A stretch of 64,000 bases of DNA from Microgenomates group bacterium. Lineage in GTDB: Bacteria > Patescibacteriota > Microgenomatia > UBA12405. The stretch is from NCBI GenBank assembly GCA_049303675.1, contig JBAQNJ010000001.1, positions 278,994 through 342,993 of the forward strand, given 5' to 3'. The notes under the pieces were generated by a model. The model was not told where the DNA came from, searched no databases, and saw only the letters and a program-made list of their open reading frames with translations. The position numbers and the translations under genes were made by a program. The stretch's first letter is position 1, and each line of letters starts with the position of its first letter. Positions 1 through 64,000 of the stretch are shown here, one piece after another.

Positions 1-2013
1 TAATTTTGGTGATGGACAAATAATTGTGTTACCTACCCCCTCAATAAAATAATCATTTTTACCACAAATATTTTTTTTATATATTCCTGTTGGGGGTATC
101 AACCATGATTGATTTTCCTGTCCTTTCAACATTTCTCTCATCATATTATTCCAAATTGGCGTCGCTCCCGAAATTCCTGATGCCACCCAACTCATCGGAG
201 TATTATCATTATTGCCTACCCACGAGGCTACTAATATATTTGGTGTCCACCCGATACACCAATTATCCCGTAAATTATTGGTTGTCCCAGTTTTGACTGC
301 AATTGTATAGTTATCAATCTTAAGTTTTGAATTTAATCCAAATATCGGTGAACGTGCCTCATTATCACTTAGGGCACTATCAATTAAAAATGCCAGCTTA
401 GGGTCGACCGTATCCACCAACTCTGGTTTAATTGTAAATATTTCTTCACCCAAAAAATTTTCAATTTTTAATATTGGATTTATTTCAGTTTTTTTACCCA
501 TATTGGCAAATATGCTATATGCATTTGCCAACTCAATCATTTTTACCTCACCACTACCCAGAGCCAACGATAAACCATATCTACTTCTATCCTGCCAAGT
601 ACTTATTCCCATTTGTTGTGCCAAATCTATCATATTGTTTATCCCATTGGCCGCCAACAATTTTACTGAGGGAATATTCAATGACGACGCCAGTGCCGTT
701 CTCAATGTCACTTGCCCCATATATTTACCATTGTAGTTAACTGGTACATATTCTTTTTGCCCAGCAATTTTATAACTAACTTTTTGGTCATCAACCAGTG
801 ATAACAAACTCCAGCCATTTTTCAAAGCCAGCAGATAATTTATAGGTTTAATCGAAGACCCAGGTTGTCGTAGAGCAGTCGTCACATTATATTTTCCATC
901 TATTTCCGTAGAAAAATAATCTTTTGACCCCACCATAGCCAATACCTCCCCAGTATTAGGTTTTATCACCAATGCCGCCCCGTTAGAAATTCTCAATCTA
1001 TTTATATTTTTTAGTTCGTTAGCGACTATTTGTTCAGCTTTTTTTTGAACATTTATATCGAGACTTGTAGTTACTACCATTCCTCTTCTGGCAAAATTAT
1101 CATATCCAAATTTATTTTGTAAATATTCTTTTATGTAAAATACAAAATGAGGAGCCTCGATTTTTGGTTTGACAGTTACGATATTCAGACTTTGACTTCT
1201 TATTTCCGCAGCTTCATTTTCACTGATGAATCCAGCTACTCTCATCTCATTAATAACATGTTTTTGTCGCAAATACCCAAACCTTGGGTTATCTCCAGTT
1301 GGTGAATATGACGATGGTGCTGCTGGCAATCCTGCCAGATAAGCAGCCTCCGCTGTGTTTATATTCCACACATCTTTGCCAAAATATTTTTTTGATGCTT
1401 CTTCCACCCCATATGTTTCCCCGCCATATGCCACTTGGTTAAAATATTTCTCCAATATCTCCTCTTTCGACAATTTCCTCTCTACCATTAGGGCTAGGAT
1501 CATCTCTCGCATTTTTCTCGTCCATGTTTTTTCATTTGAAAAAAAGACACTTTTCACTAACTGTTGGGTTATTGTCGATCCTCCTCGTAGTCCATCACCA
1601 CTGTTTCTCTTTATAAAATTATAAATCACAGCAGTCATCACGCCTCTTAACGATATCCCCTGATGTGACAAGAACTCCTTATCTTCGATCGCCAATGTTG
1701 CTTGAATTAAGGATTTGGGTATTTTTTCATACTTTACCCATGTCCGATCTTCATCTTTATAGAATTTATAGAGCAGGACTCCATTTCTATCCAATATTTG
1801 TGAAGAAAGATTTGGCGGGTTATATATTTCATTTACATTCGGTAGGTTTCTCATTACATTAATATAAAACCACACCAAAATCCCCGTCATCCCCGTCAAC
1901 ATCAGGCCCACAAACAAATACGAAGATATGATTCTCCAAAATATTTTTAAAACATATAGTACTGGCCAGCCCAACGCGATTAATATTTTTTTAAGCCGGA
2001 AGATCAATCGCAT
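1..2013 (-). CDS. Class A penicillin-binding protein (PBP1A-like), second paralogue; 3' end cut by window edge
   Basis: Absent from the ORF track because it runs off position 1. Manual translation from the ATG (complement of 2011-2013) gives MRLIFRLKKIL... It has GT51 motifs EDKEFLSHQGIS and RGGSTITQQLVK and transpeptidase motifs PGSSIKP and KTGTTNN, colinear with the neighbouring 727-aa PBP. Confidence 0.85.
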   Translation of the reverse strand, partial: MRLIFRLKKILIALGWPVLYVLKIFWRIISSYLFVGLMLTGMTGILVWFYINVMRNLPNVNEIYNPPNLSSQILDRNGVLLYKFYKDEDRTWVKYEKIPKSLIQATLAIEDKEFLSHQGISLRGVMTAVIYNFIKRNSGDGLRGGSTITQQLVKSVFFSNEKTWTRKMREMILALMVERKLSKEEILEKYFNQVAYGGETYGVEEASKKYFGKDVWNINTAEAAYLAGLPAAPSSYSPTGDNPRFGYLRQKHVINEMRVAGFISENEAAEIRSQSLNIVTVKPKIEAPHFVFYIKEYLQNKFGYDNFARRGMVVTTSLDINVQKKAEQIVANELKNINRLRISNGAALVIKPNTGEVLAMVGSKDYFSTEIDGKYNVTTALRQPGSSIKPINYLLALKNGWSLLSLVDDQKVSYKIAGQKEYVPVNYNGKYMGQVTLRTALASSLNIPSVKLLAANGINNMIDLAQQMGISTWQDRSRYGLSLALGSGEVKMIELANAYSIFANMGKKTEINPILKIENFLGEEIFTIKPELVDTVDPKLAFLIDSALSDNEARSPIFGLNSKLKIDNYTIAVKTGTTNNLRDNWCIGWTPNILVASWVGNNDNTPMSWVASGISGATPIWNNMMREMLKGQENQSWLIPPTGIYKKNICGKNDYFIEGVGNTIICPSPKL

Positions 2014-2017
2014 TATT

Positions 2018-4201
2018 TTAGTTTATTATTGTCGCTGGTAATTTTACAGGGTTTGTCGTCCCTTGTTCCAAGTTCACTGGACAGTCCAAACACACCCACA
2101 CACCGGTGGCGTCTTTAACAGACAGGTGGTCTTGCCATTCAATGTTCGGACTGGTATCCCCCTCTTTAAGAGTCCTATTAGTGTCTTTGTCAATCAAAAT
2201 ATTATTACGTATAGACAACCTCTCTGTTGGCATAAACTCCTTTTTGAAGTATTCATAGTGTGAATCACAGCCACCATCTGGCGGTAGTTGCCCAGTTAAG
2301 TTGCACACCGATATTTTCTGGACATCTGTTGGCATCACTTGTTTCCTGACTATTTTATCCTTCAGTAGATATGTCATGATCTTATTCCAAATTGGTGCCG
2401 CCCCCGTGGTGCCTGATACCAAATATCCCATTCGACTATTATTATTATTGCCTACCCAAACAGCAGTTACCACATCTGGTGTATAGCCAATCGTCCAGTT
2501 GTCTCTTAGATCATTAGTGGTTCCCGTTTTTACGGCCACCTCACTATGCCCCTTTATATTTAGAAGGGAGCCTCTGCCAAATACCATTCCCCTAGCTCCA
2601 TCATCACTCAATATGTCAGTGATAATAAAACTTGTCTCTCGTGATAGCACTCGTTTTCCCGGAGTTTCTGTATAAGTTTCTAGGACTTTTCCATGGCGAT
2701 CAGTTATGTTTAGAATAGTAGTTAGCTCCTGCCTTACCCCTCCACTTGCCAAAACTCCAAAGGCAGTATTCATCTCTGTCATCATCACTTCGCCTCCTCC
2801 CAGTGTTAAGGACAGTCCATATTTCGATGGATCAGCATAAGTACTAATTCCCATGGCCGATGCCGATGCTACAAAATTTACTAGACCCACCAACTTTAGC
2901 GTTTTTACAGCGGGGATATTCAGCGAATTTCCTAGAGAATTCCTCAAACTTTGGACTCCAGTATATCTTCCTCCATAGTTTGTTGGACAATATAGTTTTT
3001 GTCCCTCGACTCTAAAGCACGTCGGGTCATCATCAAAAACTGTTGCGGCTGTGACCACCCCCATTTCAATTCCGGTGGCATAATTTAGAGGCTTGATTGA
3101 TGATCCCGGCTGTCTTAGAGCAGTGGTGACATTAAAATTTCCTTCAATATCATTGGCAAAATAATCTTTTGAACCGACCATTGCCAGCACCTGTCCATTT
3201 TTCGGATCAGTAATTAGGGCAGCTCCGTTGCTAATTTTCTGTTTTACTAGTTTAGCTGTCTCTGAGGCAATCACTTCTTGGGCATATTGTTGGATATCTC
3301 TATCGAGGGTAGTGGTAATCCTCAGCCCTCCTTCGTTCACCATTTTTGCTCCATATTTTTCAATCAGTTGTTCTTTGACATAAAACACAAAATGAGGTGC
3401 TATTATTTTGTCTTTATTCACATAATAGTTCAAAGGTTCTCTTGCCGCCTTCTCTTTTTCCTCGCCACTAATATATCCCAGTTCCTGCATTCTGGTTAGC
3501 ACCATTAACTGCCTATTTTTTGCCGCTTCAGGGTAAGCAAAAGGAGAGTACCTTGTCGGCGAACCAGGTAGACCAGCCAATAATGCCATCTCTGCCAAGG
3601 TTAAGTCTTTGACCTCCTTGTTAAAGATCCCCTTGGCAGCTGCCTTCACCCCCCAGAGTGTTCCTCCGTATGGTGTTTGGTTAAAATACATCTCCAATAT
3701 CTGGTTCTTACTATATAGTATCTCAGTTACTACCGTCAAAATAGCCTCTTTTATTTTTCTGGTCCATGTCCTTTCTCGGGTCAACAGGGCGTTCTTGACT
3801 AATTGTTGGGTTAGGGTCGATCCTCCTTGAAGCCGTTTTTGAAAGACTGTCCTGTACAGACCTCTCATAATACCTTTTATATCAAAACCGCTGTGGCTAT
3901 AAAAATTAGCATCTTCTATCGCCATTGTTGCTTTTATCAAGTTAATCGGTATTTGGTCAAATCCAATAATATTTCTTTTTTTATCCGTATATATTTCATA
4001 AATTAGTTTTCCATTTCTGTCGTATATTTCCGAATTTTCAGGGTAAGTGTCAGAACTCAACTTTGTCGGATTGGGCATATCCCGCAGCACATAACCTAAT
4101 CCCAACACAATTATTAGCAATATACCCCCCGATACTATTAGTCCTTTATTCCTAATAGTTCCAGGTAAAACGAGTTTTTTCTTGATTTTTGTTCCAATCA
4201 T
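2018..4201 (-). CDS. Class A penicillin-binding protein (transglycosylase + transpeptidase)
   Basis: N-terminal TM segment. GT51 motifs EDANFYSHSGFD and GGSTLTQQLVKN; SxxK motif PGSSIKP; KTG motif KTGTTND. Confidence 0.9.
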   Translation of the reverse strand: MIGTKIKKKLVLPGTIRNKGLIVSGGILLIIVLGLGYVLRDMPNPTKLSSDTYPENSEIYDRNGKLIYEIYTDKKRNIIGFDQIPINLIKATMAIEDANFYSHSGFDIKGIMRGLYRTVFQKRLQGGSTLTQQLVKNALLTRERTWTRKIKEAILTVVTEILYSKNQILEMYFNQTPYGGTLWGVKAAAKGIFNKEVKDLTLAEMALLAGLPGSPTRYSPFAYPEAAKNRQLMVLTRMQELGYISGEEKEKAAREPLNYYVNKDKIIAPHFVFYVKEQLIEKYGAKMVNEGGLRITTTLDRDIQQYAQEVIASETAKLVKQKISNGAALITDPKNGQVLAMVGSKDYFANDIEGNFNVTTALRQPGSSIKPLNYATGIEMGVVTAATVFDDDPTCFRVEGQKLYCPTNYGGRYTGVQSLRNSLGNSLNIPAVKTLKLVGLVNFVASASAMGISTYADPSKYGLSLTLGGGEVMMTEMNTAFGVLASGGVRQELTTILNITDRHGKVLETYTETPGKRVLSRETSFIITDILSDDGARGMVFGRGSLLNIKGHSEVAVKTGTTNDLRDNWTIGYTPDVVTAVWVGNNNNSRMGYLVSGTTGAAPIWNKIMTYLLKDKIVRKQVMPTDVQKISVCNLTGQLPPDGGCDSHYEYFKKEFMPTERLSIRNNILIDKDTNRTLKEGDTSPNIEWQDHLSVKDATGVWVCLDCPVNLEQGTTNPVKLPATIIN

Positions 4202-4781
4202 CTATTCGATTTATTAGTTTTGAATAATTTTCTTGGTCTAATTCATATTCACCCTTATTTCTAGTAAATATTTCGCCATAAGCAAACCCAGCCCACAATA
4301 TTTGCGTTCTAAATTGTCTTAATTGGGCATCAGTTACCTTCAGCTGCTTAATTAAACCGTCCGAATATTCTAGTTTATCCACAGCTTCATTTCCAGACTC
4401 AATTGCCAAATTTCGGTTACCATCTTTGGCCAATTTCTCAAACTCCACTGCTTTTTTGTCGGCGATTAGCAATGCCACCTTCACTTTTTCATTTCCCTGA
4501 CTAAAGGTAATCCACAAAAAATCTCTGACTCTTTTAAAACCATAAAGAATATTACTCGGTAACATCCCCGTTTGTGGTAACTTATATGTTCCTGCCAAAG
4601 TTTCCCCATCGTCGAAATTTTTTAGAAATTTAATTTCATCATTTTTTAGACCAGCATAAGCGCCATCCTCAGCCATTAAATTCAACCCCGCCCTTGTCAT
4701 AGACACAAACAGTATCACCACTCCTAGGCCAACTGCGATAACTCTTAACAATATCTTCATATGTCTATCCAATTTTATCAT
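4152..4781 (-). CDS. Hypothetical membrane-anchored protein
   Basis: 209-aa ORF with one N-terminal hydrophobic helix (LLRVIAVGLGVVILFV). Purine-rich codon style typical of minus-strand genes here. Overlaps the PBP start by 50 nt. Confidence 0.5.
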   Translation of the reverse strand: MIKLDRHMKILLRVIAVGLGVVILFVSMTRAGLNLMAEDGAYAGLKNDEIKFLKNFDDGETLAGTYKLPQTGMLPSNILYGFKRVRDFLWITFSQGNEKVKVALLIADKKAVEFEKLAKDGNRNLAIESGNEAVDKLEYSDGLIKQLKVTDAQLRQFRTQILWAGFAYGEIFTRNKGEYELDQENYSKLINRIDDWNKNQEKTRFTWNY

Positions 4782-5541
4782 CTGGATGGAAAAAAGCCCT
4801 CTTTAGATCCACTTGTCCATTCTTAATTTTATTTTTCATGTACAATTTTTGCGGCCAGTAGACCAGCCAATTTATAAAGTTTAAAAATATTGTCTCATTT
4901 CTTTGTTTTGACTTTTTACTTTTTACTTTTGACTTTCGACTATATGGCGTCGCCACATATCTCCCAATCCACTTATTTTCCCTTATAAATTTCTTATATA
5001 TGCCACTTCTGTCTAGTACCGGTACCATCAATATTGAATCCATGGCATTTTTCAAGTTTTGCCTTTTTTGAGGTATTTCCAGCACGTCCTCTTCTAGCCA
5101 CAAATTAAAACAGAATTCATCACCCTTTTCGTTTTTGCCATACTTTCTATGGGGGATACCTCTTAATACCACAAATATTCTCAGCCACAATCTTGTCACC
5201 CATAGGCGGTTTTGTCTGGTGACAATCATCAAATCTATGTCGTCATCGACTTTTGGGTAGCCCGCCGCTACCGAGCCAGTTATGCCAACCAACAAAATAT
5301 TAGGGAAAAACTTTTCAATTAGTTTTACCACCTCCTTTGTTTTTACTATTTTATTATTCTTATTTTTAATTTTTAATTCGTAATTATTAATTCGTAATTT
5401 TTCCAATGCTCTATTTATGAGTTTTTCATTAAATACTGCCCCAGAAATCAAACGTTCCTTTATCACCCGTTTACTATATTCCACCCCATATTTTCTACCG
5501 TATTCTCTAGTTTTATTAATTGCCTCGTTTAATTGGTCCAC
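4765..5541 (-). CDS. Nucleotidyltransferase-fold protein
   Basis: Minimal NTase signature GITGSVAAGYPKVDDDIDLMIV (G-S ... DxD). GTG start 5 nt after a TAGAAT -10 box. Confidence 0.55.
   Translation of the reverse strand: MDQLNEAINKTREYGRKYGVEYSKRVIKERLISGAVFNEKLINRALEKLRINNYELKIKNKNNKIVKTKEVVKLIEKFFPNILLVGITGSVAAGYPKVDDDIDLMIVTRQNRLWVTRLWLRIFVVLRGIPHRKYGKNEKGDEFCFNLWLEEDVLEIPQKRQNLKNAMDSILMVPVLDRSGIYKKFIRENKWIGRYVATPYSRKSKVKSKKSKQRNETIFLNFINWLVYWPQKLYMKNKIKNGQVDLKRAFFHPDDKIG
4906..4940 (+). repeat. Tandem heptamer array TTTTGAC TTTTTAC TTTTTAC TTTTGAC TTTCGAC
   Basis: Read directly. Translated on the opposite strand as the KSKVKSKKSK tail region of the NTase-fold ORF. Confidence 0.85.
5367..5401 (+). 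repeat. Tandem heptamer array TAATTTT TAATTCG TAATTAT TAATTCG TAATTTT
   Basis: Read directly. Lies in the NTase-fold ORF (peptide LRINNYELKIKNKN). Confidence 0.8.
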
Positions 5542-5577
5542 TCTCTATTCTACCTTGGTATAATAATAGTCGTATCT

Positions 5578-7080
5578 ATGAATAAAAATGGCCGTTTATA
5601 CCGAATTCTTGAGATGGTTCCAGGAGTGTTTGCTTGGACAGCCATCACTTTCCCCATTTGGGGAGCCTTTATTTTTCCCAAGGTGGTTGCCTATTTTGTG
5701 ATTGCTTTTCTAATTTACTGGCTTTTTCAATCATTCAAATCAGCCATTTTTGCCATTATTGGTTATTTCAAAATTCATCGAGCTCAAAACACCTTGTGGT
5801 TTGAGCTATACAAACAACACCAAGATACCTCATGGTTGGAATATTCCAAAATTCACCATGTAATTATCATTTCCTCATACAAAGAACCTGTTGAAGTTAT
5901 CGACATGGCTGTAGGCAGTCTAGCTGCTCAAATTGATATCGACCTGCATCAGCTCCATGTGATTGTCGCCCAAGAGCAACGTGCCGGTATAGAAAATAAT
6001 CAGAGAACAATCAAATATTTTCAATCAAAATACAAAAACATTTTTGGCAACTTAATTTTTACCGAACATCCAGCAAATATCCATGGTGAAACTATTGGCA
6101 AACACAGCAACGAGGCCTACGCCGCCAAATATTTCAAAAAACACTATATCGATAATCACCAGTTTGATATTAATTTTCTAACACTCAGTTCTTGTGACGT
6201 TGATACTATTTTTAATCCCAAATATTTCTCTGCTCTTACTTATAACTTCGCCTCTTCCCCAAATCGTTATTTTAGATTCTGGCAGTCTCCCATCTTTTGG
6301 CATCACAATATTAATAGTGTCCCAGGACCAATTAGAATCATCGGAACTCTAGGCAATGTCATTCACATCGCCAATATTCAGGAGCCAGATGGTTTGTTTT
6401 TTAATTACTCCTGCTATTCATCGTCATATAAACTAATCGATTCAGCCGGTTACTGGGATGTCGACATGATACCTGAAGACTGGCATATTTTTCTCCAAAC
6501 ATTTTTTAGTAGCGGTGGTCGTAGCCAGGTTGAACCTATATTTCTCCCTACCATTGTCGACGCCCCCGATGGCAACAACTATCTTGACGCTCTCAAAAAT
6601 AGATACTCTCAATCCGTTCGTCACGCCTGGGGGGCTATTGATATACCCTATGCTATCCGCCAATCTGTGCTTCACCCCGAAATACCCTTTATCACCCGAG
6701 CCCTCCGTGTTTACAAGTTAGTCGAATCACATTTCATTTGGTCTAGTAATTGGTTCATCCTTACCCTAGGCACTTCACTTCCTGTTGTTCTCAACCCCAA
6801 ATTCTTCCAAACCACTATTGGTTTCAACCTACCTCGTATTTCCAATATCATTCTTACGCTCTGTCTTTTCCCGCTCATCTCCCTAATAATTCTCGACTGG
6901 AAACTCCGGCCAAAATATCAAAAAACTGGATTCAAAAATATCATGAACAATATCCTTCAATGGCCTTTTATGCCTTTGGCTACCTTGACCATGTCTGTCC
7001 TCCCCGGTCTCCATTCTCATACTCGACTCATGTTGGGCCAAAGGCTGGAATACAAGACTACCCAAAAAAAGGCAAAGTAA
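5578..7080 (+). CDS. Family 2 glycosyltransferase-like integral membrane protein
   Basis: VIIISSYKEPVEV, SSCDVD and a QSVRHAWG (Q-x-x-R-W-like) motif, flanked by TM segments. I prefer the ATG at 5578 (MNKNGRLY), 13 nt after TGGTATAAT, over the track start at 5533. Confidence 0.6.
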   Translation: MNKNGRLYRILEMVPGVFAWTAITFPIWGAFIFPKVVAYFVIAFLIYWLFQSFKSAIFAIIGYFKIHRAQNTLWFELYKQHQDTSWLEYSKIHHVIIISSYKEPVEVIDMAVGSLAAQIDIDLHQLHVIVAQEQRAGIENNQRTIKYFQSKYKNIFGNLIFTEHPANIHGETIGKHSNEAYAAKYFKKHYIDNHQFDINFLTLSSCDVDTIFNPKYFSALTYNFASSPNRYFRFWQSPIFWHHNINSVPGPIRIIGTLGNVIHIANIQEPDGLFFNYSCYSSSYKLIDSAGYWDVDMIPEDWHIFLQTFFSSGGRSQVEPIFLPTIVDAPDGNNYLDALKNRYSQSVRHAWGAIDIPYAIRQSVLHPEIPFITRALRVYKLVESHFIWSSNWFILTLGTSLPVVLNPKFFQTTIGFNLPRISNIILTLCLFPLISLIILDWKLRPKYQKTGFKNIMNNILQWPFMPLATLTMSVLPGLHSHTRLMLGQRLEYKTTQKKAK

Positions 7081-7093
7081 GCTAAAATATTTT

Positions 7094-8545
7094 ATGGTCA
7101 AGGTTTTTATACACAAGAACCGTTTTTTTATTATTCTATTTTTAATTTTTGTTTTATTACGTTTACCTTCTCTTTTTGAACCATATTGGTATGGCGATGA
7201 GGGGATTTATCTGGTACTAGGTCAAGCCATCCGTAGAGGTCTTGTTCTCTATACCCAAATTCACGATAACAAACCACCCACTCTCTATTACCTCGCTGCC
7301 CTTGCCCAGACAGTTTTTGGTTTTCGGCTTCTGTTGGCCCTATTCATGGCCGGAGCTTACTATTATTTTTATTTATTATCCAATAAATTATTGTCCTCAA
7401 AACTTTCTCAAGTTTCTTGTTTCTTGTTTCTTGTTTTAACTTCCATTCCCCTAATCGAAGGTAATATCGCCAATGCCGAGGTCTTTATGCTCCTCCCCAC
7501 TATTGCCGGTATATATTATTTTCTCTATTCCCATTCTAGTTTCAAATTTCTAGTTTCAGGCCTTTTACTTGGTTTCGCTTTCACCATCAAAATTCCAGTA
7601 GTAGTCGAATTTGGTTTTCTTGGTCTCTGGCTATTGATAAACAATAAAAATAATATCTACTCTACTCTAAAAAATTTATTCTTCTTCTCTCTTGGTTTCA
7701 TTTTTCCTTTTACCCTATACTTTATTTATTTTTATTTTAAGGGGGCTTTATCAGATTTTGTCTTCGCCTCAATTCTCCAAAATTTTGGCTATCTATCATC
7801 ATGGCAAACAGGCACTCACTCTGGCACGGCCACCAATAGTGGGTTGATAATCAGAGCCGTTACTCTGCTTGTTTTTTGGGGCACCACTTATTATCTGTAT
7901 TTAAAAAAATATCTCACCAAAAACACTTACCTTATTTTATTTTGGTTTTCTGCCACCATTTTTGGTGCACTTTTATCTGCCCGCCCATATCCTCACTATT
8001 TGATTCAGGTCACTCCGCCTCTCTGTCTGTTGATTCTCGCTATTTTTGATTCCAAGTTACATCCAAAAATTCGCTACTTTATTTTATTTTTGTGTTTTGT
8101 GTTTTGTGTTTTGATTTTTAGATTTAAATTCTATGCCTATCCCGTCTTTTCCTATTATAAAAACTATTATTCCCATCTCACCAGTCTAAGCTCACGCAGT
8201 TATCGAAATTATTTTGGATCCCGAGTTGACGATACCTACCAAATTTCCCAATACCTAAAAGACAATACCAGTCCTAACGACAAAATATTTGTTTGGGCCG
8301 ACGAACCCTATATTTATGCTCTCTCTTCTCGACTGCCAGTCGGCCGATTTACGGTTGCCTATCATATAGTCGACTTCAACCAGTACCTGCCCACATACAA
8401 CCAATTAATTGTTGATTTTCCCAAAGTAATTGTTACTTTTCCAATGAATAATCGACCCTATCCCGAACTCGAGAGATTACTAAAACTTTACTATCATCCC
8501 GATGCCAGCATCGGTGACTCAACCATATATTTTCGTACAGATTAA
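7094..8545 (+). CDS. GT39/GT83 (ArnT/PMT-like) polytopic glycosyltransferase
   Basis: About 12 TM segments. N-terminal YWYGDEGIYLVLGQ...HDNKPPTLYYL loop typical of ArnT/PMT-type lipid-linked sugar transferases. Confidence 0.6.
   Translation: MVKVFIHKNRFFIILFLIFVLLRLPSLFEPYWYGDEGIYLVLGQAIRRGLVLYTQIHDNKPPTLYYLAALAQTVFGFRLLLALFMAGAYYYFYLLSNKLLSSKLSQVSCFLFLVLTSIPLIEGNIANAEVFMLLPTIAGIYYFLYSHSSFKFLVSGLLLGFAFTIKIPVVVEFGFLGLWLLINNKNNIYSTLKNLFFFSLGFIFPFTLYFIYFYFKGALSDFVFASILQNFGYLSSWQTGTHSGTATNSGLIIRAVTLLVFWGTTYYLYLKKYLTKNTYLILFWFSATIFGALLSARPYPHYLIQVTPPLCLLILAIFDSKLHPKIRYFILFLCFVFCVLIFRFKFYAYPVFSYYKNYYSHLTSLSSRSYRNYFGSRVDDTYQISQYLKDNTSPNDKIFVWADEPYIYALSSRLPVGRFTVAYHIVDFNQYLPTYNQLIVDFPKVIVTFPMNNRPYPELERLLKLYYHPDASIGDSTIYFRTD
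7413..7433 (+). repeat. Tandem heptamer (TTTCTTG)x3, 21 nt
   Basis: Exact triplication read directly. Translated as CFLFLVL in a TM segment. Confidence 0.9.
8088..8108 (+). repeat. Tandem heptamer (TTTTGTG)x3, 21 nt
   Basis: Exact triplication read directly. Translated as LCFVFCVL in a TM segment. Confidence 0.9.
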
Positions 8546-8547
8546 AC

Positions 8548-8928
8548 ATGTCCATTTTCCACCGAGCCTCGATTTACATCTCTAAAATAGGTCAATTCTG
8601 GCAGGAGGATATCAATGGTACTATCCTGCGCTGGAATCTAGCTATTATCATCCTCCAGCTTATTTTTATTTGGTATTGGTACACGGATCTCCCTCCCGAA
8701 ATACCATTATTTTATTCACGCCCCTGGGGGGCAGAACAGTTGGCCGGCAGTTCTAAAGTCTTTCTCCTGCCCATGTTTTCGTTTTCAACTGTGTTGTTAA
8801 ACAACCTTTTGGCCATCTTTTTCCTCCGTTACAATCTACTGCTATCCAGATTGCTCATAGTTGTGTCACTGCTGTTCTCAATATTTTCATTCGTTGCTGT
8901 TTTTCGGTCAATTAGTCTCATCATTTAA
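8548..8928 (+). CDS. Hypothetical small membrane protein
   Basis: 126 aa with 3-4 hydrophobic helices, tightly packed between glycosyltransferase genes. Confidence 0.45.
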   Translation: MSIFHRASIYISKIGQFWQEDINGTILRWNLAIIILQLIFIWYWYTDLPPEIPLFYSRPWGAEQLAGSSKVFLLPMFSFSTVLLNNLLAIFFLRYNLLLSRLLIVVSLLFSIFSFVAVFRSISLII

Positions 8929-9984
8929 ATGATAAATACTTTTTATTTTTCATTACTTACCTCCTTTATTATTGTACTTATTCTGACACCTGTCATTCGA
9001 AACTATTTTATTTCCAAATCATTTATCGAAGACCCTTTGGAAAAACAGGCTAAAACCAACAATGCTACAGCTACCACCAAGTTACCTCGGGGAGGTGGAC
9101 TATCTATCTTTTTGGGGATTTTTTTATCACTTATTATCTTTCTTCCTCTCGACAAACATTTAATCGGCATTATCCTAGCACTTTGCCTCACTTTGTTAGT
9201 CGGTGTCTGGGACGATATCCACGATGTCAGTCCTAAAATCAGATTGTTTACCAATCTATTGGCAGCCGTAATTGTTGTTTCCTCTGGCGTTGGTATTGCC
9301 TATATTTCCAATCCATTTGGCGGAATAATTGACTTATCGTTTTTACAGTACACGTTCGATTTCTTTGGTACCCATAGTATCTGGATTCTCTCCGACATCC
9401 TCGCTATCATTTGGATAGTCTGGTGCATGAATATCACCGGCTGGTCTGGGGGAGTTGAAGGACAACTCCCAGGGTTTGTCGGTATCTCCGCCTTGTTTAT
9501 TGGTTTTGTCGGACTCAAGTATTCACAGGATATCTCCCAATGGCCGCTAATAATATTTTCTGCCATTGTCACCGGATCATATTTTGGATTTTTGCCCTAC
9601 AACTTTCATCCCCAATCAATCATGATTGGTTATAGTGGTAAAAGTATTGCTGGACTATCTCTGGCCATTCTGTCCATCCTCTCAGGGGCCAAACTAGCCA
9701 CTCTTTTTTTACTAATGGCCATTCCTATGTTGGATGCTATATTTGTAATTGTTCGCCGCTTTATTCAAAGGAAGTCCCTCGTCAGATCAGATGGTCAGCA
9801 TCTCCATCATCAATTACTCAAGTTGGGATGGAGTAGCCAAAAAATAGCTATTTTCTATTGGGCAGTTAGTTTATTTATGGGAATTATTACACTCTATCTC
9901 AATACCCAGCAAAAAATAATTGTTAGTCTTTTTATTTTAATTATCTTCTCTTTTTCACTGGCTACAATATCTCGGCGTATTTAG
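8929..9984 (+). CDS. Glycosyltransferase family 4 (MraY/WecA-type polyprenyl-phosphate sugar-1-phosphate transferase)
   Basis: Polytopic protein with VGVWDDIHDVSPKIRL (DD motif) and NITGWSGGVEG loops characteristic of the MraY/WecA family. Confidence 0.75.
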   Translation: MINTFYFSLLTSFIIVLILTPVIRNYFISKSFIEDPLEKQAKTNNATATTKLPRGGGLSIFLGIFLSLIIFLPLDKHLIGIILALCLTLLVGVWDDIHDVSPKIRLFTNLLAAVIVVSSGVGIAYISNPFGGIIDLSFLQYTFDFFGTHSIWILSDILAIIWIVWCMNITGWSGGVEGQLPGFVGISALFIGFVGLKYSQDISQWPLIIFSAIVTGSYFGFLPYNFHPQSIMIGYSGKSIAGLSLAILSILSGAKLATLFLLMAIPMLDAIFVIVRRFIQRKSLVRSDGQHLHHQLLKLGWSSQKIAIFYWAVSLFMGIITLYLNTQQKIIVSLFILIIFSFSLATISRRI

Positions 9985-10747
9985 ACAAGATCCAACCATT
10001 TTTATTGTTGCCCAAATCAATTTGAGTCCAATCAGTACTTTGTTGCAGTACCTTATACTTTTCCCCAGGTTTAATTTTTGTAACTTCAGTTCCACTACTA
10101 TTTGCGCTACTTCTGACTCTGAGCCACCCAGTTTCTGTCTCCAATATCCTCAGCATTTTTTCACCAGTTACTTCAGTTGGAGTTGGCACAGTCGTTGTCA
10201 CCGCCTGAACTTTTTCTTCAATTAAATCGGCATCAATTACCAACTGATAGCCGTTCACCATTCGAATGTATGAATTTATACTTTTGTGTCCGGGGTAGGA
10301 GATAGTTAACTTTCTGTCTCCCTCACCAATGTCTTCTAGTCGAATTGGCGAAAATCCCTTTACCTCATCATCTATCAGGACGGTCGACCGGTCAGGTCGC
10401 GAGCTCAACATAATTCCTGATTTTTTTGTATCCCCAGTTCCTTCGAAATAGAGCAAGTATCCACCATTTTGGCCATCTTCACTAAATTCACGATTAATAA
10501 CCGTATTTGCCCCGTTTTCCAGATGAACTGTTTTTATCCATTCTTGGCCATTTATCATTAGTTTAACTTTTACTTCCCCTGGCTTGAGTGTATTGCTTTT
10601 ATACGGAGTCATTCCTGCCTCTTTATCGTCTATATATACTTTTGCACTTGGGTAAGAGATTATTTCAATTCCCGATTTAGGAACACTCCAATTACATGCC
10701 GACAGTCCAAATGCCAGTGTCACCAGTATCCACAACTTCAATTTCAT
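9962..10747 (-). CDS. Lipoprotein with two PEGA-like domains and a C-terminal SH3b-like domain
   Basis: Lipobox LAFGLSAC. VYIDDKEAGMTPY and VLIDDEVKGFSPIRL are PEGA-like. WLRVRSSANSSGTEVTKIKPGEKYKV...WTQI is SH3b-like. Confidence 0.6.
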   Translation of the reverse strand: MKLKLWILVTLAFGLSACNWSVPKSGIEIISYPSAKVYIDDKEAGMTPYKSNTLKPGEVKVKLMINGQEWIKTVHLENGANTVINREFSEDGQNGGYLLYFEGTGDTKKSGIMLSSRPDRSTVLIDDEVKGFSPIRLEDIGEGDRKLTISYPGHKSINSYIRMVNGYQLVIDADLIEEKVQAVTTTVPTPTEVTGEKMLRILETETGWLRVRSSANSSGTEVTKIKPGEKYKVLQQSTDWTQIDLGNNKNGWILSKYAEIL

Positions 10748-10754
10748 AACATCA

Positions 10755-10762
10755 AGTATACT
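10755..10762. promoter_or_regulatory. Palindromic -10 element AGTATACT shared by two divergent leaderless genes
   Basis: TATACT reads on both strands. There are exactly 7 nt to the ATG at 10770 (+) and 7 nt to the ATG at 10747 (-). The intergenic region is only 22 bp. Confidence 0.55.
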
Positions 10763-10769
10763 AAATCAA

Positions 10770-11690
10770 ATGCGTCATTGGCTGATTTTTATTATTATTT
10801 CCTGTTCTTGTATTTTTTTGTCTTATTCTTACTTCTTAAATCATAAATCATATATCATATCCCCAACTGTTTATCAAAATTATATCCCGACAATCACTCC
10901 AACCCCCACACTGTCACCAACTGTGACAGTGGGCTTCGTCGGCGACCTTGGACTAGGCCGACACATCACCAGTACTGCTCGCAATAAAAATGATTTCAGT
11001 TGGAGCTTCACTCAAATTAATCCATGGCTATTGCAAAACGATTTTACCCTCGCCAATTTAGAGTCACCCATTATAACCAATTGTCCCTTAGGAAAAACCG
11101 GTACTTTTACTTTTTGTGGCGACCCAAAATTCATTCCCTACCTTACTCCATTTGTTATGAACCTCAACAATAACCATATTCTCAACTATGGTCTCGACGG
11201 TCTAAACCAGACAAAAAAATATTTACCCGACACCAGTTTTTACGACAATTTTTATATTAAAAAAGTGAATGGAATTTCTTTTGGATTTCTAGGATATGAT
11301 TTTATTACCTATCCACTCCAAGACAAACAGAAAATACTCAACGCTATAAGGTTGGCTAAACCACAGGTTGATTTTCTAGTGATATCCATTCACTGGGGTA
11401 ATGAGTATCTACCCCAACCAGAAAAATGGCGAGTAGAGTTGGCTCATCAAATGATCGATGCTGGGGCCGATTTTATTCATGGCCATCATCCTCATGTTTG
11501 GCAGGGGGTCGAGACTTACAAGGATAAATTAATTTTTTATTCTTTTGGCAACTTTATTTTTGACCAGAGTTGGTCCTACGAGACATCCCATTCCCAAATC
11601 GCCCGAGTTACTTTTGGCGACAATAAAATAAATTATGAATTATTTCCCATTGAGATCCGTTTTAACTCCCAACCCCGTCTAATACCTTGA
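10770..11690 (+). CDS. CapA/PGA_cap family metallophosphoesterase-like protein
   Basis: VGDLGLGRH, NLESPI, ISIHWGNEY, GADFIHGHHPHVWQG and YSFGNFIFDQ motifs. Confidence 0.75.
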   Translation: MRHWLIFIIISCSCIFLSYSYFLNHKSYIISPTVYQNYIPTITPTPTLSPTVTVGFVGDLGLGRHITSTARNKNDFSWSFTQINPWLLQNDFTLANLESPIITNCPLGKTGTFTFCGDPKFIPYLTPFVMNLNNNHILNYGLDGLNQTKKYLPDTSFYDNFYIKKVNGISFGFLGYDFITYPLQDKQKILNAIRLAKPQVDFLVISIHWGNEYLPQPEKWRVELAHQMIDAGADFIHGHHPHVWQGVETYKDKLIFYSFGNFIFDQSWSYETSHSQIARVTFGDNKINYELFPIEIRFNSQPRLIP

Positions 11691-12270
11691 GCACCTCAAT
11701 CGGTTTTTTCACTGTGGCCACCACTCTTTTCTCTTTTTCTTCAAAGTGCATTTTAGTTACTAGATCTTTTACAACAGCTTCCCATTCTTTGCCCACAAAA
11801 ATTAATGGCTCATGATGCCCATACTCAAATTTAGCCAGTTCCCACACCAACCCCACCTCCGCCAAAGTACCTGTCCCTCCACGAAAAACTACAAAAGCAT
11901 CGGCAATCTCCACTAGCTTGGTTACTCGCTCTTCAATATTGTTAGTTATAGTAACTTTACTGGCATACTCCATGTTTTTATTGTCATTCCCTTCATAATT
12001 ATTTGGCTCCCTCTTCGGATCTATAATCACCAATTCAACCCTTCCCCCTGCCTCTCTCGCTCCTTCAGTCGCTGCCCCCATAATTCCTGGGCCACCTCCA
12101 TTTACTATGGTATATCCATTTTCTGCCAACAATTTAGCCGTATTTCGCGCCAATTTATAAGTATGATCTTTTTCAGCTATATCAGCATCACCAAAAAATG
12201 CCACTCTCTTTATAATCTTATTTGTTTTTTGTAGCATCTTTTTTGTGAAATAGTTTAATTTTTGTATCAA
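11662..12270 (-). CDS. LOG family protein (TIGR00730 Rossmann-fold nucleotide-binding protein)
   Basis: GGGPGIMGA and PGGTGTLAE-like (RGGTGTLAEV) signatures. The start may be the internal Met at 12237. Confidence 0.8.
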   Translation of the reverse strand: MIQKLNYFTKKMLQKTNKIIKRVAFFGDADIAEKDHTYKLARNTAKLLAENGYTIVNGGGPGIMGAATEGAREAGGRVELVIIDPKREPNNYEGNDNKNMEYASKVTITNNIEERVTKLVEIADAFVVFRGGTGTLAEVGLVWELAKFEYGHHEPLIFVGKEWEAVVKDLVTKMHFEEKEKRVVATVKKPIEVLKVLDGVGS

Positions 12271-12673
12271 AACTCTTAGATTTAAATTGTTTTGGTAATA
12301 GTTCAGATAATTTTTTTATTTCAAAGTTACTATTCATATCACTAGCAATTATTTCAAAGTCACAATCATTTACCTGGCTAAATTGGGTCAAGTATTGCAG
12401 ACATGCTCCGCACGGATAAGTTATATTGTCATCGACAACACAGATTGCCTTAAAATCATAGTTTCCGTGTACTACTGCATGGTCTATTGCTGACATTTCC
12501 GCACATACCCCTAGACTAGAAATCACCCCCTCTGAGTTACACCCACCATAAATCTCATTATCACTAGTTAGTACTGCCGCCCCAAAACTATGTCCAGACT
12601 TAAAAGAGAAGGCCTTATCTCTGGCTATTTTTGCCGTCACAATTAAACTATTTATTTCTTTGGTTGTTAGCAT
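12218..12673 (-). CDS. cdd: Cytidine deaminase
   Basis: Zinc motifs CAEMSAI and PCGACLQ; size about 150 aa. Confidence 0.85.
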   Translation of the reverse strand: MLTTKEINSLIVTAKIARDKAFSFKSGHSFGAAVLTSDNEIYGGCNSEGVISSLGVCAEMSAIDHAVVHGNYDFKAICVVDDNITYPCGACLQYLTQFSQVNDCDFEIIASDMNSNFEIKKLSELLPKQFKSKSFDTKIKLFHKKDATKNK

Positions 12674-13256
12674 CCAGCAGTTTCCAATAATTAACTTCTG
12701 AGTAAATTATATCTGCTCCTGCCTCCACGATTTTTTCATAATTATCTACATCCACCCCACCATCAATTCCCACCCTATAGCCCATATCTTTTACTTTTTT
12801 TATTTTATCCAAGACTTTTCCTTCGAAATCAAAATAGCCAAAACCGGCCCTTCTTCCCATTAGCAATATTATGTCCCAATCTCCCTCAATAGTTTTTACT
12901 TCGGTATCCACATCAAATGCCAGACCTGCCTCCGCCGCCTCATTTTTGACTTTGTCCAAAAACATAGTCTTGTCACTCATCATCTCCGATTGCCCAATTA
13001 TCCTACTGGCGCCCACCTTTACACATTTATTTATCCAATTAATCGGCTCCTTGACCATTAGGTGTACATCCCACAAACTATTTTTTGTCTCAAAATCGAG
13101 CTTGCCGAGCAGTTCTAGTTCAAAAGTTTTCCCCTTTGCAAAGACACTATCGCACACATCTATCTGTATCCAGTTTGAATAATCCCGAATTTGTCTAATT
13201 CTCTCCTCCGCCTCTTCGTATTGTTTTTTTAGTCCAATTGTTGGGATAATCTGCAT
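12648..13256 (-). CDS. Ribulose-phosphate 3-epimerase family protein (divergent)
   Basis: DVHLMV, ILLMGRRAGFGYFDF and GIDGGV match the Rpe barrel. The first metal motif reads IQIDVCDSVF instead of H-x-D-x-M-D-G. Confidence 0.55.
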   Translation of the reverse strand: MQIIPTIGLKKQYEEAEERIRQIRDYSNWIQIDVCDSVFAKGKTFELELLGKLDFETKNSLWDVHLMVKEPINWINKCVKVGASRIIGQSEMMSDKTMFLDKVKNEAAEAGLAFDVDTEVKTIEGDWDIILLMGRRAGFGYFDFEGKVLDKIKKVKDMGYRVGIDGGVDVDNYEKIVEAGADIIYSEVNYWKLLDANNQRNK

Positions 13257-13270
13257 TTTATATTCTGTAG

Positions 13271-13298
13271 ACTGTTAACTGTTCACTGATAACTATTT
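13271..13298 (+). repeat. Tandem heptamer array ACTGTTA ACTGTTC ACTGATA ACTATTT
   Basis: Read directly. Intergenic between the rpe-like gene and gap, overlapping the gap stop codon. Confidence 0.8.
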
Positions 13299-14327
13299 AC
13301 AAATGTACATAGCCATCTCTATCAACCGACATGAATAGCCGTATTCGTTATCGTACCATGCTCCAATACACACCATATCATCGGCCACTACATTGGTCAT
13401 TCGAGCATCGATAATACATGATCCATTGTTACCAATAATATCCGATGACACCAATGGTTCATAAGATACTTTCACTTTTCCCACTAGTTCTGGGCTCACG
13501 CTAGCCTCTTCGAAAATAGCGTTTACTTCTTCTATGGTTGTTTTTCGGACCATCTTAAAAGTTAAATCGGAATACGAGCCACAGACTACAGGAACTCGGA
13601 TGGCCGTCCCTGCAAACCTCCCTTTTGCCTCAGGATAAGCCGCAATTACCGCCTCCGCCGCCCCAGTGGCTGTCGGGACTATATTTATTGCCGCCGCTCT
13701 TGCTCGTCTTGGGTCTTTTCCCCCACCATCAACTATATTTTGATTGGTAGTATAGGCATGAATTGTTGTCAAAGATCCTTCTTGGAACCCAATTTTTTCA
13801 TCAATCAGTTTGACAATTGGTGCCACACAATTTGTGGTACATGAACCATTGGAAATTAATTCTTCCCCTTTATATCTATTTTCATTTACTCCCAGTATGA
13901 ATACTGGAATTTTTGGATCCTTAGCCGGCGCCGATAATACCACTTTCTTTGCTCCACCTCTAATATGCCCCAACGCTTTTGTGTCATTAAATGCCCCAGT
14001 GCACTCCAACACTACTTCAGCCCCATAATCACCCCAACGAATTTTACTCGGATCCGTTTCACCGAGTAAGGGAATTACTGTTTCCCCGACTGCCAATCTT
14101 CCCAATTCTCCGCCTTTTTGTGGATCAGCTGTTTCTACCTTCATCGGCATCCTGCCATATACCGAGTCATATTTAAATTGCATAGCATAGGCCTCCGCCG
14201 GCAAGTCTCCTTTAGTATTTATCGCCACTACTTCCACATTATATTTTTCCAGTAGTATCGCCCGTAGCACCACCGTTCCAATTCTCCCAAAACCATTAAT
14301 TCCAATTTTTATTTTTTTATTTTCCAT
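13293..14327 (-). CDS. gap: Glyceraldehyde-3-phosphate dehydrogenase
   Basis: INGFGRIGT NAD-binding motif and SCTTNC active site; 344 aa. Confidence 0.95.
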   Translation of the reverse strand: MENKKIKIGINGFGRIGTVVLRAILLEKYNVEVVAINTKGDLPAEAYAMQFKYDSVYGRMPMKVETADPQKGGELGRLAVGETVIPLLGETDPSKIRWGDYGAEVVLECTGAFNDTKALGHIRGGAKKVVLSAPAKDPKIPVFILGVNENRYKGEELISNGSCTTNCVAPIVKLIDEKIGFQEGSLTTIHAYTTNQNIVDGGGKDPRRARAAAINIVPTATGAAEAVIAAYPEAKGRFAGTAIRVPVVCGSYSDLTFKMVRKTTIEEVNAIFEEASVSPELVGKVKVSYEPLVSSDIIGNNGSCIIDARMTNVVADDMVCIGAWYDNEYGYSCRLIEMAMYICK

Positions 14328-14375
14328 AATTCAATTTTATACATAATTCTTAATACTTGATACTAAATACTTTTA

Positions 14376-15434
14376 TTATTCCCATGCTACTAATTTTCCT
14401 TTTGTCAACAGTTCCAACATCATTCCACCACCAGAAGCTATCAAATCAATTTTATCCTTCATTCCCAAATTCTCAATCGATGCAGTTGTATCACCACCAG
14501 CAATTATCTTATAAGCATTTGATTCAGCCACAGCGACAGCTATCTCTTCTGTCCCTTTTTTACAATCTTCTTTTTCGAACCATCCCATCGCTCCCGCCCA
14601 GACTATCATCTTTGATTCACTAATTACTTTTTTAAATTCTTCAATATCCTCCTCGCTCAAATCAAACGTGTCCTCCCTCAACTTAGCAATTTTTATTTTT
14701 CCACTATTCACTGTTAACTGTTCACTATTAACTAAAAGCGGTAATTTACCGCCAATAAGTATGTTATCAGCGATCTTGAGGATTTCAGCAATGTGGTCCA
14801 GTTTGTCTTCCTTTGCTCCCCCTAAAATAATGGTCAAGGGACTAGTCTTTTCCTCCACCACTTTCATTATTTTATTTACCTCTTCAATAAACGCCAGTCC
14901 ATAAAATCCAGGCATCTCTTTATACAACATGTTAGACCTTTCTCTTCGGTGGGACACCGCTAGGGCATCATTCACAAAAAATTGACAAATTTCCACCAAG
15001 TTTTTCAAAAAATCACTGTCATTATTTTCTTCACCCTTCCAAAAACGTAAATTTTCCAAAAACACAATCTGATTTTTAGATATCGCCATATCTAATTTTT
15101 CAAAATTACCCACATCTTCCACAAAAATACTCTCAATCATATTTTCGCCATTTGGTTCAAGTAGCGTCATCAACTCCAAGTAGACAGGTCTAAGTGATAA
15201 CTTTGGATCATAGCCATCAGGCTTGCCCGCCGTAGCCTTGGCGTAGGTGGGTCTACCTAGTTTTCCCACAATCACTATCTTACATTTTTTATCCATCAGT
15301 AACCTTATCGTTGGAATTGACTTAGACAACCTAGCATTGTCCCTCACCATCCCCTCCATCATAGGCACGTCCAAGTCTAGTTTTAGAATTACTTTTGTTT
15401 CTGGTAATATTTCCTCAACCGATCTCAGTTTCAT
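14376..15434 (-). CDS. pgk: Phosphoglycerate kinase
   Basis: LDLDVPM...RDNARL...IPTI N-terminal motifs and GGDT..A near the C-terminus. I start at Met33 of the track ORF (MKLRSVEEIL), which removes a 32-codon extension that runs back over the 3' part of rpiB and leaves a 20-nt overlap with the rpiB 3' end. Confidence 0.9.
   Translation of the reverse strand: MKLRSVEEILPETKVILKLDLDVPMMEGMVRDNARLSKSIPTIRLLMDKKCKIVIVGKLGRPTYAKATAGKPDGYDPKLSLRPVYLELMTLLEPNGENMIESIFVEDVGNFEKLDMAISKNQIVFLENLRFWKGEENNDSDFLKNLVEICQFFVNDALAVSHRRERSNMLYKEMPGFYGLAFIEEVNKIMKVVEEKTSPLTIILGGAKEDKLDHIAEILKIADNILIGGKLPLLVNSEQLTVNSGKIKIAKLREDTFDLSEEDIEEFKKVISESKMIVWAGAMGWFEKEDCKKGTEEIAVAVAESNAYKIIAGGDTTASIENLGMKDKIDLIASGGGMMLELLTKGKLVAWE
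14703..14737 (+). repeat. Tandem heptamer array ACTATTC ACTGTTA ACTGTTC ACTATTA ACTAAAA
   Basis: Read directly. Lies inside pgk, translated as LLVNSEQLTVNSG. Confidence 0.8.
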
Positions 15435-15861
15435 ACTTTTTAATTTTATTAATTCTTCTGATATACCTCTCCTCAGATCCAAAAGTAGTTGCCAAAAACA
15501 GCGCCATAATCTTTTCGTTATCTTCCACACTTACCGAATCTGCCGACAAGCAAAGTACATTAATATCATCGTCATTTCGAGCCGCCCGCACTAGCTTCTC
15601 CGAAGTGCACAACCCAGCCCGTATTCCTTTGACCTTATTGGCCGCAATCGATGCACCAGCTCCTGAGCCACATACCAATATTCCCTTAACATTTTCCACC
15701 GCCACTTTTTCTGCCAGCTTTATGGCTATATCCGTATAATCATCATCTTTGTCGTACTCGGATGCTCCCAAATCCCTAAATTCATAATGTTCGGATTCCA
15801 ATATTTTTTTTAGTTCTTCCTTGAGTCTAAAGCCTCTATGATCGGCGCCAATATAAATCAT
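15415..15861 (-). CDS. rpiB: Ribose-5-phosphate isomerase B
   Basis: IGADHRGFRLKE and CGSGAGASIAANK motifs; 148 aa. Confidence 0.9.
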   Translation of the reverse strand: MIYIGADHRGFRLKEELKKILESEHYEFRDLGASEYDKDDDYTDIAIKLAEKVAVENVKGILVCGSGAGASIAANKVKGIRAGLCTSEKLVRAARNDDDINVLCLSADSVSVEDNEKIMALFLATTFGSEERYIRRINKIKKYETEIG

Positions 15862-15881
15862 CTATTATAATATTACCATCA

Positions 15882-16574
15882 ATGTCCACTATTTTTCTCA
15901 AAGGCCAGAAATACACTTACCAAGTATCTCGAAAAGCAATCAGCTCCATTACTCTAAAACTAAAATCCCGCCGTTGTTTTATGATGTCCGTCCCCCTATT
16001 TACTCCACAGTTCATGATCAACAACTTTTTACATGAACATACCGACTGGCTTGTCAATAATTCCTCAAAACTAACACCTCAAAAAACCCTCAGAAGGACA
16101 AAACAACTCCAAATTCTTGATAATAGTTATCAATTAATCATCACAAAAACACTGAGGGACTCCGTAGTAATATTCCATGATGAACACAAAATTTATGCAA
16201 ATACCACCTCACTGTCCAACTCTTATCTCAAAAAACTATTTGATACCAAATTTCGCCCCCTATCCTTATCTCTCATCACCCAAGAGATCTCTGATTTGTC
16301 GACTAAACATAGTTTTACTGTTGGCAAGATATCTGTCAAAAACACCACTTCTCGTTTCGGTTCTTGTTCTAGTACCAACAATCTAAATTTTAATTGGCAA
16401 ATAATATTTTTGCCCCGACCCATTTTTATCCACATTCTTCTTCACGAGTTAACTCATACAATCCATCACAATCACTCCTACAAATTTTGGGATCAATTAT
16501 CCCAGTTTGACCCAGACTGGCATTCTCATCGCCAGTATCTTCGCACCCACGCCAGTCTCCATTTTTTGATCTAA
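15882..16574 (+). CDS. DUF45/YgjP-like zinc metallohydrolase
   Basis: C-terminal HELTHTIHHNHSYKFW (HExxH followed by H) typical of the YgjP/WLM-like family. Confidence 0.7.
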   Translation: MSTIFLKGQKYTYQVSRKAISSITLKLKSRRCFMMSVPLFTPQFMINNFLHEHTDWLVNNSSKLTPQKTLRRTKQLQILDNSYQLIITKTLRDSVVIFHDEHKIYANTTSLSNSYLKKLFDTKFRPLSLSLITQEISDLSTKHSFTVGKISVKNTTSRFGSCSSTNNLNFNWQIIFLPRPIFIHILLHELTHTIHHNHSYKFWDQLSQFDPDWHSHRQYLRTHASLHFLI

Positions 16575-16887
16575 ATTACCGATTTAATCTATTCTTAATT
16601 TGCCCTTGTGTATATTTGGGCTATGATCACCCCACTTCTCCCCAATTCTGTTTTTGATTTTTTTAATCTAATTAGTCATCAATCAGATACAAAAAATCAA
16701 TCAAACAAGATTAACTATTACCGAAAAATAAATTTAGGCATACTCAAATTCGAGTCTTATATTTATCATCATCCCAGTGGTGCCAACTTACCCCGAATTT
16801 CCCTTCATTCCGGCTGGTCTCGCCACCGTCGCCATACTATAATAAAATTCAAGTTAGATCATCTTAGTTATTATTGATAACAAAAAT

Positions 16888-17808
16888 ATGAAGATAGGCT
16901 ATATCGGACTTGGCAAAATGGGTAAAAATATGGTGTTTCGTTTATTAGAACAGAGGATCGACGTTGTCGCTTGGAACAGATCTCCCCAACCAATGGTCGA
17001 AGTTGGTGCCTCTGGAGCCAATACTTCCTCAGATATTATTCATCTTATTTCCCAACTCGAAGCTCCTCGTATTATTTGGCTAATGTTGCCAGCAGGCGAT
17101 GTTACCGACCAAATTATAGATATTTTAATCCCTCTATTAAGCCCCCATGATTTAATCATTGACGGCGCCAATTCTTTTTACAAAGATACACTCAAAAGAG
17201 GTCAGTTATTATCCCAACATTCAATCCGATTTATGGACATTGGTGTTTCCGGTGGTCCGGATGGCGCTCGAAATGGTGCTTGCCTCATGGTCGGAGGAAC
17301 AAGTGAAGACTATCAATATATTTTACCAGTGATTAAGGCCGCCAGTGCCCCGCAAGCCTTTGGCCATTTTGGACCGCTCGGTTCAGGCCACTTTGCCAAA
17401 ATGGTCCACAATGGAATCGAATATGGCATGATGCAGGCCATTGCCGAGGGTGCGGCAGTACTAAAAAATAGCTCATTTGATCTGGATTTAGTTGAAATTT
17501 TTCGAGTCTATGGACTAGGTTCAGTTATTTCCTCTCGCTTAGTTGATTGGACCCGAGAAGCATTGGAAGATGATATAAATTTAGTCAATATATCCGCCAA
17601 AATAAATGCCTCTGGTGAAGGGGAGTGGACAGTTAAAACAGCTCACGAGCTAGGAATCGAAGTGCCAATTATTGAAAAGTCTTTAGATATTCGTACGGCT
17701 TCTCAAACTGAAAGCAGTGATTCACCCAATTCCTTTCGCAACAAGGTTGTTTCCGCCCAAAGAGGCAAATTCGGTCATCATCCAGTCACCAAAAGCGAAG
17801 AGGTGTAA
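16888..17808 (+). CDS. gnd: 6-phosphogluconate dehydrogenase (short, decarboxylating-type family)
   Basis: IGYIGLGKMGKNM, GVSGGPDGARNGACLMVGG and HFAKMVHNGIEYGMMQAIAEG motifs. Confidence 0.85.
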   Translation: MKIGYIGLGKMGKNMVFRLLEQRIDVVAWNRSPQPMVEVGASGANTSSDIIHLISQLEAPRIIWLMLPAGDVTDQIIDILIPLLSPHDLIIDGANSFYKDTLKRGQLLSQHSIRFMDIGVSGGPDGARNGACLMVGGTSEDYQYILPVIKAASAPQAFGHFGPLGSGHFAKMVHNGIEYGMMQAIAEGAAVLKNSSFDLDLVEIFRVYGLGSVISSRLVDWTREALEDDINLVNISAKINASGEGEWTVKTAHELGIEVPIIEKSLDIRTASQTESSDSPNSFRNKVVSAQRGKFGHHPVTKSEEV

Positions 17809-17820
17809 TATAATCTCTGT

Positions 17821-18684
17821 ATGTTCACACCCCAAAAATCAAAAACACTTTTATTTTTATTAATTTTAGTTTGGTTCCCTCTTTCGTGGTTTATTATTCA
17901 GTTACCCATCTCCCAATTTAACTCTGTCTTACAAAACGCCCCCAAGTACATCAATGAAAACTTATTAATCAAATATCCTACCGATTTAATTATCACTCTC
18001 AAGTCCGGACAAGTTTCCCTCAATCAGCCCTCACCTTATTGTCTTGTCCTAGATGATAAGTCCAATAGTGGTGTCGTTTTTGATACTGCCCTGACCGGTG
18101 CCCCAAATCCAGCCGATCTTGGTGCAAACGGTAAATATTCTCAACTTTGCACGCCTATGGGTATAATTGGCCGCCAATTTGTCCTCTATCCTGACAAAGA
18201 AAACTCCTACAAAGTTACCCAAATTAGTCCCGACCTAAATTACACCATCGACAAACCTGCCATCACCAAGTTTGTCGATCAATATTTACCCAATCTCCTC
18301 AGTTTCGCCAAGAGTGGTTACTATTTTGGTCCAATTATTCTGGCACTATTTGCCTATCTCTATTTTTTATTGATCAATACGTGGTATACCCTTGTCACCC
18401 GTTTTTTTACACGAGTTCTCAAAATTTCCACTTCGTATCCAGTCGATCAAATTTTTAACTTAACTTTATTTTTCTATACTTTTGTCTTAGCCTTTGATTG
18501 GATAATCATTGGCTACTTTGTCCACACCTTAGCTGGTTTGACCAACGTCTCCGCCATTTTCTTCCTGCGGAATACTATCGTGATTACACTGTTGTCTTTG
18601 TATTACCAAACTTCCCGTCCACCTATAGTTCCATCTCAATCCCCACTGGACAGTGGTCCGAGCCCATTACCTCCGGCAGTATAA
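17821..18684 (+). CDS. Hypothetical polytopic membrane protein
   Basis: 287 aa with several TM helices. Leaderless-type start (TATAAT + 6 nt + ATG). Confidence 0.45.
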   Translation: MFTPQKSKTLLFLLILVWFPLSWFIIQLPISQFNSVLQNAPKYINENLLIKYPTDLIITLKSGQVSLNQPSPYCLVLDDKSNSGVVFDTALTGAPNPADLGANGKYSQLCTPMGIIGRQFVLYPDKENSYKVTQISPDLNYTIDKPAITKFVDQYLPNLLSFAKSGYYFGPIILALFAYLYFLLINTWYTLVTRFFTRVLKISTSYPVDQIFNLTLFFYTFVLAFDWIIIGYFVHTLAGLTNVSAIFFLRNTIVITLLSLYYQTSRPPIVPSQSPLDSGPSPLPPAV

Positions 18685-19393
18685 AAGCATTTTTTAAATT
18701 GGGGAGTAGTTTATTATCTACAAAAAAATAATCAATTCTCCATCCCACATTTCTCAATCTGGCTTTAGTGATTTGATCCCACCAACTATAATTTTCCGGC
18801 TCTTTATTGAATTCTCTAAATGTATCCACCCAGCCATTTTCTACCAATTTGTCTATCCATCGTCTCTCTATATCCAAAAATCCCGAAGTCTTCGAATTTT
18901 CCTTGGGTCGACTCAGATCAATTTCAGTGTGGGCCGTATTCACATCTCCACAAAAAATTACCCTCTCCCCATTATCTCTCAAATTATTTATATATTTCAA
19001 AAAATATTCATAAAAATCCATTTTATATTGCAGTCGACCCTTATCTCTTTTTCCGTTAGGAAAATAGACATTGAGTAGTGTAAATTCATCATATTTGGCA
19101 ATTATTACCCGCCCCTCTCCATCCCAATCATTATCTCTATCTCCATTAATTATTACTTTTGGCTCCAGTTTGGAAAATATCCCCACTCCAGAATATCCCG
19201 CTTTTTCCGCATCATTTAGGAAGAATCTATATTCTGCCGGTGCTCCCATTGGCACTTGTTCAAATTTCGCCTTGCATTCCTGAAGACAATAAATCTCTGC
19301 CTTGTCCTTGGCTACAAACTCATACAACCCCTTTTTTATCGCTGCCCTTATCCCCGCCACGTTCCATGAGATTATTCGTATTTTTTGACTCAT
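18623..19393 (-). CDS. xth: Exodeoxyribonuclease III
   Basis: IISWNVAGIRA, LQECK, GDVNTAHTEIDL and SDHCPV motifs. Confidence 0.9.
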   Translation of the reverse strand: MSQKIRIISWNVAGIRAAIKKGLYEFVAKDKAEIYCLQECKAKFEQVPMGAPAEYRFFLNDAEKAGYSGVGIFSKLEPKVIINGDRDNDWDGEGRVIIAKYDEFTLLNVYFPNGKRDKGRLQYKMDFYEYFLKYINNLRDNGERVIFCGDVNTAHTEIDLSRPKENSKTSGFLDIERRWIDKLVENGWVDTFREFNKEPENYSWWDQITKARLRNVGWRIDYFFVDNKLLPNLKNAFILPEVMGSDHCPVGIEMEL

Positions 19394-19779
19394 ATTTTTT
19401 CGGAAAACATTAATACATAGCCACTATTGTCCTTCATTGAAAATTCTTTTGATCCGTAAAAGGTTGTATGTTTTTCAGCGACTATCTCAACTTTACCTTT
19501 TACCTTTTCATACAGCTCATCCAATCCTTCAAGCTCAATATATTGAACTACACTTCCACCAATACTTTTTGTCTTAAACTCGACAATTTCTTCTCCCATA
19601 CTTTCGGGAGTCATAAACATAAACCCAACTTCACTTTCTGGCCACATGACATTAGCCCACACTAGGTCGCCTTCCCCGACACTGTTGGTTAATTCAAAAC
19701 CCAATACACTAGTATAAAAGTCGACAGATTCTTTAATGTTCCTAACCACCAACTCTGGAGTTAATCTTTTTATTTTCAT
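19390..19779 (-). CDS. VOC (glyoxalase/bleomycin-resistance) family protein
   Basis: 129 aa with the N-terminal pattern LVVRNIKESVDFYTSVLGFEL typical of the VOC fold. Confidence 0.65.
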   Translation of the reverse strand: MKIKRLTPELVVRNIKESVDFYTSVLGFELTNSVGEGDLVWANVMWPESEVGFMFMTPESMGEEIVEFKTKSIGGSVVQYIELEGLDELYEKVKGKVEIVAEKHTTFYGSKEFSMKDNSGYVLMFSEKI

Positions 19780-19797
19780 AACAAATTATATAGTATG

Positions 19798-20151
19798 CTA
19801 TATTTCACCCCTCAGCCACCTAATTCTTTCTATATATTCATCATAATTTCGCAACTCTCCGTTTTTCTCAAAAGTATATCTCGCTCCCCGAATATCCATC
19901 TTGGCTTGTTCGCTTGCCTCCACCACTTCTACCTCAATTGCTGTTCTCAATCCAATTTCCAATGCTCTGGCAATCCTATGATGACCAAATTTGACATACA
20001 GGTTACCGTCCCCAGTATCCTCCAAAACAACTCCTTCAAAATTAATATCTCCAATTTGTTTAGCCCTAGCCAAATCACGGGCAGAATTGTATCTAGGGTA
20101 ATCAGTGGGGATTATTTTTTCTTTATCGAGAATAACCATTTTTCTGGTCAT
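19798..20151 (-). CDS. Hypothetical protein, possible ParB/sulfiredoxin-like N-terminal domain
   Basis: KFGHHRIARALEIGL resembles the DGHHR...A..LG motif of ParB-like nuclease domains. This is a weak call. Confidence 0.35.
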   Translation of the reverse strand: MTRKMVILDKEKIIPTDYPRYNSARDLARAKQIGDINFEGVVLEDTGDGNLYVKFGHHRIARALEIGLRTAIEVEVVEASEQAKMDIRGARYTFEKNGELRNYDEYIERIRWLRGEI

Positions 20152-20214
20152 GTCCGATTATAGTCCTTCTTACCTAGATTAGCATGATTATTATTGATAT
20201 AATCCCACAGTAAC

Positions 20215-20249
20215 CCGGTGATAGTCCCGCCGCTGCGGGACGGTTATGC
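20215..20249 (+). pseudogene. tRNA-Tyr-like 5' fragment with its D-loop replaced by a GC hairpin
   Basis: CCGGTGATAG-TCCCGCCGCTGCGGGAC-GGTTATGC matches positions 1-10 and GGTTATGC of the intact tRNA at 20532. It has its own TGATATAAT box (20195-20203) and CAGTAAC leader. The GIY-YIG ATG lies in the TTATGC. Confidence 0.6.
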
Positions 20250-20512
20250 AAATAATGTATTATGTCTATATTTTAAAAAGTTTGGTTGACGGAAAAATTT
20301 ATACAGGTTTTACTTCTGACCTAAAGCACCGATATCAACAACATTTAGACGGAATGGTTTTTTCGACCAAAAATCGTCGACCACTTAAACTAATTTATTA
20401 CGAAGCTTTTTTATCAAAAATAGATGCAGCAAAACAAGAAAAGTATCTAAAGTCAGGTGGTAAAGCAAAAATTGATTTAAAAACAAAAATAAAAAATAGC
20501 TTAGAACTTTGA
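20246..20512 (+). CDS. Small stand-alone GIY-YIG nuclease-domain protein
   Basis: YVYILKSLVDGKIYTGFTSDLKHRYQQH is the GIY-YIG signature; 88 aa. Confidence 0.8.
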   Translation: MQIMYYVYILKSLVDGKIYTGFTSDLKHRYQQHLDGMVFSTKNRRPLKLIYYEAFLSKIDAAKQEKYLKSGGKAKIDLKTKIKNSLEL

Positions 20513-20531
20513 TATAATTTGGCTCAGTAAC

Positions 20532-20603
20532 CCGGTGATAGCAAAGCGGTTATGCGTCGGTCTGTAAAACCGATCTAGGTAGGTTCAACTCCTACTCACC
20601 GGA
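20532..20603 (+). tRNA. tRNA-Tyr (anticodon GTA), class I, C1-G72
   Basis: Manual cloverleaf: acceptor CCGGTGA/TCACCGG, anticodon stem TCGGT/ACCGA, loop CTGTAAA, 5-nt variable loop, T arm GTAGG-TTCAACT-CCTAC, discriminator A. No encoded CCA. Promoter TGATATAAT at 20510-20518. Confidence 0.75.
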
Positions 20604-20613
20604 CATAATTTTA

Positions 20614-20661
20614 GCGACGGTCTGTAACCCCGCCGCTGCGGGGCAACTCCTACTCACCGGA
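20614..20661 (+). pseudogene. tRNA-Tyr-like 3' fragment with an internal GC hairpin
   Basis: GCGACGGTCTGTAA-CCCCGCCGCTGCGGGG-CAACTCCTACTCACCGGA matches the intact tRNA from its anticodon arm onward. The same CCCGCCGCTGCGGG hairpin replaces the variable/T-stem part. It overlaps the 3' end of the minus-strand Ham1-like ORF. Confidence 0.6.
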
Positions 20662-21297
20662 CTCATTTTTTAATCTCTCTAATATTTTTGGTGTTATCGG
20701 CCATAAAGTAGCCGCAGTATAATCCGCGTATTCTTCTGGTGTCATTTCTGATAAAGTATTTTTTTTCCCTTCAGGAATAAAAAACCAATCAAAATAATAA
20801 CCAAGTTTTGTAATTCGTAATTCATTTGCCGCTGTACCTCTTGTTCTGACACCTTCCGAAATTACTTCACCATTAGGTATAGCCAAGGCAATTCCATAAC
20901 CAAAATAAATAGTTCGATTTTCAGTACCATTCAATTTGTCTAACAGTTTTTGAGTATTAGTTACGTCCGACTCGTATCGATTGTCTACTCCCAGTATCAT
21001 TTTGTCGTTGCCTGTTAATTCTTTTTTGGATTCTGTCCCTGGCCAGCCACCAAGTGCTTCAAATTCAATTCCTCTGTCAAAAGAAATCGACATCAGACCA
21101 GATGCTCTGCAGTAAGCCCTAGCCTTCAATTCACTATCACCTACAAAGCTACCCGAATTCTCCTCAACTTCAATATCTATCCCCAGTTCTTTAGGGTTTA
21201 CAAATCTATACAGCTTATCAAGTCCCAACTTTCGACAAGAATATAAAAATGGTTCTACCTTTGATCTATTTGTCGTCGCAATTAGTAGGTCTTTCAT
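20650..21297 (-). CDS. Ham1/RdgB-like non-canonical purine NTP pyrophosphatase
   Basis: LLIATTNRSKVEPF N-terminus and FDRGIEFEALGGWPGTES resemble the ATgN.gK and D.GL.v.aL.G.PG motifs. Confidence 0.65.
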   Translation of the reverse strand: MKDLLIATTNRSKVEPFLYSCRKLGLDKLYRFVNPKELGIDIEVEENSGSFVGDSELKARAYCRASGLMSISFDRGIEFEALGGWPGTESKKELTGNDKMILGVDNRYESDVTNTQKLLDKLNGTENRTIYFGYGIALAIPNGEVISEGVRTRGTAANELRITKLGYYFDWFFIPEGKKNTLSEMTPEEYADYTAATLWPITPKILERLKNESGE

Positions 21298-21308
21298 ACA
21301 CGCTTTAA

Positions 21309-21791
21309 CTACCTTATTTTACACGAATATTTTATTAGATCCTTCGTGATTTTATTTACATCGACCTTTTTTCCATCAACTTTGAAAAAAGCCAAATATC
21401 TAAGCCCAGCTCCCGGTGCTTCACTCATCATTATTTTTAAAACTATTTCTCCAATTTCTTTAGTACTAGTTACTTTCTTCTGACTCAGAATCAACTTTTC
21501 TTCAACCTCATCGAATATTTTCTTTGATGTAATTCCTGAATCTCCTCTATCTATTTTCTTTTGTCCGACGACTACATGGTAAATGGATGAGTATAATTTT
21601 GCTCCAACATATTTAACTCTTTTTCCAGATCTTTTAACGACTGTAATATGTCCTAAATCAATCTTCTCGTGAGTTGTAAACAAAAAATCACATTTTAGAC
21701 ACTTCCTTCTTCTCCATATTTGAATTCCTTTATTTGTTGGCCTTGAGTTCGTCACCTCAATTTGTTCACTTCCACAATTCGGACAAAACAT
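21309..21791 (-). CDS. nrdR: Transcriptional repressor NrdR
   Basis: MFCPNCGS...RRRKCLKCDFLFTTHE zinc ribbon plus an ATP-cone-like C-terminus. I use the Met giving MFCPNCG rather than the track start at 21818. Confidence 0.85.
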   Translation of the reverse strand: MFCPNCGSEQIEVTNSRPTNKGIQIWRRRKCLKCDFLFTTHEKIDLGHITVVKRSGKRVKYVGAKLYSSIYHVVVGQKKIDRGDSGITSKKIFDEVEEKLILSQKKVTSTKEIGEIVLKIMMSEAPGAGLRYLAFFKVDGKKVDVNKITKDLIKYSCKIR

Positions 21792-21921
21792 ACCCATATA
21801 TTGACATATAATAGCCATTTTATCAATTTATAATTTACTTTTGAACTAAAATAAGTTGTCATATCTGTCAACAATATGTTCTATCAAATCGATCCTGTTT
21901 GACATTAAATATAAATATCAA

Positions 21922-22296
21922 ATGACAAGGGAAAATATAATCAACATCACAATAAGTGAGCCTTCCCAAATATGTATTATTGTTAGGCAAGCCAACAAAT
22001 TCATCGCTTCAAAACCTTATCTGGGTGTTCATACCATTGGAGCCAGTGCAAATGGTGTAATTTCGTACCCTGTCGGCAACATCGAAGGTTCGTATCTAAA
22101 ACCAACTGTCAAACCAGTCACAATTAGTCCGCCGTTTAGAATTTCCTTATCACAAGATACCAATATTGTTGTTAGTTTTCAGGCGAAAGGCGAATTCTCA
22201 CCAGAACCATCACAAGACTGGATGCTCGACCGACTTAAGAACCAATTTACCAGTGTCATAGCCGACTCACATCCAAAATTAAGACAGTCCACTTAA
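21922..22296 (+). CDS. Hypothetical protein
   Basis: Start chosen at MTRENIINITISEPS (TATAAA + 6 nt + ATG). Weak similarity to the next ORF (ENIINITISEPSQI vs KNIVVDKPSEISQI). Confidence 0.4.
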   Translation: MTRENIINITISEPSQICIIVRQANKFIASKPYLGVHTIGASANGVISYPVGNIEGSYLKPTVKPVTISPPFRISLSQDTNIVVSFQAKGEFSPEPSQDWMLDRLKNQFTSVIADSHPKLRQST

Positions 22297-22315
22297 ATTA
22301 TCAGTTAAATTTAAT

Positions 22316-22618
22316 ATGAAAAATATCGTCGTCGACAAGCCAAGTGAAATAAGTCAAATTGCCTATTTCCTTAATCATTCAGATATCTTTAGCTCCGTTA
22401 ATATCAGTTCAATTAGTGCCAATCAAAATTATCTCAAATGGTCCGCTCCTTCAACAGATTATCCTTGCATTTATAATTCATATTATCTATTTTCACCATT
22501 CAAAATAGTATTGTATCCACATCCTTTTGTTGTTCCAACTGATGAAAGTGGCGAAAGTAAAATTATTCTTGACCAAGTAAAAACAAAATTAATGGAAGCC
22601 ATTCTCAGGATAATCTGA
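22316..22618 (+). CDS. Hypothetical protein, possible paralogue of the preceding ORF
   Basis: 100-aa ORF with pyrimidine-ending codons like other plus-strand genes. Confidence 0.4.
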   Translation: MKNIVVDKPSEISQIAYFLNHSDIFSSVNISSISANQNYLKWSAPSTDYPCIYNSYYLFSPFKIVLYPHPFVVPTDESGESKIILDQVKTKLMEAILRII

Positions 22619-22635
22619 TTTTGCTATAATCATTT

Positions 22636-23685
22636 GTGCAGATTTCTACCTTAATCCTCGAAAATTTTCGCTCTTACACACGACGTGAACTAAAACTTGA
22701 TTCAAAAACTAATTTAATTTTGGGACACAATGGTGCCGGCAAGACTAATATTTTAGAAGCTATTTATTTCCTGTCCTGTGGTAAAAGTTTTCGTAGTAGT
22801 TCCCTATCGCAATTAATCAATTGGAACAGTACTTACACTAGTGTTCAGGGTCAACTTGATGACCATACTCTCGAGGCTCAGCTAATCAAGAATGCTGCCA
22901 AAATGTCCCTTAGTCGTCAGTTCAAACTCGACCAAGTGATCAAAACTCGTCCCAAATATCTCGGCACTATGAAATGTGTTGTTTTTGAGCCAGAGGATAT
23001 TCGACTAGTTAATGGTTCACCCACCCGTCGTCGCGATTATCTCGATAGTGTTTTTGCTACCACCGAGTGGCGTTATGCTGGTGCCCTGTCCCAATTTCAC
23101 CGAGCTCTTAAGCATCGCAATGAATTGCTAGATCAAATCAGGGACGGCAAAAACCAAAAATCAGAGTTATTTTACTGGGATCAGTCTCTTATTAAAAACT
23201 CAGAAATAATTCACGATTTCCGGCAAAAATTTATACAATCAGTCAATCAATTTTTTCAGAACCATTCTTTCACCGAAATAAAAACTTTGTTTTTAACCTA
23301 CCACCCCTCAGTTCTGACTCAAGAAAAATTAGAACTCAATTATTTCCACGACCTCAATTCCGGATTTACCCAAGCAGGAATTCATCGTGACGATTTTACC
23401 TTCAATAATTCAATTTTCTCCACTGAAGACAAGAATTTAGCTTATTGGGGGAGTCGTGGTCAACAGAGACTAGCAGTCCTAGCTCTCAGACTTGCTCAAA
23501 TAAATTATCTAGAGGAAACCTATTCTCAAAAGCCAATTTTACTTCTCGACGATATTTTTTCCGAGCTCGATCCCGAGCATCGCCAGTTAGTTGTCAACAT
23601 CTGTCAAACGTACCAAACCATTTTTACCTCCGCCGAGGACAATATTTCTCACTTTTTACCTCAAGCTAACCAAATTAGTCTCTAA
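22636..23685 (+). CDS. recF: DNA replication and repair protein RecF
   Basis: LENFRSY...GHNGAGKTNILEAIYFL Walker A and LLLDDIFSELD Walker B. GTG start 5 nt after TGCTATAAT. Confidence 0.85.
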   Translation: MQISTLILENFRSYTRRELKLDSKTNLILGHNGAGKTNILEAIYFLSCGKSFRSSSLSQLINWNSTYTSVQGQLDDHTLEAQLIKNAAKMSLSRQFKLDQVIKTRPKYLGTMKCVVFEPEDIRLVNGSPTRRRDYLDSVFATTEWRYAGALSQFHRALKHRNELLDQIRDGKNQKSELFYWDQSLIKNSEIIHDFRQKFIQSVNQFFQNHSFTEIKTLFLTYHPSVLTQEKLELNYFHDLNSGFTQAGIHRDDFTFNNSIFSTEDKNLAYWGSRGQQRLAVLALRLAQINYLEETYSQKPILLLDDIFSELDPEHRQLVVNICQTYQTIFTSAEDNISHFLPQANQISL

Positions 23686-23710
23686 AGATATTGTATAATC
23701 TGACTAAATT

Positions 23711-23929
23711 ATGAAAATATCACCAATTATGGATTCAGATGAAGCCACTGCCCAGCAAAGGCTGAAAGAAATATATCGACGTCAAAGAAATGACCTTTCT
23801 ACTGAAACTAGTCTTGAGGATTTACGAACCGAACTAACAATTACCACCAGATTATTGGAACTAAAATGTCGAATTCAATTGAGCAACATGGAAAATATTG
23901 TTGCCGCTTCGGTCGAGGCACAGATGTAA
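23711..23929 (+). CDS. Hypothetical small protein
   Basis: 72-aa ORF downstream of TTGTATAAT. Confidence 0.35.
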   Translation: MKISPIMDSDEATAQQRLKEIYRRQRNDLSTETSLEDLRTELTITTRLLELKCRIQLSNMENIVAASVEAQM

Positions 23930-24016
23930 AACTATTTACCCCCTCCACAAACGCAATATTTGTTCTATAATACCTACACTGTCTTTATCAAGACAGGTTT
24001 TTATTGTACATTAACA

Positions 24017-24063
24017 TTCAACCACTCTATTTTTTTAAAGCCACGGCTGTTAGTATCAGAGAG
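24017..24063 (+). other. 5' arm of the 16S rRNA processing stem
   Basis: TTCAACCACTCTATTTTTTTAAAGCCA...TGTTAGTATCAGAGAG is complementary to 25668-25715. Confidence 0.7.
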
Positions 24064-24119
24064 ATGACACCGATAATTCGGTATTTCTTTTTTGAAAATC
24101 ATCCCGATCATTCGGGATT

Positions 24120-25618
24120 TGTACTAAGAGTTTGATCGTGGCTCAGGGTAAACGCTGGCGATGTGCCTAAGACATGCAAGTCGAACGGGATTCATTATCT
24201 TCACAAAGTTTCTAATTTTAGTGATTTTGTGAAGATAGTGAGTTTAGTGGCGAACGGGTGAGTAATGAGTACGAACGTACTCTCAAGCGGAACATAGCCC
24301 ACCGAAAGGTGGAGTAATTTTCCATAGTCTCGCAAGAGTAAAGATGCAAATCACTTGAGAAGCGGCGTACTTGCCACCAGCTAGTTGGTAGGGTAACGGC
24401 CTACCAAGGCTATAACGGCTAACGGCTCTTAGCGGAGAGTCCGTCACAATGGGACTGAGACACGGCCCATACTTCTACGGAAGGCAGCAGTTAGGAATCT
24501 TGCGCAATGGACGAAAGTCTGACGCAGCGACATCGCGTGAAGGATGAAGGCCCTCGGGTCGTAAACTTCTTTTATTGTGCCATGAAGGCATTTTGAATCA
24601 ACAGCTACTAACTACGTGCCAGCAGTCGCGGTAATACGTAGGCTGTAAGCGTTACCCGGTTTTATTGGGCGTAAAGCGTCTGTAGGTGGTTTTGTAAGTC
24701 TTGTTTCAAAGACCCCAGCTTAACTGGGGGCAGGGGCAGGATACTGCAAGACTAGAGTGATATCGGGGTTACTGGAATTTTTAGTGTAGGGGTAAAATCC
24801 GTGGATACTAAAAAGAACACCAAGCGCGAAGGCGGGTAACCAGGTATTTACTGACACTCAGAGACGAAAGCTAGGGTAGCCAATCAGATTAGAGACCTGA
24901 GTAGTCCTAGCTGTAAACTATGTATGTTAATTCTCTGTAATTTATTATGGGGGATGTAAGCTAACGCGTTAAACATACCGCCTGGGGAGTATAGCCGCAA
25001 GGCCGAAACTCAAACGAATTGGCGGGGAGGCGCACAACCAGTGGAGCATGTGGTTCAATTCGATACGAAGCGATGAACCTTACCTGGGTTTGAAATGTAT
25101 CTGCAAACCCCCAGAAACGGGGGAATCCTTAGAGGGTGATACACAGCTGTTGCATGGCTGTCGTCAGCTCGTGACGTGAGTTGTTCTCTTAAGTGAGGTA
25201 ACGAGCGCAACCCCCATCCGGTGTTATTGTGTCACCGGAGACTGCCTAGCATTATTTTGTTAGGAGGAAGGAGGGGACGACGTCAAGTCAGCATGATGCT
25301 TATGTCCAGGGCTACACACATCCTACAATGAGGAAGACAATGGGTCGCGAAACCGCGAGGTGGAGCCAATCCCACAAACTTCCTCTCAGTTGGGATTGCA
25401 GGCTGAAACTCGCCTGCATGAACCCGGAATTGGTAGTAATCGCGCATCAGCAGCGCGCGGTGAATACGTTCTCGCCTCTTGCACACACTGCCCGTCAAAT
25501 CAGCAAAGTTGAGGGCACCTGAAGCTTGGCCTTTGGCCGAATCAAGGTGAATTCAGCGATGAGGGTTAAGTCGTAACAAGGTATCTGTACTGGAAGGTGC
25601 AGATGGATCACCTCCTTT
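24120..25618 (+). rRNA. rrs: 16S ribosomal RNA (about 1.5 kb, no large insertion)
   Basis: AGAGTTTGATCGTGGCTCAG at 24127; GTGCCAGCAGTCGCGGTAATAC; AAGTCGTAACAAGGTA; 3' end GGATCACCTCCTTT. Confidence 0.95.
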
Positions 25619-25667
25619 GAGGATTTATCCGTATTCCAATTTATTGGATATCGGATCATGAATCGAA

Positions 25668-25715
25668 CTCTTTCTGGTACTAACATTTTTGGCTTTAAAT
25701 AAAATAGTGGTTGAA
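25668..25715 (+). other. 3' arm of the 16S rRNA processing stem
   Basis: CTCTTTCTGGTACTAACATTTTTGGCTTTAAATAAAATAGTGGTTGAA pairs with 24017-24063. Confidence 0.7.
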
Positions 25716-25721
25716 TAAAAT

Positions 25722-25752
25722 AAAAATCCCCCAGTAATGGGGGATTTTTTTT
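25722..25752 (+). terminator. Intrinsic terminator after 16S
   Basis: ATCCCCC-AGTAAT-GGGGGAT followed by a T8 run. Confidence 0.75.
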
Positions 25753-25762
25753 GCAATAAATA

Positions 25763-25981
25763 TTATTTGGTTTTAGGTTTAAGATACTGAATTGATATTC
25801 CACCTGGAGTCAATTCGTCTTTCTTTTCCACTCTCTGCCATCCCGCACTACTAAATATCAAAGCCACTGCTGGTTCTTCAACTGGAGATACATAAAAAAC
25901 ATCCCTATCCTTTTCACTTAGAGCTAACCTCGCTCTTGAAACTAATGAATCTTCGATCGCTTGTGCTATTTGTTCTGTCAT
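25763..25981 (-). CDS. Hypothetical small protein
   Basis: 72-aa ORF; coding status uncertain. Confidence 0.3.
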   Translation of the reverse strand: MTEQIAQAIEDSLVSRARLALSEKDRDVFYVSPVEEPAVALIFSSAGWQRVEKKDELTPGGISIQYLKPKTK

Positions 25982-26048
25982 ATTGAACTTATTCTCTCCC
26001 TCTCTCTTCTATAAGTCAAATTTTCCGATATTTTTAGTACAATCAACC

Positions 26049-26573
26049 ATGAATCTAATTTTTATCTATGGCCCTCCGGCCACTGGCAAACTTACAGTTG
26101 CTAAAGAATTGTCAATATTGACCAATTATCCTGTCTTTCATAATCACTTAACTTATGATTTAGCATTTTCATTGTTTAAGGGTTATAAGTTTGGAAAATT
26201 AATTGAACAAATTCGGCTTGATGTTTTTCAACACGCCATTAATCAAAAGTTGTCAGGCTTAATTTTTACAGTCGCCTATGGATATGGCTCTGACGATCAA
26301 TTCGTAAAATCAGTTATAAAATTAATCGAAAAATCAGGTAATAAAATTAATTTTGTCCAGCTAAAATGTTCTCGAGAAGAATTACATGATCGTGTCAATC
26401 AGGACTCTCGTCAACAATTTGGCAAGGTCAAAGATGTCCAAAATTTAGACGAATTATTAAACACCAATGACTACTTTACTCCTATTTCATTCGTCAAAAA
26501 TCTAATAATTGACAACACATCTCTCGACCCAAAAACTGTCGCCGAAAAAATTATGAATGAGTTTGCAATATAA
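26049..26573 (+). CDS. P-loop kinase-like ATPase (AAA_33/shikimate-kinase-like)
   Basis: MNLIFIYGPPATGKLTVAKEL Walker A at the N-terminus. Start moved to 26049 (TACAAT + 5 nt + ATG). Confidence 0.6.
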   Translation: MNLIFIYGPPATGKLTVAKELSILTNYPVFHNHLTYDLAFSLFKGYKFGKLIEQIRLDVFQHAINQKLSGLIFTVAYGYGSDDQFVKSVIKLIEKSGNKINFVQLKCSREELHDRVNQDSRQQFGKVKDVQNLDELLNTNDYFTPISFVKNLIIDNTSLDPKTVAEKIMNEFAI

Positions 26574-26588
26574 TCCGACTAACCTTCT

Positions 26589-27311
26589 ATGCCTCCATTT
26601 GTTACCAAACTAAAAATCGAGCCGGACAAACTTCCCCAACACATTGCCATTATTATGGACGGCAACCGTCGTTGGGCCAAACAAAACAATTTTGACCCCA
26701 GCAAAGGCCACGAGGCAGGCGCTGCCAATCTCCAAAAAATTGTCGAATATTGTCGCGATATTGGCGTCAAACATTTGACAGTCTATGCCCTATCTACCGA
26801 AAACTGGCGACTCCGTTCCCCCCTCGAAGTCAGGGGATTATTTAATTTATTGATCAAGGTAGTCAAGACCAAGGCCGAGGAATATCAGCGTTCCGGCATC
26901 AAGTTTTTTGTCCTCGGCAATTTTCAAGCTTTCCCTCACAAGGTCAAAGAAGCAATCAAAAAAATATTATCTCTGGCCATAGTTAAGGAAAAAATACAGT
27001 TCAATATCGCTCTCAATTACGGCGGTCGTGATGAAATCGTTCATGCTCTGAAGAAAATTATTCAGGACAAAGTTCCTGAAAACAAAATAGACGAAAATTT
27101 AATTAGCAGCTATCTCTATACCAAAAATCAGCCCGATCCTGATCTCATTATTCGTCCGGGCGGTGAATTTAGACTTTCCAATTTTCTTATTTGGCAAATG
27201 TCCTATGCCGAACTATTTTTCACCAATATTCTCTGGCCAGATTTTACCCCCCGTGAACTCGAAAAAGCCATCTACTGGTACCAGCAGCGCGACCGCCGCA
27301 TGGGAAAATAA
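26589..27311 (+). CDS. uppS: Undecaprenyl diphosphate synthase
   Basis: HIAIIMDGNRRWA, ALSTENW and RPGGEFRLSNFLIWQ motifs. Confidence 0.9.
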   Translation: MPPFVTKLKIEPDKLPQHIAIIMDGNRRWAKQNNFDPSKGHEAGAANLQKIVEYCRDIGVKHLTVYALSTENWRLRSPLEVRGLFNLLIKVVKTKAEEYQRSGIKFFVLGNFQAFPHKVKEAIKKILSLAIVKEKIQFNIALNYGGRDEIVHALKKIIQDKVPENKIDENLISSYLYTKNQPDPDLIIRPGGEFRLSNFLIWQMSYAELFFTNILWPDFTPRELEKAIYWYQQRDRRMGK

Positions 27312-27313
27312 AT

Positions 27314-28249
27314 CTATATATTTATTTTCCACTTTGGCGGGTAAAAATACTTAATCAAATTGTTTGCTGGTTGATATCTCGTTTTTATTCGTACTCGATT
27401 ACTTACCAACTTTGGAAATTTTACTCGACAGTATTTATCAGTTTCACAAAACCATCCCTGACAATCAATCGCACTCATAGGCCTGCCTCCCAGATTTTTG
27501 AAATCAATTCCTAGTCTCCGAAATTCTTTTTCCTGATTTTCCACCATATATCGTATGATATCCTCATCACTCTTTCCAGATGTATTTACAAAACATTTGG
27601 CAATTCCTCTGAGTGCCCCAGGCCCAGCTACAGTAAAGTCATTTTCATCAAAATCAAATATTTCGGAATAATTAAAATCAATCGCCAACTGATACGCCAT
27701 AAAATTTCCCAGTAGAGGAAAACCTTTCAAACCTTCATACAATTTTTTCAAAGAATTTGCGCTCAAAATTAACTGTGTATTTTTCTTATTTCCAAAAATA
27801 AAATTCAACAAAGCTAGGTGATTTTCGTGTTTTTTATCAAAACCAAATATTTTGTTCGCACACAAAATAAATGCATTGCCGTATATTGGTTTATTTTCTT
27901 TTATCTTTTCTAATATTCTTGCGTATCTATCAGCACTAAAATTTTTTAGGCTAATTTCTCCCAGATCTAACTCTAACTGCTGCCATGTTTCAATTTTATT
28001 GAGTAGTCTAAATAACAAAATTCTAAAAAGAGTATCCTCTGCCGTAAATTTATCAGTGTAGATTACGTTTTTAATCAAAAATTGGGAAACTCTGTCACTT
28101 GCTCGGTAGACATTACAAAATTTATAACTTTGGTAAATTGGATCATCTGTCAAATGAACAGTTTTATTATTTAATTTACGAAAAAATATTTCTTGTCGCT
28201 CAGCTGCTGTTTTCCAATAGGTGTCATAAACTTTTTGCCGAACTCTCAT
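27314..28249 (-). CDS. Hypothetical protein; N-terminus resembles the aGPT-pyrophosphorylase / 5-hmdU-DNA-kinase helical family (DNA base hypermodification)
   Basis: The N-terminal pattern ...ERQEIFFRK......LTDDPIYQSYKFCNVYRASDRVSQFL matches my recollection of the R..I..R....WT.DPIL..YRFxNVxRExDRxT signature. The family assignment is not verified. Confidence 0.4.
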   Translation of the reverse strand: MRVRQKVYDTYWKTAAERQEIFFRKLNNKTVHLTDDPIYQSYKFCNVYRASDRVSQFLIKNVIYTDKFTAEDTLFRILLFRLLNKIETWQQLELDLGEISLKNFSADRYARILEKIKENKPIYGNAFILCANKIFGFDKKHENHLALLNFIFGNKKNTQLILSANSLKKLYEGLKGFPLLGNFMAYQLAIDFNYSEIFDFDENDFTVAGPGALRGIAKCFVNTSGKSDEDIIRYMVENQEKEFRRLGIDFKNLGGRPMSAIDCQGWFCETDKYCRVKFPKLVSNRVRIKTRYQPANNLIKYFYPPKWKINI

Positions 28250-28254
28250 TTTAT

Positions 28255-28545
28255 CTAGTGACTCAAAAAATCAAACCCCTGTGCCGCCAATCTCATTCTC
28301 ATTACCCCCGCAATCAGCTCTTTATCCCATTCTTCCTGTGCCGATTTCACTTCTCTGGCCTTATCCTCAGCCATTCTCGCCTCTGGGCTCATGGCTTCTC
28401 TTCTAGCAACGGATCTCTCTAACAATTTTGTAAATTCTTCTTTTGCTGCCAACGCCCTAGGGGTAAAACTGCTTCCAGCCCCAGAGAGAGTCTCTATCCA
28501 TCTCTGGTCATTCTTACCATCATCCATTTTGCTTCTCATCCCCAA
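28255..28545 (-). CDS. Hypothetical protein
   Basis: 96-aa K/E/R/A-rich ORF. Confidence 0.4.
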   Translation of the reverse strand: MGMRSKMDDGKNDQRWIETLSGAGSSFTPRALAAKEEFTKLLERSVARREAMSPEARMAEDKAREVKSAQEEWDKELIAGVMRMRLAAQGFDFLSH

Positions 28546-28802
28546 TTATATCCTATTTTTTTACCAACCCGATCTATTGCCGAGTATACAACCACCACTT
28601 GTTTCGCCAACGCCTCATCAATTTCTGCCGAAGATGCTCCCATTGGCAGTAGTAGCCCCCGAGGGAATATGGCTCTGCCTGTACCTACTGGTATTGGCAC
28701 TCGGCACTCTATACAAGCTGTATGAGGAAAGCTAGGTATTCCCCCACATGGCTCTTTTTTTTTCCAATCTTCTTGCGGACAATCTCTTGGTACTTTTCCC
28801 AT
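28536..28802 (-). CDS. Hypothetical Cys-containing small protein
   Basis: Start moved to MGKVPRD, 5 nt after TGATATACC. Cys pairs CPQ...PCGG and CIEC. Confidence 0.35.
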   Translation of the reverse strand: MGKVPRDCPQEDWKKKEPCGGIPSFPHTACIECRVPIPVGTGRAIFPRGLLLPMGASSAEIDEALAKQVVVVYSAIDRVGKKIGYNWG

Positions 28803-28824
28803 ACAGAGGTATATCACACTTTCA

Positions 28825-29106
28825 CTACAAAAATTTTACCCCAAACACAACTTGTACAATTTGCGCCACAAAATAGGCCACAAATATAATGATGAATCCA
28901 ATTATCGCCGCCGAAATCTTGCCATAGCCATCTTTTGATTTGGCTTGGTCCCCGCCAGCAGTCATCAGGGTAATTCCTCCCACAATCAACATCACTAGCA
29001 TCGCCAATCCGGCAATGACGTACACATATGGTAAAACTGCACTAATCACCGACCCAATAGTCGGAAACTTAGTACTAATCGCATCAGTTGGAAGTGTTAC
29101 TGCCAT
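28825..29106 (-). CDS. TrbC/VirB2-like (T4SS-pilin-like) two-TM protein
   Basis: VGGITLMTAGGDQAKSKDGYGKISAAIIGFIIIFVAYF matches the ..GG(D/N)p.k....k....a.iGl.i. pattern of CPR T4SS-pilin-like proteins. Confidence 0.6.
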   Translation of the reverse strand: MAVTLPTDAISTKFPTIGSVISAVLPYVYVIAGLAMLVMLIVGGITLMTAGGDQAKSKDGYGKISAAIIGFIIIFVAYFVAQIVQVVFGVKFL

Positions 29107-29107
29107 A

Positions 29108-29500
29108 TTAATTTATTCCGGGAATTTTTAATATTCCTACGGCCAATAGTCGTAGTAAAAAAAGTGCAAAAATAGACACTAGTAGTCCCGTAATCGCCGA
29201 TGTCACCGTTTCTTGCGCCCCTGCCACTTTCTTGGGATCTCCTCCCGAGGTGGTTAGTAGGAAAAATCCGTAACACATTAGTAGAAATGCAATTCCCCCC
29301 GCCACTCCAAACATCGAAGGTAGCAGCCACGCTACAAATTGATCTATTTTTACCGGTACACAGCCAAAGGCAGTATTTACCTTGGGATCATTACCAGTTT
29401 GGCAAAATGCTTTATTGGTCGCTGCCATAATTGGGCTGACTGTATTTATCATCAACACCGTCACAATTACAGCAACCTTCGCCAATTTCCCAAAATTCAT
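29108..29500 (-). CDS. TrbC/VirB2-like (T4SS-pilin-like) protein with signal peptide
   Basis: FFLLTTSGGDPKKVAGAQETVTSAITGLLVSIFALF. Start moved to MNFGKLAKV, 5 nt after TGATATACT. Confidence 0.55.
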   Translation of the reverse strand: MNFGKLAKVAVIVTVLMINTVSPIMAATNKAFCQTGNDPKVNTAFGCVPVKIDQFVAWLLPSMFGVAGGIAFLLMCYGFFLLTTSGGDPKKVAGAQETVTSAITGLLVSIFALFLLRLLAVGILKIPGIN

Positions 29501-29525
29501 ACACAAGTATATCATGCACACCTAA

Positions 29526-31226
29526 ATGATAAACTTACTAGTGATCCAAAAAATGCTTTTCTTTTTTACTTTTTACTTTTTACTTTTTACTTTCGTCCCC
29601 CATGTTTTTGCCGATATAAATGATGATATAGCGCAGCTTAGTAAACAAATTTCCGCCCTAGATGCTGCCATCGCCCCCCTCAAAAAAGAATCTACCGGAC
29701 TCTCCGCCAAAATTTCCTCAGCCAAAGCCACCATTCTCAAAACCGAAAAACAAATTACCGACCTTGGTGTCCGCCTGATTGACAAGGAGGCGGATCTCGA
29801 AGTCCAAAAAACTCTTCTCTCTTCTCGAGTTCGTCGTTATTACATCAACACCAAAAAATACAATCCACTCCTCATCTTTTTTGCCTCTACCGAGAGTACT
29901 TCTCTCCTCCGCCAATATTCTTGGTATCAATCAATTATTAGTACTGATCGCAATACCATTGTTGGCTATGTCAACGATATTAATTCTCTTAATCAAAATA
30001 AAATAAAATTAGAAGCTGAAAAAGTCAAATTGGCCGTCATCAAAAAAAATCTTGAATCCCGTTTTGGCTTTTTAGCCGGTGAAATCCAAAAAGCCGAGGC
30101 CTACAAAAATGAACTTAGCAAAAAACAGCAAGCCTTAATCGCCGAGAAAACCGCTATGTTCAACACCAGCGTTGGTGACGTCTCCTCATCCGACGATCCC
30201 GCCTCTAGATCCGATTATAATCCGGGGTTTTCCCCTGCTTTTGCTGTCTTTTCTTTTGGCGCCCCCCATCGTAAAGGTATGTCCCAATACGGTGCTTTTG
30301 GTCGATCCAAGGCAGGGCAATCCGCCGAAACCATTCTCAAGGCCTACTATGGCGATATTCGTCTCGAGAAAATGGACTCACCAGCTTCAATCCGCACCAC
30401 AGTTGGTATCCTTCCCTTCGAAGATAATTACTTAGTCGGTATCGCCGAAATGCCCGCTAGTTGGGGAGATTTAGGTGGCTATGAAGCACTCAAAGCTCAG
30501 GCCATTGCCGCTCGCACTTATGCCATCAATTCCACCAACAATTTATCCGGCACTATTTGTGTCACCGAGGCTTGTCAGGTCTACAGTCGTTCCCGACTCA
30601 ATTCACCGGGGCGCTGGCGTCAGGCAGTTATTGATACTCGGGGTATAGTTATCAAAAGCAACAAAACTGGCCGAGTTTTCTCCACCATGTATGCTTCGAC
30701 TTCTGGTGGGGCCATCACTTCATATTCCAGTTCCGATCACAGCACTCCTATGGTTTGGGATACCACTTGTGGCAGCCAGTCCTGCTGGCCATCTGGAGCC
30801 TACGAAAAATCAGCAGGTTCTTCGTGGTATTACAAGGGTTGGTACAAGACTCGTAGCAATGTCTCCGCCGGTCGATCTCATCCATGGTTAAATCAAGAGG
30901 AATTTTCCGACATTATCAATGCTATTATTTATTTTTCCAAAAACAAAGACTCTTCTCATTTATCTCAAATCCAAAATTGTCTCGGTTCCTGTGATTCAAA
31001 TGCGTGGTCTAGGGACGAACTTCGTAGGCAAGTAGGCAACGCCGTAAGTTCAGTCAACTCTGTCTCTGTTGACTATTCTACCGCTGGCTATACCCAAACC
31101 GTTCGAGTCAGTACCGACAAAGGTGATTTTAGCTTTAATGGCACAGACTTTAAAGAAATATTTACCCTCCGTGCCCCAGGTGCCCTGACTGCTAAATCCA
31201 GTCTCTTCAATATTGAGAAAAAATAA
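29526..31226 (+). CDS. SpoIID/LytB-domain protein with N-terminal coiled coil
   Basis: GYEALKAQAIAARTYAI and CVTEACQVY are SpoIID motifs. The N-terminal half is heptad-rich. The alternative start at 29553 gives the signal peptide MLFFFTFYFLLFTFVPHVFA. Confidence 0.75.
   Translation: MINLLVIQKMLFFFTFYFLLFTFVPHVFADINDDIAQLSKQISALDAAIAPLKKESTGLSAKISSAKATILKTEKQITDLGVRLIDKEADLEVQKTLLSSRVRRYYINTKKYNPLLIFFASTESTSLLRQYSWYQSIISTDRNTIVGYVNDINSLNQNKIKLEAEKVKLAVIKKNLESRFGFLAGEIQKAEAYKNELSKKQQALIAEKTAMFNTSVGDVSSSDDPASRSDYNPGFSPAFAVFSFGAPHRKGMSQYGAFGRSKAGQSAETILKAYYGDIRLEKMDSPASIRTTVGILPFEDNYLVGIAEMPASWGDLGGYEALKAQAIAARTYAINSTNNLSGTICVTEACQVYSRSRLNSPGRWRQAVIDTRGIVIKSNKTGRVFSTMYASTSGGAITSYSSSDHSTPMVWDTTCGSQSCWPSGAYEKSAGSSWYYKGWYKTRSNVSAGRSHPWLNQEEFSDIINAIIYFSKNKDSSHLSQIQNCLGSCDSNAWSRDELRRQVGNAVSSVNSVSVDYSTAGYTQTVRVSTDKGDFSFNGTDFKEIFTLRAPGALTAKSSLFNIEKK
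29563..29597 (+). repeat. Tandem heptamer array (TTTTTAC)x4 + TTTCGTC
   Basis: Read directly. Encodes the signal/TM peptide FYFLLFTF of the SpoIID-like ORF. Confidence 0.9.
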
Positions 31227-31311
31227 TCCTCTCCAATTTATTAACTCAATCAATTTGATAAAAAACCTATCTTGATGTAAAATCTCACTCAAATTAGCCA
31301 AGCACCTATTT

Positions 31312-31632
31312 ATGAGCATTCATCTAATCGCCATTGCCCTCCATGGCCCAAATCATCCCCCAGTTATTGAAATTAATGATGATCAACAACCAAACTTTTC
31401 ACATAACAGTGGTCTTCCTTATCGTCGGACAGCTGTGCCTATTTTTTCCGGTGATGACATTGTTGCTGCCGATAAGGGCGATATCGGGACGGTTGATCTA
31501 AGGTTCAAAAACAAAGATGGAAATACTGTTTTCAAACCAATACTAGACTTAAAACCAGGTGAGCTCTGTTCCGCTACCACCACTAATCTTCCCAGTGGCC
31601 ACAGATATACATTTATTTTGCAACGTCTCTAA
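31312..31632 (+). CDS. Hypothetical protein
   Basis: 106-aa ORF. Confidence 0.35.
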   Translation: MSIHLIAIALHGPNHPPVIEINDDQQPNFSHNSGLPYRRTAVPIFSGDDIVAADKGDIGTVDLRFKNKDGNTVFKPILDLKPGELCSATTTNLPSGHRYTFILQRL

Positions 31633-31691
31633 AATCTGTACTCATCTATGCTTTTTCTAACCAGTGGGGGACCAACATTTCCCGTCGCACT

Positions 31692-32171
31692 TTGCTGGAA
31701 TTAGAGAAAAAATTGCCAAAAAACAATTTGCTAAATTATCAAATTGTTTATTTTCATCCCAAAACTTTTTTCAATAAATATATAAAAAGTTTTTGCACCC
31801 CTTCCCCCTTGTTAAAGGGGGATCGAGGGGGATTAATCATTGGTCTTGGCGATTTCTTTGGTGACATTACCAAAATCCGTCTCGAAACTATTACCCATAA
31901 TCAATATGCTCAAAACTCAATTTATCCATTTTCACCCATCAATTTAGATATTTCGCTGCCACCACTGGAAGATATTGACGAAAGAATCTTTACCGTTAGT
32001 GAACACATGGGCAAATACAATTGCAACTGGATTGTCTATTCTACCGAATTATATATCCGTCAACATGCCCCAGCCACAAAGCAATTATTTTTTCACCTGC
32101 CCCGTTCCCAAAATGCCACCATTTTAGCCTCTCAAATATACAATTTGCTCAATAATAATCAAATAATTTAG
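31692..32171 (+). CDS. Hypothetical protein (contains a REP-like repeat in frame)
   Basis: 159-aa ORF. The repeat is translated as SPLLKGDRGGL. Confidence 0.35.
   Translation: MLELEKKLPKNNLLNYQIVYFHPKTFFNKYIKSFCTPSPLLKGDRGGLIIGLGDFFGDITKIRLETITHNQYAQNSIYPFSPINLDISLPPLEDIDERIFTVSEHMGKYNCNWIVYSTELYIRQHAPATKQLFFHLPRSQNATILASQIYNLLNNNQII
31803..31834 (+). repeat. REP-like element, short form (copy A)
   Basis: TCCCCCTT-GTTA-AAGGGGGA-TCGA-GGGGGATT. Confidence 0.85.
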
Positions 32172-32175
32172 TGTT

Positions 32176-32218
32176 TTCCCCCTTTTCAAGGGGGAAGCGG
32201 CGTAGCCGAGGGGGTTTT
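32176..32218 (+). repeat. REP-like element, long two-hairpin form (copy B)
   Basis: TTCCCCCTTTTCAAGGGGGAAGCGGCGTAGCCGAGGGGGTTTT. It abuts the TGTTATAAT promoter of 32235. Confidence 0.9.
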
Positions 32219-32234
32219 GATGTTATAATTAACC

Positions 32235-32942
32235 ATGCCTCGAATCAAAGATGTTGATAATGTCGCTCCTGACGATTTAATTACTTCCCCAAAAACTAAT
32301 TTAACTATAAATACAAATCCAATTATAAAATCACCCAACAAGTTGGTCGATACAGAGACTTTAAACGACAAGGTTTACTCAATTTTTGGTCACACCAAGT
32401 CCTCATTTTCCTCTGCCCTAGTTTTCCCTCATGTCTTTAGTTTTGCCGAGCAGGACGACGATGAAAAAATTCTCGTCGCTATGCGTCCCCATTGGTTCAC
32501 CAATGTTTCTTGGATTTTCACCTCTATTTTTTTATTTCTCCTTCCTAGCCTAATCCATTTTGTTCCCCTTATCAACACCCTCCCGTGGAACTACCAGTTT
32601 GTCATTACCCTCTCTTGGTATCTAATCGCCATTGCCTACACTTTCGAGAAATTTATGGGCTGGTATTTCGATGTCTATATTATTACTGACCGTCGGGTCA
32701 TTGACATCGACTTTATCAATCTCCTTACCAAAAAATACGCCGAAGCAGATATATCCAAGATACAAGATGTCTCCTCGAAGGTTTCTGGTGTTAGCCAGAC
32801 ATTCTTCAATTATGGCTCAGTTCTCATCCAGACCGCCTCCGAAGTCAATGAATTGCACTTTGACAAAGTTGCCAATCCCGAAAAAATTGTCAAAATATTA
32901 CAGGAATTAGGCGAGTTAGAAGAATCCAAACACCATGAATAA
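32235..32942 (+). CDS. Membrane protein, possible bacterial PH (YdbT-like) domain
   Basis: Two central TM helices followed by DRRVIDIDF....ADISKIQDVS....SVLIQTA. This is a weak domain call. Confidence 0.4.
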   Translation: MPRIKDVDNVAPDDLITSPKTNLTINTNPIIKSPNKLVDTETLNDKVYSIFGHTKSSFSSALVFPHVFSFAEQDDDEKILVAMRPHWFTNVSWIFTSIFLFLLPSLIHFVPLINTLPWNYQFVITLSWYLIAIAYTFEKFMGWYFDVYIITDRRVIDIDFINLLTKKYAEADISKIQDVSSKVSGVSQTFFNYGSVLIQTASEVNELHFDKVANPEKIVKILQELGELEESKHHE

Positions 32943-33150
32943 TCTCAATCTCTATTTTTTACTGGCCCAAAAATTTTCTTTTGTTCTCGGTTCTATTATT
33001 TATCTTGTTTTTGCCCTAATTGTGGTGAAGCAAACTACTATGATGAGTAAAAACGTTATCGACAAATTCAATCCTGTTCTGATCTCCATTGCCTATCTCC
33101 ACCTCGCCTTTTCCATATTTCTCGTCTTCCTTACTTTAGTAATACTCTAA
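32935..33150 (+). CDS. Hypothetical small membrane protein
   Basis: 71 aa with two hydrophobic helices. Overlaps the upstream stop by 8 nt. Confidence 0.35.
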   Translation: MNNLNLYFLLAQKFSFVLGSIIYLVFALIVVKQTTMMSKNVIDKFNPVLISIAYLHLAFSIFLVFLTLVIL

Positions 33151-33188
33151 CAAAGATTATCCCCCTCTTTCGTCAATATAGTTTGTAC

Positions 33189-33234
33189 TTCTCCCTTTTT
33201 CAAGGGGAGATGCGGCGAAGCCGAGAGGGGTTTT
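33189..33234 (+). repeat. REP-like element, long form (copy C)
   Basis: TTCTCCCTTTTTCAAGGGGAGATGCGGCGAAGCCGAGAGGGGTTTT. It abuts the promoter/ATG of 33250. Confidence 0.9.
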
Positions 33235-33249
33235 GTAGTATCATTAATC

Positions 33250-35052
33250 ATGCACTTTATTTGTCGATCTTTCCTCGGTCAAGCACAGCCCAATTCTTGG
33301 TCTCAGTATTGGGAGAACGAACCAGAGGATCAGGCTCTCGCTGCCAATCGTGGCCATCTTTTTGCCCTGCTCAATCTTGTCGTTGATCAAAATATCCCCA
33401 CTAGCGATATCGGTCATCGGCTTATCAATGAACTCAATCAACAATATTTTTCTTCATCCCTTGATCCAATTCCCGTTTCACTGACGCAGGCTATCCAGAC
33501 AGTTGTCAATCAACCAGCCTACAACTTACTCGACATTTCTCTGACTATCGCCATTATTCACCAGTCCCAGCTCTATCTGGCTATGTACAACTCCGGTTAT
33601 GTTTTTCTCGTTCGCCAGCATCAGTTCTCTCAGCTTCTTAGCGGCACCACCTCGAAGGTCAATCTCGTCTCTGGCCTGATTGCCCCCGATGACATTATCT
33701 TTATTTGCACTCAAAATTTTTATGACAATGCTACCCTAAATGGTATCAAGAGTTACCTGTCATTAGGCAAAACAGAAGACATTGAGGAGAGCATTATGGC
33801 CGACATTTACACTTTTACCGAGCAGGCCACCCTCGCTTCCCTCCTCATCGGAATTCACCCCGATGTCGATACCCCTTCCCCTCTTCCTGACAGCCCCGAG
33901 CCTAGTTCTCCCCCAGTTTCTGAGGTTATTTCTCCTCCCGATGTCTACATTTCCCACCTCGACTCTACCGCCATCAAAAATCGTCGTTATTTCAACATCA
34001 TTATTGCCATCATTTTGATTTTAGCCCTGTCTGTCAGTGTTTTCTTTGGCAATCAGCGTAATCAAAAAAATAATTTACAAACCAAATATCAGACCCTCAA
34101 ATCAGCCTATCAGGCCAAAATGAGTAGTGCTCTAGCCACCAAAAATATCAATCTCGAAGAGGCCCAGAAGATTGCTGCCGAGGCCAAAAGTATCGCCCTC
34201 GAATTGCAGTCTCTCAAGATAAATTCAGCCGAATCATCCCAGTTATTAGCTGATGCCCTCAATATACTGTCCCAAACTGGTTCTGCCGACAGTTACTCAC
34301 CCCAAGACTACTACGACACCACCGATCTCAACTCTGCTGCGAATTATTCTCATCTTATTTCTGCCAAAAACTTTTTATATCTCCTCGATCAGACTTCAGG
34401 TCGTCTCGACCGCCTCGATCTAGCCGCCAAAAGCAAACAAAAAATTATCCAAAATGATCAACTAAAAAATGCCACCGATATCGCCGAAAATAATGGTCAA
34501 CTCTACCTCCTCATCGACAAAAAAATCTATCAAGTTAGTGGCACTTCCCTTAATTCAGTTATTGATATTCCCACCGACATTCCCGACTTCACCTCCGGCA
34601 AAATCCACTTTTGGAACAGTAGTCTCTATCTTCTTGGCACCAACATTTGGAAATTCACCCCCTCAGGCACCTCCTTTTCTCAGGCCCAAGTCTGGCTCAA
34701 GGATGGCAACAATTTACCACCCACTAGTTCCTCATTGGCCATCAATGGCCAAGTTTGGGTCTTAGCCAAGTCAGGGGATCTTTCCTCCTACACTCGGGGT
34801 ACCCGCGATGCCACCCCGCCCCATATTGCCACCAATTTATCAGCCGCCGATCACTTAGTTGTTTCTCTTGACTCAGAAATTATTTCCTTTGTCGATGGCA
34901 GTTCCGTTGTTTATATTTATCACAAATCTACCGCATCCGCCTCCAAATACAATTTTGGCAATCGTCAGATTCTTAGTACCGCTCTCGATTCTACTAACAA
35001 TCGTCTTTTAGTTCTCTGTGCCGACAAAAAAATCTACCAAATTAAATTATAG
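33250..35052 (+). CDS. Hypothetical single-pass membrane protein (globular N-domain, Pro-rich linker, TM, coiled coil, repeat-rich C-domain)
   Basis: 600 aa. PSPLPDSPEPSSPPVSEVISPP linker and TM segment YFNIIIAIILILALSVSVFF. No family recognised. Confidence 0.45.
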   Translation: MHFICRSFLGQAQPNSWSQYWENEPEDQALAANRGHLFALLNLVVDQNIPTSDIGHRLINELNQQYFSSSLDPIPVSLTQAIQTVVNQPAYNLLDISLTIAIIHQSQLYLAMYNSGYVFLVRQHQFSQLLSGTTSKVNLVSGLIAPDDIIFICTQNFYDNATLNGIKSYLSLGKTEDIEESIMADIYTFTEQATLASLLIGIHPDVDTPSPLPDSPEPSSPPVSEVISPPDVYISHLDSTAIKNRRYFNIIIAIILILALSVSVFFGNQRNQKNNLQTKYQTLKSAYQAKMSSALATKNINLEEAQKIAAEAKSIALELQSLKINSAESSQLLADALNILSQTGSADSYSPQDYYDTTDLNSAANYSHLISAKNFLYLLDQTSGRLDRLDLAAKSKQKIIQNDQLKNATDIAENNGQLYLLIDKKIYQVSGTSLNSVIDIPTDIPDFTSGKIHFWNSSLYLLGTNIWKFTPSGTSFSQAQVWLKDGNNLPPTSSSLAINGQVWVLAKSGDLSSYTRGTRDATPPHIATNLSAADHLVVSLDSEIISFVDGSSVVYIYHKSTASASKYNFGNRQILSTALDSTNNRLLVLCADKKIYQIKL

Positions 35053-35071
35053 TAGTTTTTTTGTACAACTT

Positions 35072-35080
35072 TGATATAAT
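35072..35080 (+). promoter_or_regulatory. Extended -10 promoter TGATATAAT of a leaderless gene
   Basis: TGATATAAT-TTGATT-ATG. The identical 18-mer occurs on the minus strand at 40074-40057. Confidence 0.6.
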
Positions 35081-35086
35081 TTGATT

Positions 35087-35575
35087 ATGCCAGTTGATAA
35101 AACCCATCGAGAAATATTAGACCATGCCATCAACATTGCCTATCAAAACGCCACCAAATTCACTGCTCGCCAGCCAAATAGTGACTTCGCTACCACCTCT
35201 GCAGAAATAGATAGTTCTCGGGGTAAAGCCCATTTGTCAATTGGTGTCACTCGAACACAGCAAGGGCTAGATACCGAAGTCAGTCTTCAGCCAGCAGGTA
35301 GTGGTAAAGGCAATGACTGGAGCTATCGACTTGTATCCCAAACCGTCTGGCCAGATATCTACGGTCAACTAGTTGGAACTATGGACCATTACCCAGAAAC
35401 ACAAGGCATGACTGCCTCAGAAGCATTGGAAGTTTTACAGAAGACCTCACCCATAGAAATATCTTTTCCAAGGCGAGAACAACATTCATCTGAGGAAATC
35501 AGCTTTTTTCTACTGAGGGGAGATGGCAGAAGTGTGATTGACGATCTAGCTCGAATGGTCCGACCCCGTCGATAA
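35087..35575 (+). CDS. Hypothetical protein
   Basis: Start moved from TTG 35081 to ATG 35087, 6 nt after the -10 box. Confidence 0.4.
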   Translation: MPVDKTHREILDHAINIAYQNATKFTARQPNSDFATTSAEIDSSRGKAHLSIGVTRTQQGLDTEVSLQPAGSGKGNDWSYRLVSQTVWPDIYGQLVGTMDHYPETQGMTASEALEVLQKTSPIEISFPRREQHSSEEISFFLLRGDGRSVIDDLARMVRPRR

Positions 35576-35577
35576 AA

Positions 35578-36006
35578 TTATCGTTTTTTTCTATCCAATA
35601 TTACGTCAATATATCCCGTTTTCACCCCTTCTGCTTGAGGTCTGCCCACGCCCATCATCAAAAAATACATTTTTTCTTCGCTTGCCGGCATGTCTTTTAT
35701 CCAAGCATCAGTTTTAGACATCGGTTCGATTATTTGCAAGTGGCCCACACACCTACTATCAGGATTTTCTCCTCTAGGTGTCAAATAAGTTATATTTTTT
35801 AGTGCTCGAAGTTGTTCTAGCGTCAAGCCTTCCTCTTCCCCTAACATAGTTTCAAAATTTTTTTGAGTATGTTCGGCAATTTCTTTATGAAAATCACTTG
35901 CCCTAGGTATTAGTATGAGTGCAAAAATATCCTTATTGACTGCATCCATCATTTGGGCTGAAGCTTTCAATTTCTTATAATACTCTCTAAATTTCTCGTC
36001 ATCCAT
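35578..36006 (-). CDS. Hypothetical protein
   Basis: 142 aa. TGATATAAT + 6 nt + ATG. Confidence 0.4.
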   Translation of the reverse strand: MDDEKFREYYKKLKASAQMMDAVNKDIFALILIPRASDFHKEIAEHTQKNFETMLGEEEGLTLEQLRALKNITYLTPRGENPDSRCVGHLQIIEPMSKTDAWIKDMPASEEKMYFLMMGVGRPQAEGVKTGYIDVILDRKKR

Positions 36007-36046
36007 ATCATTATTATATCAATAAAGCCCATAATATACAATGTTT

Positions 36047-36089
36047 TTCTCCCTTGTCATAGGGAGAAGCGGCTGTGCCGAGAGGGATT
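36047..36089 (+). repeat. REP-like element, long form (copy D)
   Basis: TTCTCCCTTGTCATAGGGAGAAGCGGCTGTGCCGAGAGGGATT. Confidence 0.9.
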
Positions 36090-36155
36090 GAAATATGAGA
36101 TAATCACTTAGTTTGTTTTATTCATAAATCATATTTCTTATTTCATACACCAACT

Positions 36156-36566
36156 ATGAGGTACTTCAATCGAGATTCACTCGACTACGAGTTCAAAGAC
36201 AAGTACGAAGCAGGCCTCGTCCTCACTGGTTCTGATGCCAAATCTCTCCGGACTCAGGGAGTCCTCTTCAATGGCTCCAAAATCGAGATAATTGATGGTA
36301 TTCCTACAGTTTTCAATCTGACTATCGAGCCCTACAAGTATTCCCAAAACCAATCGATCGACACCACTCGGGAACGAAAAATCTTATTATCGCAGAGGGA
36401 AATAGCCAAGTTAATTAGTCTCCGCAATCAAAAATATATGATCATCCCCATCAGTATATTTTTGAAGCACAATTGGTTCAAAATGGAAATTGGTGTCGGC
36501 CGCAAGCTCCGCAAATACGAAAAAAGAGAAAAAATCAAAGCCAAGGATTCTCTACGTCACTCCTAA
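36156..36566 (+). CDS. smpB: SsrA-binding protein SmpB
   Basis: EFKDKYEAGLVLTGSDAKSLR...RERKILLSQREIAKL...GRKLRKYEKREKIK matches the SmpB pattern. Confidence 0.85.
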   Translation: MRYFNRDSLDYEFKDKYEAGLVLTGSDAKSLRTQGVLFNGSKIEIIDGIPTVFNLTIEPYKYSQNQSIDTTRERKILLSQREIAKLISLRNQKYMIIPISIFLKHNWFKMEIGVGRKLRKYEKREKIKAKDSLRHS

Positions 36567-36567
36567 A

Positions 36568-36804
36568 CTAGCCAATTTTTCCCTTTTCTGTCTGAACTAG
36601 GGGACCAGTCACTTCCAATTTTTGTCGACCTCTTAGTACCGCAAGTTCTGATTTTTTCACTACCGTCCCAATCCTCACCTGATTATCATCAGTTCCATAG
36701 ACCACTGTATCATCACCCACAGTTTGTATTTCTTTCACCAAAATACGCCCGCTATTTGTCGGCCAGATAAATGGTTTTTCCACTATATTGTTATCATTTG
36801 ACAC
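36568..36804 (-). CDS. Hypothetical small protein
   Basis: 78-aa ORF. Confidence 0.3.
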   Translation of the reverse strand: MSNDNNIVEKPFIWPTNSGRILVKEIQTVGDDTVVYGTDDNQVRIGTVVKKSELAVLRGRQKLEVTGPLVQTEKGKIG

Positions 36805-36882
36805 ATCGCTAATCTATCATATTATTGTCATTTTTTCTCCTTGTTGCTGGCCAATGCCCCTAGTTTGTAGTAACCTATATGT

Positions 36883-38211
36883 ATGTCCAAATACATCATT
36901 GACGGTGGTACACCACTCTCCGGTGAAGTTTTTATCCGTGGCGCCAAAAATGCCAGTTACAAGCAAATCATTGCCTCCCTGCTGACCAGTGATTCCGTCG
37001 AACTGACCAACATTCCTCAAATTTCCGACGTTCACATTACCACTAGTATTGCCCAAAACTTAGGCGTTTCTGTCGAAGAGGTTGGCGAGCATGGCCTGAT
37101 TATCACCGCCAAAAATATCACCCATTCGGTCATTCCCAGTGGTACCGGCGAGAAATCACGCACTTCTTTTATATTTATTGGTCCCTTGCTAGCCCGTACC
37201 GGTAGCATTACCTTTCCTTCTCCGGGAGGCGACAAATTGGGGGAGCGGCCCCTTGATCGTCTTTTTGCCTGTCTGACTCAGATGAATGTCCAGATAGTTG
37301 CCGCCGAGGATTCCTATACTCTCACTACTTCAGGGCTTGTCGGTACTGATTATACTTTCGAAAAGCCTTCACACACCTCCACCGAAGTTGTCATCATGAC
37401 TGCTTGTCTGGCTGCAGGGGAGACAATTATTCGCCATGCCGCCTGCGAGCCCGAAATCGACGACCTCATCCACTTACTCAATCAAATGGGTGCCCAGATC
37501 AAGCGAGATACTACCGAACCTTCCACTATTTATATTACTGGTGTCCAGTCACTCCATGGTGCTACTCATCAGGTTATCTCCGACCGCAATGAGGCAGTCA
37601 CTTTTGCTTGTGCTGCTCTCAGTACCCGTGGTTCCATCAGTATTTTGCGCCTCAACCCTCAGATAATTGCCACATTTTTAGATACCATCGAAAAAATGGG
37701 AGCGCAGGTCAATCGGGGCAAGGATGAAGTTAAGATTAGCTGGCACCAGCCTCTCTCTGCTATCGATATTGCCACCGGACCAGAGCCGGAATTTATGACT
37801 GACTGGCAAGCAGTTTTTAGTCTAGTTCTTACTCAGGCCGTCGGGGTTAGTAGTGTCATCGAGCGGGTTTTCCCTTCTCGTTTCCAACACATCCAATTGC
37901 TCAACCAAATGGGAGCCAAGACCAAATTTTTTCAGCCAGATATAGCCGATCCTGCCGCTTATTACCACTTCAATCCTAGTTCCGATCGCCCTGAATTTTT
38001 TCATGGCGTTACCATCTATGGCCCCACCAAATTACAGCCAGCCGATATGAAAATCTCCGATCTCCGAGCCGGTGCTACCTCCACCCTCGCCGCTCTCACT
38101 GCTCAGGGCACATCTACCATTGAGGGTGTCGAGTTTATCGAGCGCGGCTACGAAAAATTAGCCGATAGATTGGCTTCACTAGGTGCTCGCATCAAGTACA
38201 TCAAGACTTAG
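36883..38211 (+). CDS. murA: UDP-N-acetylglucosamine 1-carboxyvinyltransferase
   Basis: IDGGTPLSGEVFIRGAKNASYKQI N-terminus; PGGDKLGERPLD active-site loop (Asp in place of the usual Cys); DLRAGATS...ERGYEKL. Confidence 0.92.
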   Translation: MSKYIIDGGTPLSGEVFIRGAKNASYKQIIASLLTSDSVELTNIPQISDVHITTSIAQNLGVSVEEVGEHGLIITAKNITHSVIPSGTGEKSRTSFIFIGPLLARTGSITFPSPGGDKLGERPLDRLFACLTQMNVQIVAAEDSYTLTTSGLVGTDYTFEKPSHTSTEVVIMTACLAAGETIIRHAACEPEIDDLIHLLNQMGAQIKRDTTEPSTIYITGVQSLHGATHQVISDRNEAVTFACAALSTRGSISILRLNPQIIATFLDTIEKMGAQVNRGKDEVKISWHQPLSAIDIATGPEPEFMTDWQAVFSLVLTQAVGVSSVIERVFPSRFQHIQLLNQMGAKTKFFQPDIADPAAYYHFNPSSDRPEFFHGVTIYGPTKLQPADMKISDLRAGATSTLAALTAQGTSTIEGVEFIERGYEKLADRLASLGARIKYIKT

Positions 38212-38227
38212 TGCTATAATTTTCCAT

Positions 38228-38455
38228 ATGTCCAAAAAATCAACAGCATCTCTCGAAATTGAATTACCTCAAGACACTATTACTGCGATCAAAGCCTATG
38301 CCTCCGAGAAACACCTATCTTTCAACAAAGCTACCCTCAGGTTTATCAGTATTGGTCAACAATTCGAACAATTGGCCAGTGAATCAGGAGTGACTTTTCA
38401 CACCAAGCTGCCTGCCAGTCGTCATCCTCATCCATTTGGTCGCAAATTTCCCTAA
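38228..38455 (+). CDS. Hypothetical small protein
   Basis: ATG 7 nt after TGCTATAAT. The track ORF start at 38183 overlaps the murA end. Confidence 0.3.
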   Translation: MSKKSTASLEIELPQDTITAIKAYASEKHLSFNKATLRFISIGQQFEQLASESGVTFHTKLPASRHPHPFGRKFP

Positions 38456-38859
38456 CCAATTTTTGTTGTTAGTCCATATATCGGCAATATTATTGCCACC
38501 ACCAACAGTCCCACTACTAGTCCGATCAACAGCATTGCCAACCATTGTAATTCACTAATCATCAAATCCTTCGAGCTAATCATTGAACCTTCCTTGTATT
38601 TTAGTAGTCTCTCATCAAACTTAATATCCATAAAATTTGGTGAGAATATGTATCCCGCAAAAATAATCAATCCTACTACCACATAATTAATGTACTTCTC
38701 TACCAAAATAGTTATTGCCAGTTTATCCACCCCCATTTCAGTATACAGTCCCGTTAGCTTTGGCATTACCACATACGACATTAATCCCAGTACTATCGCC
38801 ATTACTATTGATACTATGGCCACCTGCAACTTTTGCCCTTTCAAAATATCCCTTGCCAC
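38452..38859 (-). CDS. Hypothetical membrane protein, possible single T2SS-F (PilC/GspF)-like domain
   Basis: Three TM helices. MPKLTGLYTEMGVD and the C-terminal ILPIYGL faintly resemble GspF-domain motifs. Confidence 0.3.
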   Translation of the reverse strand: MARDILKGQKLQVAIVSIVMAIVLGLMSYVVMPKLTGLYTEMGVDKLAITILVEKYINYVVVGLIIFAGYIFSPNFMDIKFDERLLKYKEGSMISSKDLMISELQWLAMLLIGLVVGLLVVAIILPIYGLTTKIG

Positions 38860-38892
38860 TTCTTTTTTTATATAAGCTGGTTACATAGACTA

Positions 38893-39132
38893 TTATACAA
38901 AATGTTTCTTGGCAAAAGCTATTCCCGACCCTGTTTTAAGATATTTCTCAAATTTATATGCGATATATTTGTCATTAAATGCAAAATACACCTTTACTTT
39001 CCAGGGTTTATAAAATTGTGTTGCGGGTACTTTTCCTTCATTGTGCATTTTAATCCGCTCTTTTAGGTCTTCAGTACATCCTACATACCTCCGTCCGTAC
39101 TTATTTGTAAGTATGTAAACATAAGAAAACAT
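38893..39132 (-). CDS. Small stand-alone GIY-YIG nuclease-domain protein
   Basis: YVYILTNKYGRRYVGCTEDLKERIKMHNEG signature; 79 aa. Lies immediately downstream of tmRNA. Confidence 0.8.
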   Translation of the reverse strand: MFSYVYILTNKYGRRYVGCTEDLKERIKMHNEGKVPATQFYKPWKVKVYFAFNDKYIAYKFEKYLKTGSGIAFAKKHFV

Positions 39133-39212
39133 TACAAATTTTATTACAAATGGAGGACTTTGTCCTCCGGAGCAGAGAGATTATTTGACAATTTAGACAG
39201 TTGGCGTATACG

Positions 39213-39243
39213 AAAAACGCGCCTTTGTATACACAAAAGCGCG
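39213..39243 (-). terminator. Intrinsic terminator downstream of tmRNA
   Basis: On the minus strand, an interrupted CGCGC/GCGCG + TTTGT/ACAAA hairpin is followed by TTTTT. Confidence 0.6.
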
Positions 39244-39247
39244 CGCA

Positions 39248-39678
39248 GGAGGAGATGCTCGGTATTGAGCCGAGGTCCAAAGTGGACTATAAAAAACGTC
39301 TACAAGCTTAATTTACTTTATCCTACACTTTCAACAACTAAAGTAAACGAAAAGTGTTGAAATGTCGATTATTGAGGGCATTACCCCTCTCTTAAATCCA
39401 CGATCTAATCGAGAAGATCGGGACAGCATTCTAGTTTAATTTACACTAGCTAGTCTTCTCTAGAAAAGGGGACTAACTAATGGATGATTCTGTTTAGGCA
39501 AGAGCCCAAACAGGAGCCTTAGAAGCTAGAGCGCCTTTTACAGCGTTTGCAACTTTGGTTAAATCAACACCAAAAGTATTTTTGGCATGTTTGTTTTTGA
39601 CCCTGTTTAACGACTCAATGGATCAAAGTCGGCTTGCGGTTTTTTAAGGTACTCACCTTGTCGATGCAATACATCTCC
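39248..39678 (-). ncRNA. ssrA: tmRNA (SsrA), one-piece
   Basis: Minus strand. 5' GGAGATGTATTGCATCGACAAGG (compare E. coli GGGGCTGATTCTGGATTCGACGGG). 3' GGAC-CTCGG-CTCAATA-CCGAG-CATCTCC-TCC is a T-arm plus acceptor. Tag ORF GTT-GCAAACGCT... (resume codon 39550-39548, stop 39496-39494) encodes ANAVKGALASKAPVWALA. smpB lies 2.7 kb away. Confidence 0.75.
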
Positions 39679-39720
39679 AAGTTATAGAACTACATATTCT
39701 ACCAATAATCAGCCCAAAAA

Positions 39721-40059
39721 TCAACCTTTTTTGTAAAACCTACTTACAGGTTTTACATTTTTCGGAAGAATTTCTCTGGAGACCACATCCCCAGGTCTAA
39801 AATTATCACCTTCAACTACAACTGATATAACTGGTCTATAACAAGCGAAATCTTCTTTTTTCCATACCAACACTTTTCCGAGAGACAATGTTTGTCTCAC
39901 CGGCCTACCATTTTCAAAAGATGTCCCCGTTCCAATTACTTCTATAGTTTTTTCGAGTGCACGCTCCATAATTCCGTCATCCATTCCTGCCAATTTTCCT
40001 TCTCGTTCCCACTTGTCCCATTGAGCTCTATTTTTAGGATTTGCTTTTGATTCATTCAT
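39721..40059 (-). CDS. Hypothetical protein
   Basis: Start moved to ATG 40059 (TGATATAAT-TTGATT-ATG). Confidence 0.4.
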   Translation of the reverse strand: MNESKANPKNRAQWDKWEREGKLAGMDDGIMERALEKTIEVIGTGTSFENGRPVRQTLSLGKVLVWKKEDFACYRPVISVVVEGDNFRPGDVVSREILPKNVKPVSRFYKKG

Positions 40060-40145
40060 AATCAAATTATATCATATGTTATAGGTTCTTTCAAGTATTC
40101 GTTAGAATTATCCAAGTTGTATAGTCGACTAACTTACGATTAAAA

Positions 40146-40358
40146 TCAACCTTTCAACTCTTTAGCATACAATCTTCTAGCATATCGTTGCATTAGCTCA
40201 CCCATTTCCGGTGCCCGTCTATCGAGCATATTCTCCACTACCTTCTTTCGTTCAGCAGCACTAACTGGTGGAAGAACTCTTCCCCTTATCCCAGGCGCAA
40301 TTTCCTCCAAAACTATTTTTTGAGGTACTTCGTCTAAATTACCTTCCATTGTTTTCAT
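40146..40358 (-). CDS. Hypothetical small protein
   Basis: 70 aa. TGATATAAT + 6 nt + ATG. Confidence 0.35.
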   Translation of the reverse strand: MKTMEGNLDEVPQKIVLEEIAPGIRGRVLPPVSAAERKKVVENMLDRRAPEMGELMQRYARRLYAKELKG

Positions 40359-40397
40359 AACCCGATTATATCACCAAGTTGTTATACTCTTTTCACA

Positions 40398-41018
40398 ATG
40401 CCCATTCCATTTTTAGTCAAATCAGTCAAAAATCTTAGTTACCTAGACGACAAATTTACTCTCAGTTGGCCCAAATTTGTCGAGTGGTACTCTAGCCGCA
40501 AAGCCATCAAAGCCTTTGCTAAAGTCAAGCCATTCATAGTTGGGGAGAATATTCTTGATGTTGGTTTTGGCGCCGGCACCATCGGTAAAATTATCGCCAC
40601 CTCAGGGTATAATCTCACCGGAATCGATGTGGCCGATCTAAGCATTTATTCCGATCTAAAGGCAGTTATCTATGATGGTGTCAAAATGCCTTTTAAGAAT
40701 AAACAGTTCGACACTGCCGTCATTATTCACGTCCTCCATCATTGTTCTGACCCTGTTGCTACTTTAATCGAAGCCAAAAGATGTGCCAAAAGAGTTGTCT
40801 TTATCGAGGATACCTACCGCAATTCGTTTGAAAAGGCCATTGTTTCCTTCAATGACAACCTTGGCAACTGGGAATTTTATCAACATCCATATCAGACCGA
40901 TTTATCTTGGCGCCAAACTATCCAGAAGCTGGGATACAAACTTATTTATCAACAAAGTTGGACAGAGATGTCACCTTCAATCCTTCCCTCCCGATATTGT
41001 CTTTGTGTTATTGAGTAA
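40398..41018 (+). CDS. Class I SAM-dependent methyltransferase
   Basis: ILDVGFGAGTIG motif I and a downstream FDTAVIIHVLHH motif. Confidence 0.75.
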   Translation: MPIPFLVKSVKNLSYLDDKFTLSWPKFVEWYSSRKAIKAFAKVKPFIVGENILDVGFGAGTIGKIIATSGYNLTGIDVADLSIYSDLKAVIYDGVKMPFKNKQFDTAVIIHVLHHCSDPVATLIEAKRCAKRVVFIEDTYRNSFEKAIVSFNDNLGNWEFYQHPYQTDLSWRQTIQKLGYKLIYQQSWTEMSPSILPSRYCLCVIE

Positions 41019-41039
41019 ATTGTGGCAATCTTTACCTAG

Positions 41040-41666
41040 ATGTCTCTTCTATTCGATCTTCTCTTTCCCCGTACCTGCGCCGGCTGTGGTCGAGTCGGCC
41101 ACTATCTTTGTCGGGATTGTCAGTCAAAACTTGTTTATCAAAGTGTTTATCAAAACAATCGTCTCTCTCTGTTTCGTTATCATGGTGCCATCAAGCAATT
41201 AATTACCGATCTCAAATTTAGCTTTGTCAGCGATATTGTCCCTGAAATAGGGGACATTCTGGTTTACGGGCTAGTCAACAAATATCCCCACCTTCTTCGC
41301 TATTGGCAGCAAAATAATTATATTTTAGTCCCTATTCCCCTTTATGAATCTCGCCACAATTGGCGCGGATACAATCAATCAGAATTGTTATGTCAAAAAT
41401 TATCAGCCGAATTAAACCTATCCTACGAACCAAATCTATTGGTCCGCACTCGCAACACCATCCCCCAGACTAGTATTCGCGACCGCCGCCTTCGTAAAAC
41501 CAACATCAATTCTTCATTTTCGTTTCGTTCCGATTTATTAAATTCTGTTAAATTATTAAATTTTATTATTGTAGACGACGTCTACACCACCGGTTCCACC
41601 ATTCATTCTGCTGCTTCCGCTTTTCCTAGAGGCTCAAATCTCTGGGCTCTCACAATAGCTGGATAG
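41040..41666 (+). CDS. comF: ComF family phosphoribosyltransferase-domain protein
   Basis: N-terminal CAGCG....CRDC zinc-finger-like motif and C-terminal IIVDDVYTTGSTI PRTase motif. Confidence 0.75.
   Translation: MSLLFDLLFPRTCAGCGRVGHYLCRDCQSKLVYQSVYQNNRLSLFRYHGAIKQLITDLKFSFVSDIVPEIGDILVYGLVNKYPHLLRYWQQNNYILVPIPLYESRHNWRGYNQSELLCQKLSAELNLSYEPNLLVRTRNTIPQTSIRDRRLRKTNINSSFSFRSDLLNSVKLLNFIIVDDVYTTGSTIHSAASAFPRGSNLWALTIAG
41534..41567 (+). repeat. 34-nt AT-rich repeat, copy 1 (inside comF)
   Basis: TTTATTAAATTCTGTTAAATTATTAAATTTTATT is identical to 43577-43610. Translated as LLNSVKLLNFI just before the PRTase motif. Confidence 0.9.
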
Positions 41667-41696
41667 TTACGTCTTTTAGTGATACAATAGTTCAAT

Positions 41697-42125
41697 ATGT
41701 TTCGTATTATCACCGAGAAATCATTAATACAGGAGCAGAAGCGAGTCGGTCGATCCGGACGCACTCTCGGATTTTCTCCTATTCACGCTCATGAAATAAA
41801 CTTGGTTAGGGATATTGTCGCCGCATCTGAATCTTCTGCACTCGGCAAACATACAGTCGAAGAAGCCACAGTTGTATTTGGACTTCTCCCCCGCAGATGC
41901 GTTATTATCGAGGGTCCTGCACACGGGCTAAGTCCGTTTTGGAACGTTTTCAACGATGTTGCCGATACTTTGGCTCAGGCAAAGTCACTCAAAGCGGAGG
42001 GATATTCTTTTCAGGTCACCCAATCACTTCAAGACCTTGCCACTGGTAAGTTGCAGGAGCGAAAAGAGAAACGCCAGAGAATACTGGAACGTAAAATAAA
42101 GACACAGCTAGATCTTCGTGGTTAG
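41697..42125 (+). CDS. Hypothetical protein
   Basis: 142-aa ORF. TGATACAAT is upstream. Confidence 0.35.
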   Translation: MFRIITEKSLIQEQKRVGRSGRTLGFSPIHAHEINLVRDIVAASESSALGKHTVEEATVVFGLLPRRCVIIEGPAHGLSPFWNVFNDVADTLAQAKSLKAEGYSFQVTQSLQDLATGKLQERKEKRQRILERKIKTQLDLRG

Positions 42126-42155
42126 TTTATTCTGAATACAAACCATTACCCAAAA

Positions 42156-42824
42156 TCATCCCTGGCTAATCACTCTACTTTTTCTTATCTCTTCTTCTGT
42201 CTTCATTTCTCCCATTACTTCTTTTGGCATACTTACCGTCGCTTCATCAATCAACTTTCCATCAATTGGAGTTAGTGAGCTGAGGTAAAAATTCTCTACA
42301 TCCAGTCCGTGGTTCGACAGCGATTCTCTCAATTCTTTCTTAATTTCATCTTCTATTTGGCTTCGGCTAGTCGCTAGCGCCATATTGAGAGTATGGTTAG
42401 TCAGTACTTTTCGTATTCTACTGCGAGTTACCGGTCGGACCACTTTTGACACAAAATTTTCCCCTATATTTTGCCAAATCTCTGGCAATCTCTCGGTATC
42501 TAGTTTGATTAGAGCCGTGGCTTCTACCGCTACAAATTTATTGTCCGCCGTCACTGCATTAATTACTTCATCACCCATAATTTCTTTGTTGTCCTTGACG
42601 GTCACATCCTTTGATATCGTGTATTCAATTAGTTGGGCATTAAACAATTTGACGCGATGAATAATCGGGATTTTAAAATGCATCCCTGGGTACCATACAT
42701 TTTGTAGGACTCCCTGAAATATACTATAGATACAGCCCACATGCCCAGGGGGGACAGTGACGATAAATCCGCCGACTACTTCGTCAACGAATAGGGAGAC
42801 TAATAGATTATCAATTGATGCCAT
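42156..42824 (-). CDS. SPFH/band-7 (prohibitin/HflC-like) domain protein
   Basis: PGMHFKIPIIHRVKLFN and the following beta-rich core are typical of SPFH domains. Confidence 0.75.
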   Translation of the reverse strand: MASIDNLLVSLFVDEVVGGFIVTVPPGHVGCIYSIFQGVLQNVWYPGMHFKIPIIHRVKLFNAQLIEYTISKDVTVKDNKEIMGDEVINAVTADNKFVAVEATALIKLDTERLPEIWQNIGENFVSKVVRPVTRSRIRKVLTNHTLNMALATSRSQIEDEIKKELRESLSNHGLDVENFYLSSLTPIDGKLIDEATVSMPKEVMGEMKTEEEIRKSRVISQG

Positions 42825-42831
42825 ATTCGGT

Positions 42832-43491
42832 CTAAATTATACCATTAAACCCACTTGCCAACTCTCGAAGTTCTTTCTCTGGATCTTTTGCCAATACGAA
42901 ATCACTCGCCGACACCACTCCAACTGCCCCCATCTTTAGGCAAACTTCTACATCAGCTTTGCTTTTGATTCCTGCTCCGGCAATTAGTTTTATTCCCTTG
43001 GCCATCTCCACCGCGTTTTTAATCATTTTTGGCTCTTCCGATGAGATTGACTTATCTTTACTGCCAATTAGACTTGGCGGTTCATACATTATCCAATCAG
43101 GCTTACCACTTGCTCCCCATTTTTCGATTTGGCCCAATGTCCCCATGCACAGGCATATTTCAAACCCATCTGGTTTCCCCTTGATTATTTTAAGCACTGT
43201 CCCTTTAGGTTTTTTGTGTTCCGAGTGGTTGACTAGTGACCCTTTTATCCCCAGCATTCTTGCCTGATCCATACTTGTCCAGCCAGTGGCCTTACCCCCA
43301 TTATATTCATCCACATTTTGTAGCCATACCTCTGCCCCTGTTTCTTGGATTATCCGTACTGCATCCAGTGCCGAGGCTACCACCACCATTCTGATTTTTG
43401 TCTCATCAGCCACTTTTTTGACAATTTTTGCCAACTTTACCGCCCCATCTCCAAAAGTTTCTTTATATATTTTAAAATTAATTAATATCAT
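42832..43491 (-). CDS. tpiA: Triosephosphate isomerase, short archaeal-type
   Basis: MILINFKIYKE, LVNHSEHK, YEPPSLIG and AGAGIKS; 219 aa as in archaeal TIMs. SD-like AAAGGA lies 5-10 nt upstream. Confidence 0.8.
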   Translation of the reverse strand: MILINFKIYKETFGDGAVKLAKIVKKVADETKIRMVVVASALDAVRIIQETGAEVWLQNVDEYNGGKATGWTSMDQARMLGIKGSLVNHSEHKKPKGTVLKIIKGKPDGFEICLCMGTLGQIEKWGASGKPDWIMYEPPSLIGSKDKSISSEEPKMIKNAVEMAKGIKLIAGAGIKSKADVEVCLKMGAVGVVSASDFVLAKDPEKELRELASGFNGII

Positions 43492-43492
43492 T
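43457..43492 (+). repeat. 36-nt direct repeat, copy 1 (covers the tpiA start codon)
   Basis: GTTTCTTTATATATTTTAAAATTAATTAATATCATT is identical to 43538-43573. Confidence 0.9.
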
Positions 43493-43537
43493 GTTTCCTT
43501 TTAACTTTATAAACTTTCAACTTTACAAACTCTTCTT

Positions 43538-43573
43538 GTTTCTTTATATATTTTAAAATTAATTAATATCATT
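43538..43573 (+). repeat. 36-nt direct repeat, copy 2 (creates a 21-codon uORF, 43572-43507 minus)
   Basis: The second copy of the tpiA 5' end gives MILINFKIYKETRRVCKVESL*, ending 15 nt before the tpiA ATG. Confidence 0.85.
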
Positions 43574-43576
43574 AAG

Positions 43577-43610
43577 TTTATTAAATTCTGTTAAATTATT
43601 AAATTTTATT
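43577..43610 (+). repeat. 34-nt AT-rich repeat, copy 2 (intergenic, overlaps the stop of 43606..45105)
   Basis: Identical to 41534-41567. Confidence 0.9.
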
Positions 43611-45105
43611 TTATTCCATACTTCTGCCTCATTTGTTCGATCCCATTTCGGAGTGCTGGCATTACCTCTTCCATGGTCGCATTTTTGACCACAATTCCAT
43701 TAATTGCGTCCCCAAAATATTTACTCATTTCATCATTTAATCCCTCATCAAAAGTCCGCGAGGACAAATACCAGCCACTACTATTATTGGCCACCTTCGC
43801 AAAGGGTCGGGTCAGGGGATTGGACTCCATCTTTGTTGCCATACTTTTACGGGGATATATTTCCCCAAAGCTTCTAATTTGTGAGGCAGCAGTATACATT
43901 TTTTCTAGGCTTTCTTTGGTGGCTAGGAATGCCAAAAATTTCCAAGCTTCTTTTTGATATTTACTCTTGGCACTGACTCCTTCCGCCCAATAAGTCGACC
44001 AGTGAATATTGGTTAGGTTGGCCTCATTATTCACCTGATCCGGTGGCACATCTTTGAGTGTTGGTAGCTGGGGCACGGTGGTTATATCGTATCTTAGGCT
44101 GGGTATTTTCATTTCTTCTATATTAAATACCCGCCAGCTGGGGGCAAAATAAAAGGCCAACTTGCCATTGGCAAACAGTTCGGTCGAGCTCGGCAGTGCC
44201 TCATCCCAGACTTTATCTTTAGTTTTAAACAGAGTGTAATAAGTCAGTACATCTTGCATTTTTTTCTCACTTTCGGCATCCACGGCCAGCGGATCTACTC
44301 CGCCCTGTTTCATCATTAGTCCGACTATATCACTCCAATGATCCACATTATCCACTAGTCCCATGGCTGCTCCCGCCACTGTAATCTTGCCATTGGCATC
44401 TCGGACGGTCAGTTTATTGGCCGATTGTTCTAGGTCCCACCATGATTTGGGCAGGCTCACTCCCCCCGACTCCACCAAATCTTTGTTGTAAAACAGTGAC
44501 AATCCATCATACATTAGTGGTATCCCCAGCCAGCTCCCACTTATTTTTATGGTATTTTTATATCCCTCAAAAAAGTCGCTATCCAATCCCACTGTTGTCG
44601 ATATATCTGTTGGTACCTTGGCCAAGTCACCGGTAAACATCGGCAGCCAGCTACTGTGATATCTAAAAATATCTGGCGCATCAGTCTCTCCACCCTCAAT
44701 TCTAGTTTTTAGTCGAGTTCGGTAATTTACCTTTTGATTACGCACGTAATTAATTTTTATATTTGGGTTTTTCGATTCGTAGTCAGCAATTATTGCCTGT
44801 ATTGTCGCCGGTTCTTCCCATAGTCCCCAATAATTCAAAGTTATCACTGGTGTTTTTCCTCCTAGGTTAGGGATAATTACTTTGAATATCAAAAACAAAA
44901 TTAGTAGTATTAGTGCACCAATTCCCCCATAAATTAGGTATTTTTTAGTATCAATTGGCTTGGCCAGTGGCAGATTATTTGTTACCGTTATTTCCTCTTT
45001 CTGATCACTAATCACTGTTTTCTGTTCACTTATTTCGCTTTCATCCGCTAGGCTACTAAACCTCCGTGGTGGTAATGGTGATTTGATTTCTTCCTCAACA
45101 GGCAT
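43606..45105 (-). CDS. Membrane-anchored extracellular solute-binding protein (ABC family 1-like)
   Basis: N-terminal TM anchor, then an SBP-like body (LNYWGLWEEP..., YHSSWLPMF, FYNKDL). No permease genes are adjacent. Confidence 0.65.
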   Translation of the reverse strand: MPVEEEIKSPLPPRRFSSLADESEISEQKTVISDQKEEITVTNNLPLAKPIDTKKYLIYGGIGALILLILFLIFKVIIPNLGGKTPVITLNYWGLWEEPATIQAIIADYESKNPNIKINYVRNQKVNYRTRLKTRIEGGETDAPDIFRYHSSWLPMFTGDLAKVPTDISTTVGLDSDFFEGYKNTIKISGSWLGIPLMYDGLSLFYNKDLVESGGVSLPKSWWDLEQSANKLTVRDANGKITVAGAAMGLVDNVDHWSDIVGLMMKQGGVDPLAVDAESEKKMQDVLTYYTLFKTKDKVWDEALPSSTELFANGKLAFYFAPSWRVFNIEEMKIPSLRYDITTVPQLPTLKDVPPDQVNNEANLTNIHWSTYWAEGVSAKSKYQKEAWKFLAFLATKESLEKMYTAASQIRSFGEIYPRKSMATKMESNPLTRPFAKVANNSSGWYLSSRTFDEGLNDEMSKYFGDAINGIVVKNATMEEVMPALRNGIEQMRQKYGIK

Positions 45106-45146
45106 ATCTAATCTTAACAGATTTTACTATGTGTTAATATAATCAT

Positions 45147-45719
45147 ATGCAAAAAATAATCATCATCCACTCTGTTGTTTTAGCCATTATTTTGGCCATT
45201 GCTGGTTTTGCTTATGCCAAGTATTGGAACGTTGCCATTGTCAATGGTCGCCCTATTACCCGTCTTTCCTATATCAAATTAATGGAAAAACAGGCCGGCA
45301 AACAAATTCTAAGTCAAATGGTCGATGATGCCATTATCATGGCCGAAGCCGATGCCAAGGGACTCAAAATTGATCAAGCCGCCATCGATGAAGAATTAGC
45401 CAAAATAGAAACCAATCTCAAATCCAAGGGTCAAACTCTTGATGCCGCCCTAGCTAGTGCTGGCATGACCCGCGACGATCTCACTGGTCAAATCAAATTG
45501 AAGAAAATTCAGGATGCCCTCTCTGCCTCCAAAATCGAAGTCACCCAAGCCAAAATCGATGAATTTCTCAAAGCCAACAAAGCTCTGTTGCCTACTGGCA
45601 AAACCCGCGACGAGCTCAACACTCTCGCCAAAAATCAGCTAATTCTCGAGGCTGATCAGGCCTCCGCTACCGCTTGGCTCGATACTCTTCGCGCCTCCGC
45701 CAAAGTCATCTACAAATAA
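45147..45719 (+). CDS. SurA N-terminal-domain-like chaperone protein
   Basis: TM anchor plus a helical domain with the pattern AIVNGRPITRLSYIKLMEKQAGKQILSQMVDDAII. No PPIase domain. Confidence 0.5.
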   Translation: MQKIIIIHSVVLAIILAIAGFAYAKYWNVAIVNGRPITRLSYIKLMEKQAGKQILSQMVDDAIIMAEADAKGLKIDQAAIDEELAKIETNLKSKGQTLDAALASAGMTRDDLTGQIKLKKIQDALSASKIEVTQAKIDEFLKANKALLPTGKTRDELNTLAKNQLILEADQASATAWLDTLRASAKVIYK

Positions 45720-45765
45720 GTTCACTCGCTCTTGACTTTGTAATACAAACACACTACAATGTGTT

Positions 45766-46086
45766 ATGTCTACACTACAAACAGTCAATGCCCGCCAGTC
45801 TGACTTTATCCAAATCAGACTTGATTCTCAGACCAAAAAAATGGCCACCAATATACTCGACAAACTTGGTTTATCTCCATCTCAGGCCATCAAACTATTT
45901 TTAAACAAGGTTATTATGACTCGGTCAATTCCTTTCTCTCTTGAACTGTCACCCGACTATATTGAGCCATTATCACCCACCCAATCTGCCGAGGTTGGAC
46001 TTGCCCTTACCCAAATCCAAAATGGTAAATACGTCAAAATAGATATGTCCGATTCCAAAGCAGTTAAAAAACATTTGGGTGTCTAA
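45766..46086 (+). CDS. RelB/DinJ family antitoxin
   Basis: IQIRLDSQTKKMATNILDKLGLSPSQAIKLFLNKV is a DinJ-type RHH. Confidence 0.75.
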   Translation: MSTLQTVNARQSDFIQIRLDSQTKKMATNILDKLGLSPSQAIKLFLNKVIMTRSIPFSLELSPDYIEPLSPTQSAEVGLALTQIQNGKYVKIDMSDSKAVKKHLGV

Positions 46087-46089
46087 AAA

Positions 46090-46386
46090 GTGGCTCACTG
46101 CAATTTGTTATTTTCAAAGATATTTCTCCAAAAACAGCAAAAGTTAGCCAAAACTGATCATCAGTTAGCCCAAAAAGTCTACCGAGTCTTACAGATACTT
46201 GAGACTGATCCCAAAAACTTGTCTCTTCATTCTCACAAGGTTTCTACCAAAAACTTTGGTACTGCTTGGAGCTCGTCAGTCACTGGGGACATCCGGATTA
46301 TCTGGAATTACGACTCCCAAAATAATCTGGTTATATTTATACCTACTCTCGGTTCACACTCGGGCAAAGATAAAGTCTACAAATAA
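46090..46386 (+). CDS. RelE/YafQ-type mRNA interferase toxin
   Basis: Follows the antitoxin by 3 nt. LETDPKNLSLHSHKV...GDIRIIWNYD...LGSH pattern of RelE/ParE-fold toxins. Confidence 0.6.
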   Translation: MAHCNLLFSKIFLQKQQKLAKTDHQLAQKVYRVLQILETDPKNLSLHSHKVSTKNFGTAWSSSVTGDIRIIWNYDSQNNLVIFIPTLGSHSGKDKVYK

Positions 46387-46417
46387 TAATTTATTTTACT
46401 TTAGACAGTATCAATAC

Positions 46418-46455
46418 TTTCCCCTCTTTGCTCAAAGAGGGGCTAGGGGTGATTT
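46418..46455 (+). repeat. REP-like element, variant short form (copy E)
   Basis: TTTCCCCTCTTTG-CT-CAAAGAGGGG-CTA-GGGGTGATTT. Confidence 0.7.
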
Positions 46456-46461
46456 AAAATC

Positions 46462-46490
46462 TTGCATTCTATTTTTAGTTTCGCTATTAT
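46462..46490 (+). promoter_or_regulatory. Sigma70-type promoter of metK (TTGCAT-N17-TATTAT)
   Basis: -35 TTGCAT at 46462-46467; 17-nt spacer; -10 TATTAT at 46485-46490. Confidence 0.6.
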
Positions 46491-46497
46491 TCTTAGA

Positions 46498-46565
46498 GTG
46501 TTTAGAAGACCCTTAGGGGTTGACAACCGAGTCCGCCAAATGGTCCACGGTGCCCACTAAAACAC
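46498..46565 (+). promoter_or_regulatory. Structured metK 5' leader, candidate SAM-I/IV-like riboswitch
   Basis: Closing helix GTGTTTAG...CTAAAACAC encloses ACCC-TTA-GGGT, GACAACC, CCG...CGG and GGTGCCC (compare the SAM-I/IV core GGCAACC...GGUGCC). Followed by CCTT...AAGG around the SD. Confidence 0.35.
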
Positions 46566-46589
46566 GCCTTATCAATTAAAAGGAAAAAT

Positions 46590-47690
46590 ATGAATTATCC
46601 TCAATTTTCGTCCGAATCTGTCTGTGAAGGTCACCCCGACAAAGTCTGTGACCAAATTAGTGATGCTATCTTAGACGCTGCCTATACCCTCGACCCTATG
46701 GCTCGGGTCGCTATCGAGACTTTGGCTACGGTCAACAAATTAGTTTTAGCCGGAGAAGTTACTATTAATGGTACTCTCGATTATGCCGCTATTGCCCGCC
46801 AAAAGATCGCCGAGCTCGATTTTCTCGATTCAGTTTTAGATTTTACCGACAAATGCGACATCGAAATTGCTGTCCACACACAGTCACCCGATATTGCTCA
46901 GGGCGTCAATGCTGGTGGAGCCGGTGATCAGGGGATGATGTTTGGTTATGCTTGTCGCGAGACACCCGAACTAATGCCCCTTCCCATTTCCATGGCTCAC
47001 AAATTATGCCGTCAAATGGACGAATTACAGCGCATTCATCGTTGGATGCGCCCCGATGGCAAGTCTCAGGTTACCGTTCGTTATGATGGTCAGACTCCGG
47101 TAGCCATCGAGCGAGTTGTCTTGGCCAAGCCCATGAATTACGACCTCGCCCCTGCTGATTATTCTCACTTTTTCTATCAAAATGTCATTGTTCCAGTCTT
47201 AGCTGAATACAAGTTTGAAATCAGTGAAGACAAAATGATTCTCAATGGTACCGGTAAATGGACCATTGGTGGCCCCTCCGCCGATACTGGCGTTACTGGC
47301 CGCAAAATTGTCGTTGATACTTACGGTGGTATGGGTCGTATTGGTGGTGGTTGCTTTTCCGGCAAGGATACTACCAAGGTCGATCGCAGTGCCGCCTACG
47401 CCGCTCGCTATATTGCCAAAAATATTGTGGCTGCAGGTCTCGCCGATCGCTGCGAGGTTCAATTAGCCTATGCTATTGGTCAAGTCCTGCCTGTTGGTCA
47501 ATCTATTGAGACTTTTGGCACTGCCAAGTCAGAATTAAAGGTAATCGAAGATTTTGCATGGAAATTACTCGAATTATCGGTCGCTGGTATCAACAGTGGT
47601 CTCAATCTCCGCGTGCCAATGTATGCCAAAACCGCCCGCTATGGCCACTTTGGCCATCCCGAGTATCCATGGGAGAAGATAAAAGGCTAA
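46590..47690 (+). CDS. metK: S-adenosylmethionine synthetase
   Basis: SESVCEGHPDKVCDQISDAILDA, GAGDQGMMFGYA and DTYGG motifs. Confidence 0.95.
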   Translation: MNYPQFSSESVCEGHPDKVCDQISDAILDAAYTLDPMARVAIETLATVNKLVLAGEVTINGTLDYAAIARQKIAELDFLDSVLDFTDKCDIEIAVHTQSPDIAQGVNAGGAGDQGMMFGYACRETPELMPLPISMAHKLCRQMDELQRIHRWMRPDGKSQVTVRYDGQTPVAIERVVLAKPMNYDLAPADYSHFFYQNVIVPVLAEYKFEISEDKMILNGTGKWTIGGPSADTGVTGRKIVVDTYGGMGRIGGGCFSGKDTTKVDRSAAYAARYIAKNIVAAGLADRCEVQLAYAIGQVLPVGQSIETFGTAKSELKVIEDFAWKLLELSVAGINSGLNLRVPMYAKTARYGHFGHPEYPWEKIKG

Positions 47691-47692
47691 AC

Positions 47693-47725
47693 AAAAACCC
47701 CTCCGAAAACTTTCGGAGGGGTTTT
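47693..47725. terminator. Bidirectional intrinsic terminator
   Basis: AAAAA-CCCCTCCGAAA-AC-TTTCGGAGGGG-TTTT between convergent genes. Confidence 0.8.
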
Positions 47726-47752
47726 AGGTTAAAAAATTGAAACTTAGATTAA

Positions 47753-47944
47753 CTATCTAACAATTAGTGTCGTAGGATCAGTCAGTGGAGGTCCAACTTT
47801 AGTCAATTGATCTACTCTTGGGTTGAGGGGCTGATTAGTGACATCACCTACCGTACCTTTATTTTTTAACAAAGCATCAGTATCAATTATGCTGTCAGTA
47901 TTGGCGGTAACTGATTTTGGTTTTAGCTCTGATTTTTTAATCAT
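47753..47944 (-). CDS. Hypothetical small protein
   Basis: 63-aa ORF. Confidence 0.3.
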   Translation of the reverse strand: MIKKSELKPKSVTANTDSIIDTDALLKNKGTVGDVTNQPLNPRVDQLTKVGPPLTDPTTLIVR

Positions 47945-48019
47945 ATTGAGCTTATAATATCACATAAATCGATATTATCAAGTAGTCAAGTTTAATATCA
48001 TTTTTGTTACAATCTCTCT

Positions 48020-48436
48020 ATGCAAGTTAGTATCTACACCGATGGTGGTAGTCGAGGCAATCCAGGCCCTTCCGGTTTTGGCGTCGTTATTTATGACGAA
48101 CACAAAAAAATCATCGAAAAAATCAGTCAGTTTGTGGGAGTGAAGACCAACAATGAAGCCGAATATCTCGCCCTCAATGAGGCAATTTCTTGGGTCAAGC
48201 ACAATTATCAAAAGTTGGACATCACTCAAATCGAATTTTATTCCGATTCTCAGCTCTTAGTCCGCCAAATGCAAGGCAAATACAAGGTCAAGGCTCCTAC
48301 TATTGTTCCACTTTATCGTCTTGCGGCCTCCACTCTCTTTGAATTAAAATTAAATTATTCTTTTCACGAAATTTTACGTGAATTAAATTCCGTCGCCGAC
48401 TCTCTTGCTAATCAAGCAATGGATAATAAAAAATAA
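48020..48436 (+). CDS. rnhA: Ribonuclease HI
   Basis: IYTDGGSRGNPGPSGFG, NNEAEYLAL and SDSQLLV motifs. TGTTACAAT + 6 nt + ATG. Confidence 0.9.
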   Translation: MQVSIYTDGGSRGNPGPSGFGVVIYDEHKKIIEKISQFVGVKTNNEAEYLALNEAISWVKHNYQKLDITQIEFYSDSQLLVRQMQGKYKVKAPTIVPLYRLAASTLFELKLNYSFHEILRELNSVADSLANQAMDNKK

Positions 48437-50217
48437 TGAATAATAATCTATATAAAAATAGTACTTTCCCCCTTTTTCAAGGGGGGATTAAGGGGGGTTT
48501 TGTATTAAAAACTTTTTTTTACTTTTTACTTTTTACTTTTGTTTTTATTTTAATTTTTACTCTCCCTCTTATTTTCGGTTTTGGCAAAACCGGCAAAAAC
48601 ACTCTTGTTTTAGGCAAAGACTATTCCTTACTCTCCAAATCCCAAATAATTTCTCGCTTATCAGTCGATTTTCCTCTTCCTCCCAGCCTGAATATTCAGA
48701 CCTCAAACCGCAAATTTACTCTCAATTTAGCCGATATCTCCGCCCAATACGACTATCCCTCAATCGCATCCAATCTACTATTCCGTCGACTTCATAGTGG
48801 AGTTTTACCTTATTTTAAGGCATTTTTTCAGCCAAAAAACTTTAGCCTTAGTCTCGATTACAGCTCCGATTCACTCGATAAACAAATTGCCAATATCTCC
48901 CAGCAGGTCGATCATCCCTTTGTTCCCTCCCAATTTAGTCTCGATGAGAAATCCAAAGAAATCATCCTCAAAAACGGTGAACGGGGGCAAAGAGTCAATT
49001 CTGAAGAATTGAAAAACCGTCTCGTCTCTGCTCTTCGTTATTATGAGGCATCTACCCCTATCGACCTTCCCCTCGACCCTATTGGTGAGTTGCCCACTAC
49101 TGATCAAATTAGTAGTGCCACCGCTGTCGCTCAGTCCCTTATCGGCAAGAAGCTCGAATTTTCCGCCCCCGACGAGGTTGTCACCCTCGACGACAAGACC
49201 CTTATTTCTTGGGTCGACTTTGGGACCATTTGTCGCCGCTCCACAGTTGATGATTATGTCGCTGGACTGAAGTCTAGTCTGAAAAAGGATCCTGTCGAAG
49301 CCGTCTTCAAATTTGAAAATGGTCAAGTCCTCGAATTTCAACCATCTAAAAATGGTTATCTATTAGATGACTCCAATTTAAGCCAACAAATTTGTTCAAA
49401 AATAGTTGAACTATCCCAATCCTCGGACAAAATAATTAAGGATAAATTCCCAGTTATCACCCTCGAAACCAAGACTCAAAACTCTGATGTCAACAATTTA
49501 GGCATCAAAGAATTAATTGGCAGTGGCACCTCTACCTTCCGTCACAGTAGTACTATTCGCAATATCAATGTCGAGCGCGGCGCCCAAATAGTCAATCGCA
49601 TTTTAGTCGCCCCAGGCGAAAAGTTTTCCTTTGTCAAAGCTCTTGGCGATGTCACCATCGAAAATGGTTTCAAAATGGCTTATGTCATTCGGGCCGGCAA
49701 GACGGAATTAGACGTTGGTGGTGGTATCTGTCAGGTCTCCACCACTTTTTTCCGCGCCCTTCTCAATTCTGGGCTCGATATAATTGACAGACGCAACCAC
49801 GCCTATCGAGTCCAATACTATGAAGAAGACATGCCCCCAGGTTATGACGCCACTGTTTTTATCCCCAGTCCTGATTTATCTTTTGTCAACGACACTGGCC
49901 ATCATATCCTTATTCAAAGTAAATATGATGGTAAAAATAAACGGCTTACCTACGATCTTTATGGTACCTCCGATGGTCGATCTGTCGATATTAGCAACTA
50001 TCGCCAATGGGGAGCTGCTCCTGCTCCTCCGGCGGTCTATATTGACGATCCTACCTTACCGGCGGGCAAAGTCGTTCAGGACGAGCACGCTATTCCAGGA
50101 CTGAAGACATCTTTTGACTGGAAAGTGACCCGAGCCGGAGAGATAATCCATCAGAAAACCTTTACCAGCAATTTCGTCCCTTGGGCCGCCGTTTTCCGTC
50201 GCGGACCGCAAATTTAA
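48436..50217 (+). CDS. VanW family protein
   Basis: GGGICQVSTTFFRALLNSGL and RNHAYRVQYY VanW core; N-terminal TM anchor. Confidence 0.8.
   Translation: MNNNLYKNSTFPLFQGGIKGGFVLKTFFYFLLFTFVFILIFTLPLIFGFGKTGKNTLVLGKDYSLLSKSQIISRLSVDFPLPPSLNIQTSNRKFTLNLADISAQYDYPSIASNLLFRRLHSGVLPYFKAFFQPKNFSLSLDYSSDSLDKQIANISQQVDHPFVPSQFSLDEKSKEIILKNGERGQRVNSEELKNRLVSALRYYEASTPIDLPLDPIGELPTTDQISSATAVAQSLIGKKLEFSAPDEVVTLDDKTLISWVDFGTICRRSTVDDYVAGLKSSLKKDPVEAVFKFENGQVLEFQPSKNGYLLDDSNLSQQICSKIVELSQSSDKIIKDKFPVITLETKTQNSDVNNLGIKELIGSGTSTFRHSSTIRNINVERGAQIVNRILVAPGEKFSFVKALGDVTIENGFKMAYVIRAGKTELDVGGGICQVSTTFFRALLNSGLDIIDRRNHAYRVQYYEEDMPPGYDATVFIPSPDLSFVNDTGHHILIQSKYDGKNKRLTYDLYGTSDGRSVDISNYRQWGAAPAPPAVYIDDPTLPAGKVVQDEHAIPGLKTSFDWKVTRAGEIIHQKTFTSNFVPWAAVFRRGPQI
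48465..48501 (+). repeat. REP-like element, short form (copy F)
   Basis: TTTCCCCCTTTTTCAAGGGGGGATTAAGGGGGGTTTT. Translated as FPLFQGGIKGGF in the VanW N-terminus. Confidence 0.85.
48516..48536 (+). repeat. Tandem heptamer (TTTTTAC)x3
   Basis: Read directly. Encodes FYFLLFTF, the same peptide as at 29563-29597. Confidence 0.9.
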
Positions 50218-50235
50218 CAATTTAATTAAACGCGA

Positions 50236-50652
50236 ATGCCGCAACACTTTTTTTGTCCTCACGCCTTAATCAGAAAAGATGGTAAGTATTTAGTAATGCA
50301 TCGTTCCGCCAATACCGGCTATAAGCCGGGATTTTGGGATATCCCTGGCGGCCACTTCAACGAAGGTGAAGACAACATTGCCGAAGTGGTTATGAGAGAA
50401 ACGTTGGAAGAGACAGGTTTACATATCGCTGTAGGCAAAGTCGTTCACATTTCTTCAGAGATCCAGAGTCCCCAACGACATCAATTTTGTGGCATATATG
50501 AGTGTGAACCTCTGGCAGGTGAAGAAATCAATTTAGATCCAGTTGAACATGACGAGTATCGCTGGGTCACTCCACAGGAGATGGCCGAGCTTCCAATCAT
50601 GTTTTTTGTTCAAAGTCTTCTCGAGAATTATTTACTGAAATCTCAAATATAG
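50236..50652 (+). CDS. NUDIX hydrolase
   Basis: Nudix box GGHFNEGEDNIAEVVMRETLEETGL. Confidence 0.85.
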   Translation: MPQHFFCPHALIRKDGKYLVMHRSANTGYKPGFWDIPGGHFNEGEDNIAEVVMRETLEETGLHIAVGKVVHISSEIQSPQRHQFCGIYECEPLAGEEINLDPVEHDEYRWVTPQEMAELPIMFFVQSLLENYLLKSQI

Positions 50653-50669
50653 TTTTTGTCTATATTCTC

Positions 50670-51038
50670 TTATTTAATCCAATAGCCAGAAATTCTTGTT
50701 CTTTGAGTCCTACCAATTTCACTCAGGTTCTTTTCTTGACACCAGCATCCTCTGTAAGAATCGTATACCATCTCCACCTCTCCAATTTCGGGAATCACAA
50801 TTTTTTTGGACAACTCGACATGCTGTGTATGACCGGCGCTAAATCTTTCTGCTTGTGGGAGCTGGTGTACGGCTCTCACCGTAAACTCTCCTGTTCCAAA
50901 TCGTTTCTCTAGTCCAGGTTCCAAAGTCACCACTTCTCCTACTGCTATTTTTCTTAATATAGCTGGGTCGCTCAACACTGCTGCAGTCACAAGATCTAAT
51001 CCTAATTCCTTATATTGACCAAAAGAAAGCGTTTTCAT
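50670..51038 (-). CDS. Hypothetical protein
   Basis: 122 aa. TATAAT + 7 nt + ATG. Confidence 0.35.
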   Translation of the reverse strand: MKTLSFGQYKELGLDLVTAAVLSDPAILRKIAVGEVVTLEPGLEKRFGTGEFTVRAVHQLPQAERFSAGHTQHVELSKKIVIPEIGEVEMVYDSYRGCWCQEKNLSEIGRTQRTRISGYWIK

Positions 51039-51089
51039 ACCCTATATTATACGAAACACCAATTATATAGTCAACTATCCATCAAATTT

Positions 51090-51737
51090 CTATATTCTAT
51101 GTTCAGGATTGCTCTGCATTTTTCCTTTCGCCAGCCAGGGGCTGGGTCTCTTTGATCCTTTTTTATAACACTCTTTCAATTCTGTCACCAGTTCAGGTAT
51201 AAATTGCAAGTCAATTTTCTCCACTATATTTAGAGTATTAAACCAAATCATTTCCCAGCCATCATGGGCATATCCTAGGTATTTCCATTCCTGCATTTCC
51301 AGTAGGTACGCCGTCCAATCGGCCGCTTTTATTACTAGCTTTTCTCTTTCATTCAATTCTTCACCATACTTTGATGTGTCCATCTCTTCCGATATCGATG
51401 ACATCATTTCTTTATACGCCTTCTCTCCCGCCTTACTTGCCTCTTCTTTTATATTTATCTCCCAAAAACTGGCATAACTCGGACTTCCTGAGGGTATGTC
51501 TCCAATTACAATTTCCCGCCAATCATGGGTCATTGCATATCTCATCACTTTGTCAAAACTTATTTCTGGTTCGCCTAGTTTATCGACAAATAGCATGGCA
51601 AGGTAGCCCACCATATACGAATGTTCGGCAATCGATATATTCATACTCGTGGGCAGCCCCAAGGCCAAGTTCCCTCCAGTTCTTTTAATCCTATTTAAGT
51701 TTTGTAAATTTTGTACCAGTTCAAATATTTTTTTCAT
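51090..51737 (-). CDS. HD-domain phosphohydrolase (YfbR-like)
   Basis: RIKRTGG......SIAEHSYMVGYLA....HDWREIVIGDIP is the HD signature. Confidence 0.7.
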   Translation of the reverse strand: MKKIFELVQNLQNLNRIKRTGGNLALGLPTSMNISIAEHSYMVGYLAMLFVDKLGEPEISFDKVMRYAMTHDWREIVIGDIPSGSPSYASFWEINIKEEASKAGEKAYKEMMSSISEEMDTSKYGEELNEREKLVIKAADWTAYLLEMQEWKYLGYAHDGWEMIWFNTLNIVEKIDLQFIPELVTELKECYKKGSKRPSPWLAKGKMQSNPEHRI

Positions 51738-51751
51738 GACGAATTATAACT

Positions 51752-51782
51752 TTTTTGTAGGGGCGACGCTAGCCGTCGCCCT
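51752..51782 (+). repeat. GC-palindrome element, copy 1 (TTTTTGTAGGGGCG...GTCGCCCT)
   Basis: GGGCGACG-CTAGC-CGTCGCCC hairpin overlapping the tsaD stop. Shares its ends with 52345-52377. Confidence 0.7.
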
Positions 51783-52884
51783 AAAAGTTTAATCGTGGAT
51801 CACGGTCCAGAGTCTCGGGATCCGACCATTCTTTTCGCTTCGCCAATTCCCAGCCCACTCTTCCAATCATGGCCGCATTATCGGTATTTAGCCATATTTT
51901 CGCTGGCATATAAATTAGCAATTTCTTTTTTCTGGCTAGGGCTCTCAGTTTTTTTCGAAGCATCATATTGGCCAGTACCCCTCCCGAGGCCATTATAGTT
52001 TTTGGCTCATATTTATCAATCGCCAAATCAAATTTTCTAATCAAAGTATTGAATACCGACTCTTGAAATGTTGCCGCCAGACTAGCCAAATTTTTATTTT
52101 TTTCCTCTATTGACCAGTCTTTTATTTTATAATAAAAACTAGTTTTCAGTCCCGAAAAGCTATAGTCCAACACTTTTTTATCGGCGAGCGGTTTGGGTAA
52201 TTCAAACAAATTATTATTGGCGCCAGCTTGCATCGCCAGTCGCTCTATCACCGGCCCCCCAGGGTATCCCAAACCCAGTAATTTTGCCGCCTTATCCAAC
52301 GCTTCTCCCGCCGCATCATCCAACGTTTCCCCCACTACAGTATATTTTTGTAAGGGCGTACCCTTGTGGTCGCCCTTTTCCAAAAGTACAATCTTCGTAT
52401 GTCCTCCACTTACCGTCAGGCAAATAGCTGGCAGCTCTATCTCTCTCTCTGGCAATCCTTTACTATTTTTGACGAGGTTAGACAATATATGTCCCTCCAC
52501 ATGATTCACCGCCACCAATTTTTTATTATATTTTATCGCCAATTCACAGGCAGTTTTCACCCCTACTCCTAGAGCAATCGCCAGCCCCGGCCCTTTCGTC
52601 ACTGCAATTACATCAACAGACTTCATGTAATATTCCAATGTCTTTCTCTCCCTTGTCAAAGGGAGATGCCCCGAAGGGGAGAGGGATTGAGAACGTTTCA
52701 ATGCCGTCATTATCACCGGCAAAATTCTCGCTTGATGTGCTCTTTTCGCAATATCCGGTACCACCCCACCCCAATCTTTATGCAAATCAGTTTGCGAGGA
52801 AATTACATTACTTATCACTCGATCATTTTCCAGCACTGCCGCACAGGTATCATCACAGCTGGTTTCAATCGCCAATATTTTCAT
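51781..52884 (-). CDS. tsaD: tRNA N6-adenosine threonylcarbamoyltransferase TsaD
   Basis: ILAIETSCDDTCAAV, NHVEGH, SGGHT and DDAAGEALDK motifs. Carries two repeat-derived in-frame insertions. Confidence 0.92.
   Translation of the reverse strand: MKILAIETSCDDTCAAVLENDRVISNVISSQTDLHKDWGGVVPDIAKRAHQARILPVIMTALKRSQSLSPSGHLPLTRERKTLEYYMKSVDVIAVTKGPGLAIALGVGVKTACELAIKYNKKLVAVNHVEGHILSNLVKNSKGLPEREIELPAICLTVSGGHTKIVLLEKGDHKGTPLQKYTVVGETLDDAAGEALDKAAKLLGLGYPGGPVIERLAMQAGANNNLFELPKPLADKKVLDYSFSGLKTSFYYKIKDWSIEEKNKNLASLAATFQESVFNTLIRKFDLAIDKYEPKTIMASGGVLANMMLRKKLRALARKKKLLIYMPAKIWLNTDNAAMIGRVGWELAKRKEWSDPETLDRDPRLNF
52345..52377 (+). repeat. GC-palindrome element, copy 2 (inside tsaD)
   Basis: TTTTTGTAAGGGCGTACCCTTGTGGTCGCCCT. 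Translated on the minus strand as KGDHKGTPLQK. Confidence 0.7.
52643..52688 (+). repeat. REP-like element, long form (copy G, inside tsaD)
   Basis: TTTCTCTCCCTTGTCAAAGGGAGATGCCCCGAAGGGGAGAGGGATT. The second hairpin is CCCC-GAA-GGGG instead of CGGC-GTA-GCCG. Translated on the minus strand as QSLSPSGHLPLTRERK. Confidence 0.9.
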
Positions 52885-52905
52885 AATTGGGTATATTATA
52901 AATTA

Positions 52906-53466
52906 ATGAGTCGCCATCTACCCTACATATTATTATCCCTCATTTTTTTAGGGCTATCCCTCTTTGGTGTTAATTACCTCAAAAGCATAGTTGTCGTCCA
53001 GCCGGAACCGCTAGTCAACGATGTTTTTCCCATTCCAACTGCCGCTGCCACGGCAACAGCGGTCCCTACCGATATCTCTGCAACTATGACTCTCGCCCCT
53101 ACAGTGACTCCTGTTACCCAAACTCTAACTAGTGACAAATATCACTTTAGCTTAGTTTACCCATCTTTCCGTACTTTATACGAAGCAGCCGAGAATGGGG
53201 GTACCCGTTTTACCCTTTATTCTGCCTCTGGCAATATCACTCTTCACGCTGGCACCCTCTGGTCATGGACTCATCCCAGCCGTGTTTTTTCCACCGAGTT
53301 ACTCGTTTCCGGACAGCCCACCTTTGTCTACCGTGTTCCCACCCAGACAATTGTCGACTTCCAAAACGGTGGTATCAACTACACTATTCAGTGTGTCCAC
53401 AAAGACATTCCTTCAGCCGTTCTCGAGTGCGACAATATTATCTCCAGCTTCGTTCTAACTTCCTAA
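52906..53466 (+). CDS. Hypothetical secreted/anchored protein
   Basis: Start moved to MSRHLPYILLSLIFLGLSLF (TATTAT + 6 nt + ATG). The track start at 52666 runs antisense through tsaD. Confidence 0.4.
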   Translation: MSRHLPYILLSLIFLGLSLFGVNYLKSIVVVQPEPLVNDVFPIPTAAATATAVPTDISATMTLAPTVTPVTQTLTSDKYHFSLVYPSFRTLYEAAENGGTRFTLYSASGNITLHAGTLWSWTHPSRVFSTELLVSGQPTFVYRVPTQTIVDFQNGGINYTIQCVHKDIPSAVLECDNIISSFVLTS

Positions 53467-54136
53467 TCAACATATTTTTTTTGACGTATTCTCTGGTAAA
53501 TGACACCAAACTCTTTTTTCTATCAATACTCATCTCAAAATCACCAACTCTTATTTTCTCTATTATCTCCTGCCAACTTTTTATCCCTTCACCAAAAACC
53601 ATTTTTCCCTTACCGAGATACATTAGTGCATGAGCATCACTGCCAGTTATGGATATCATGTTCAGTTTTTTTGCCAGACGTACTGCCTTTCTGGTAGCCA
53701 ATTTTGTTTGGGCCACACAATAGCTTTCCATCGCGTCTAGGTCAAGTTTTTTTATTTTGCTATTCAGCGACGAGCCAAACTTGTTAAACGGGTGAGCCGC
53801 GATAGCCAACCCACCTTGTTGATGAATCAGTTCTATTGTCTCCTTAGCACTTAACTTGGCCGGAATTTCTCTCAATATGCCATAAGCTAATATATGTCCA
53901 TCTTTACTGGATATTTCACACGCCGGCACCAGCACTATCGGCAGTTTTTTGTCCCCAATTATTTTTTTTGCCCTCCGATATCCTTCTAGTGAATCATGAT
54001 CGGTAATTGCCAATATTTCAATTCCTAGCTCAATACATCTCTCCATAATTTCCTCCACCGACATCACCGAGTCATAAAACTTTTTGAAGTAGGGGAGTCT
54101 AGTTGTCCGGCTATGGCAATGTAATTCCGCAATCAT
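53438..54136 (-). CDS. PHP-domain metal-dependent phosphoesterase
   Basis: AELHCHS, ITDHDS, AHP and GSDAH motifs. Confidence 0.75.
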   Translation of the reverse strand: MIAELHCHSRTTRLPYFKKFYDSVMSVEEIMERCIELGIEILAITDHDSLEGYRRAKKIIGDKKLPIVLVPACEISSKDGHILAYGILREIPAKLSAKETIELIHQQGGLAIAAHPFNKFGSSLNSKIKKLDLDAMESYCVAQTKLATRKAVRLAKKLNMISITGSDAHALMYLGKGKMVFGEGIKSWQEIIEKIRVGDFEMSIDRKKSLVSFTREYVKKNMLIRKLERSWR

Positions 54137-54159
54137 TATGTATTATATATAATTCGAAG

Positions 54160-54191
54160 TCCCCCTTGTTAAAGGGGGATTTAGGTGGATT
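54160..54191 (+). repeat. REP-like element, short form (copy H)
   Basis: TCCCCCTTGTTAAAGGGGGATTTAGGTGGATT, 18 nt upstream of the lemA ATG. Confidence 0.85.
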
Positions 54192-54208
54192 AGGTGTTAT
54201 TATAAAGT

Positions 54209-54769
54209 ATGAACAAAACACTTATCTCTATTGTTGCCATTCTTGTTTTTCTCGGTCTGGTTCTCGCCGGAGTCTACAACAATCTTATCTCTCTAAATCA
54301 AAAAGTTGACCTTGCTTGGGCTCAGGTTGATACTCAGTATCAGCGTCGTTTTGACCTCATTCCCAATTTAGTCTCATCAGTCCAAGGCGAGATGAAACAG
54401 GAGCAGAAAATATTCTCCGACATTGCTACCGCTCGGACTCAATATTCCGGTGCTGCCTCGGTCAATGACAAAGCCACTGCCGCCACAGCCTTAGAGGGGA
54501 CTTTGGGCAGATTATTAGTTATTATGGAAAATTATCCCGTTCTAAAATCCAACGAAAATGTCACTCGACTTATGGATGAATTGGCTGGTACCGAAAATCG
54601 TATCAGTGTCGAGCGCTCTCGTTTCAACAATCAGGTTACTACCTACAACATGGTAGTAATTCGATTCCCTGGCAATCTTCTCGCTCGACTTTTTGGCTTT
54701 AGTTCACGAGCATTTTTTCAAAGTGCCAGTGGCGCCGATGTTGCCCCACGAGTGGAAATTAATCCCTAA
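54209..54769 (+). CDS. lemA: LemA family protein
   Basis: N-terminal TM plus YNNLISLNQKVDLAWAQVDTQYQRRFDLIPNLV. Confidence 0.9.
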   Translation: MNKTLISIVAILVFLGLVLAGVYNNLISLNQKVDLAWAQVDTQYQRRFDLIPNLVSSVQGEMKQEQKIFSDIATARTQYSGAASVNDKATAATALEGTLGRLLVIMENYPVLKSNENVTRLMDELAGTENRISVERSRFNNQVTTYNMVVIRFPGNLLARLFGFSSRAFFQSASGADVAPRVEINP

Positions 54770-54772
54770 TTC

Positions 54773-55615
54773 ATGAGAACAATTTGGCTTAGCTTTCTTT
54801 TCTTTATTTTTTCACTTTCGCAGGTCTTTGCTCAAAATATTCCCAATCCCACGAGCTATGTTAATGATTACGCCAATGTTTTATCTGATCAGTTTGAAGC
54901 CCAATTAGACCAGCAAATATCCGATTTTCAAAAGAAAACTTCTATTGAAATCGCAGTAGTCACGGTTGCCTCCCTCGATGGCACCACTGTCGATGATTAT
55001 GCGGTCAAGTTGTTTGAGAAATGGGGCATTGGTCAGGCCAAAAAAGATAATGGCTTATTATTTCTAATTGCCCCAAATGAAAAAAAAGTCCGCCTTGAAG
55101 TCGGTTATGGCTTGGAAGGCACTATCACCGATGGTCGTGCTGGAAATATTCTGGACACTCAGGTACTGCCAGAATTCAAAAAAAATGATTATGAAGCCGG
55201 AGTCAAAAACGGTGTCGATGTGCTAATTTCTTACCTCAATGATCCTTCCTCTATCCCCGCCACCACTTCTGATTTACCATCAGAGTCTACCATCACTTGG
55301 CTAATGATAATTTTATTTTCCGGTCTGCCAATTTATTTTCTGTCCTATCTTAGCCGCTCTCGGGAAATCACTACTGGCGCTATTGTCGGAGGTCTTATTG
55401 GTTACTTAATATACGGCTTTATTTTTGCCATTATTTTGGGTATTTTTGGACTAATACTTGACCTAATTCTCTCTCGCAATTACAAAAAATTTACCTCGAT
55501 GGGACTATCGACTAGTTTTTGGAAAAGTCGTGGTGGTTTTGGCGGTGGGGGAGGTGGATTTGGAGGTTTTGGTGGAGGGGGTAGTGGCGGCGGCGGCTCG
55601 TCGAGAGGTTGGTAG
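54773..55615 (+). CDS. TPM-domain (YgcG-like) protein with Gly-rich C-terminal tail
   Basis: YVNDYANVLS...IAVVTV...GLLFLIA...VRLEVGYGLEG is a TPM domain. It is followed by TM helices and a GGFGGGGGGFGGFGGGGSGGGG tail. The LemA-TPM pairing is typical. Confidence 0.8.
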   Translation: MRTIWLSFLFFIFSLSQVFAQNIPNPTSYVNDYANVLSDQFEAQLDQQISDFQKKTSIEIAVVTVASLDGTTVDDYAVKLFEKWGIGQAKKDNGLLFLIAPNEKKVRLEVGYGLEGTITDGRAGNILDTQVLPEFKKNDYEAGVKNGVDVLISYLNDPSSIPATTSDLPSESTITWLMIILFSGLPIYFLSYLSRSREITTGAIVGGLIGYLIYGFIFAIILGIFGLILDLILSRNYKKFTSMGLSTSFWKSRGGFGGGGGGFGGFGGGGSGGGGSSRGW

Positions 55616-55727
55616 CGCTAGTGTCATTCCCGCGCCGTGTCAGTCTGTAGCTTTAGCGTAGGATGATAGGTGGGAATCTATTAAATTTATTTGTCCTATT
55701 CATAAATCTTAAATCGTATATCTTAAA

Positions 55728-56816
55728 TCAAAAATTTATCTCCCGTGTCGTCTCATCCACATAGCTAAAATTAATCGGTATATAGTTAGTTATTTTTTTT
55801 AATTTATTTAGGTATTCTTCACCCATATTTTCCGGCCACTCAATACAGGCAACTAGCTCTGAGCTTGTCGAAGGGAATTGTTCCAAAAATTTTATTTCCT
55901 CAAATTCATATTTATTTCCCAATCTATACAAATCAAAATGTAAAAATTTCTTGCACTGATAACTGTTCACTGATAACTGTTCACTGATTAAATATTCATT
56001 ATAAATTACAAACGTCGGGCTAGTTATTTTTTCCTTTACCCCGAGTAGTTGTCCTATCTTTCGGGAAAATACAGTCTTTCCACAACCTAGGTCTCCGCTC
56101 AATCCAAACACTAGAGGTTTTCTCTCCCTTGTTAAAGGGAGAAGCGGCGTAGCCGAGAGGGATTTGTTCAACAAAAATTCAGCAATTTTCTCCGTTTCCT
56201 TTTCCGATTTAGAAATTAGTGTTTGGGATTTCCCCACTATCAAGTCTCCCCGTCTGAGGATTTTTATCTCCGGTTCAGTGGCGTCAATTACTGTCGATGG
56301 TTTGTTCCGTGGTAATTTACCACTGTCCACCATCATATCGATCATCATCAATTTTTTCTGGGACAGAGTTTTTACAAAGCTTGCCAGTGAATAGTGGGGA
56401 GTCCGTCCCGACAGATTCGCTGACGTCGCCGTCACTGGCCCTCCCACCGCCTTCACCAGATCCATTATCCATTGGTTATCCGGTATTCGTATTCCCAATG
56501 TCCCATTTTCCGCCTCTATACCCTTGGCCACCTTATGTTTGCCCTCCGACACAATCGTAAAAGGTCCGGGTAGCAAGTTTGCATAAATATTTTCTGCATT
56601 TTCACTCAGTTTTACAAAATCTTGTGCCATTTTTTTATCTGCTACAGCTATCGATATCGCCTTCCCCGTCCATCTGTTTTTAAATGCGAGAAGTTTATCT
56701 GTTGCGCTCTGGCTTCTCGGATCTACCGCCAAAATGTACACCGTATCACTCGGGAATATTACTAGCCCACCATCTTTTATTATTCTGGCCGCCTTTTCAA
56801 TATCCTCGACTTTCAT
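55728..56816 (-). CDS. Fusion of a Sua5/YrdC (TsaC) domain and TsaE
   Basis: N-terminal half: FPSDTVYILAVD, LPGPFT, TATSANLSG, STVID, ILRRG (YrdC fold). C-terminal half: GDLGCGKTVFSRKIG, SPTF, HFDLYRL, IEWPE (TsaE). Confidence 0.8.
   Translation of the reverse strand: MKVEDIEKAARIIKDGGLVIFPSDTVYILAVDPRSQSATDKLLAFKNRWTGKAISIAVADKKMAQDFVKLSENAENIYANLLPGPFTIVSEGKHKVAKGIEAENGTLGIRIPDNQWIMDLVKAVGGPVTATSANLSGRTPHYSLASFVKTLSQKKLMMIDMMVDSGKLPRNKPSTVIDATEPEIKILRRGDLIVGKSQTLISKSEKETEKIAEFLLNKSLSATPLLPLTRERKPLVFGLSGDLGCGKTVFSRKIGQLLGVKEKITSPTFVIYNEYLISEQLSVNSYQCKKFLHFDLYRLGNKYEFEEIKFLEQFPSTSSELVACIEWPENMGEEYLNKLKKITNYIPINFSYVDETTREINF
55955..55989 (+). repeat. Tandem heptamer array ACTGATA ACTGTTC ACTGATA ACTGTTC ACTGATT
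   Basis: Read directly. Lies inside the TsaE module, translated as ISEQLSVNSYQ. Confidence 0.85.
56118..56165 (+). repeat. REP-like element, long form (copy I, inside the TsaE module)
   Basis: TTTCTCTCCCTTGTTAAAGGGAGAAGCGGCGTAGCCGAGAGGGATTT. Translated on the minus strand as SLSATPLLPLTRERKP just before the P-loop strand. Confidence 0.9.
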
Positions 56817-56832
56817 GGGGATATTCTATCAC

Positions 56833-57246
56833 TTAAGGGTTAGATTTTTGAGCTTCTTCCAATAACACCTTCGACACCCTCTCAAGTCCCCACATCTGAA
56901 TTTGATAAAGACTTACATCTGTTGTTACCGCGCCTGTTAAAAACCCTCTGTCAAATTCTTCCTTTGCTACTTCTGAGCAATGAAGGGCAAAACCAGCTAG
57001 AGCCAAATCGGGATTTAATTTATTTACTTGATCATAAATTGTCAGCGCTACTAGATCATCGTTTCCACTTTGATATTCGAGTTTCATACCAGTTTCTTGT
57101 ACTCTCAGGCTATTCACCAGATCTAAAGTAATTTCTCTAGCTGTCTCCAAACCAATTTTTTCTGGAGTAGCTTTTTCAAATTTTTCTCTCAAACCATCAT
57201 CTGTTAAAAGCCTTTGATTTAACTTGCTACTTCCTTCGTTAAACAT
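56833..57246 (-). CDS. Hypothetical protein
   Basis: 137-aa ORF. TAATAT + 7 nt + ATG. Confidence 0.35.
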   Translation of the reverse strand: MFNEGSSKLNQRLLTDDGLREKFEKATPEKIGLETAREITLDLVNSLRVQETGMKLEYQSGNDDLVALTIYDQVNKLNPDLALAGFALHCSEVAKEEFDRGFLTGAVTTDVSLYQIQMWGLERVSKVLLEEAQKSNP

Positions 57247-57305
57247 TTTTTTATATTAAATTTTTAATCTGCCCTCATTATATTTCATTTCTCTCCCATG
57301 TCAAA

Positions 57306-57725
57306 ATGTTAAACTCTCTTATGTCCAAGTATGCAATACCACTTTTCATTTGTCTTATTCTTACAAGTCTTATCTATAGTCAGAAAAATAATTTTTCCTC
57401 GGGCAACCGCTATTACTCGACTTTGCAACAGTGGTATTCGTTTGCCCAAACAGGGGACTGGGTAAGTGCTGATCGTCTCGCCACTCGTCTTGATCCAGCC
57501 GACATTGCTCACTATCGTTCACTTTATCATCCCGACGAATTAAAAAAAGATATAAATACCCTGATGTTGGCGCCCCAAAAATCCGTCGAGGATTGGATAG
57601 AATTAGCCCGTATTCAGGCAATCTTAGGCAAAGGCAGTGAGTCACTCGAATCTTTGTCCCGGGCTCATTCTCTCGACCTCCTGCGCGACGACATTAGTCG
57701 TCTCTATTACCAGACCAAAAAATAA
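57306..57725 (+). CDS. Hypothetical protein with N-terminal anchor
   Basis: 139-aa ORF, helical, possibly TPR-like. Confidence 0.35.
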   Translation: MLNSLMSKYAIPLFICLILTSLIYSQKNNFSSGNRYYSTLQQWYSFAQTGDWVSADRLATRLDPADIAHYRSLYHPDELKKDINTLMLAPQKSVEDWIELARIQAILGKGSESLESLSRAHSLDLLRDDISRLYYQTKK

Positions 57726-57771
57726 CTCCCAAAAGTTTTTACTTTTGTCTTTTGTTTTTAGGATTTAGAAT

Positions 57772-58488
57772 TTATTTATCTTTCTCTTCTTTCTTTTTCT
57801 CCTCCGCCTTCTTGGCATCATCTGCCGCCTTTTCTTCTTCTGTCTTTTGGTTCATAGCTGGGGCGACCACTACTTCAGTCGTCTCTTCTACTACTGGTTC
57901 GACTTCTACCTTAGGTTCTTCGACTTTGACCACTACTTGTTCTGGATCATTTTTAATTTCGATTTTACTTCGATCAACAATTAGGTCAGCTACCGTAATT
58001 TCTGAATCTAGGGTCACTAGTTTTGCCAAATCAACCTCAATTTTTTCTGGTAAATCAGTTGGTAGTGCTTCGACCTCAATTTCGTTCACTGCTTCCACCA
58101 GTACATTTCCTAGTTTTACTGCCTCCGATTCGCCCACAAATTCAATCGGGACGAAGGTGGTAATCTTTTCTTTCAGGTTCACTTTATAACAGTCAATATG
58201 AGTCATTAGTCCGGTGACAGGGTGATATTGGGGGTTACGGAACAATATTGGCAATGCTTTTCCATCTAGTTCTAGTTCTACTAGTCCTGATTCTCCCGCA
58301 TGGGCAAAAATTGCGGCCATTTCTTTTTCATTTATTTGAATTGAAACAGGTTCAAATCCGTGTCCATAGACACTTGAGGGCATTAATCCCTGTTTGCGTA
58401 GTTGGCGGACTTTTTTACCAGTAATTGTTCGGACACTAGCGGACAGTTTTGATTTTTCTTTGGTCATATTATTCTTGGAAGCCTTCAC
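57772..58488 (-). CDS. rplY: Ribosomal protein bL25 (Ctc form) with K/E-rich C-terminal extension
   Basis: LSASVRTITGKKVRQLRKQGLMPSSVYGHG N-terminus and a two-domain Ctc-like length. Confidence 0.85.
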   Translation of the reverse strand: MKASKNNMTKEKSKLSASVRTITGKKVRQLRKQGLMPSSVYGHGFEPVSIQINEKEMAAIFAHAGESGLVELELDGKALPILFRNPQYHPVTGLMTHIDCYKVNLKEKITTFVPIEFVGESEAVKLGNVLVEAVNEIEVEALPTDLPEKIEVDLAKLVTLDSEITVADLIVDRSKIEIKNDPEQVVVKVEEPKVEVEPVVEETTEVVVAPAMNQKTEEEKAADDAKKAEEKKKEEKDK

Positions 58489-58579
58489 CCACTAACTCGG
58501 GGCTAACTCAACCATAGCAAGGACTGTGTCACGCCATAGCTTTGCGTCGGCGGACTGAGGCTATTCTAGCACAAATTAT

Positions 58580-58780
58580 TTATATTGTTATAGTAAAGAT
58601 TCCCCGTCCATATGTTTTTCTTGTATCTGTTTCTTCTTCTTTTTGAGGAGGAGTTACGTATCCCTCAGGCATTTCAACTCTTGCAGTTACTTGTGTTGAT
58701 ACAGGTGTAAAACCATCTTTCTTCACGATAGCTTTCCTCTCAGCAACTTTATTTGAAAATTCTTTCCATAATATCTTCAT
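58580..58780 (-). CDS. Hypothetical small protein
   Basis: 66 aa. TGATATAAT + 7 nt + ATG. Confidence 0.3.
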   Translation of the reverse strand: MKILWKEFSNKVAERKAIVKKDGFTPVSTQVTARVEMPEGYVTPPQKEEETDTRKTYGRGIFTITI

Positions 58781-58805
58781 GTCCTATATTATATCATTTA
58801 TTTTT

Positions 58806-59426
58806 TTAATTACAATTCAGTGCCTTCTTGTATCCCGCCGCTATTGCCTCAGCTTCAGTGCAAAACCATTGATCTCCCAAGTCAGTTTCAATATCGGTAT
58901 TGGTATAACCCTTGCATTTTGGTAGCACAAATATTTTTTCATTTTCTCGATTATTACCCTTAATTAGGCACTTGGGATTATTCAGATTAGTCGTCTCTAC
59001 GCACTTTCCATAAATCCCTAACTTATTTTTTTCTGCCACATTATCAATTTCACTTATTTGCTTATTGTCACCCTGACTAACATATCTTACCCAGCCACTT
59101 CTGGCCATTTCTTCGTTGAGCATTTTATTGTCAATCCAAGCAGTTGTCAGTAGTCGTCCAAACTTATCATTTGTTTTCCCAACTATCTTTATCTTTTTAT
59201 TTAGAGTCAGCTTCTCCATTTCATTTTTTGCTTCTTCGAATCCACACAATCCTTTCTCTGGCGCGTCAATATTTGCGAGGCGTATTTCTTGGTTATTATC
59301 AACCACCAGTGTGTCTCCATCGATAACTCTTTGGACTGTATACAGCTTTTCCTTATTTATATTTTTTCCAATTCCTACTCCCACACCAATACATACCAAT
59401 ATTGCCAACACAACTTTCCAATTCAT
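58806..59426 (-). CDS. Thermonuclease (SNase) family protein, membrane-anchored
   Basis: VIDGDTLVV....IRLANIDAPE and the RYV..G pattern of staphylococcal nuclease homologues. Confidence 0.8.
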   Translation of the reverse strand: MNWKVVLAILVCIGVGVGIGKNINKEKLYTVQRVIDGDTLVVDNNQEIRLANIDAPEKGLCGFEEAKNEMEKLTLNKKIKIVGKTNDKFGRLLTTAWIDNKMLNEEMARSGWVRYVSQGDNKQISEIDNVAEKNKLGIYGKCVETTNLNNPKCLIKGNNRENEKIFVLPKCKGYTNTDIETDLGDQWFCTEAEAIAAGYKKALNCN

Positions 59427-59429
59427 ACT

Positions 59430-59693
59430 CTAGTACACCTCCTCATGTTTGCCAATTTTTAATAAATATATAGTACCTTTTTCAATTGACAACAAAATTC
59501 TGATTGATTTATTAACTGAAATTGAATACCATTTTGTTCCTGACAACTTATGCAGCCTGAGGCTTGGATGATCTACATCATGTTCGAGAAGATCTACTAT
59601 TTTTCTAATTTTAACTACATACTTTCGATTGTGTCGAGTTAAATTTCGAAGCTGCTGATCAAATTTGTTTCCGAATACAATTTTGTACACCAA
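59430..59693 (-). CDS. RelE/ParE-fold toxin
   Basis: HPSLRLHKLSGTKWYSISVNKSIRILLSIEKGTIYLLKIGKHEEVY pattern. Lies 6 nt after the antitoxin ORF. Confidence 0.7.
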   Translation of the reverse strand: MVYKIVFGNKFDQQLRNLTRHNRKYVVKIRKIVDLLEHDVDHPSLRLHKLSGTKWYSISVNKSIRILLSIEKGTIYLLKIGKHEEVY

Positions 59694-59699
59694 CTAACA

Positions 59700-59936
59700 C
59701 TATAGACTCTTGAAATAGTTGTCAATATCTTTCTTGTTTTTTAATACAAAGCCCTTACCAGCCTTCCTCTCAGCTTTTGCTTCTGACAATAATTGATCAA
59801 GCTCTGACTCCATCAAAGTTTTTCGTAGTGATGATCTAACCAGATCACTAAACGAGGCATAATAGCCCTTTTCTATTTCTTTTTCAGCCAAAGTCTTTAA
59901 TGCCTTCGGTAGCGATATATTAATTGTACTAATCAT
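59700..59936 (-). CDS. Ribbon-helix-helix (ParD/CopG-like) antitoxin
   Basis: INISLPKALKTLAEKEIEKGYYASFSDLVRSSLRKTL is RHH-like. TGCTAATAT + 6 nt + ATG. Confidence 0.65.
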   Translation of the reverse strand: MISTINISLPKALKTLAEKEIEKGYYASFSDLVRSSLRKTLMESELDQLLSEAKAERKAGKGFVLKNKKDIDNYFKSL

Positions 59937-59973
59937 GTATGAATATTAGCATAATTGACACATGAAGACAATG

Positions 59974-59982
59974 TGTTACAAT
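59974..59982 (+). promoter_or_regulatory. Extended -10 promoter (TGTTACAAT) of the Trp leader transcript
   Basis: 6 nt upstream of the leader ATG at 59989, the same geometry as other leaderless genes here. Confidence 0.6.
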
Positions 59983-59988
59983 ATCCCA

Positions 59989-60060
59989 ATGAAATTAAAC
60001 ATCTCTACAATCTGGTGGCGAGAATCTAGCCCAAGTGCGGGAGATATTAATTTGTCATAA
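59989..60060 (+). CDS. Trp-rich leader peptide MKLNISTIWWRESSPSAGDINLS
   Basis: Tandem TGG TGG at 60013-60018 in the context WWRES (E. coli TrpL: [14 protein letters not shown]). Followed by alternative antiterminator/terminator helices. Confidence 0.65.
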   Translation: MKLNISTIWWRESSPSAGDINLS

Positions 60061-60092
60061 GTTCTAGTTTTTCCAAAAATATCAATCCCGCA
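60036..60092 (+). promoter_or_regulatory. Antiterminator helix of the Trp attenuator
   Basis: TGCGGGA-GATATT (60036-60048) pairs with AATATC-AA-TCCCGCA (60078-60092): 7 + 6 bp with a 2-nt bulge. It competes for the terminator 5' arm. Confidence 0.6.
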
Positions 60093-60109
60093 ACTGCGGG
60101 ATTTTTTTT
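60084..60109 (+). terminator. Intrinsic terminator (attenuator) upstream of tRNA-Trp
   Basis: AATCCCGC-AACT-GCGGGATT followed by a T8 run. Confidence 0.8.
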
Positions 60110-60184
60110 CGTTTAAATAGGTCTAAATTTCAAACGAAGTGAAAAAATTTTGCCTATTTACACAATCCGCCTCTGGCGGAGTTT

Positions 60185-60257
60185 GGGTGGATAGTTCAGT
60201 TGGTTAGAATGCTGGTCCCCAAAACCGGCGACAATGGTTCAAGTCCATTTCCACCCA
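60185..60257 (+). tRNA. tRNA-Trp (anticodon CCA), G1-C72, A73
   Basis: Manual cloverleaf: acceptor GGGTGGA/TCCACCC, D arm GTTC-AGTTGGTTA-GAAT, anticodon stem CTGGT/ACCGG, loop CCCCAAA, T arm AATGG-TTCAAGT-CCATT, discriminator A. No encoded CCA. Confidence 0.85.
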
Positions 60258-60259
60258 CT

Positions 60260-61222
60260 ATGATTAATTATAATCTGACAGTAGATAGGATAAAAAACAG
60301 CCTGCAAAACGGGAGATGTTTCTATGGTGAAACCTATGATTCTCATGGCATGACAATTGACTCTCTAAAGTACTATTTTTTCTTATCTCTACTACATCTG
60401 ATATTAGCTAAATCAAATATCAAAACTGAGTCGACGGTGATAATCGCCGATATTGCCTCGGGTATCAACAAATCTAGTCAAAAAATAAATTGCGATATAG
60501 ATGAGGTGGGGAAAAATCGTCTAGATTATTGTGAAAAAATAAAAAAATATTTTAATTTACCTATCAAGTTTGTTTTAATGAGCAACTTTTTTGCCACCAA
60601 TCCCATTGCAAAACTAGTTGAACAATTCGAAAATGTTGGTCATAGCAACCCCAAAGTGACTGAACTTTTAGCAAAAACAGTACTCCAAAATAAAATTAAA
60701 CAAGAAAATGATTCGGGCTTTCGTTATGGTTATGAAGAAATTGCTACCGGATCATTTTTTAATATCAAAATTGGCCCACCGCGAGAAAAATATTACGACC
60801 AAGCCGCCAAAATTATTTGCAAAAAATTAAAACTGAATCAATTAAAAAGTATTTATCTGACACCCACGTTTCCTTTGGGTCAAGATTTTTCCTATTTCCT
60901 AACTCACCCCGAAATAGAAGAATTTGGACTTACACCATACAAAGCCGGTAGTAACCAAATGCAGGATTTCAGAATAACTATAAATACAACCACGATAGAA
61001 AAAGTTGAGCAACTAATCAACGATACTTACATCACTACTAATCCAAATTTACCAAATCCAATATTTGATTTACTGTTTATTGCCAATATGGCAGAAAAGT
61101 TAAAAAACAAAGAATATGAGTTTCCAGTTTACAAAAATAATATTTATATAAATCCAAAAAAACTAAAGAGTTTTGCTTTCCAGAAAATAACTAGGTTATT
61201 GATTGATCTAAAAAATCTATGA
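60260..61222 (+). CDS. Degenerate class Ic aminoacyl-tRNA-synthetase-like protein (TyrRS/TrpRS fold, HIGH and KMSKS lost)
   Basis: By-eye alignment to trpS and archaeal TyrRS: FYGETYDSHGMTIDS (HIGH region), TVIIADIASGIN, IKFVLMSNF, IKIGPPREKYYDQAAKII (compare PVGIDQHPYILLARDVAKKI), IYLTPTFPLG. ATG 2 nt after the tRNA; the track start at 60200 lies inside the tRNA. Confidence 0.45.
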   Translation: MINYNLTVDRIKNSLQNGRCFYGETYDSHGMTIDSLKYYFFLSLLHLILAKSNIKTESTVIIADIASGINKSSQKINCDIDEVGKNRLDYCEKIKKYFNLPIKFVLMSNFFATNPIAKLVEQFENVGHSNPKVTELLAKTVLQNKIKQENDSGFRYGYEEIATGSFFNIKIGPPREKYYDQAAKIICKKLKLNQLKSIYLTPTFPLGQDFSYFLTHPEIEEFGLTPYKAGSNQMQDFRITINTTTIEKVEQLINDTYITTNPNLPNPIFDLLFIANMAEKLKNKEYEFPVYKNNIYINPKKLKSFAFQKITRLLIDLKNL

Positions 61223-62385
61223 ATAGCCCACAGGCAATTGCCCAATCACATCAAGAATATCAATCTAAATTAACTATCAAGAAAAAAATTGGGGATTATT
61301 ACTTGGATCAAACCACCAAAAATGGTCTCTCTAGCCTTGATAAAATTAAGGCCTATTTACCTCTTGATCTACAGCCACTTCATTTTCGACGCAGCATCGC
61401 TATCGCCCATCTTGATCTTGAACCAATCATCGAAAAAATTGCCAAGAATCAGGAGTTTGTTATTGTTTCCGGTCTCAATCCGTCTTCTCCCTTACACCTC
61501 GGTCATAAGGCCCTGTTTGATTTACTCCTAAGTTTACAAGGACTAGGAGCCAGAGTATTTATTCCTCTGACCAACGACGAGTCGCTAGTTGATGGTAAGG
61601 TTAGTTCTTTGGCTCAGAGTCTAAACATTGCCAAAACCTCAATTCTCCCCGACATTATCAATTTTGGATTTGATCCGGACAAAACCCATATTTTTATTGA
61701 CTCCGAATATCCCCAGCTCTACAACTTCGCTATGTATCTCAGCCAACATATTTCCTTTGGACAACTTCGTCAAGTCTTTGGTGACGATTCACTGACTACT
61801 CCTGGCCAAATTTTTTATCGTGGAGTCGTTCAAATGGCGCAGATCCTGTTACCCCAACTCCCTGAATTTGGTGGTCCAAAAGTGACTTTGATTCCAGTTG
61901 GTATTGACCAGCACCCATATATATTATTGGCTCGTGATGTTGCCAAAAAAATTGGTATGATTCCACCGTCTGAGTTGGTTATTAGATTCTTGCCTAGCTT
62001 ACTAGGGCCAGAAGATAAAATGTCGGCATCAAAACCAAACACTGCTATTTACCTTAGTGACACTCCAGAGGCAATTCACAAAAAAATTAGTCGAGCCTAT
62101 ACCGGTGCTGTTTCAGCCCTTGATGTATATCAAGAACGGGGTGGTATTCCCGAAATATGCTCAGTTTTTACTCTTCTAAATTTTCATCATCCCGACGGTG
62201 TATTTGTCGAAAATATTAAACAAAGTTATTTGCATGGTCTTATTACCATGTCTGAGTTGAAAGAACTTACAACAGCTTTTATTACCGAATTAGTCACCCG
62301 CCACCAGCAAAAAAGCCCGCCTACCTCTGATCAAATCAATAAGTACATTTTAACTACACCATTAAAATCACTTTTAACCCTATGA
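61219..62385 (+). CDS. trpS: Tryptophanyl-tRNA synthetase, archaeal/eukaryal type
   Basis: PSSPLHLGH (HIGH), IPVGIDQHPY, KMSAS (KMSKS) and GGIPEIC. ATGA overlap with the upstream ORF. Confidence 0.9.
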   Translation: MNSPQAIAQSHQEYQSKLTIKKKIGDYYLDQTTKNGLSSLDKIKAYLPLDLQPLHFRRSIAIAHLDLEPIIEKIAKNQEFVIVSGLNPSSPLHLGHKALFDLLLSLQGLGARVFIPLTNDESLVDGKVSSLAQSLNIAKTSILPDIINFGFDPDKTHIFIDSEYPQLYNFAMYLSQHISFGQLRQVFGDDSLTTPGQIFYRGVVQMAQILLPQLPEFGGPKVTLIPVGIDQHPYILLARDVAKKIGMIPPSELVIRFLPSLLGPEDKMSASKPNTAIYLSDTPEAIHKKISRAYTGAVSALDVYQERGGIPEICSVFTLLNFHHPDGVFVENIKQSYLHGLITMSELKELTTAFITELVTRHQQKSPPTSDQINKYILTTPLKSLLTL

Positions 62386-62610
62386 ACCAGATACCCGAAT
62401 CTTTAAACAATAATTCAGACCAAAGGAGGCCTCTAGGTGAACTTCCTCACCAGAGGTTAGTTTGGTGAAACTCCATCACAAAGAAGGTTTATCACTTGCT
62501 TATCCCAATCGCCACTCCAAGTTCTTGACCAAGGTGCTGGCGATCAGCGAATTATCAAACATTTAGATAGAGTCGTCCCTCCTGCCGAGTTTCCCAAAAA
62601 AGAGGCTGAG

Positions 62611-63510
62611 GTGTTGGGCAAGTTTTTAAGTCAAAATCAAACGCATCTTTCTGCTATCGATTTAGGTGGAGTATCTCAAGCAGTAGATATCACCAAAAAA
62701 CTAGTCGCTACACCGTCGCTAGTAAAAAATACAAAAATAATTACTGTCTTTGGCGCTACCGAAGCCACACCTCTTCGGGCTCTAGCTTACCCAATCCCTG
62801 CCCTTAAGTTGGCCACGGAAATTGGAGCAGTAAATCATCAGCTTCTTCCTCAGGTTGAATTTATTTTTATGTCAGAGGCAGGAGTTTTAGCCAATGGACT
62901 CGATAGATCCAAAGTTCATCAAGAAAGGGATCTTCTGCAGAAACTAATCAAAGGCTACGTCGACGAATTTCATCCCTTACTTTCTAGTCATGTCAATTTT
63001 TCCAATGACGACAGTTTCACCCCTCAAGTCATTGCCTCATCTAGTTTCAAGAACTTAACTGATGTTCTCCAAAGTTCAAATGCTGTTAATGATTTATCCA
63101 GAATGGGCACTAGTCATGGCGGTACCAATAACTCCCTAAAATACGGTGTTCTTCACTCTTACGTCCACGACCTTGTCTTGGACGATTCAAATGTCGATCT
63201 ACTCATATCTCTCGGTGCCCAGCCCGAAAGACATTTTTACAAGACAAGACAAGTCCTCAAGCCACATCTTCCATCAGTTGATGGCTTTCGACCTGTAAAG
63301 ACAATTCAATATCTGAGTTCATTTAATGTTCCCCCTTACCAGCCATTGGCAAGTGGCGACCCTACGTTACGTCAAGTTATCAATGACTTTAATAATGTCG
63401 ATTTTGATGATCTTCAAACTCCGGTCCGACAAGCCATAAATTTATTGGCCAAGGATACATCAGGATATTCTACTCTCGCTAACTTTCTCAAAGAAAATCA
63501 AAATATTTAA
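62611..63510 (+). CDS. Second degenerate class Ic synthetase-like protein
   Basis: ITVFGATEATPLRALAYPI (HIGH region without His), VEFIFMSEAGVLANGLD, VNFSNDDSF, LKYGVLHSYVHDLVL....LLISLGAQPERHFYKTRQVL (compare GIDQHPYILLARDVA). GTG start; the frame is open for 150 nt upstream without a start codon. Confidence 0.4.
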   Translation: MLGKFLSQNQTHLSAIDLGGVSQAVDITKKLVATPSLVKNTKIITVFGATEATPLRALAYPIPALKLATEIGAVNHQLLPQVEFIFMSEAGVLANGLDRSKVHQERDLLQKLIKGYVDEFHPLLSSHVNFSNDDSFTPQVIASSSFKNLTDVLQSSNAVNDLSRMGTSHGGTNNSLKYGVLHSYVHDLVLDDSNVDLLISLGAQPERHFYKTRQVLKPHLPSVDGFRPVKTIQYLSSFNVPPYQPLASGDPTLRQVINDFNNVDFDDLQTPVRQAINLLAKDTSGYSTLANFLKENQNI

Positions 63511-63527
63511 ATGTTAAACTTCATCAT

Positions 63528-64000
63528 ATGATCGAACCAATTGTTCTTCAAAATAATCAAACACTCGCAAAACTTGGCATTGAATATACCAACCTCGAGC
63601 ATCCACCCATCAAAGAAATCTTTGATTGTATGCGTTTTCTTGGTCTGCCCATTTCCGAAGGTTTTTCCACCCTTATCATGAAGGCTGATGATCGCTATGT
63701 GGCCATCATCCGTCGCGATGATTGTAAATTAGACTTAAACAAAGCCTGTAAGGTAATTGGCTGCTCCAAATTAAATTTAGCATCCCCCGACGAGTTTGAA
63801 GCCTTAACCCACTTACCTTCCGGAGCCGCTTTCGTCGTTAATTCAGGAATAAAAACATATCTCGACCAAAAGCTATTCGATAAAGAATACCTAATTGGTG
63901 GATCAGGCAGTTTGTCAGTCAGTAACAAATACCGTTCCGTTGACCTCAAAAAAATACCCGACAGCATCATTGTCGATATTGCTGATATTAAGGCAAAACA
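63528..64000 (+). CDS. YbaK/ProX-like aminoacyl-tRNA deacylase domain protein; 3' end beyond window
   Basis: Not in the ORF track because it runs off the end. Manual translation MIEPIVLQNNQTLAKLGIEYTNLEHPPIKEIFDC...STLIMKADDRYVAIIRRDDCKLDLNKA...LPSGAAFVVNSG...LIGGSGSL fits the YbaK/EbsC editing-domain pattern. Confidence 0.6.
   Translation, partial: MIEPIVLQNNQTLAKLGIEYTNLEHPPIKEIFDCMRFLGLPISEGFSTLIMKADDRYVAIIRRDDCKLDLNKACKVIGCSKLNLASPDEFEALTHLPSGAAFVVNSGIKTYLDQKLFDKEYLIGGSGSLSVSNKYRSVDLKKIPDSIIVDIADIKAK

Follow-up and report, generated by a model that had tools for sequence, protein, structure and literature searches.

A lineage-wide TsaC-TsaE fusion of Microgenomates bacteria with copies of genome-wide repeats in two loops of its predicted TsaE ATPase

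Two questions about t6A synthesis are open in bacteria: by which route the very unstable TC-AMP travels from TsaC to TsaD, and for what reason the pathway requires the TsaE ATPase. The structure of TsaBDE places TsaE at the mouth of the active site of TsaD, where it was proposed, as a hypothesis only, to ready TsaD for the TC-AMP coming from TsaC (PMC6009658). In TobZ and HypF, a covalent link serves to channel a labile adenylate (PMC6009658, PMC10484737). Searchable t6A reviews and a fusion-focused paper list TsaC-HemK, Kae1-Bud32, TobZ/HypF and TsaD-TsaC-SUA5-TcdA fusions, with TsaC-TsaE absent from these lists, and we found no prior description of a TsaC-TsaE fusion in the searchable t6A literature, a scope outside which most subscription journals lie.

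Rickettsia is known from textbooks for an oddity, palindromic repeats that lie in frame within housekeeping proteins. PMC10969869, in summarising Ogata et al. (2000, 2002), describes the Rickettsia palindromic elements (RPE) as palindromic repeats found in frame in unrelated housekeeping genes. No earlier description of intragenic repeats in CPR/Microgenomates was found in the searchable literature, which again leaves most subscription journals outside its scope. Here, we describe a gene that combines a TsaC-TsaE fusion with in-frame repeats. Both components are of known kinds, and public databases already contain the proteins.

The gene is on the minus strand of the window, i.e., the whole stretch of 64,000 nucleotides that was analysed, and comprises the following parts.

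55728..56816, minus strand: tsaC-tsaE fusion ORF (362 aa, ATG start; from the ORF list)
56247..56783, minus strand: TsaC/YrdC domain, aa 12-190 (PF01300, TIGR00057, 1hru fold; K46-x-R48 and S132-A-N134)
56211..56246, minus strand: inter-domain junction, aa 191-202, DLIVGKSQTLIS, short and kept in the family
55743..56210, minus strand: TsaE P-loop ATPase domain, aa 203-358 (PF02367, TIGR00150, 1htw fold)

The first-pass annotation had read this ORF as uniting a YrdC-fold domain with a TsaE P-loop domain, a reading upheld by both the profile matches and the modelled folds. When the domains were checked in Pfam, PF01300 matched aa 12-190 (E=7e-43; 146.6 bits, cut-off 25.1; positions 2-178 in a profile of 178) and PF02367 matched aa 203-358 (E=3.7e-26; 92 bits, cut-off 26.6; positions 2-126 in a profile of 128), each above its curated cut-off. 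NCBIfam models gave the same picture, TIGR00057 (L-threonylcarbamoyladenylate synthase) scoring 147.4 bits against a cut-off of 123.2 and TIGR00150 scoring 69.2 bits against 60.1, which reaches the TsaE equivalog cut-off. Every motif quoted in that annotation is present in the ORF: the TsaC half contains KNR (46-48), SANLSG (132-137) and ILRRG (186-190), and the TsaE half contains the Walker A motif GDLGCGKT (241-248, encoded at 56073-56096), SPTF (266-269), HFDLYR (293-298) and IEWPE (325-329). We take KxR and SxN, here K46-N-R48 and S132-A-N134, to be the substrate-binding motifs of TsaC/YrdC; an alignment of 120 homologues shows no variation at K46, S132, A133 or N134 and almost none at R48. 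The TsaE motifs (Walker A, SPTF, HxDxYR, E-W) are likewise invariant or nearly invariant in this alignment. The roles in TsaE of Walker A (GxxGxGKT), the SPT(F/Y) sensor loop, HxDxYR and the E-W switch residues have been described (PMC6009658).

When an AF2 model of the protein was compared with known structures using Foldseek, the TsaC half was found to have the YrdC α/β twisted open-sheet fold (1hru, TMt 0.80, rmsd 2.7; 1k7j, TMt 0.75), and the TsaE half the TsaE P-loop fold (1fl9, TMt 0.73; 1htw, 0.71; 6n9a_E, 0.67). The latter half also matches HI0065/1htw by phmmer (E=3e-10). The N-terminal strand and helix of TsaE directly follow the C-terminus of TsaC, without an in-frame stop. The model has a pLDDT of 56-69 across aa 181-200, a segment overlapping the junction, and a pTM of 0.57, the relative orientation of the two domains being undefined in it.

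The top Foldseek matches, with ~370 aligned columns, are two-domain Sua5/TsaC2 proteins, and the P-loop module occupies the place of their SUA5 domain. This would fit a module that is not a canonical TsaE but acts in cis as an accessory of TsaC, replacing the SUA5 domain, with a separate TsaE encoded elsewhere. However, the full-length alignments to Sua5/TsaC2 have an rmsd of 14-18 Å, and only the TsaC half superposes well. Moreover, the module scores high enough for a TsaE equivalog, lacks none of the TsaE signatures (SPTF, HxDxYR and E-W among them), and has stand-alone TsaE proteins as its nearest relatives, while phmmer searches with each fusion half against all ORFs of the 64-kb window found no second TsaC or TsaE. 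We therefore consider an accessory role quite improbable. No TsaB was found in the 64-kb window either, including by phmmer of TsaD against all of its ORFs.

A protein identical to the 362-aa fusion (P0001) is in NCBI, from a 998-kb contig of a Microgenomates MAG. PF01300 and PF02367 occur together in 120/120 of the closest database homologues. The database names for the fused protein refer to threonylcarbamoyl-AMP synthase only. Full-length tblastn matches (L001-L044) are to Candidatus Shapirobacteria and Roizmanbacteria, amounting to ~40 species-level representative genomes; in taxa outside these two groups, the match is limited to the TsaC half. A search with just the TsaE half gave 10 long representatives, and all 10 have both domains. 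The junction is also conserved, its consensus in the 120-homologue alignment being GDLITGxSQTLISKSEKETEKIAEF. This survey across genomes shows that the TsaC-TsaE architecture is common to, and inherited across, a lineage formed by Candidatus Shapirobacteria and Roizmanbacteria (Microgenomates, CPR). Since it is conserved across a lineage, the fusion is no frameshift artefact. The reading that adjacent tsaC and tsaE genes were merged into a single ORF by an assembly or sequencing error has as its sole support the prior that these genes are normally separate, and runs against the 120 of 120 closest homologues that share the architecture and the conserved junction in independent assemblies, as well as the ~40 species-representative genomes that carry it, with no in-frame stop at the junction. 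It has next to no probability left, and we regard it as effectively refuted.

The TsaE half carries two inserts, both in frame and without stop codons, in two of its loops. These inserts and the related repeats discussed below are the following.

56115..56169, plus strand, antisense to tsaC-tsaE: REP-like double-hairpin element, the top covariance-model hit (74.4 bits)
55954..55988, minus strand: tandem array in which two heptamers, ATCAGTG and AACAGTT (coding strand), alternate (TRF; 14-nt unit, 2.5 copies, 100% match)
55703..55729, no strand given: separate heptamer array, TAAATCT in 3.9 copies (TRF), beginning right after the tsaC-tsaE stop codon
52639..52693, plus strand, antisense to tsaD: REP copy of the same family in tsaD, encoding SLSPSGHLPLTRERKT (nhmmer, covariance model)
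14702..14734, minus strand: heptamer array in PGK, same family as 55954-55988, in frame, with peptide LLVNSEQLTVNSGK

The element at the first site (site 1) encodes (K)SLSATPLLPLTRERKP in the loop between helix α1 and strand β1 of TsaE, the peptide SLSATPLLPLTRERKP being encoded by 56115-56162 and the repeat core spanning 56119-56164. It is a true repeat copy lying ahead of the P-loop strand β1, as had been claimed, but its earlier coordinates (56118-56165) were off by 3 nt. In the predicted protein, the insert segments read SLSATPLLPLTRERK at site 1 and ISEQLSVNSYQ at site 2. REP is a ~45-nt element of two hairpins, a GC-rich imperfect palindrome of ~35-45 nt with many copies, mostly intergenic. 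The window holds five strong and three weaker copies (nhmmer E=9.5e-18 to 2e-3), where none is expected by chance. A covariance model found 60 matches in 747 kb. In the alignment fitted to this model, 93.6% of the cells are paired and double-sided changes number 106 versus 39 in shuffles, so that covariation supports both hairpins. In related genomes, 27 of 47 matches fall within long ORFs. Within each locus, REP has a single orientation, which agrees in sign with the GC skew, itself very strong (12/12 loci).

Conservation of the element is more apparent in DNA than in protein. The REP DNA in tsaC-tsaE is 86% identical to the orthologous copy in two related loci (L001/L002), versus 66-70% outside the element in the same gene (binomial P ~0.006), and the element is kept at site 1 in lineages that are only ~70% identical in protein. 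Both stop-free antisense frames of REP are in use among homologues, and the REP-encoded peptide (aa 223-229) has a pLDDT below 50 in the AF2 model. At gathering thresholds, no Rfam family was found at any REP copy or array; the only Rfam matches in the window are 16S rRNA, tmRNA, two tRNAs and one SAM-I/IV riboswitch. The idea that the intergenic REPs are plain terminators was dropped, a simple terminator scan having called none of them as an intrinsic terminator. Some copies have minus-strand -35-like hexamers in the REP loop, inconsistently from copy to copy.

The second insert, ISEQLSVNSYQ, is encoded by the array at 55954-55988 and sits in the β2-β3 hairpin of TsaE. Its presence between SPTF and HFDLYR had been noted correctly, at 55955-55989 rather than 55954-55988 and as five heptamers; more exactly, it is a perfect 14-nt unit in 2.5 copies, in which two heptamers alternate. 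HI0065 shows a 9-aa gap exactly at this position, and in the AF2 model the segment forms an extended, ordered β-hairpin (pLDDT ~68). The array matches others at 13271 and 14703, while the TAAATCT array downstream of the gene resembles arrays at 10837 and 36101 (family D4). In total, the window has 14 period-7 arrays, against 0.25 +/- 0.49 expected from 40 order-3 Markov simulations. Could the array be a contingency locus, in which slippage by one unit frameshifts the gene and toggles the TsaE half? It is 100% perfect, 14 is no multiple of 3, and array length varies among orthologues (P0018, for one, differs by 7 aa). However, the reading frame continues across the site in all 120 homologues, with no frameshifted variants seen, 2.5 copies are short for efficient slippage, and t6A genes are essential in most bacteria. 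We find such a switch extremely unlikely.

The same two loops are variable throughout the family. Across the 120 homologues, site 1 ranges from 4 to 29 aa (median 13) and site 2 from 6 to 37 aa (median 16), with 108 and 114 distinct peptides, respectively. Loops at least 8 aa above the family minimum were found in 78/120 (site 1) and 91/120 (site 2), and most homologues have both loops occupied, which could also mean that some length is selected for. Long inserts at site 1 are hairpins in 7 of 11 cases; those at site 2 include period-7/14 arrays (6/20) and hairpins (7/20). In one related locus (L005), both sites match flanking repeat copies, with 100% and 97.5% identity over 40 nt. In another (L007), site 1 matches a flanking copy with 97% identity over 36 nt, and site 2 with 100% over 24 nt. 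The α1-β1 loop and the tip of the β2-β3 hairpin, which carry the REP and the array here, are length-hypervariable hotspots in this family, and other genomes load both loops with local repeat families of their own, up to 100% DNA identity.

These data bear on whether the insert peptides are adaptive, for example as new contact surfaces with which a remodelled t6A complex of CPR offsets the lack of a partner. The 78 and 91 homologues with extended loops, the modelling of the site-2 segment as an ordered β-hairpin extension, and the retention of the site-1 REP between lineages ~70% identical in protein all speak for it. However, the peptides differ extremely in sequence and length, and even the frame in which one element is read varies; the REP peptide has a pLDDT below 50, conservation is at the DNA rather than protein level with matching intergenic copies, and identical repeat classes occur in PGK, tsaD and intergenic DNA. 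An adaptive role is therefore unlikely. The inserts are copies of two genome-wide repeat classes rather than TsaE features, and they are probably neutral.

Repeats of both classes also reach other genes. In tsaD (51781-52884, minus strand, ~3 kb from the fusion gene), the REP copy accounts for a 16-aa gap relative to Thermotoga maritima TsaD, and shares its antisense orientation and reading frame with the copy in tsaC-tsaE. The phosphoglycerate kinase gene (PGK), whose Pfam match is broken into two, carries the same heptamer peptide as the fusion, so the phenomenon is not t6A-specific. Repeat elements are also found in intergenic DNA and within other housekeeping genes. A 24-nt tandem at 52286-52333 was rejected as a tsaD insertion, since it encodes the universal GExLDDAAGEAxDKxA motif and aligns with T. 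maritima TsaD without a gap. The first-pass annotation had counted four repeat insertions in the t6A machinery; only three were verified, one of them, a REP, in tsaD. Although these three do stand, there is nothing special about this concentration, as PGK and many ORFs of related genomes are also hit. We accordingly rejected specific targeting of the t6A machinery by the repeats, given the PGK array and the REP copies inside many other ORFs of related genomes.

Together, these findings make it likely that the protein works as a bifunctional enzyme whose tolerant loops carry RPE-like passenger repeats. A TsaC (threonylcarbamoyl-AMP synthase) at the N-terminus would be tied by a ~12-residue junction to a complete TsaE ATPase. 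From its sequence, the TsaC half is predicted to synthesise TC-AMP from threonine, bicarbonate and ATP, and the TsaE half to bind TsaB-TsaD in an ATP-dependent manner and to have an ATPase activity stimulated by the complex. It had been stated earlier that TsaC and TsaE act at different steps, which is true only in part; the TsaBDE structure paper already links TsaE to the receipt of TC-AMP (PMC6009658). TsaE-ATP would dock where the active site of TsaD opens, and the fusion would therefore bring TsaC there in the TsaE-bound reset step. Labile TC-AMP may thus be handed off through TsaE docking, being loaded before ATP hydrolysis frees TsaC-TsaE and the tRNA binds. Judged from fold topology rather than from coordinates, both insert-bearing loops would lie on the sheet face that points away from both the ATP site and the TsaD interface. 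Like the Rickettsia palindromic elements, the repeats would be largely neutral passengers, spread or homogenised at the DNA level and surviving only in tolerant loops, in most cases antisense to the gene that carries them. We infer their putative mobility from distribution only, because no transposase is linked to them (none was found among the part of the window's ORFs scanned against Pfam) and no target-site duplication or exact insertion boundary is defined by filled versus empty orthologues, the empty sites being too diverged (65-70% protein identity) to give clean boundaries.

A bolder and more tentative possibility is that an active system of REP and heptamer repeats, oriented by replication strand and perhaps mobilised as ssDNA, repeatedly writes new loops into essential enzymes, returning to the same tolerant positions, and that the fusion is a "Rosetta-stone" for TsaC and TsaE on TsaD. 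If true, the fusion would be natural evidence of this kind that the two act together on TsaD, and TC-AMP loading in the TsaE-bound state would address how the labile intermediate reaches it. The repeats would then be the equivalent in CPR of the "protein-coding palindromes" of Rickettsia, which had been called unique to this genus. A lineage-wide TsaC-TsaE fusion is in any case a single-chain system for a direct test of TC-AMP coupling. An unrelated analogue of RPE in CPR extends the phenomenon to another reduced-genome group, with recurrent hotspots, strict strand orientation and DNA-level conservation exceeding that of the catalytic core, and it is a warning that "insertions" in CPR proteins can derive from repeats.

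When compared with known systems, the halves of the fusion resemble stand-alone TsaC (YrdC) and TsaE (YjeE) of the TsaBCDE pathway in family thresholds, catalytic motifs and folds, but these are two separate proteins there and one polypeptide here. Sua5/TsaC2, the top Foldseek match, similarly has an N-terminal TsaC domain and a C-terminal α/β domain; however, the latter is a SUA5 domain, whereas profiles identify a TsaE P-loop ATPase in the fusion. The two superpose poorly over the whole chain (rmsd of 14-18 Å). As in TobZ and HypF, an adenylate-forming step is covalently linked to transfer machinery, although the partner here is the ATPase TsaE and not a transferase, and channelling would need transient docking on TsaBD. 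Like those of REP/REPIN-RAYT (TnpA-REP) systems, the REP-like elements are multi-copy, short imperfect palindromes whose hairpins are preserved through compensatory changes. In contrast to those systems, there are no inverted doublets (REPIN/BIME), each of the 12/12 loci having a single orientation, and many copies are inside genes. Like RPE, they are dispersed palindromes in frame in genes, at fold-compatible loops, and also intergenic. They are nevertheless analogues of RPE and not members: RPE are ~100-150 bp long and from Rickettsia, whereas REP here is ~45 nt, from CPR (a Microgenomates MAG), and has no sequence in common with them. Unlike RPE, the elements described here have a uniform orientation tied to GC skew, are accompanied by heptamer arrays, and re-use the same two loops of one protein across genomes.

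The tsaC-tsaE fusion gene (tsaCE) and the two repeat-derived segments of its TsaE half lie as follows.

55728-56816 (-), tsaCE ORF with an ATG start, 362 aa
56115-56162, segment of tsaCE encoding the REP peptide SLSATPLLPLTRERKP
55954-55988, tandem array in tsaCE, a perfect 14-nt unit (x2.5) made of two alternating heptamers

Profile searches strengthen the first-pass annotation of tsaCE as a single ORF joining YrdC and TsaE domains, whose quoted motifs are all found in it. PF01300 (Sua5_yciO_yrdC) matches residues 12-190 (E = 7e-43) and PF02367 (TsaE) residues 203-358 (E = 3.7e-26) in Pfam, and two NCBIfam equivalogs, TIGR00057 for TC-AMP synthase and TIGR00150 for TsaE, score above their curated cut-offs. 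Both folds are recovered in an AF2 model (mean pLDDT 84.1), with the TsaC half superposing on YrdC (1hru) with a TMt of 0.80 and the TsaE half on 1htw and on 6n9a_E, a subunit of the T. maritima complex, with TMt values of 0.71 and 0.67. Since the pTM is 0.57, the relative orientation of the two domains is undefined. The tsaCE product is shown to be a two-domain enzyme in which the TsaC and TsaE signatures are intact. Upstream of tsaCE, a 137-aa ORF that matches nothing in Pfam (56833-57246, -) ends 17 nt before the tsaCE start; the two may be co-transcribed.

The fusion is genuine and extends across the lineage. A 998-kb Microgenomates MAG contig already in NCBI encodes an identical protein, which is labeled only as TC-AMP synthase. 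The best 120 homologues of this protein (65-78% identity), mostly from Candidatus Shapirobacteria, all have both PF01300 and PF02367, with invariant catalytic residues in the two halves and a conserved domain junction, GDLIxGxSQTLISKSEKETEKIAEF. We also scanned one genome per GTDB species, with patterns taken from the TsaC half and hence biased towards genomes holding TsaC motifs. The first 44 loci (L001-L044) match over the full length (query residues ~6-362), with identities of 51-73% in Shapirobacteria and 39-47% in Roizmanbacteria, some mislabeled MAGs besides, and those from L045 onward (archaea and other bacteria) match only residues ~6-190. When the TsaE half alone was searched against 1.84 billion cluster representatives, ~18 of the 150 best matches were 340-483 aa long and had TsaE at the C terminus, the named ones being from Roizmanbacteria, and the remainder were stand-alone proteins of ~150 aa. 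Since the 10 long proteins tested all carry both domains, as do all 120 homologues, a frameshift or assembly artefact is ruled out. Two homologues of much greater length, P0132 (483 aa) and P0133 (409 aa), have a split TsaE match and a stretched TsaC match (residues 21-255 for a 178-position profile), which suggests additional insert hotspots in the TsaC half of other lineages. The fusions named in t6A reviews and the TsaN paper are TsaC-HemK, Kae1-Bud32, TobZ/HypF and TsaD-TsaC-SUA5-TcdA; TsaC-TsaE is absent from them.

In a 120-sequence alignment, nearly all length variation of the TsaE half is concentrated in two family-wide hotspots, which are the insertion sites of the first-pass annotation: site 1 (4-29 residues), which separates helix a1 (IAEFLLNK) from strand b1 (LVFG, running into the P-loop), and site 2 (6-37 residues), between TFVIYNEY and FLHFD. 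These are occupied by 108 and 114 distinct peptides, respectively, some resembling translated hairpins (SLSATPLLPLTKGR, SAFAASPFDKREK, TLTPYPFPLTGQGEK, ISPNPSLTRGGQN and QNPPALRAPSLEKGGL) and others having a 7-residue period (NYELRITNYEL, SDQLSVTSYELSVTSCQL and NFQFSKSNFQ). TsaE from H. influenzae, of solved structure, aligns with a 9-residue gap exactly at SEQLSVNSY. In the AF2 model, REP peptide residues 223-229 are the sole segment with a pLDDT below 50, and the array peptide extends the b2-b3 hairpin (pLDDT ~68). Because the strands that end in these two loops run away from the nucleotide site, we infer from fold topology, not coordinates, that they are directed away from the ATP/TsaD interface (PMC6009658).

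For each insert, the DNA was compared with the rest of its locus, the gene being masked. In the window, the site-1 insert matches four other REP copies (87-96% identity), and the site-2 insert matches arrays at 13271 and 14703. The REP copy proposed earlier is real, with coordinates 3 nt off, and the proposed five-unit heptamer array is present but better described by its 14-nt unit. In a Shapirobacteria locus (L005; gene 7288-8433), one local repeat family fills both loops, which match flanking copies (5122-5173, 7087-7111, 9398-9418 and 17926-17961) with identities of 100% and 97.5% over 40 nt; this near-identity suggests that insertion or gene conversion was very recent. Inserts of L007 likewise match flanking copies (97% over 36 nt, 100% over 24 nt) and belong to repeat families other than the window's. 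Among 40 species-level genes (39 loci and the window), perfect stems 6 bp or longer occur in 7 of 11 long site-1 inserts and 7 of 20 long site-2 inserts, 6 of the latter 20 being period-7 or period-14 arrays, including Roizmanbacteria genes with quite different units. The REP antisense strand has two stop-free frames, reading SLSATPLLPLTRERK (used in both tsaCE and tsaD of the window) or IPLGYAASPFNKGEK. Homologues use both readings, which is what a DNA element landing in different phases should give. Moreover, the REP segment is 86% identical (44/51) at the DNA level between the window and related loci L001/L002, against 66-70% for the gene outside REP and 74-76% at most in the P-loop region (binomial P about 0.006). 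At the DNA level a disordered loop is thus more conserved than the catalytic core, which speaks for constraint acting on the element or for its homogenisation with other copies. The inserts are best read as repeat DNA, not protein inventions.

The two repeat classes are distributed in the window as follows.

32172, 33187, 36044, 52643 and 56119, strong REP copies, the last being the tsaCE core (56119-56164)
about 31800, 48460 and 54160, weaker REP copies
4906, 5362, 7412, 7534, 8082, 10837, 13265, 14339, 14702, 19492, 29563, 48511, 55703 and 55954, heptanucleotide arrays
14702-14734, array within the phosphoglycerate kinase (PGK) gene, 14376-15530 (-)

The 46-nt REP family forms a pair of hairpins, TCTCCCTT-loop-AAGGGAGA and CGGC-GNA-GCCG, the second being CCCC-GAA-GGGG in tsaD. 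The five strong copies yielded a covariance model with 60 matches in 747 kb (the window with Shapirobacteria and Roizmanbacteria loci). In the alignment, which was fitted to this model, paired cells reach 93.6% (79% in shuffles), double-sided changes number 106 (39 in shuffles), and slid controls all score far lower. Orientation is uniform inside each locus and follows the sign of GC skew in 12/12 loci, whatever the coding-strand balance, which suggests a link to the replication strand. The skew is very strong and strand-wide (-0.199 across the window, +/-0.11 to 0.24 in L001-L024), is not accounted for by coding-strand balance and is similar to the disparity in strand composition that another Microgenomates genome is reported to show (PMC7143001). 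Long stop-to-stop ORFs contain 27 of 47 REP matches, 18 of them antisense; most sense matches are at the 5' end of the ORF, probably ahead of its real start. Two intergenic copies (32168-32222 and 33183-33237) end 18 nt before the ATG of + strand genes (32235 and 33250). After each copy come TTTTG and a -10-like stretch rich in A/T, and a 5'-region role in these genes is possible.

Period-7 arrays number 14 in the window, whereas order-3 Markov simulations give 0.25 +/- 0.49. On the + strand the repeat units are rich in T (TTTTTAC, TTTTGTG, GTTTCTT, TAAATCT, ACTGTTC), and many lie directly upstream or downstream of genes, one beginning right after the tsaCE stop codon. The in-frame PGK array (ACTGTTC/ACTGATA, encoding LLVNSEQLTVNSGK) shares its family with the TsaE array and breaks the Pfam match of PGK in two. 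The heptamer arrays represent a second genome-wide repeat class.

Other features of the window are the following.

835-1590 and 3080-3832, stretches ~2.24 kb apart, 70-72% identical (repeat families D2, D8, D11), which look like tandem paralogous genes, one being ORF 2018-4201
43457-43573, two identical (100%) 36-nt copies 81 nt apart in an A/T-rich, repeat-dense intergenic region
39247-39678 (-), 36156-36566 (+), 46493-46599 (+) and 24120-25618 (+), jointly a tmRNA gene, smpB at a distance of ~2.7 kb, a SAM-I/IV riboswitch match scoring exactly its gathering threshold and a full-length 16S rRNA gene

As for the four repeat insertions previously counted in t6A genes, three were verified. One is a REP copy in tsaD (51781-52884), in the same orientation and frame as in tsaCE, which corresponds to a 16-residue gap in T. 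maritima TsaD. The 24-nt tandem repeat in tsaD was rejected as an insertion, as it encodes the conserved GExLDDAAGEAxDK motif, and the remaining small gaps relative to T. maritima TsaD (6, 6 and 4 residues) have no repeat match. Because repeats also lie in PGK and in many further ORFs, the clustering is attributable to tolerance and local repeat density rather than targeting of the t6A machinery.

In the TsaBDE structure, TsaE-ATP sits at the TsaD active-site entrance, competing with tRNA, and its authors proposed that TsaE turns TsaD into a form accepting TC-AMP from TsaC, before ATP hydrolysis releases TsaE (PMC6009658). A covalent link would bring TsaC to this entrance in every cycle and reduce losses of the labile intermediate. 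The TsaE half carries repeat-derived, in-frame loops at two hotspots; most simply, the repeats would be passengers, surviving where the fold tolerates added residues and in orientations and frames without stops.

Both the fusion and the repeats are solidly documented. The window repeats work like Rickettsia palindromic elements (PMC10969869), but differ from them in length, sequence and host and are therefore not members. The window REP is similar in size and structure to REP elements, although it lacks their inverted-pair arrangement.

What the first reader, a model, noticed from the sequence alone, without database searches (positions are those of the whole stretch)
59974..60109. TrpL-like leader peptide with competing antiterminator/terminator helices upstream of tRNA-Trp and trpS
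A 23-codon ORF (59989-60060, MKLNISTIWWRESSPSAGDINLS) begins 6 nt after an extended -10 box (TGTTACAAT), so it is a leaderless transcript.
- It has tandem Trp codons (TGG TGG, 60013-60018) in the context WWRES. The E. coli trp leader peptide is [14 protein letters not shown].
- 24 nt after its stop lies a clean intrinsic terminator: AATCCCGC-AACT-GCGGGATT plus T8 (60084-60109).
- The terminator 5' arm and flanking bases (AATATC-AA-TCCCGCA, 60078-60092) can instead pair with TGCGGGA-GATATT (60036-60048), giving 7 + 6 bp with a 2-nt bulge. That segment is nearly identical to the terminator 3' arm and lies in the last codons of the leader ORF.

The geometry fits ribosome-mediated attenuation. A ribosome reaching the stop at 60058-60060 would cover 60036-60048, so the terminator forms. 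A ribosome stalled on the Trp codons would leave that segment free, so the antiterminator forms and transcription reads through.

The downstream cargo is not a trp biosynthesis operon. It is tRNA-Trp, TrpRS, two synthetase-like paralogues and a YbaK-like gene. This logic is normally served by T-boxes or, for pheST, by the pheM leader. I know of no description of it in CPR bacteria.
Basis: partly seen in the sequence, partly recalled or inferred. Interest (0 to 1): 0.85.

Follow-up and report, generated by a model that had tools for sequence, protein, structure and literature searches.

The report
Tryptophan-codon attenuator before tRNA-Trp and trpS
A short leaderless reading frame with two adjacent tryptophan codons, followed by competing RNA hairpins, sits in front of the tRNA-Trp and tryptophanyl-tRNA synthetase genes of a Shapirobacteria (CPR) genome; it is conserved in relatives and looks like a classical ribosome-sensed transcription attenuator, a well-known mechanism found here in a new lineage and controlling an unusual cargo.

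Summary
A near-consensus promoter (TTGACA-16-TGnTACAAT) ends 6 nt before the ATG of a 23-codon ORF with in-frame TGG TGG. A strong intrinsic terminator follows, then tRNA-Trp, a synthetase-like paralogue and TrpRS.

I found 13 distinct leaders: ten Shapirobacteria-type relatives of the window and two lineages of a more distant clade. All keep a 23-25 codon ORF with WW or WWW, a terminator, and a segment 12-18 nt after the last Trp codon that pairs with the terminator 5' arm.
- That segment changes together with the terminator. Cognate duplexes average -18.0 kcal/mol against -13.7 for non-cognate ones (permutation 0/20000).
- The peptide is otherwise not conserved.
- Untranslated RNA folds into a 1:2 hairpin plus terminator. 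With a ribosome footprint on the Trp codons the antiterminator forms.
- In some relatives tRNA-Trp starts 4-12 nt after the T-tract, so it can only be expressed by read-through.
- Sister lineages carry a Trp T-box at the same place, and some add a TrpR-like gene.

The mechanism is textbook. Leader-peptide attenuators of trpS and leaderless leaders are described in Streptomyces and mycobacteria. It is a new member of a known kind; the CPR host and the tRNA cargo are new. There is no experimental proof.

The parts
59955..59960 (+). -35 hexamer TTGACA of the leader promoter
   Evidence: TTGACA-16-TACAAT, 11/12 with TG. L043 has a 12/12 equivalent.
59974..59982 (+). Extended -10 box TGTTACAAT. It ends 6 nt before the ATG, so the transcript is leaderless or nearly so.
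   Evidence: TGnTAnAAT lies 6-9 nt before the ATG, with no Shine-Dalgarno sequence, in 11 of 12 Shapirobacteria-type relatives.
59989..60060 (+). Leader peptide ORF, 23 codons plus TAA (MKLNISTIWWRESSPSAGDINLS)
   Evidence: In-frame homologues of 23-25 codons occur in 12 other distinct loci. Length differences are multiples of 3, and only WW is conserved in the peptide.
60013..60018 (+). Tandem Trp codons TGG TGG, the proposed sensing site
   Evidence: Invariant columns in alignment A2. The L011 group has WWW, and the distant L017, L050 and L053 clade has WW.
59989..60006 (+). Segment 1, the 5' strand of the anti-antiterminator. It pairs with 60040-60058 (59989-92:60055-58, 59993-98:60047-52, 60001-06:60040-45).
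   Evidence: Free-RNA MFE. 81.8% of cells are paired on A2, against 39-62% for slid controls. Shuffle z is -1.0 to -4.1 in the Shapirobacteria clade.
60036..60048 (+). Segment 2, TGCGGGAGATATT. It is the 5' strand of the antiterminator and also the partner of segment 1. It lies in codons 16-20 of the leader ORF.
   Evidence: It begins 17 nt after the last Trp codon (12-18 nt in all 12 lineages). It co-varies with the terminator.
60074..60092 (+). Segment 3, the 3' strand of the antiterminator (CAAA, AATATC, then TCCCGCA). It overlaps the terminator 5' arm.
   Evidence: 17 predicted pairs, of which 6 engage the terminator 5' arm and 1 the loop.
60084..60109 (+). Intrinsic terminator (segments 3:4): AATCCCGC-AACT-GCGGGATT, with the T8 tract at 60102-60109
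   Evidence: 8 pairs, 5 G-C. -12.5 kcal/mol alone. Present in all relatives.
60110..60184 (+). Spacer between the terminator and the tRNA. It has a conserved block AGGTCTAAATTT (about 60119-60130) and the hairpin TCCGCC-TCT-GGCGGA (60166-60180). Function unknown, and it is not required for the device.
   Evidence: Conserved only in L044 and L046. It is absent in L001, L045 and L011, where the tRNA follows the T-tract by 4-12 nt. No promoter-like site was flagged.
60185..60258 (+). tRNA-Trp (anticodon CCA), the first cargo
   Evidence: ARAGORN. Rfam tRNA 63.1 bits.
60260..61222 (+). ORF1, 320 aa, a class Ic (TyrRS/TrpRS-fold) synthetase-like paralogue. Its ATG lies 2 nt after the tRNA discriminator base.
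   Evidence: No significant Pfam hit. AF2 pLDDT 85.5. Foldseek against PDB TyrRS gives E about 1e-9 and TM 0.66. Always between tRNA-Trp and trpS.
61219..62385 (+). TrpRS (trpS). Its start overlaps the ORF1 stop.
   Evidence: PF00579, E = 7.4e-34. 83, 76 and 68% identical to Shapirobacteria TrpRS.

Best explanation
This is a classical ribosome-mediated (leader-peptide) transcription attenuator. It makes transcription of the tRNA-Trp / synthetase-like ORF1 / trpS operon depend on the supply of charged tRNA-Trp.

How it would work:
- Transcription starts at or next to the ATG (59989), so a 70S ribosome loads on the leaderless 5' end.
- When Trp-tRNA-Trp is plentiful, the ribosome runs through the two Trp codons (60013-60018) and over segment 2 to the stop codon. 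After release, segment 1 re-pairs with segment 2. Segment 3 is then free to form the local 3:4 terminator hairpin (60084-60103 plus T8), and RNA polymerase stops before the tRNA.
- When charged tRNA-Trp is scarce, the ribosome stalls with a Trp codon in its A site. It covers segment 1 but ends about 5 nt short of segment 2. Segment 2 (60036-60048) pairs with segment 3 (60074-92) as soon as segment 3 is made, the terminator 5' arm is sequestered, and polymerase reads through. The cell then makes more tRNA-Trp and TrpRS.
- Without translation, 1:2 plus 3:4 form, so the default state is off.

Shown by computation: the sequence elements, their conservation, the co-variation, and the alternative folds. 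Inferred: the transcription start site, translation of the ORF, coupling of the ribosome to RNA polymerase, and the regulatory response.
For: 1. Anatomy is verified in the window.

2. Conservation. There are 13 distinct leaders, counting L011 and L014 (same group) separately.
- They are the window, L001, L002 (= L007-10), L041, L042, L043, L044, L045, L046, the L011 group (L003, L011-14, L039), L014, L017 and L050/L053.
- All have an in-frame WW or WWW, a 23-25 codon ORF, and a terminator directly upstream of tRNA-Trp.
- TrpRS identity to the window falls to 68% and ORF1 identity to 46%.
- Apart from WW, the peptide is not conserved. That is the signature of regulatory leader peptides.

3. Geometry. 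The antiterminator 5' strand starts 12-18 nt after the last Trp codon in all 12 lineages. This is just beyond a ribosome's 3' edge.

4. Folding.
- Free RNA gives 1:2 plus terminator in 12/13.
- With the footprint on the Trp codon and segment 4 not yet made, segment 2 pairs with 5-8 nt of the terminator 5' arm in 13/13, at -11.6 to -22.3 kcal/mol.
- The full-length MFE with a realistic footprint lacks the terminator in 9/13.

5. Co-variation.
- Terminator sequences differ between lineages (TCCCGCA, CTCCCGC, CCCACTAC, CCCCGAGC, CCGGC, TCACCCC, GCTCCC) and segment 2 changes to match.
- Cognate seg2:seg3 duplexes average -18.0 against -13.7 kcal/mol for non-cognate ones, permutation 0/20000.
- Shuffle z-scores are -1.8 to -4.5.

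6. Dependence on read-through. In L001, L045 and the L011 group the tRNA starts 4-12 nt after the T-tract, and no promoter-like site lies in between.

7. Same locus, other Trp sensors. Rfam reports sub-threshold T-box matches in L018 and L019 (E = 8.5e-7 and 2.4e-4, below GA 93). These two and L015 carry a loop AAGGUUGGAA containing UGG, read by eye. A PF01371 Trp_repressor gene lies upstream in L050 and L053 by Pfam. In L005 and L017 a TrpR/YerC-like reading was recognised only by eye. So this operon is a target of Trp-responsive control.

8. The Rfam Trp_leader model gives repeated sub-threshold hits exactly on the leader: window 24.3, L017 29.7, L045 27.7, L001 26.9 and L002 22.5 bits.
Against: - There is no transcript, ribosome-profiling or genetic data, and the organism is uncultured.
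- At equilibrium the terminator is more stable than the antiterminator by 2-7 kcal/mol in several sequences (window -17.8 against -15.4, L045 -18.7 against -11.6, L017 -20.5 against -15.2). The antiterminator must therefore win kinetically.
- With a realistic footprint at the stop codon, the MFE of the window, L001 and L011 still lacks the terminator. The G+C core of segment 2 lies behind the ribosome, so the 'Trp sufficient' branch relies on sterics, on re-formation of 1:2, or on the speed of the local hairpin.
- Column-wise covariation on a MAFFT alignment is weak. The antiterminator covariation score is reached by 9/500 shuffles, the other measures are not significant, and the 1:2 helix is not significant. 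The core is conserved and the AU-rich part is out of register.
- The 1:2 helix is not supported in the L011 group, L017 or L050.
- In the window, a 75-nt spacer could hide a weak second promoter.
Confidence: 0.85

Rival explanations
1. An RNA-only or protein- or tRNA-mediated switch. The UGGUGG and the alternative helices are read directly by uncharged tRNA-Trp (T-box-like codon-anticodon contact) or by a Trp-activated RNA-binding protein. On this view the ORF is incidental.
For: Sister lineages use a T-box at the same locus. A TrpR-like gene accompanies the leader in the L017, L050 and L053 clade. UGG is complementary to the CCA anticodon.
Against: The window gives no T-box hit even at E <= 10. 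There is no stem I, K-turn or T-box motif. The ATG is kept 6-9 nt from a -10 box. The frame, the ORF length (23-25 codons) and the stop are conserved, with indels only in multiples of 3. The distance from the Trp codons to segment 2 fits a ribosome footprint. TrpR-family proteins bind DNA (general knowledge).
Confidence: 0.06
2. An independent small gene. The promoter, 23-codon ORF and terminator form a self-contained unit encoding a small protein or a roughly 120-nt sRNA. tRNA-Trp and trpS are expressed from their own promoter, and the terminator is simply a full stop.
For: The window, L044 and L046 have a 75-100 nt conserved spacer between the terminator and the tRNA. L044 and L046 have a TAAAAT-like hexamer there, read by eye. 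Terminated attenuator RNAs can act in trans in other bacteria (rnTrpL, PMC6614838).
Against: The spacer is absent in L001, L045, the L011 group and others, where the tRNA begins 4-12 nt after the T-tract. No promoter-like site was flagged there. The peptide is not conserved except for WW. The conserved and co-varying 2:3 pairing has no role in a simple terminator. The unit is always linked to tRNA-Trp.
Confidence: 0.05
3. Chance or an artefact of relatedness. The WW ORF and the alternative pairing are conserved only because the genomes are close relatives.
For: Several loci are near-identical (L002 = L007-10; L011, L012, L039). Column-wise covariation statistics are weak.
Against: Flanking sequence is unalignable between loci while the leader is kept. 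The L011, L013 and L014 leaders are identical from WWW to the terminator, yet their upstream sequences diverge. The distant clade L017, L050 and L053 has an unrelated peptide and an unrelated terminator sequence but the same WW, spacing and matching segment 2. The cognate against non-cognate test is not inflated by relatedness.
Confidence: 0.03

Closest known systems
E. coli trp operon attenuator (trpL; Rfam RF00513 Trp_leader)
   Same: A short ORF with tandem Trp codons, and three overlapping helices (1:2, 2:3 antiterminator, 3:4 terminator plus U-tract). The gap of about 14 nt from the Trp codons to segment 2 is comparable to the 12-18 nt found here. The default is termination without translation. 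RF00513 gives weak hits on the leader (22-30 bits).
   Different: All scores are below the gathering threshold of 41. The leader is leaderless instead of driven by a Shine-Dalgarno sequence. Segment 2 lies inside the ORF, upstream of the stop codon. The cargo is tRNA-Trp, a synthetase paralogue and TrpRS, not trpEDCBA. The host is a CPR bacterium. There is no sequence homology beyond the generic features.
Leader-peptide attenuators of aminoacyl-tRNA synthetase genes (E. coli pheM-pheST; Streptomyces trpS, leuS, alaS, thrS)
   Same: Ribosome stalling on cognate codons controls read-through into the cognate synthetase gene. Attenuators were predicted upstream of trpS and leuS in Streptomyces (PMC1262725). 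S. lividans has leader peptides for trpS, leuS, alaS and thrS, and a leaderless trpL1 with WWW (PMC8079986). Experimental proof for S. coelicolor trpRS1 (Vecchione and Sello 2010) is cited from my own recollection and was not found in the searchable library.
   Different: Here the first gene behind the terminator is the cognate tRNA itself. The operon also carries synthetase-like paralogues. The phylum is different, and homology to the actinobacterial leaders was not tested.
Leaderless polycysteine short-ORF attenuators of mycobacteria (bioRxiv 10.1101/834739)
   Same: A leaderless short ORF at the 5' end of an operon, whose translation senses the supply of one amino acid and attenuates downstream expression.
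   Different: Those use Cys codons and a cysteine-metabolism cargo, and the mechanism described there is not a canonical intrinsic terminator/antiterminator pair in every case. Here there are Trp codons and a clear intrinsic terminator.
T-box riboswitch (RF00230) upstream of trpS
   Same: It senses the tRNA-Trp charging state and controls read-through of a terminator before trpS. It occupies the orthologous position in related Microgenomates (L015, L018, L019).
   Different: A T-box reads uncharged tRNA directly, without a ribosome. The window has no T-box features. This is analogy, or replacement, and not membership.

Membership tests
Ribosome-mediated (leader-peptide) transcription attenuators, as a mechanistic class | A short ORF enriched in codons for the amino acid relevant to the regulated genes | tested here: met
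   In-frame TGG TGG in a 23-codon ORF upstream of tRNA-Trp and trpS. WW or WWW is found in all 13 distinct leaders.
Ribosome-mediated (leader-peptide) transcription attenuators, as a mechanistic class | An intrinsic terminator between the leader ORF and the first regulated gene | tested here: met
   60084-60109. Present in all relatives.
Ribosome-mediated (leader-peptide) transcription attenuators, as a mechanistic class | A mutually exclusive antiterminator that uses the terminator 5' arm, supported by conservation or co-variation | tested here: met
   (13/13 predicted). (cognate against non-cognate, 0/20000). (shuffle z -1.8 to -4.5). Column-wise counts on the MAFFT alignment give only weak support.
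Ribosome-mediated (leader-peptide) transcription attenuators, as a mechanistic class | Spacing such that a ribosome stalled on the regulatory codons leaves the antiterminator strand free, while a ribosome that moves on prevents it | tested here: inconclusive
   The first half is met: the gap is 12-18 nt, and the stalled-footprint MFE lacks the terminator in 9/13. The second half is only partly met: with the footprint at the stop codon the terminator is in the MFE in 10/13, but not in the window itself.
Ribosome-mediated (leader-peptide) transcription attenuators, as a mechanistic class | An anti-antiterminator (1:2) giving termination without translation | tested here: met
   The free-RNA MFE is 1:2 plus terminator in the window and the Shapirobacteria clade. 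81.8% of cells are paired against 39-62% for slid controls. It is not supported in L011, L017 or L050.
Ribosome-mediated (leader-peptide) transcription attenuators, as a mechanistic class | Translation of the leader, and amino-acid-dependent read-through in vivo or in vitro | not testable with these tools
   No expression data; the organism is uncultured.
Rfam RF00513 Trp_leader (proteobacterial trp operon leader) | A covariance-model score at or above the gathering threshold (41 bits) | tested here: not met
   Window 24.3 bits, E = 0.022. The best relative is L017 at 29.7 bits.
Rfam RF00513 Trp_leader (proteobacterial trp operon leader) | Located upstream of tryptophan biosynthesis genes | tested here: not met
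   The downstream genes are tRNA-Trp, a synthetase-like ORF1 and TrpRS.
T-box leader (RF00230) | Stem I with a specifier loop, plus the conserved T-box antiterminator sequence | tested here: not met
   No T-box hit in 59600-60600 at E <= 10. In contrast, L018 scores 43.6 bits and L019 34 bits.
Actinobacterial trpS and leuS attenuators (PMC1262725, PMC8079986) | Sequence or structure homology to those leaders | not tested
   No actinobacterial leader sequences were fetched. The relation claimed is mechanistic analogy only.

The most novel reading that the evidence does not exclude
The cognate tRNA gene is itself placed behind a ribosome-sensed attenuator. On this reading tRNA-Trp and its synthetase form a closed homeostatic loop: charged tRNA-Trp controls transcription of tRNA-Trp. 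In lineages where the tRNA starts 4-12 nt after the T-tract, the tRNA can only be made by read-through.

The same operon has switched between three Trp sensors within Microgenomates: a T-box, a WW leader peptide, and a TrpR-like repressor with or without a leader. This makes it a natural experiment in the interchange of regulatory devices.

It would also be the first evidence that CPR/Patescibacteria use transcription-translation coupling for gene control. I found no description of any of this in the searchable literature.
Probability: 0.45. Interest if true: 0.65.

Novelty: new member of a known kind. Interest (0 to 1): 0.5.

Why it matters
- It gives a concrete, testable regulatory element in an uncultured, genome-reduced lineage. 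Almost nothing is known about gene regulation in Candidatus Shapirobacteria (CPR/Patescibacteria).
- It implies that these organisms couple translation to transcription, and that they tune tRNA-Trp and TrpRS supply to the charging state.
- The comparison set shows one operon governed by a T-box, by a leader peptide, or with a TrpR-like gene in neighbouring lineages. This is useful material for studying how functionally equivalent RNA sensors replace one another.
- It provides a seed alignment for a new leader family absent from Rfam.
- It does not change the understanding of attenuation itself.

Tried and rejected
- Rfam at gathering thresholds gave only tRNAs. The Trp_leader and T-box evidence is all sub-threshold.
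- Column-wise covariation on a MAFFT alignment is weak. The G+C core is invariant and the AU-rich half of the antiterminator and the terminators are out of register. I replaced it with per-sequence constrained folds and a cognate against non-cognate duplex test. I did not build a covariance model, because an alignment fitted to the structure would bias the counts.
- The first masking scheme hid everything 5' of the ribosome and overstated the 'stop codon' case. Redone with a 29-nt footprint, it is less clean for the window.
- An internal promoter within the leader (TTGTCA...AAAAAT, 9/12) is not conserved in L001, L044 or L011 and was rejected.
- A second promoter in the spacer 60110-60184 was not flagged by the scan, and the spacer is absent in many relatives. 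It is not excluded for the window.
- The bidirectional-terminator reading was rejected. The minus-strand tail is weaker, and no minus-strand gene ends there.
- A scan for other leader-peptide attenuators in the 64-kb window found none.
- A sequence search of ORF1 against the PDB found nothing. Only the fold search was informative.
- Literature searches for trpRS1 attenuation, and for CPR or Patescibacteria combined with T-box or leader peptide, returned nothing.
Full report
**1. The observation.**
- TTGACA (59955-59960), a 16-nt spacer and TG-T-TACAAT (59974-59982) form the best sigma-70-like site in the last 5.5 kb of the window (11/12 with an extended -10).
- The ATG at 59989 lies 6 nt after the -10 box, with no Shine-Dalgarno sequence.
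- The ORF 59989-60060 encodes MKLNISTIWWRESSPSAGDINLS, with TGG TGG at 60013-60018.
- The hairpin AATCCCGC-AACT-GCGGGATT (60084-60103) runs into T8 (60102-60109) and is the strongest terminator-like site in the region.
- tRNA-Trp(CCA) is at 60185-60258.
- A 320-aa ORF starts 2 nt after the tRNA discriminator base. TrpRS (PF00579, E = 7e-34) follows, with overlapping stop and start.

Upstream genes are on the other strand: a ParE/RelE-type toxin, an RHH antitoxin, a nuclease and L25. The promoter therefore belongs to the leader.

**2. Where the window comes from.**
TrpRS is 83, 76 and 68% identical to proteins of three Candidatus Shapirobacteria MAGs. ORF1 is identical to an NCBI protein of a 'Microgenomates group bacterium' on a 998-kb contig.

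**3. Conservation.**
Three searches supplied the comparison loci:
- the TrpRS scan of species-representative genomes;
- an ORF1-profile scan of metagenomes;
- twelve exact-protein look-ups.

Among them are 13 distinct leaders with the same design.

| Locus | Leader peptide |
|---|---|
| window | MKLNISTIWWRESSPSAGDINLS |
| L001 | MKLIVSQSWWCNSSLLAGDVLIS |
| L002 (= L007-10) | MKLNVSTSWWQNNGLLVGDFNLA |
| L041 | MKLNICSTWWQNNSLLVGDFNLA |
| L042 | MKLNISTTWWQNNSLLVGDINLA |
| L043 | MKLIMSQTWWQNKSLVVGDVVLA |
| L044 | MTINLSLTWWQLSSAPAGDIDRS |
| L045 | MTKLIVSTTWWRNLSPKAGDIYLS |
| L046 / L047 | MKLIVSSTWWQVLSPCAGDIDWS |
| L011 group (L003, L011-14, L039) | MLSKTVSQIWWWNNKPQAGGMVTA and variants |
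| L017 (distant clade) | MFKQRIILRSDKVWWAPQLARGD |
| L050 / L051 (distant clade) | MYKNKQNLVTSDDWWNPTLRIGSCF |
| L053 (distant clade) | MYKNKQNLLVIDVWWNPTLRIGSYF |

- Only WW or WWW, the ORF length (23-25 codons), the stop position and the nucleotides GGGAG are conserved.
- Length differences are multiples of three.
- Within the L011 group the sequence from WWW to the terminator is identical, while the DNA upstream of the promoter is unrelated. That indicates selection on the leader itself.
- The recurring 'AGD / VGD / RGD / AGG' in the peptides is the translation of the RNA motif GCGGGAGAU. It is not a peptide motif.

**4. Leaderless start.**
In 11 of 12 Shapirobacteria-type loci a TGnTAnAAT box ends 6-9 nt before the ATG, and the intervening bases are pyrimidine-rich, with no Shine-Dalgarno sequence. 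L043 has a perfect TTGACA-16-TGcTATAAT.

In the distant clade (L017, L050, L053) the leader ATG instead overlaps the stop codon of a TrpR-like gene (AAAATGTATAA). That gene is a Pfam Trp_repressor (PF01371) match in L050 and L053 and was recognised by eye in L017. The overlap suggests translational coupling.

**5. RNA structures.**
- *Free RNA.* It folds into a long 1:2 hairpin plus the terminator in 12 of 13 sequences. Codons 1-6 pair with GGAGAU...CAU at the end of the ORF, and the start AUG pairs with the CAU just before the stop. For the window the energy is -27.0 kcal/mol.
- *Ribosome on a Trp codon, segment 4 not yet transcribed.* The MFE pairs segment 2 with 5-8 nt of the terminator 5' arm in 13/13, at -11.6 to -22.3 kcal/mol.
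- *Realistic 29-nt footprint, full-length RNA.* The terminator is absent from the MFE in 9/13 when the ribosome sits on the Trp codons. It is present in 10/13 when the ribosome sits at the stop codon, and in 12/13 without a ribosome.
- *Spacing.* The antiterminator strand begins 12-18 nt after the last Trp codon in every lineage. That is just beyond the leading edge of a ribosome with that codon in the A site, and close to the roughly 14 nt of E. coli trpL (my recollection).

Caveats:
- At equilibrium the terminator beats the antiterminator by 2-7 kcal/mol in several sequences.
- For the window, L001 and L011 the stop-codon footprint does not restore the terminator in the MFE. The G+C core UGCGGGA lies behind the ribosome.
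- A helix closing a loop that contains a 70S ribosome is sterically doubtful. After release, 1:2 re-forms. These last steps are inferences, not results.

**6. Is the alternative pairing selected?**
- *Shuffles.* Against dinucleotide shuffles of segment 2, the seg2:seg3 duplex has z = -1.8 to -4.5 in all 12 lineages. Ten of the 12 have at most 15 of 500 shuffles as good, and the window has 0/500.
- *Matching changes.* The terminators differ between lineages and segment 2 follows. Pairs are written segment 2 / segment 3, both 5' to 3':

| Locus | Segment 2 / segment 3 |
|---|---|
| window | UGCGGGA / UCCCGCA |
| L044 | GCGGGAG / CUCCCGC |
| L043 | GUAGUGGG / CCCACUAC (reaching into the terminator loop) |
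| L041 | UGCUUG-GGG / CCC-CGAGCA |
| L017 | GGGGUGA / UCACCCC |
| L050 | GGGAGC / GCUCCC |

- *Cognate against non-cognate.* Cognate duplexes average -18.0 kcal/mol and non-cognate ones -13.7. None of 20000 permutations reaches the cognate mean. Relatedness makes this test conservative, not liberal.
- *Column-wise counts.* Counts on a MAFFT alignment are much weaker. The core never varies and the AU-rich part is misaligned. I report this as a limitation.
- *The 1:2 helix.* It is supported in the Shapirobacteria clade (81.8% of cells paired against 39-62% for slid registers; permutation p = 0.013). It is not supported in L011, L017 or L050.

**7. The tRNA depends on read-through.**
- In L001, L045 and the L011 group, tRNA-Trp begins 4-12 nt after the T-tract.
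- No promoter-like site lies between the leader promoter and the tRNA in L001, L011 or L043, or in the window's 75-nt spacer.
- That spacer is conserved only in L044 and L046 and is dispensable for the design.

**8. The same locus in other lineages.**
- *T-box loci.* ORF1-trpS operons of more distant Microgenomates carry a T-box where the leader sits.
  - Rfam hits: L018 43.6 bits, E = 8.5e-7; L019 E = 2.4e-4. Both are below the gathering threshold because stem I is very short.
  - L015, L018 and L019 share the loop AAGGUUGGAA containing UGG followed by A, as expected for a Trp specifier. I read this by eye.
  - L020 and the Beckwithbacteria loci L048 and L049 have T-box-like AAGGTGGCACC motifs.
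- *TrpR-like gene only.* L005 (Dojkabacteria) has only a gene that I read by eye as TrpR/YerC-like before the tRNA.
- *Neither device.* L052, L054, L055 and L021 show neither.

The operon is thus a recurrent target of Trp-responsive control by interchangeable devices. This independently supports the functional reading.

**9. Cargo.**
ORF1 has no Pfam family and no sequence match in the PDB. A confident AlphaFold model (pLDDT 85.5) matches archaeal and eukaryotic TyrRS structures (Foldseek E about 1e-9, TM 0.66, 12-16% identity). Its function is unknown.

**10. Comparison with known systems.**
- It works like the E. coli trp attenuator, but it is not a member of Rfam RF00513. Scores are 22-30 bits against a threshold of 41, the cargo differs, and the start is leaderless.
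- Attenuation of synthetase genes by cognate-codon leader peptides is known: E. coli pheM-pheST (general knowledge), predicted trpS and leuS attenuators in Streptomyces (PMC1262725), and S. lividans leaders for alaS, thrS, trpS and leuS together with a leaderless WWW trpL1 (PMC8079986).
- Leaderless short-ORF attenuators are described in mycobacteria (bioRxiv 10.1101/834739).
- I found no paper combining CPR or Patescibacteria with leader peptides or T-boxes, and none describing a tRNA gene as the first cargo of such an attenuator. The library is incomplete, so this is absence of evidence only.

**11. Verdict.**
The most likely mechanism is classical ribosome-mediated attenuation sensing charged tRNA-Trp (confidence about 0.85).

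It is a new family-level member of a well-known kind. Three features are noteworthy but not paradigm-changing: the CPR host, tRNA-Trp as cargo, and replacement by a T-box in sister lineages. Interest is 0.5.

Noticed in passing
window 60257-60262; L001 5042-5047; L002 5039-5044: The ORF1 ATG lies 2 nt after the tRNA-Trp discriminator base (…TCCACCCA-CT-ATG), with no Shine-Dalgarno sequence. Processing of the tRNA 3' end would leave a nearly leaderless ORF1-trpS mRNA. This is a punctuation-like arrangement, conserved in the Shapirobacteria loci.
   Followed up: partly
window 60260-61222 (ORF1): This conserved 320-aa protein has no Pfam family but a confident TyrRS/TrpRS-like (class Ic) predicted fold. 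The canonical HIGH and KMSKS motifs are not recognisable (invariant YGETYD, KAGSN). It always lies between tRNA-Trp and trpS in Microgenomates. It may be a pseudo-synthetase or an accessory factor.
   Followed up: partly
L005 4526-4772; L017 about 580-712; L050 2042-2293; L053 1192-1443: A TrpR-like gene sits directly upstream of the tRNA-Trp/trpS operon in Dojkabacteria and in an unnamed clade. It is a Pfam PF01371 Trp_repressor match in L050 and L053, and was read by eye in L005 and L017. In L017, L050 and L053 its stop overlaps the ATG of the WW leader. That would mean dual control (repressor plus attenuator), as at the E. coli trp operon but applied to tRNA and synthetase genes.
   Followed up: partly
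L015 2517-2800; L018 2611-2788; L019 2534-2753; L020 1-214; L048 about 2130-2420: Trp T-box leaders with an unusually short stem I (loop AAGGUUGGAA) sit upstream of a tRNA-Trp gene. They score below Rfam's gathering threshold. A T-box whose first cargo is the cognate tRNA gene is itself unusual.
   Followed up: partly
window 60110-60184: This 75-nt spacer between the terminator and the tRNA is conserved only in L044 and L046. It contains a near-palindromic block (AGGTCTAAATTT; L046 has TTTAGGTCTAAA and L044 the reverse-complement centre TTTAGACCTAAA) and a G+C hairpin TCCGCC-TCT-GGCGGA (60166-60180) 4 nt before the tRNA. Its function is unknown; it could be an operator, a processing signal or an insertion remnant.
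   Followed up: partly
window 59989-59992 with 60055-60058: The leader's start codon AUG pairs with the conserved CAU immediately before the stop codon (xCAUAA is invariant in the Shapirobacteria leaders). The untranslated leader therefore closes on itself end to end.
   Followed up: partly
window 59430-59936 (- strand): A ParE/RelE-like toxin with an RHH antitoxin pair lies immediately upstream and divergent from the leader promoter. It is present in L042 and L043, replaced by PIN/RHH in L048, and absent in others. This is a variable toxin-antitoxin insertion hotspot next to the operon.
   Followed up: no
L001 10391-10464: A tRNA-Ile with anticodon UAU in a Shapirobacteria genome. This is an uncommon way of reading AUA in bacteria.
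   Followed up: no
L041 3888-4752; L043 4708-6023; L048 4718-5713: Downstream of trpS, relatives encode a further class Ib/Ic synthetase-like protein, in some fused to a YbaK-type editing domain (PF04073 plus PF00579). The window's 299-aa ORF at 62611-63510 has no Pfam hit and may be the diverged counterpart.
   Followed up: no
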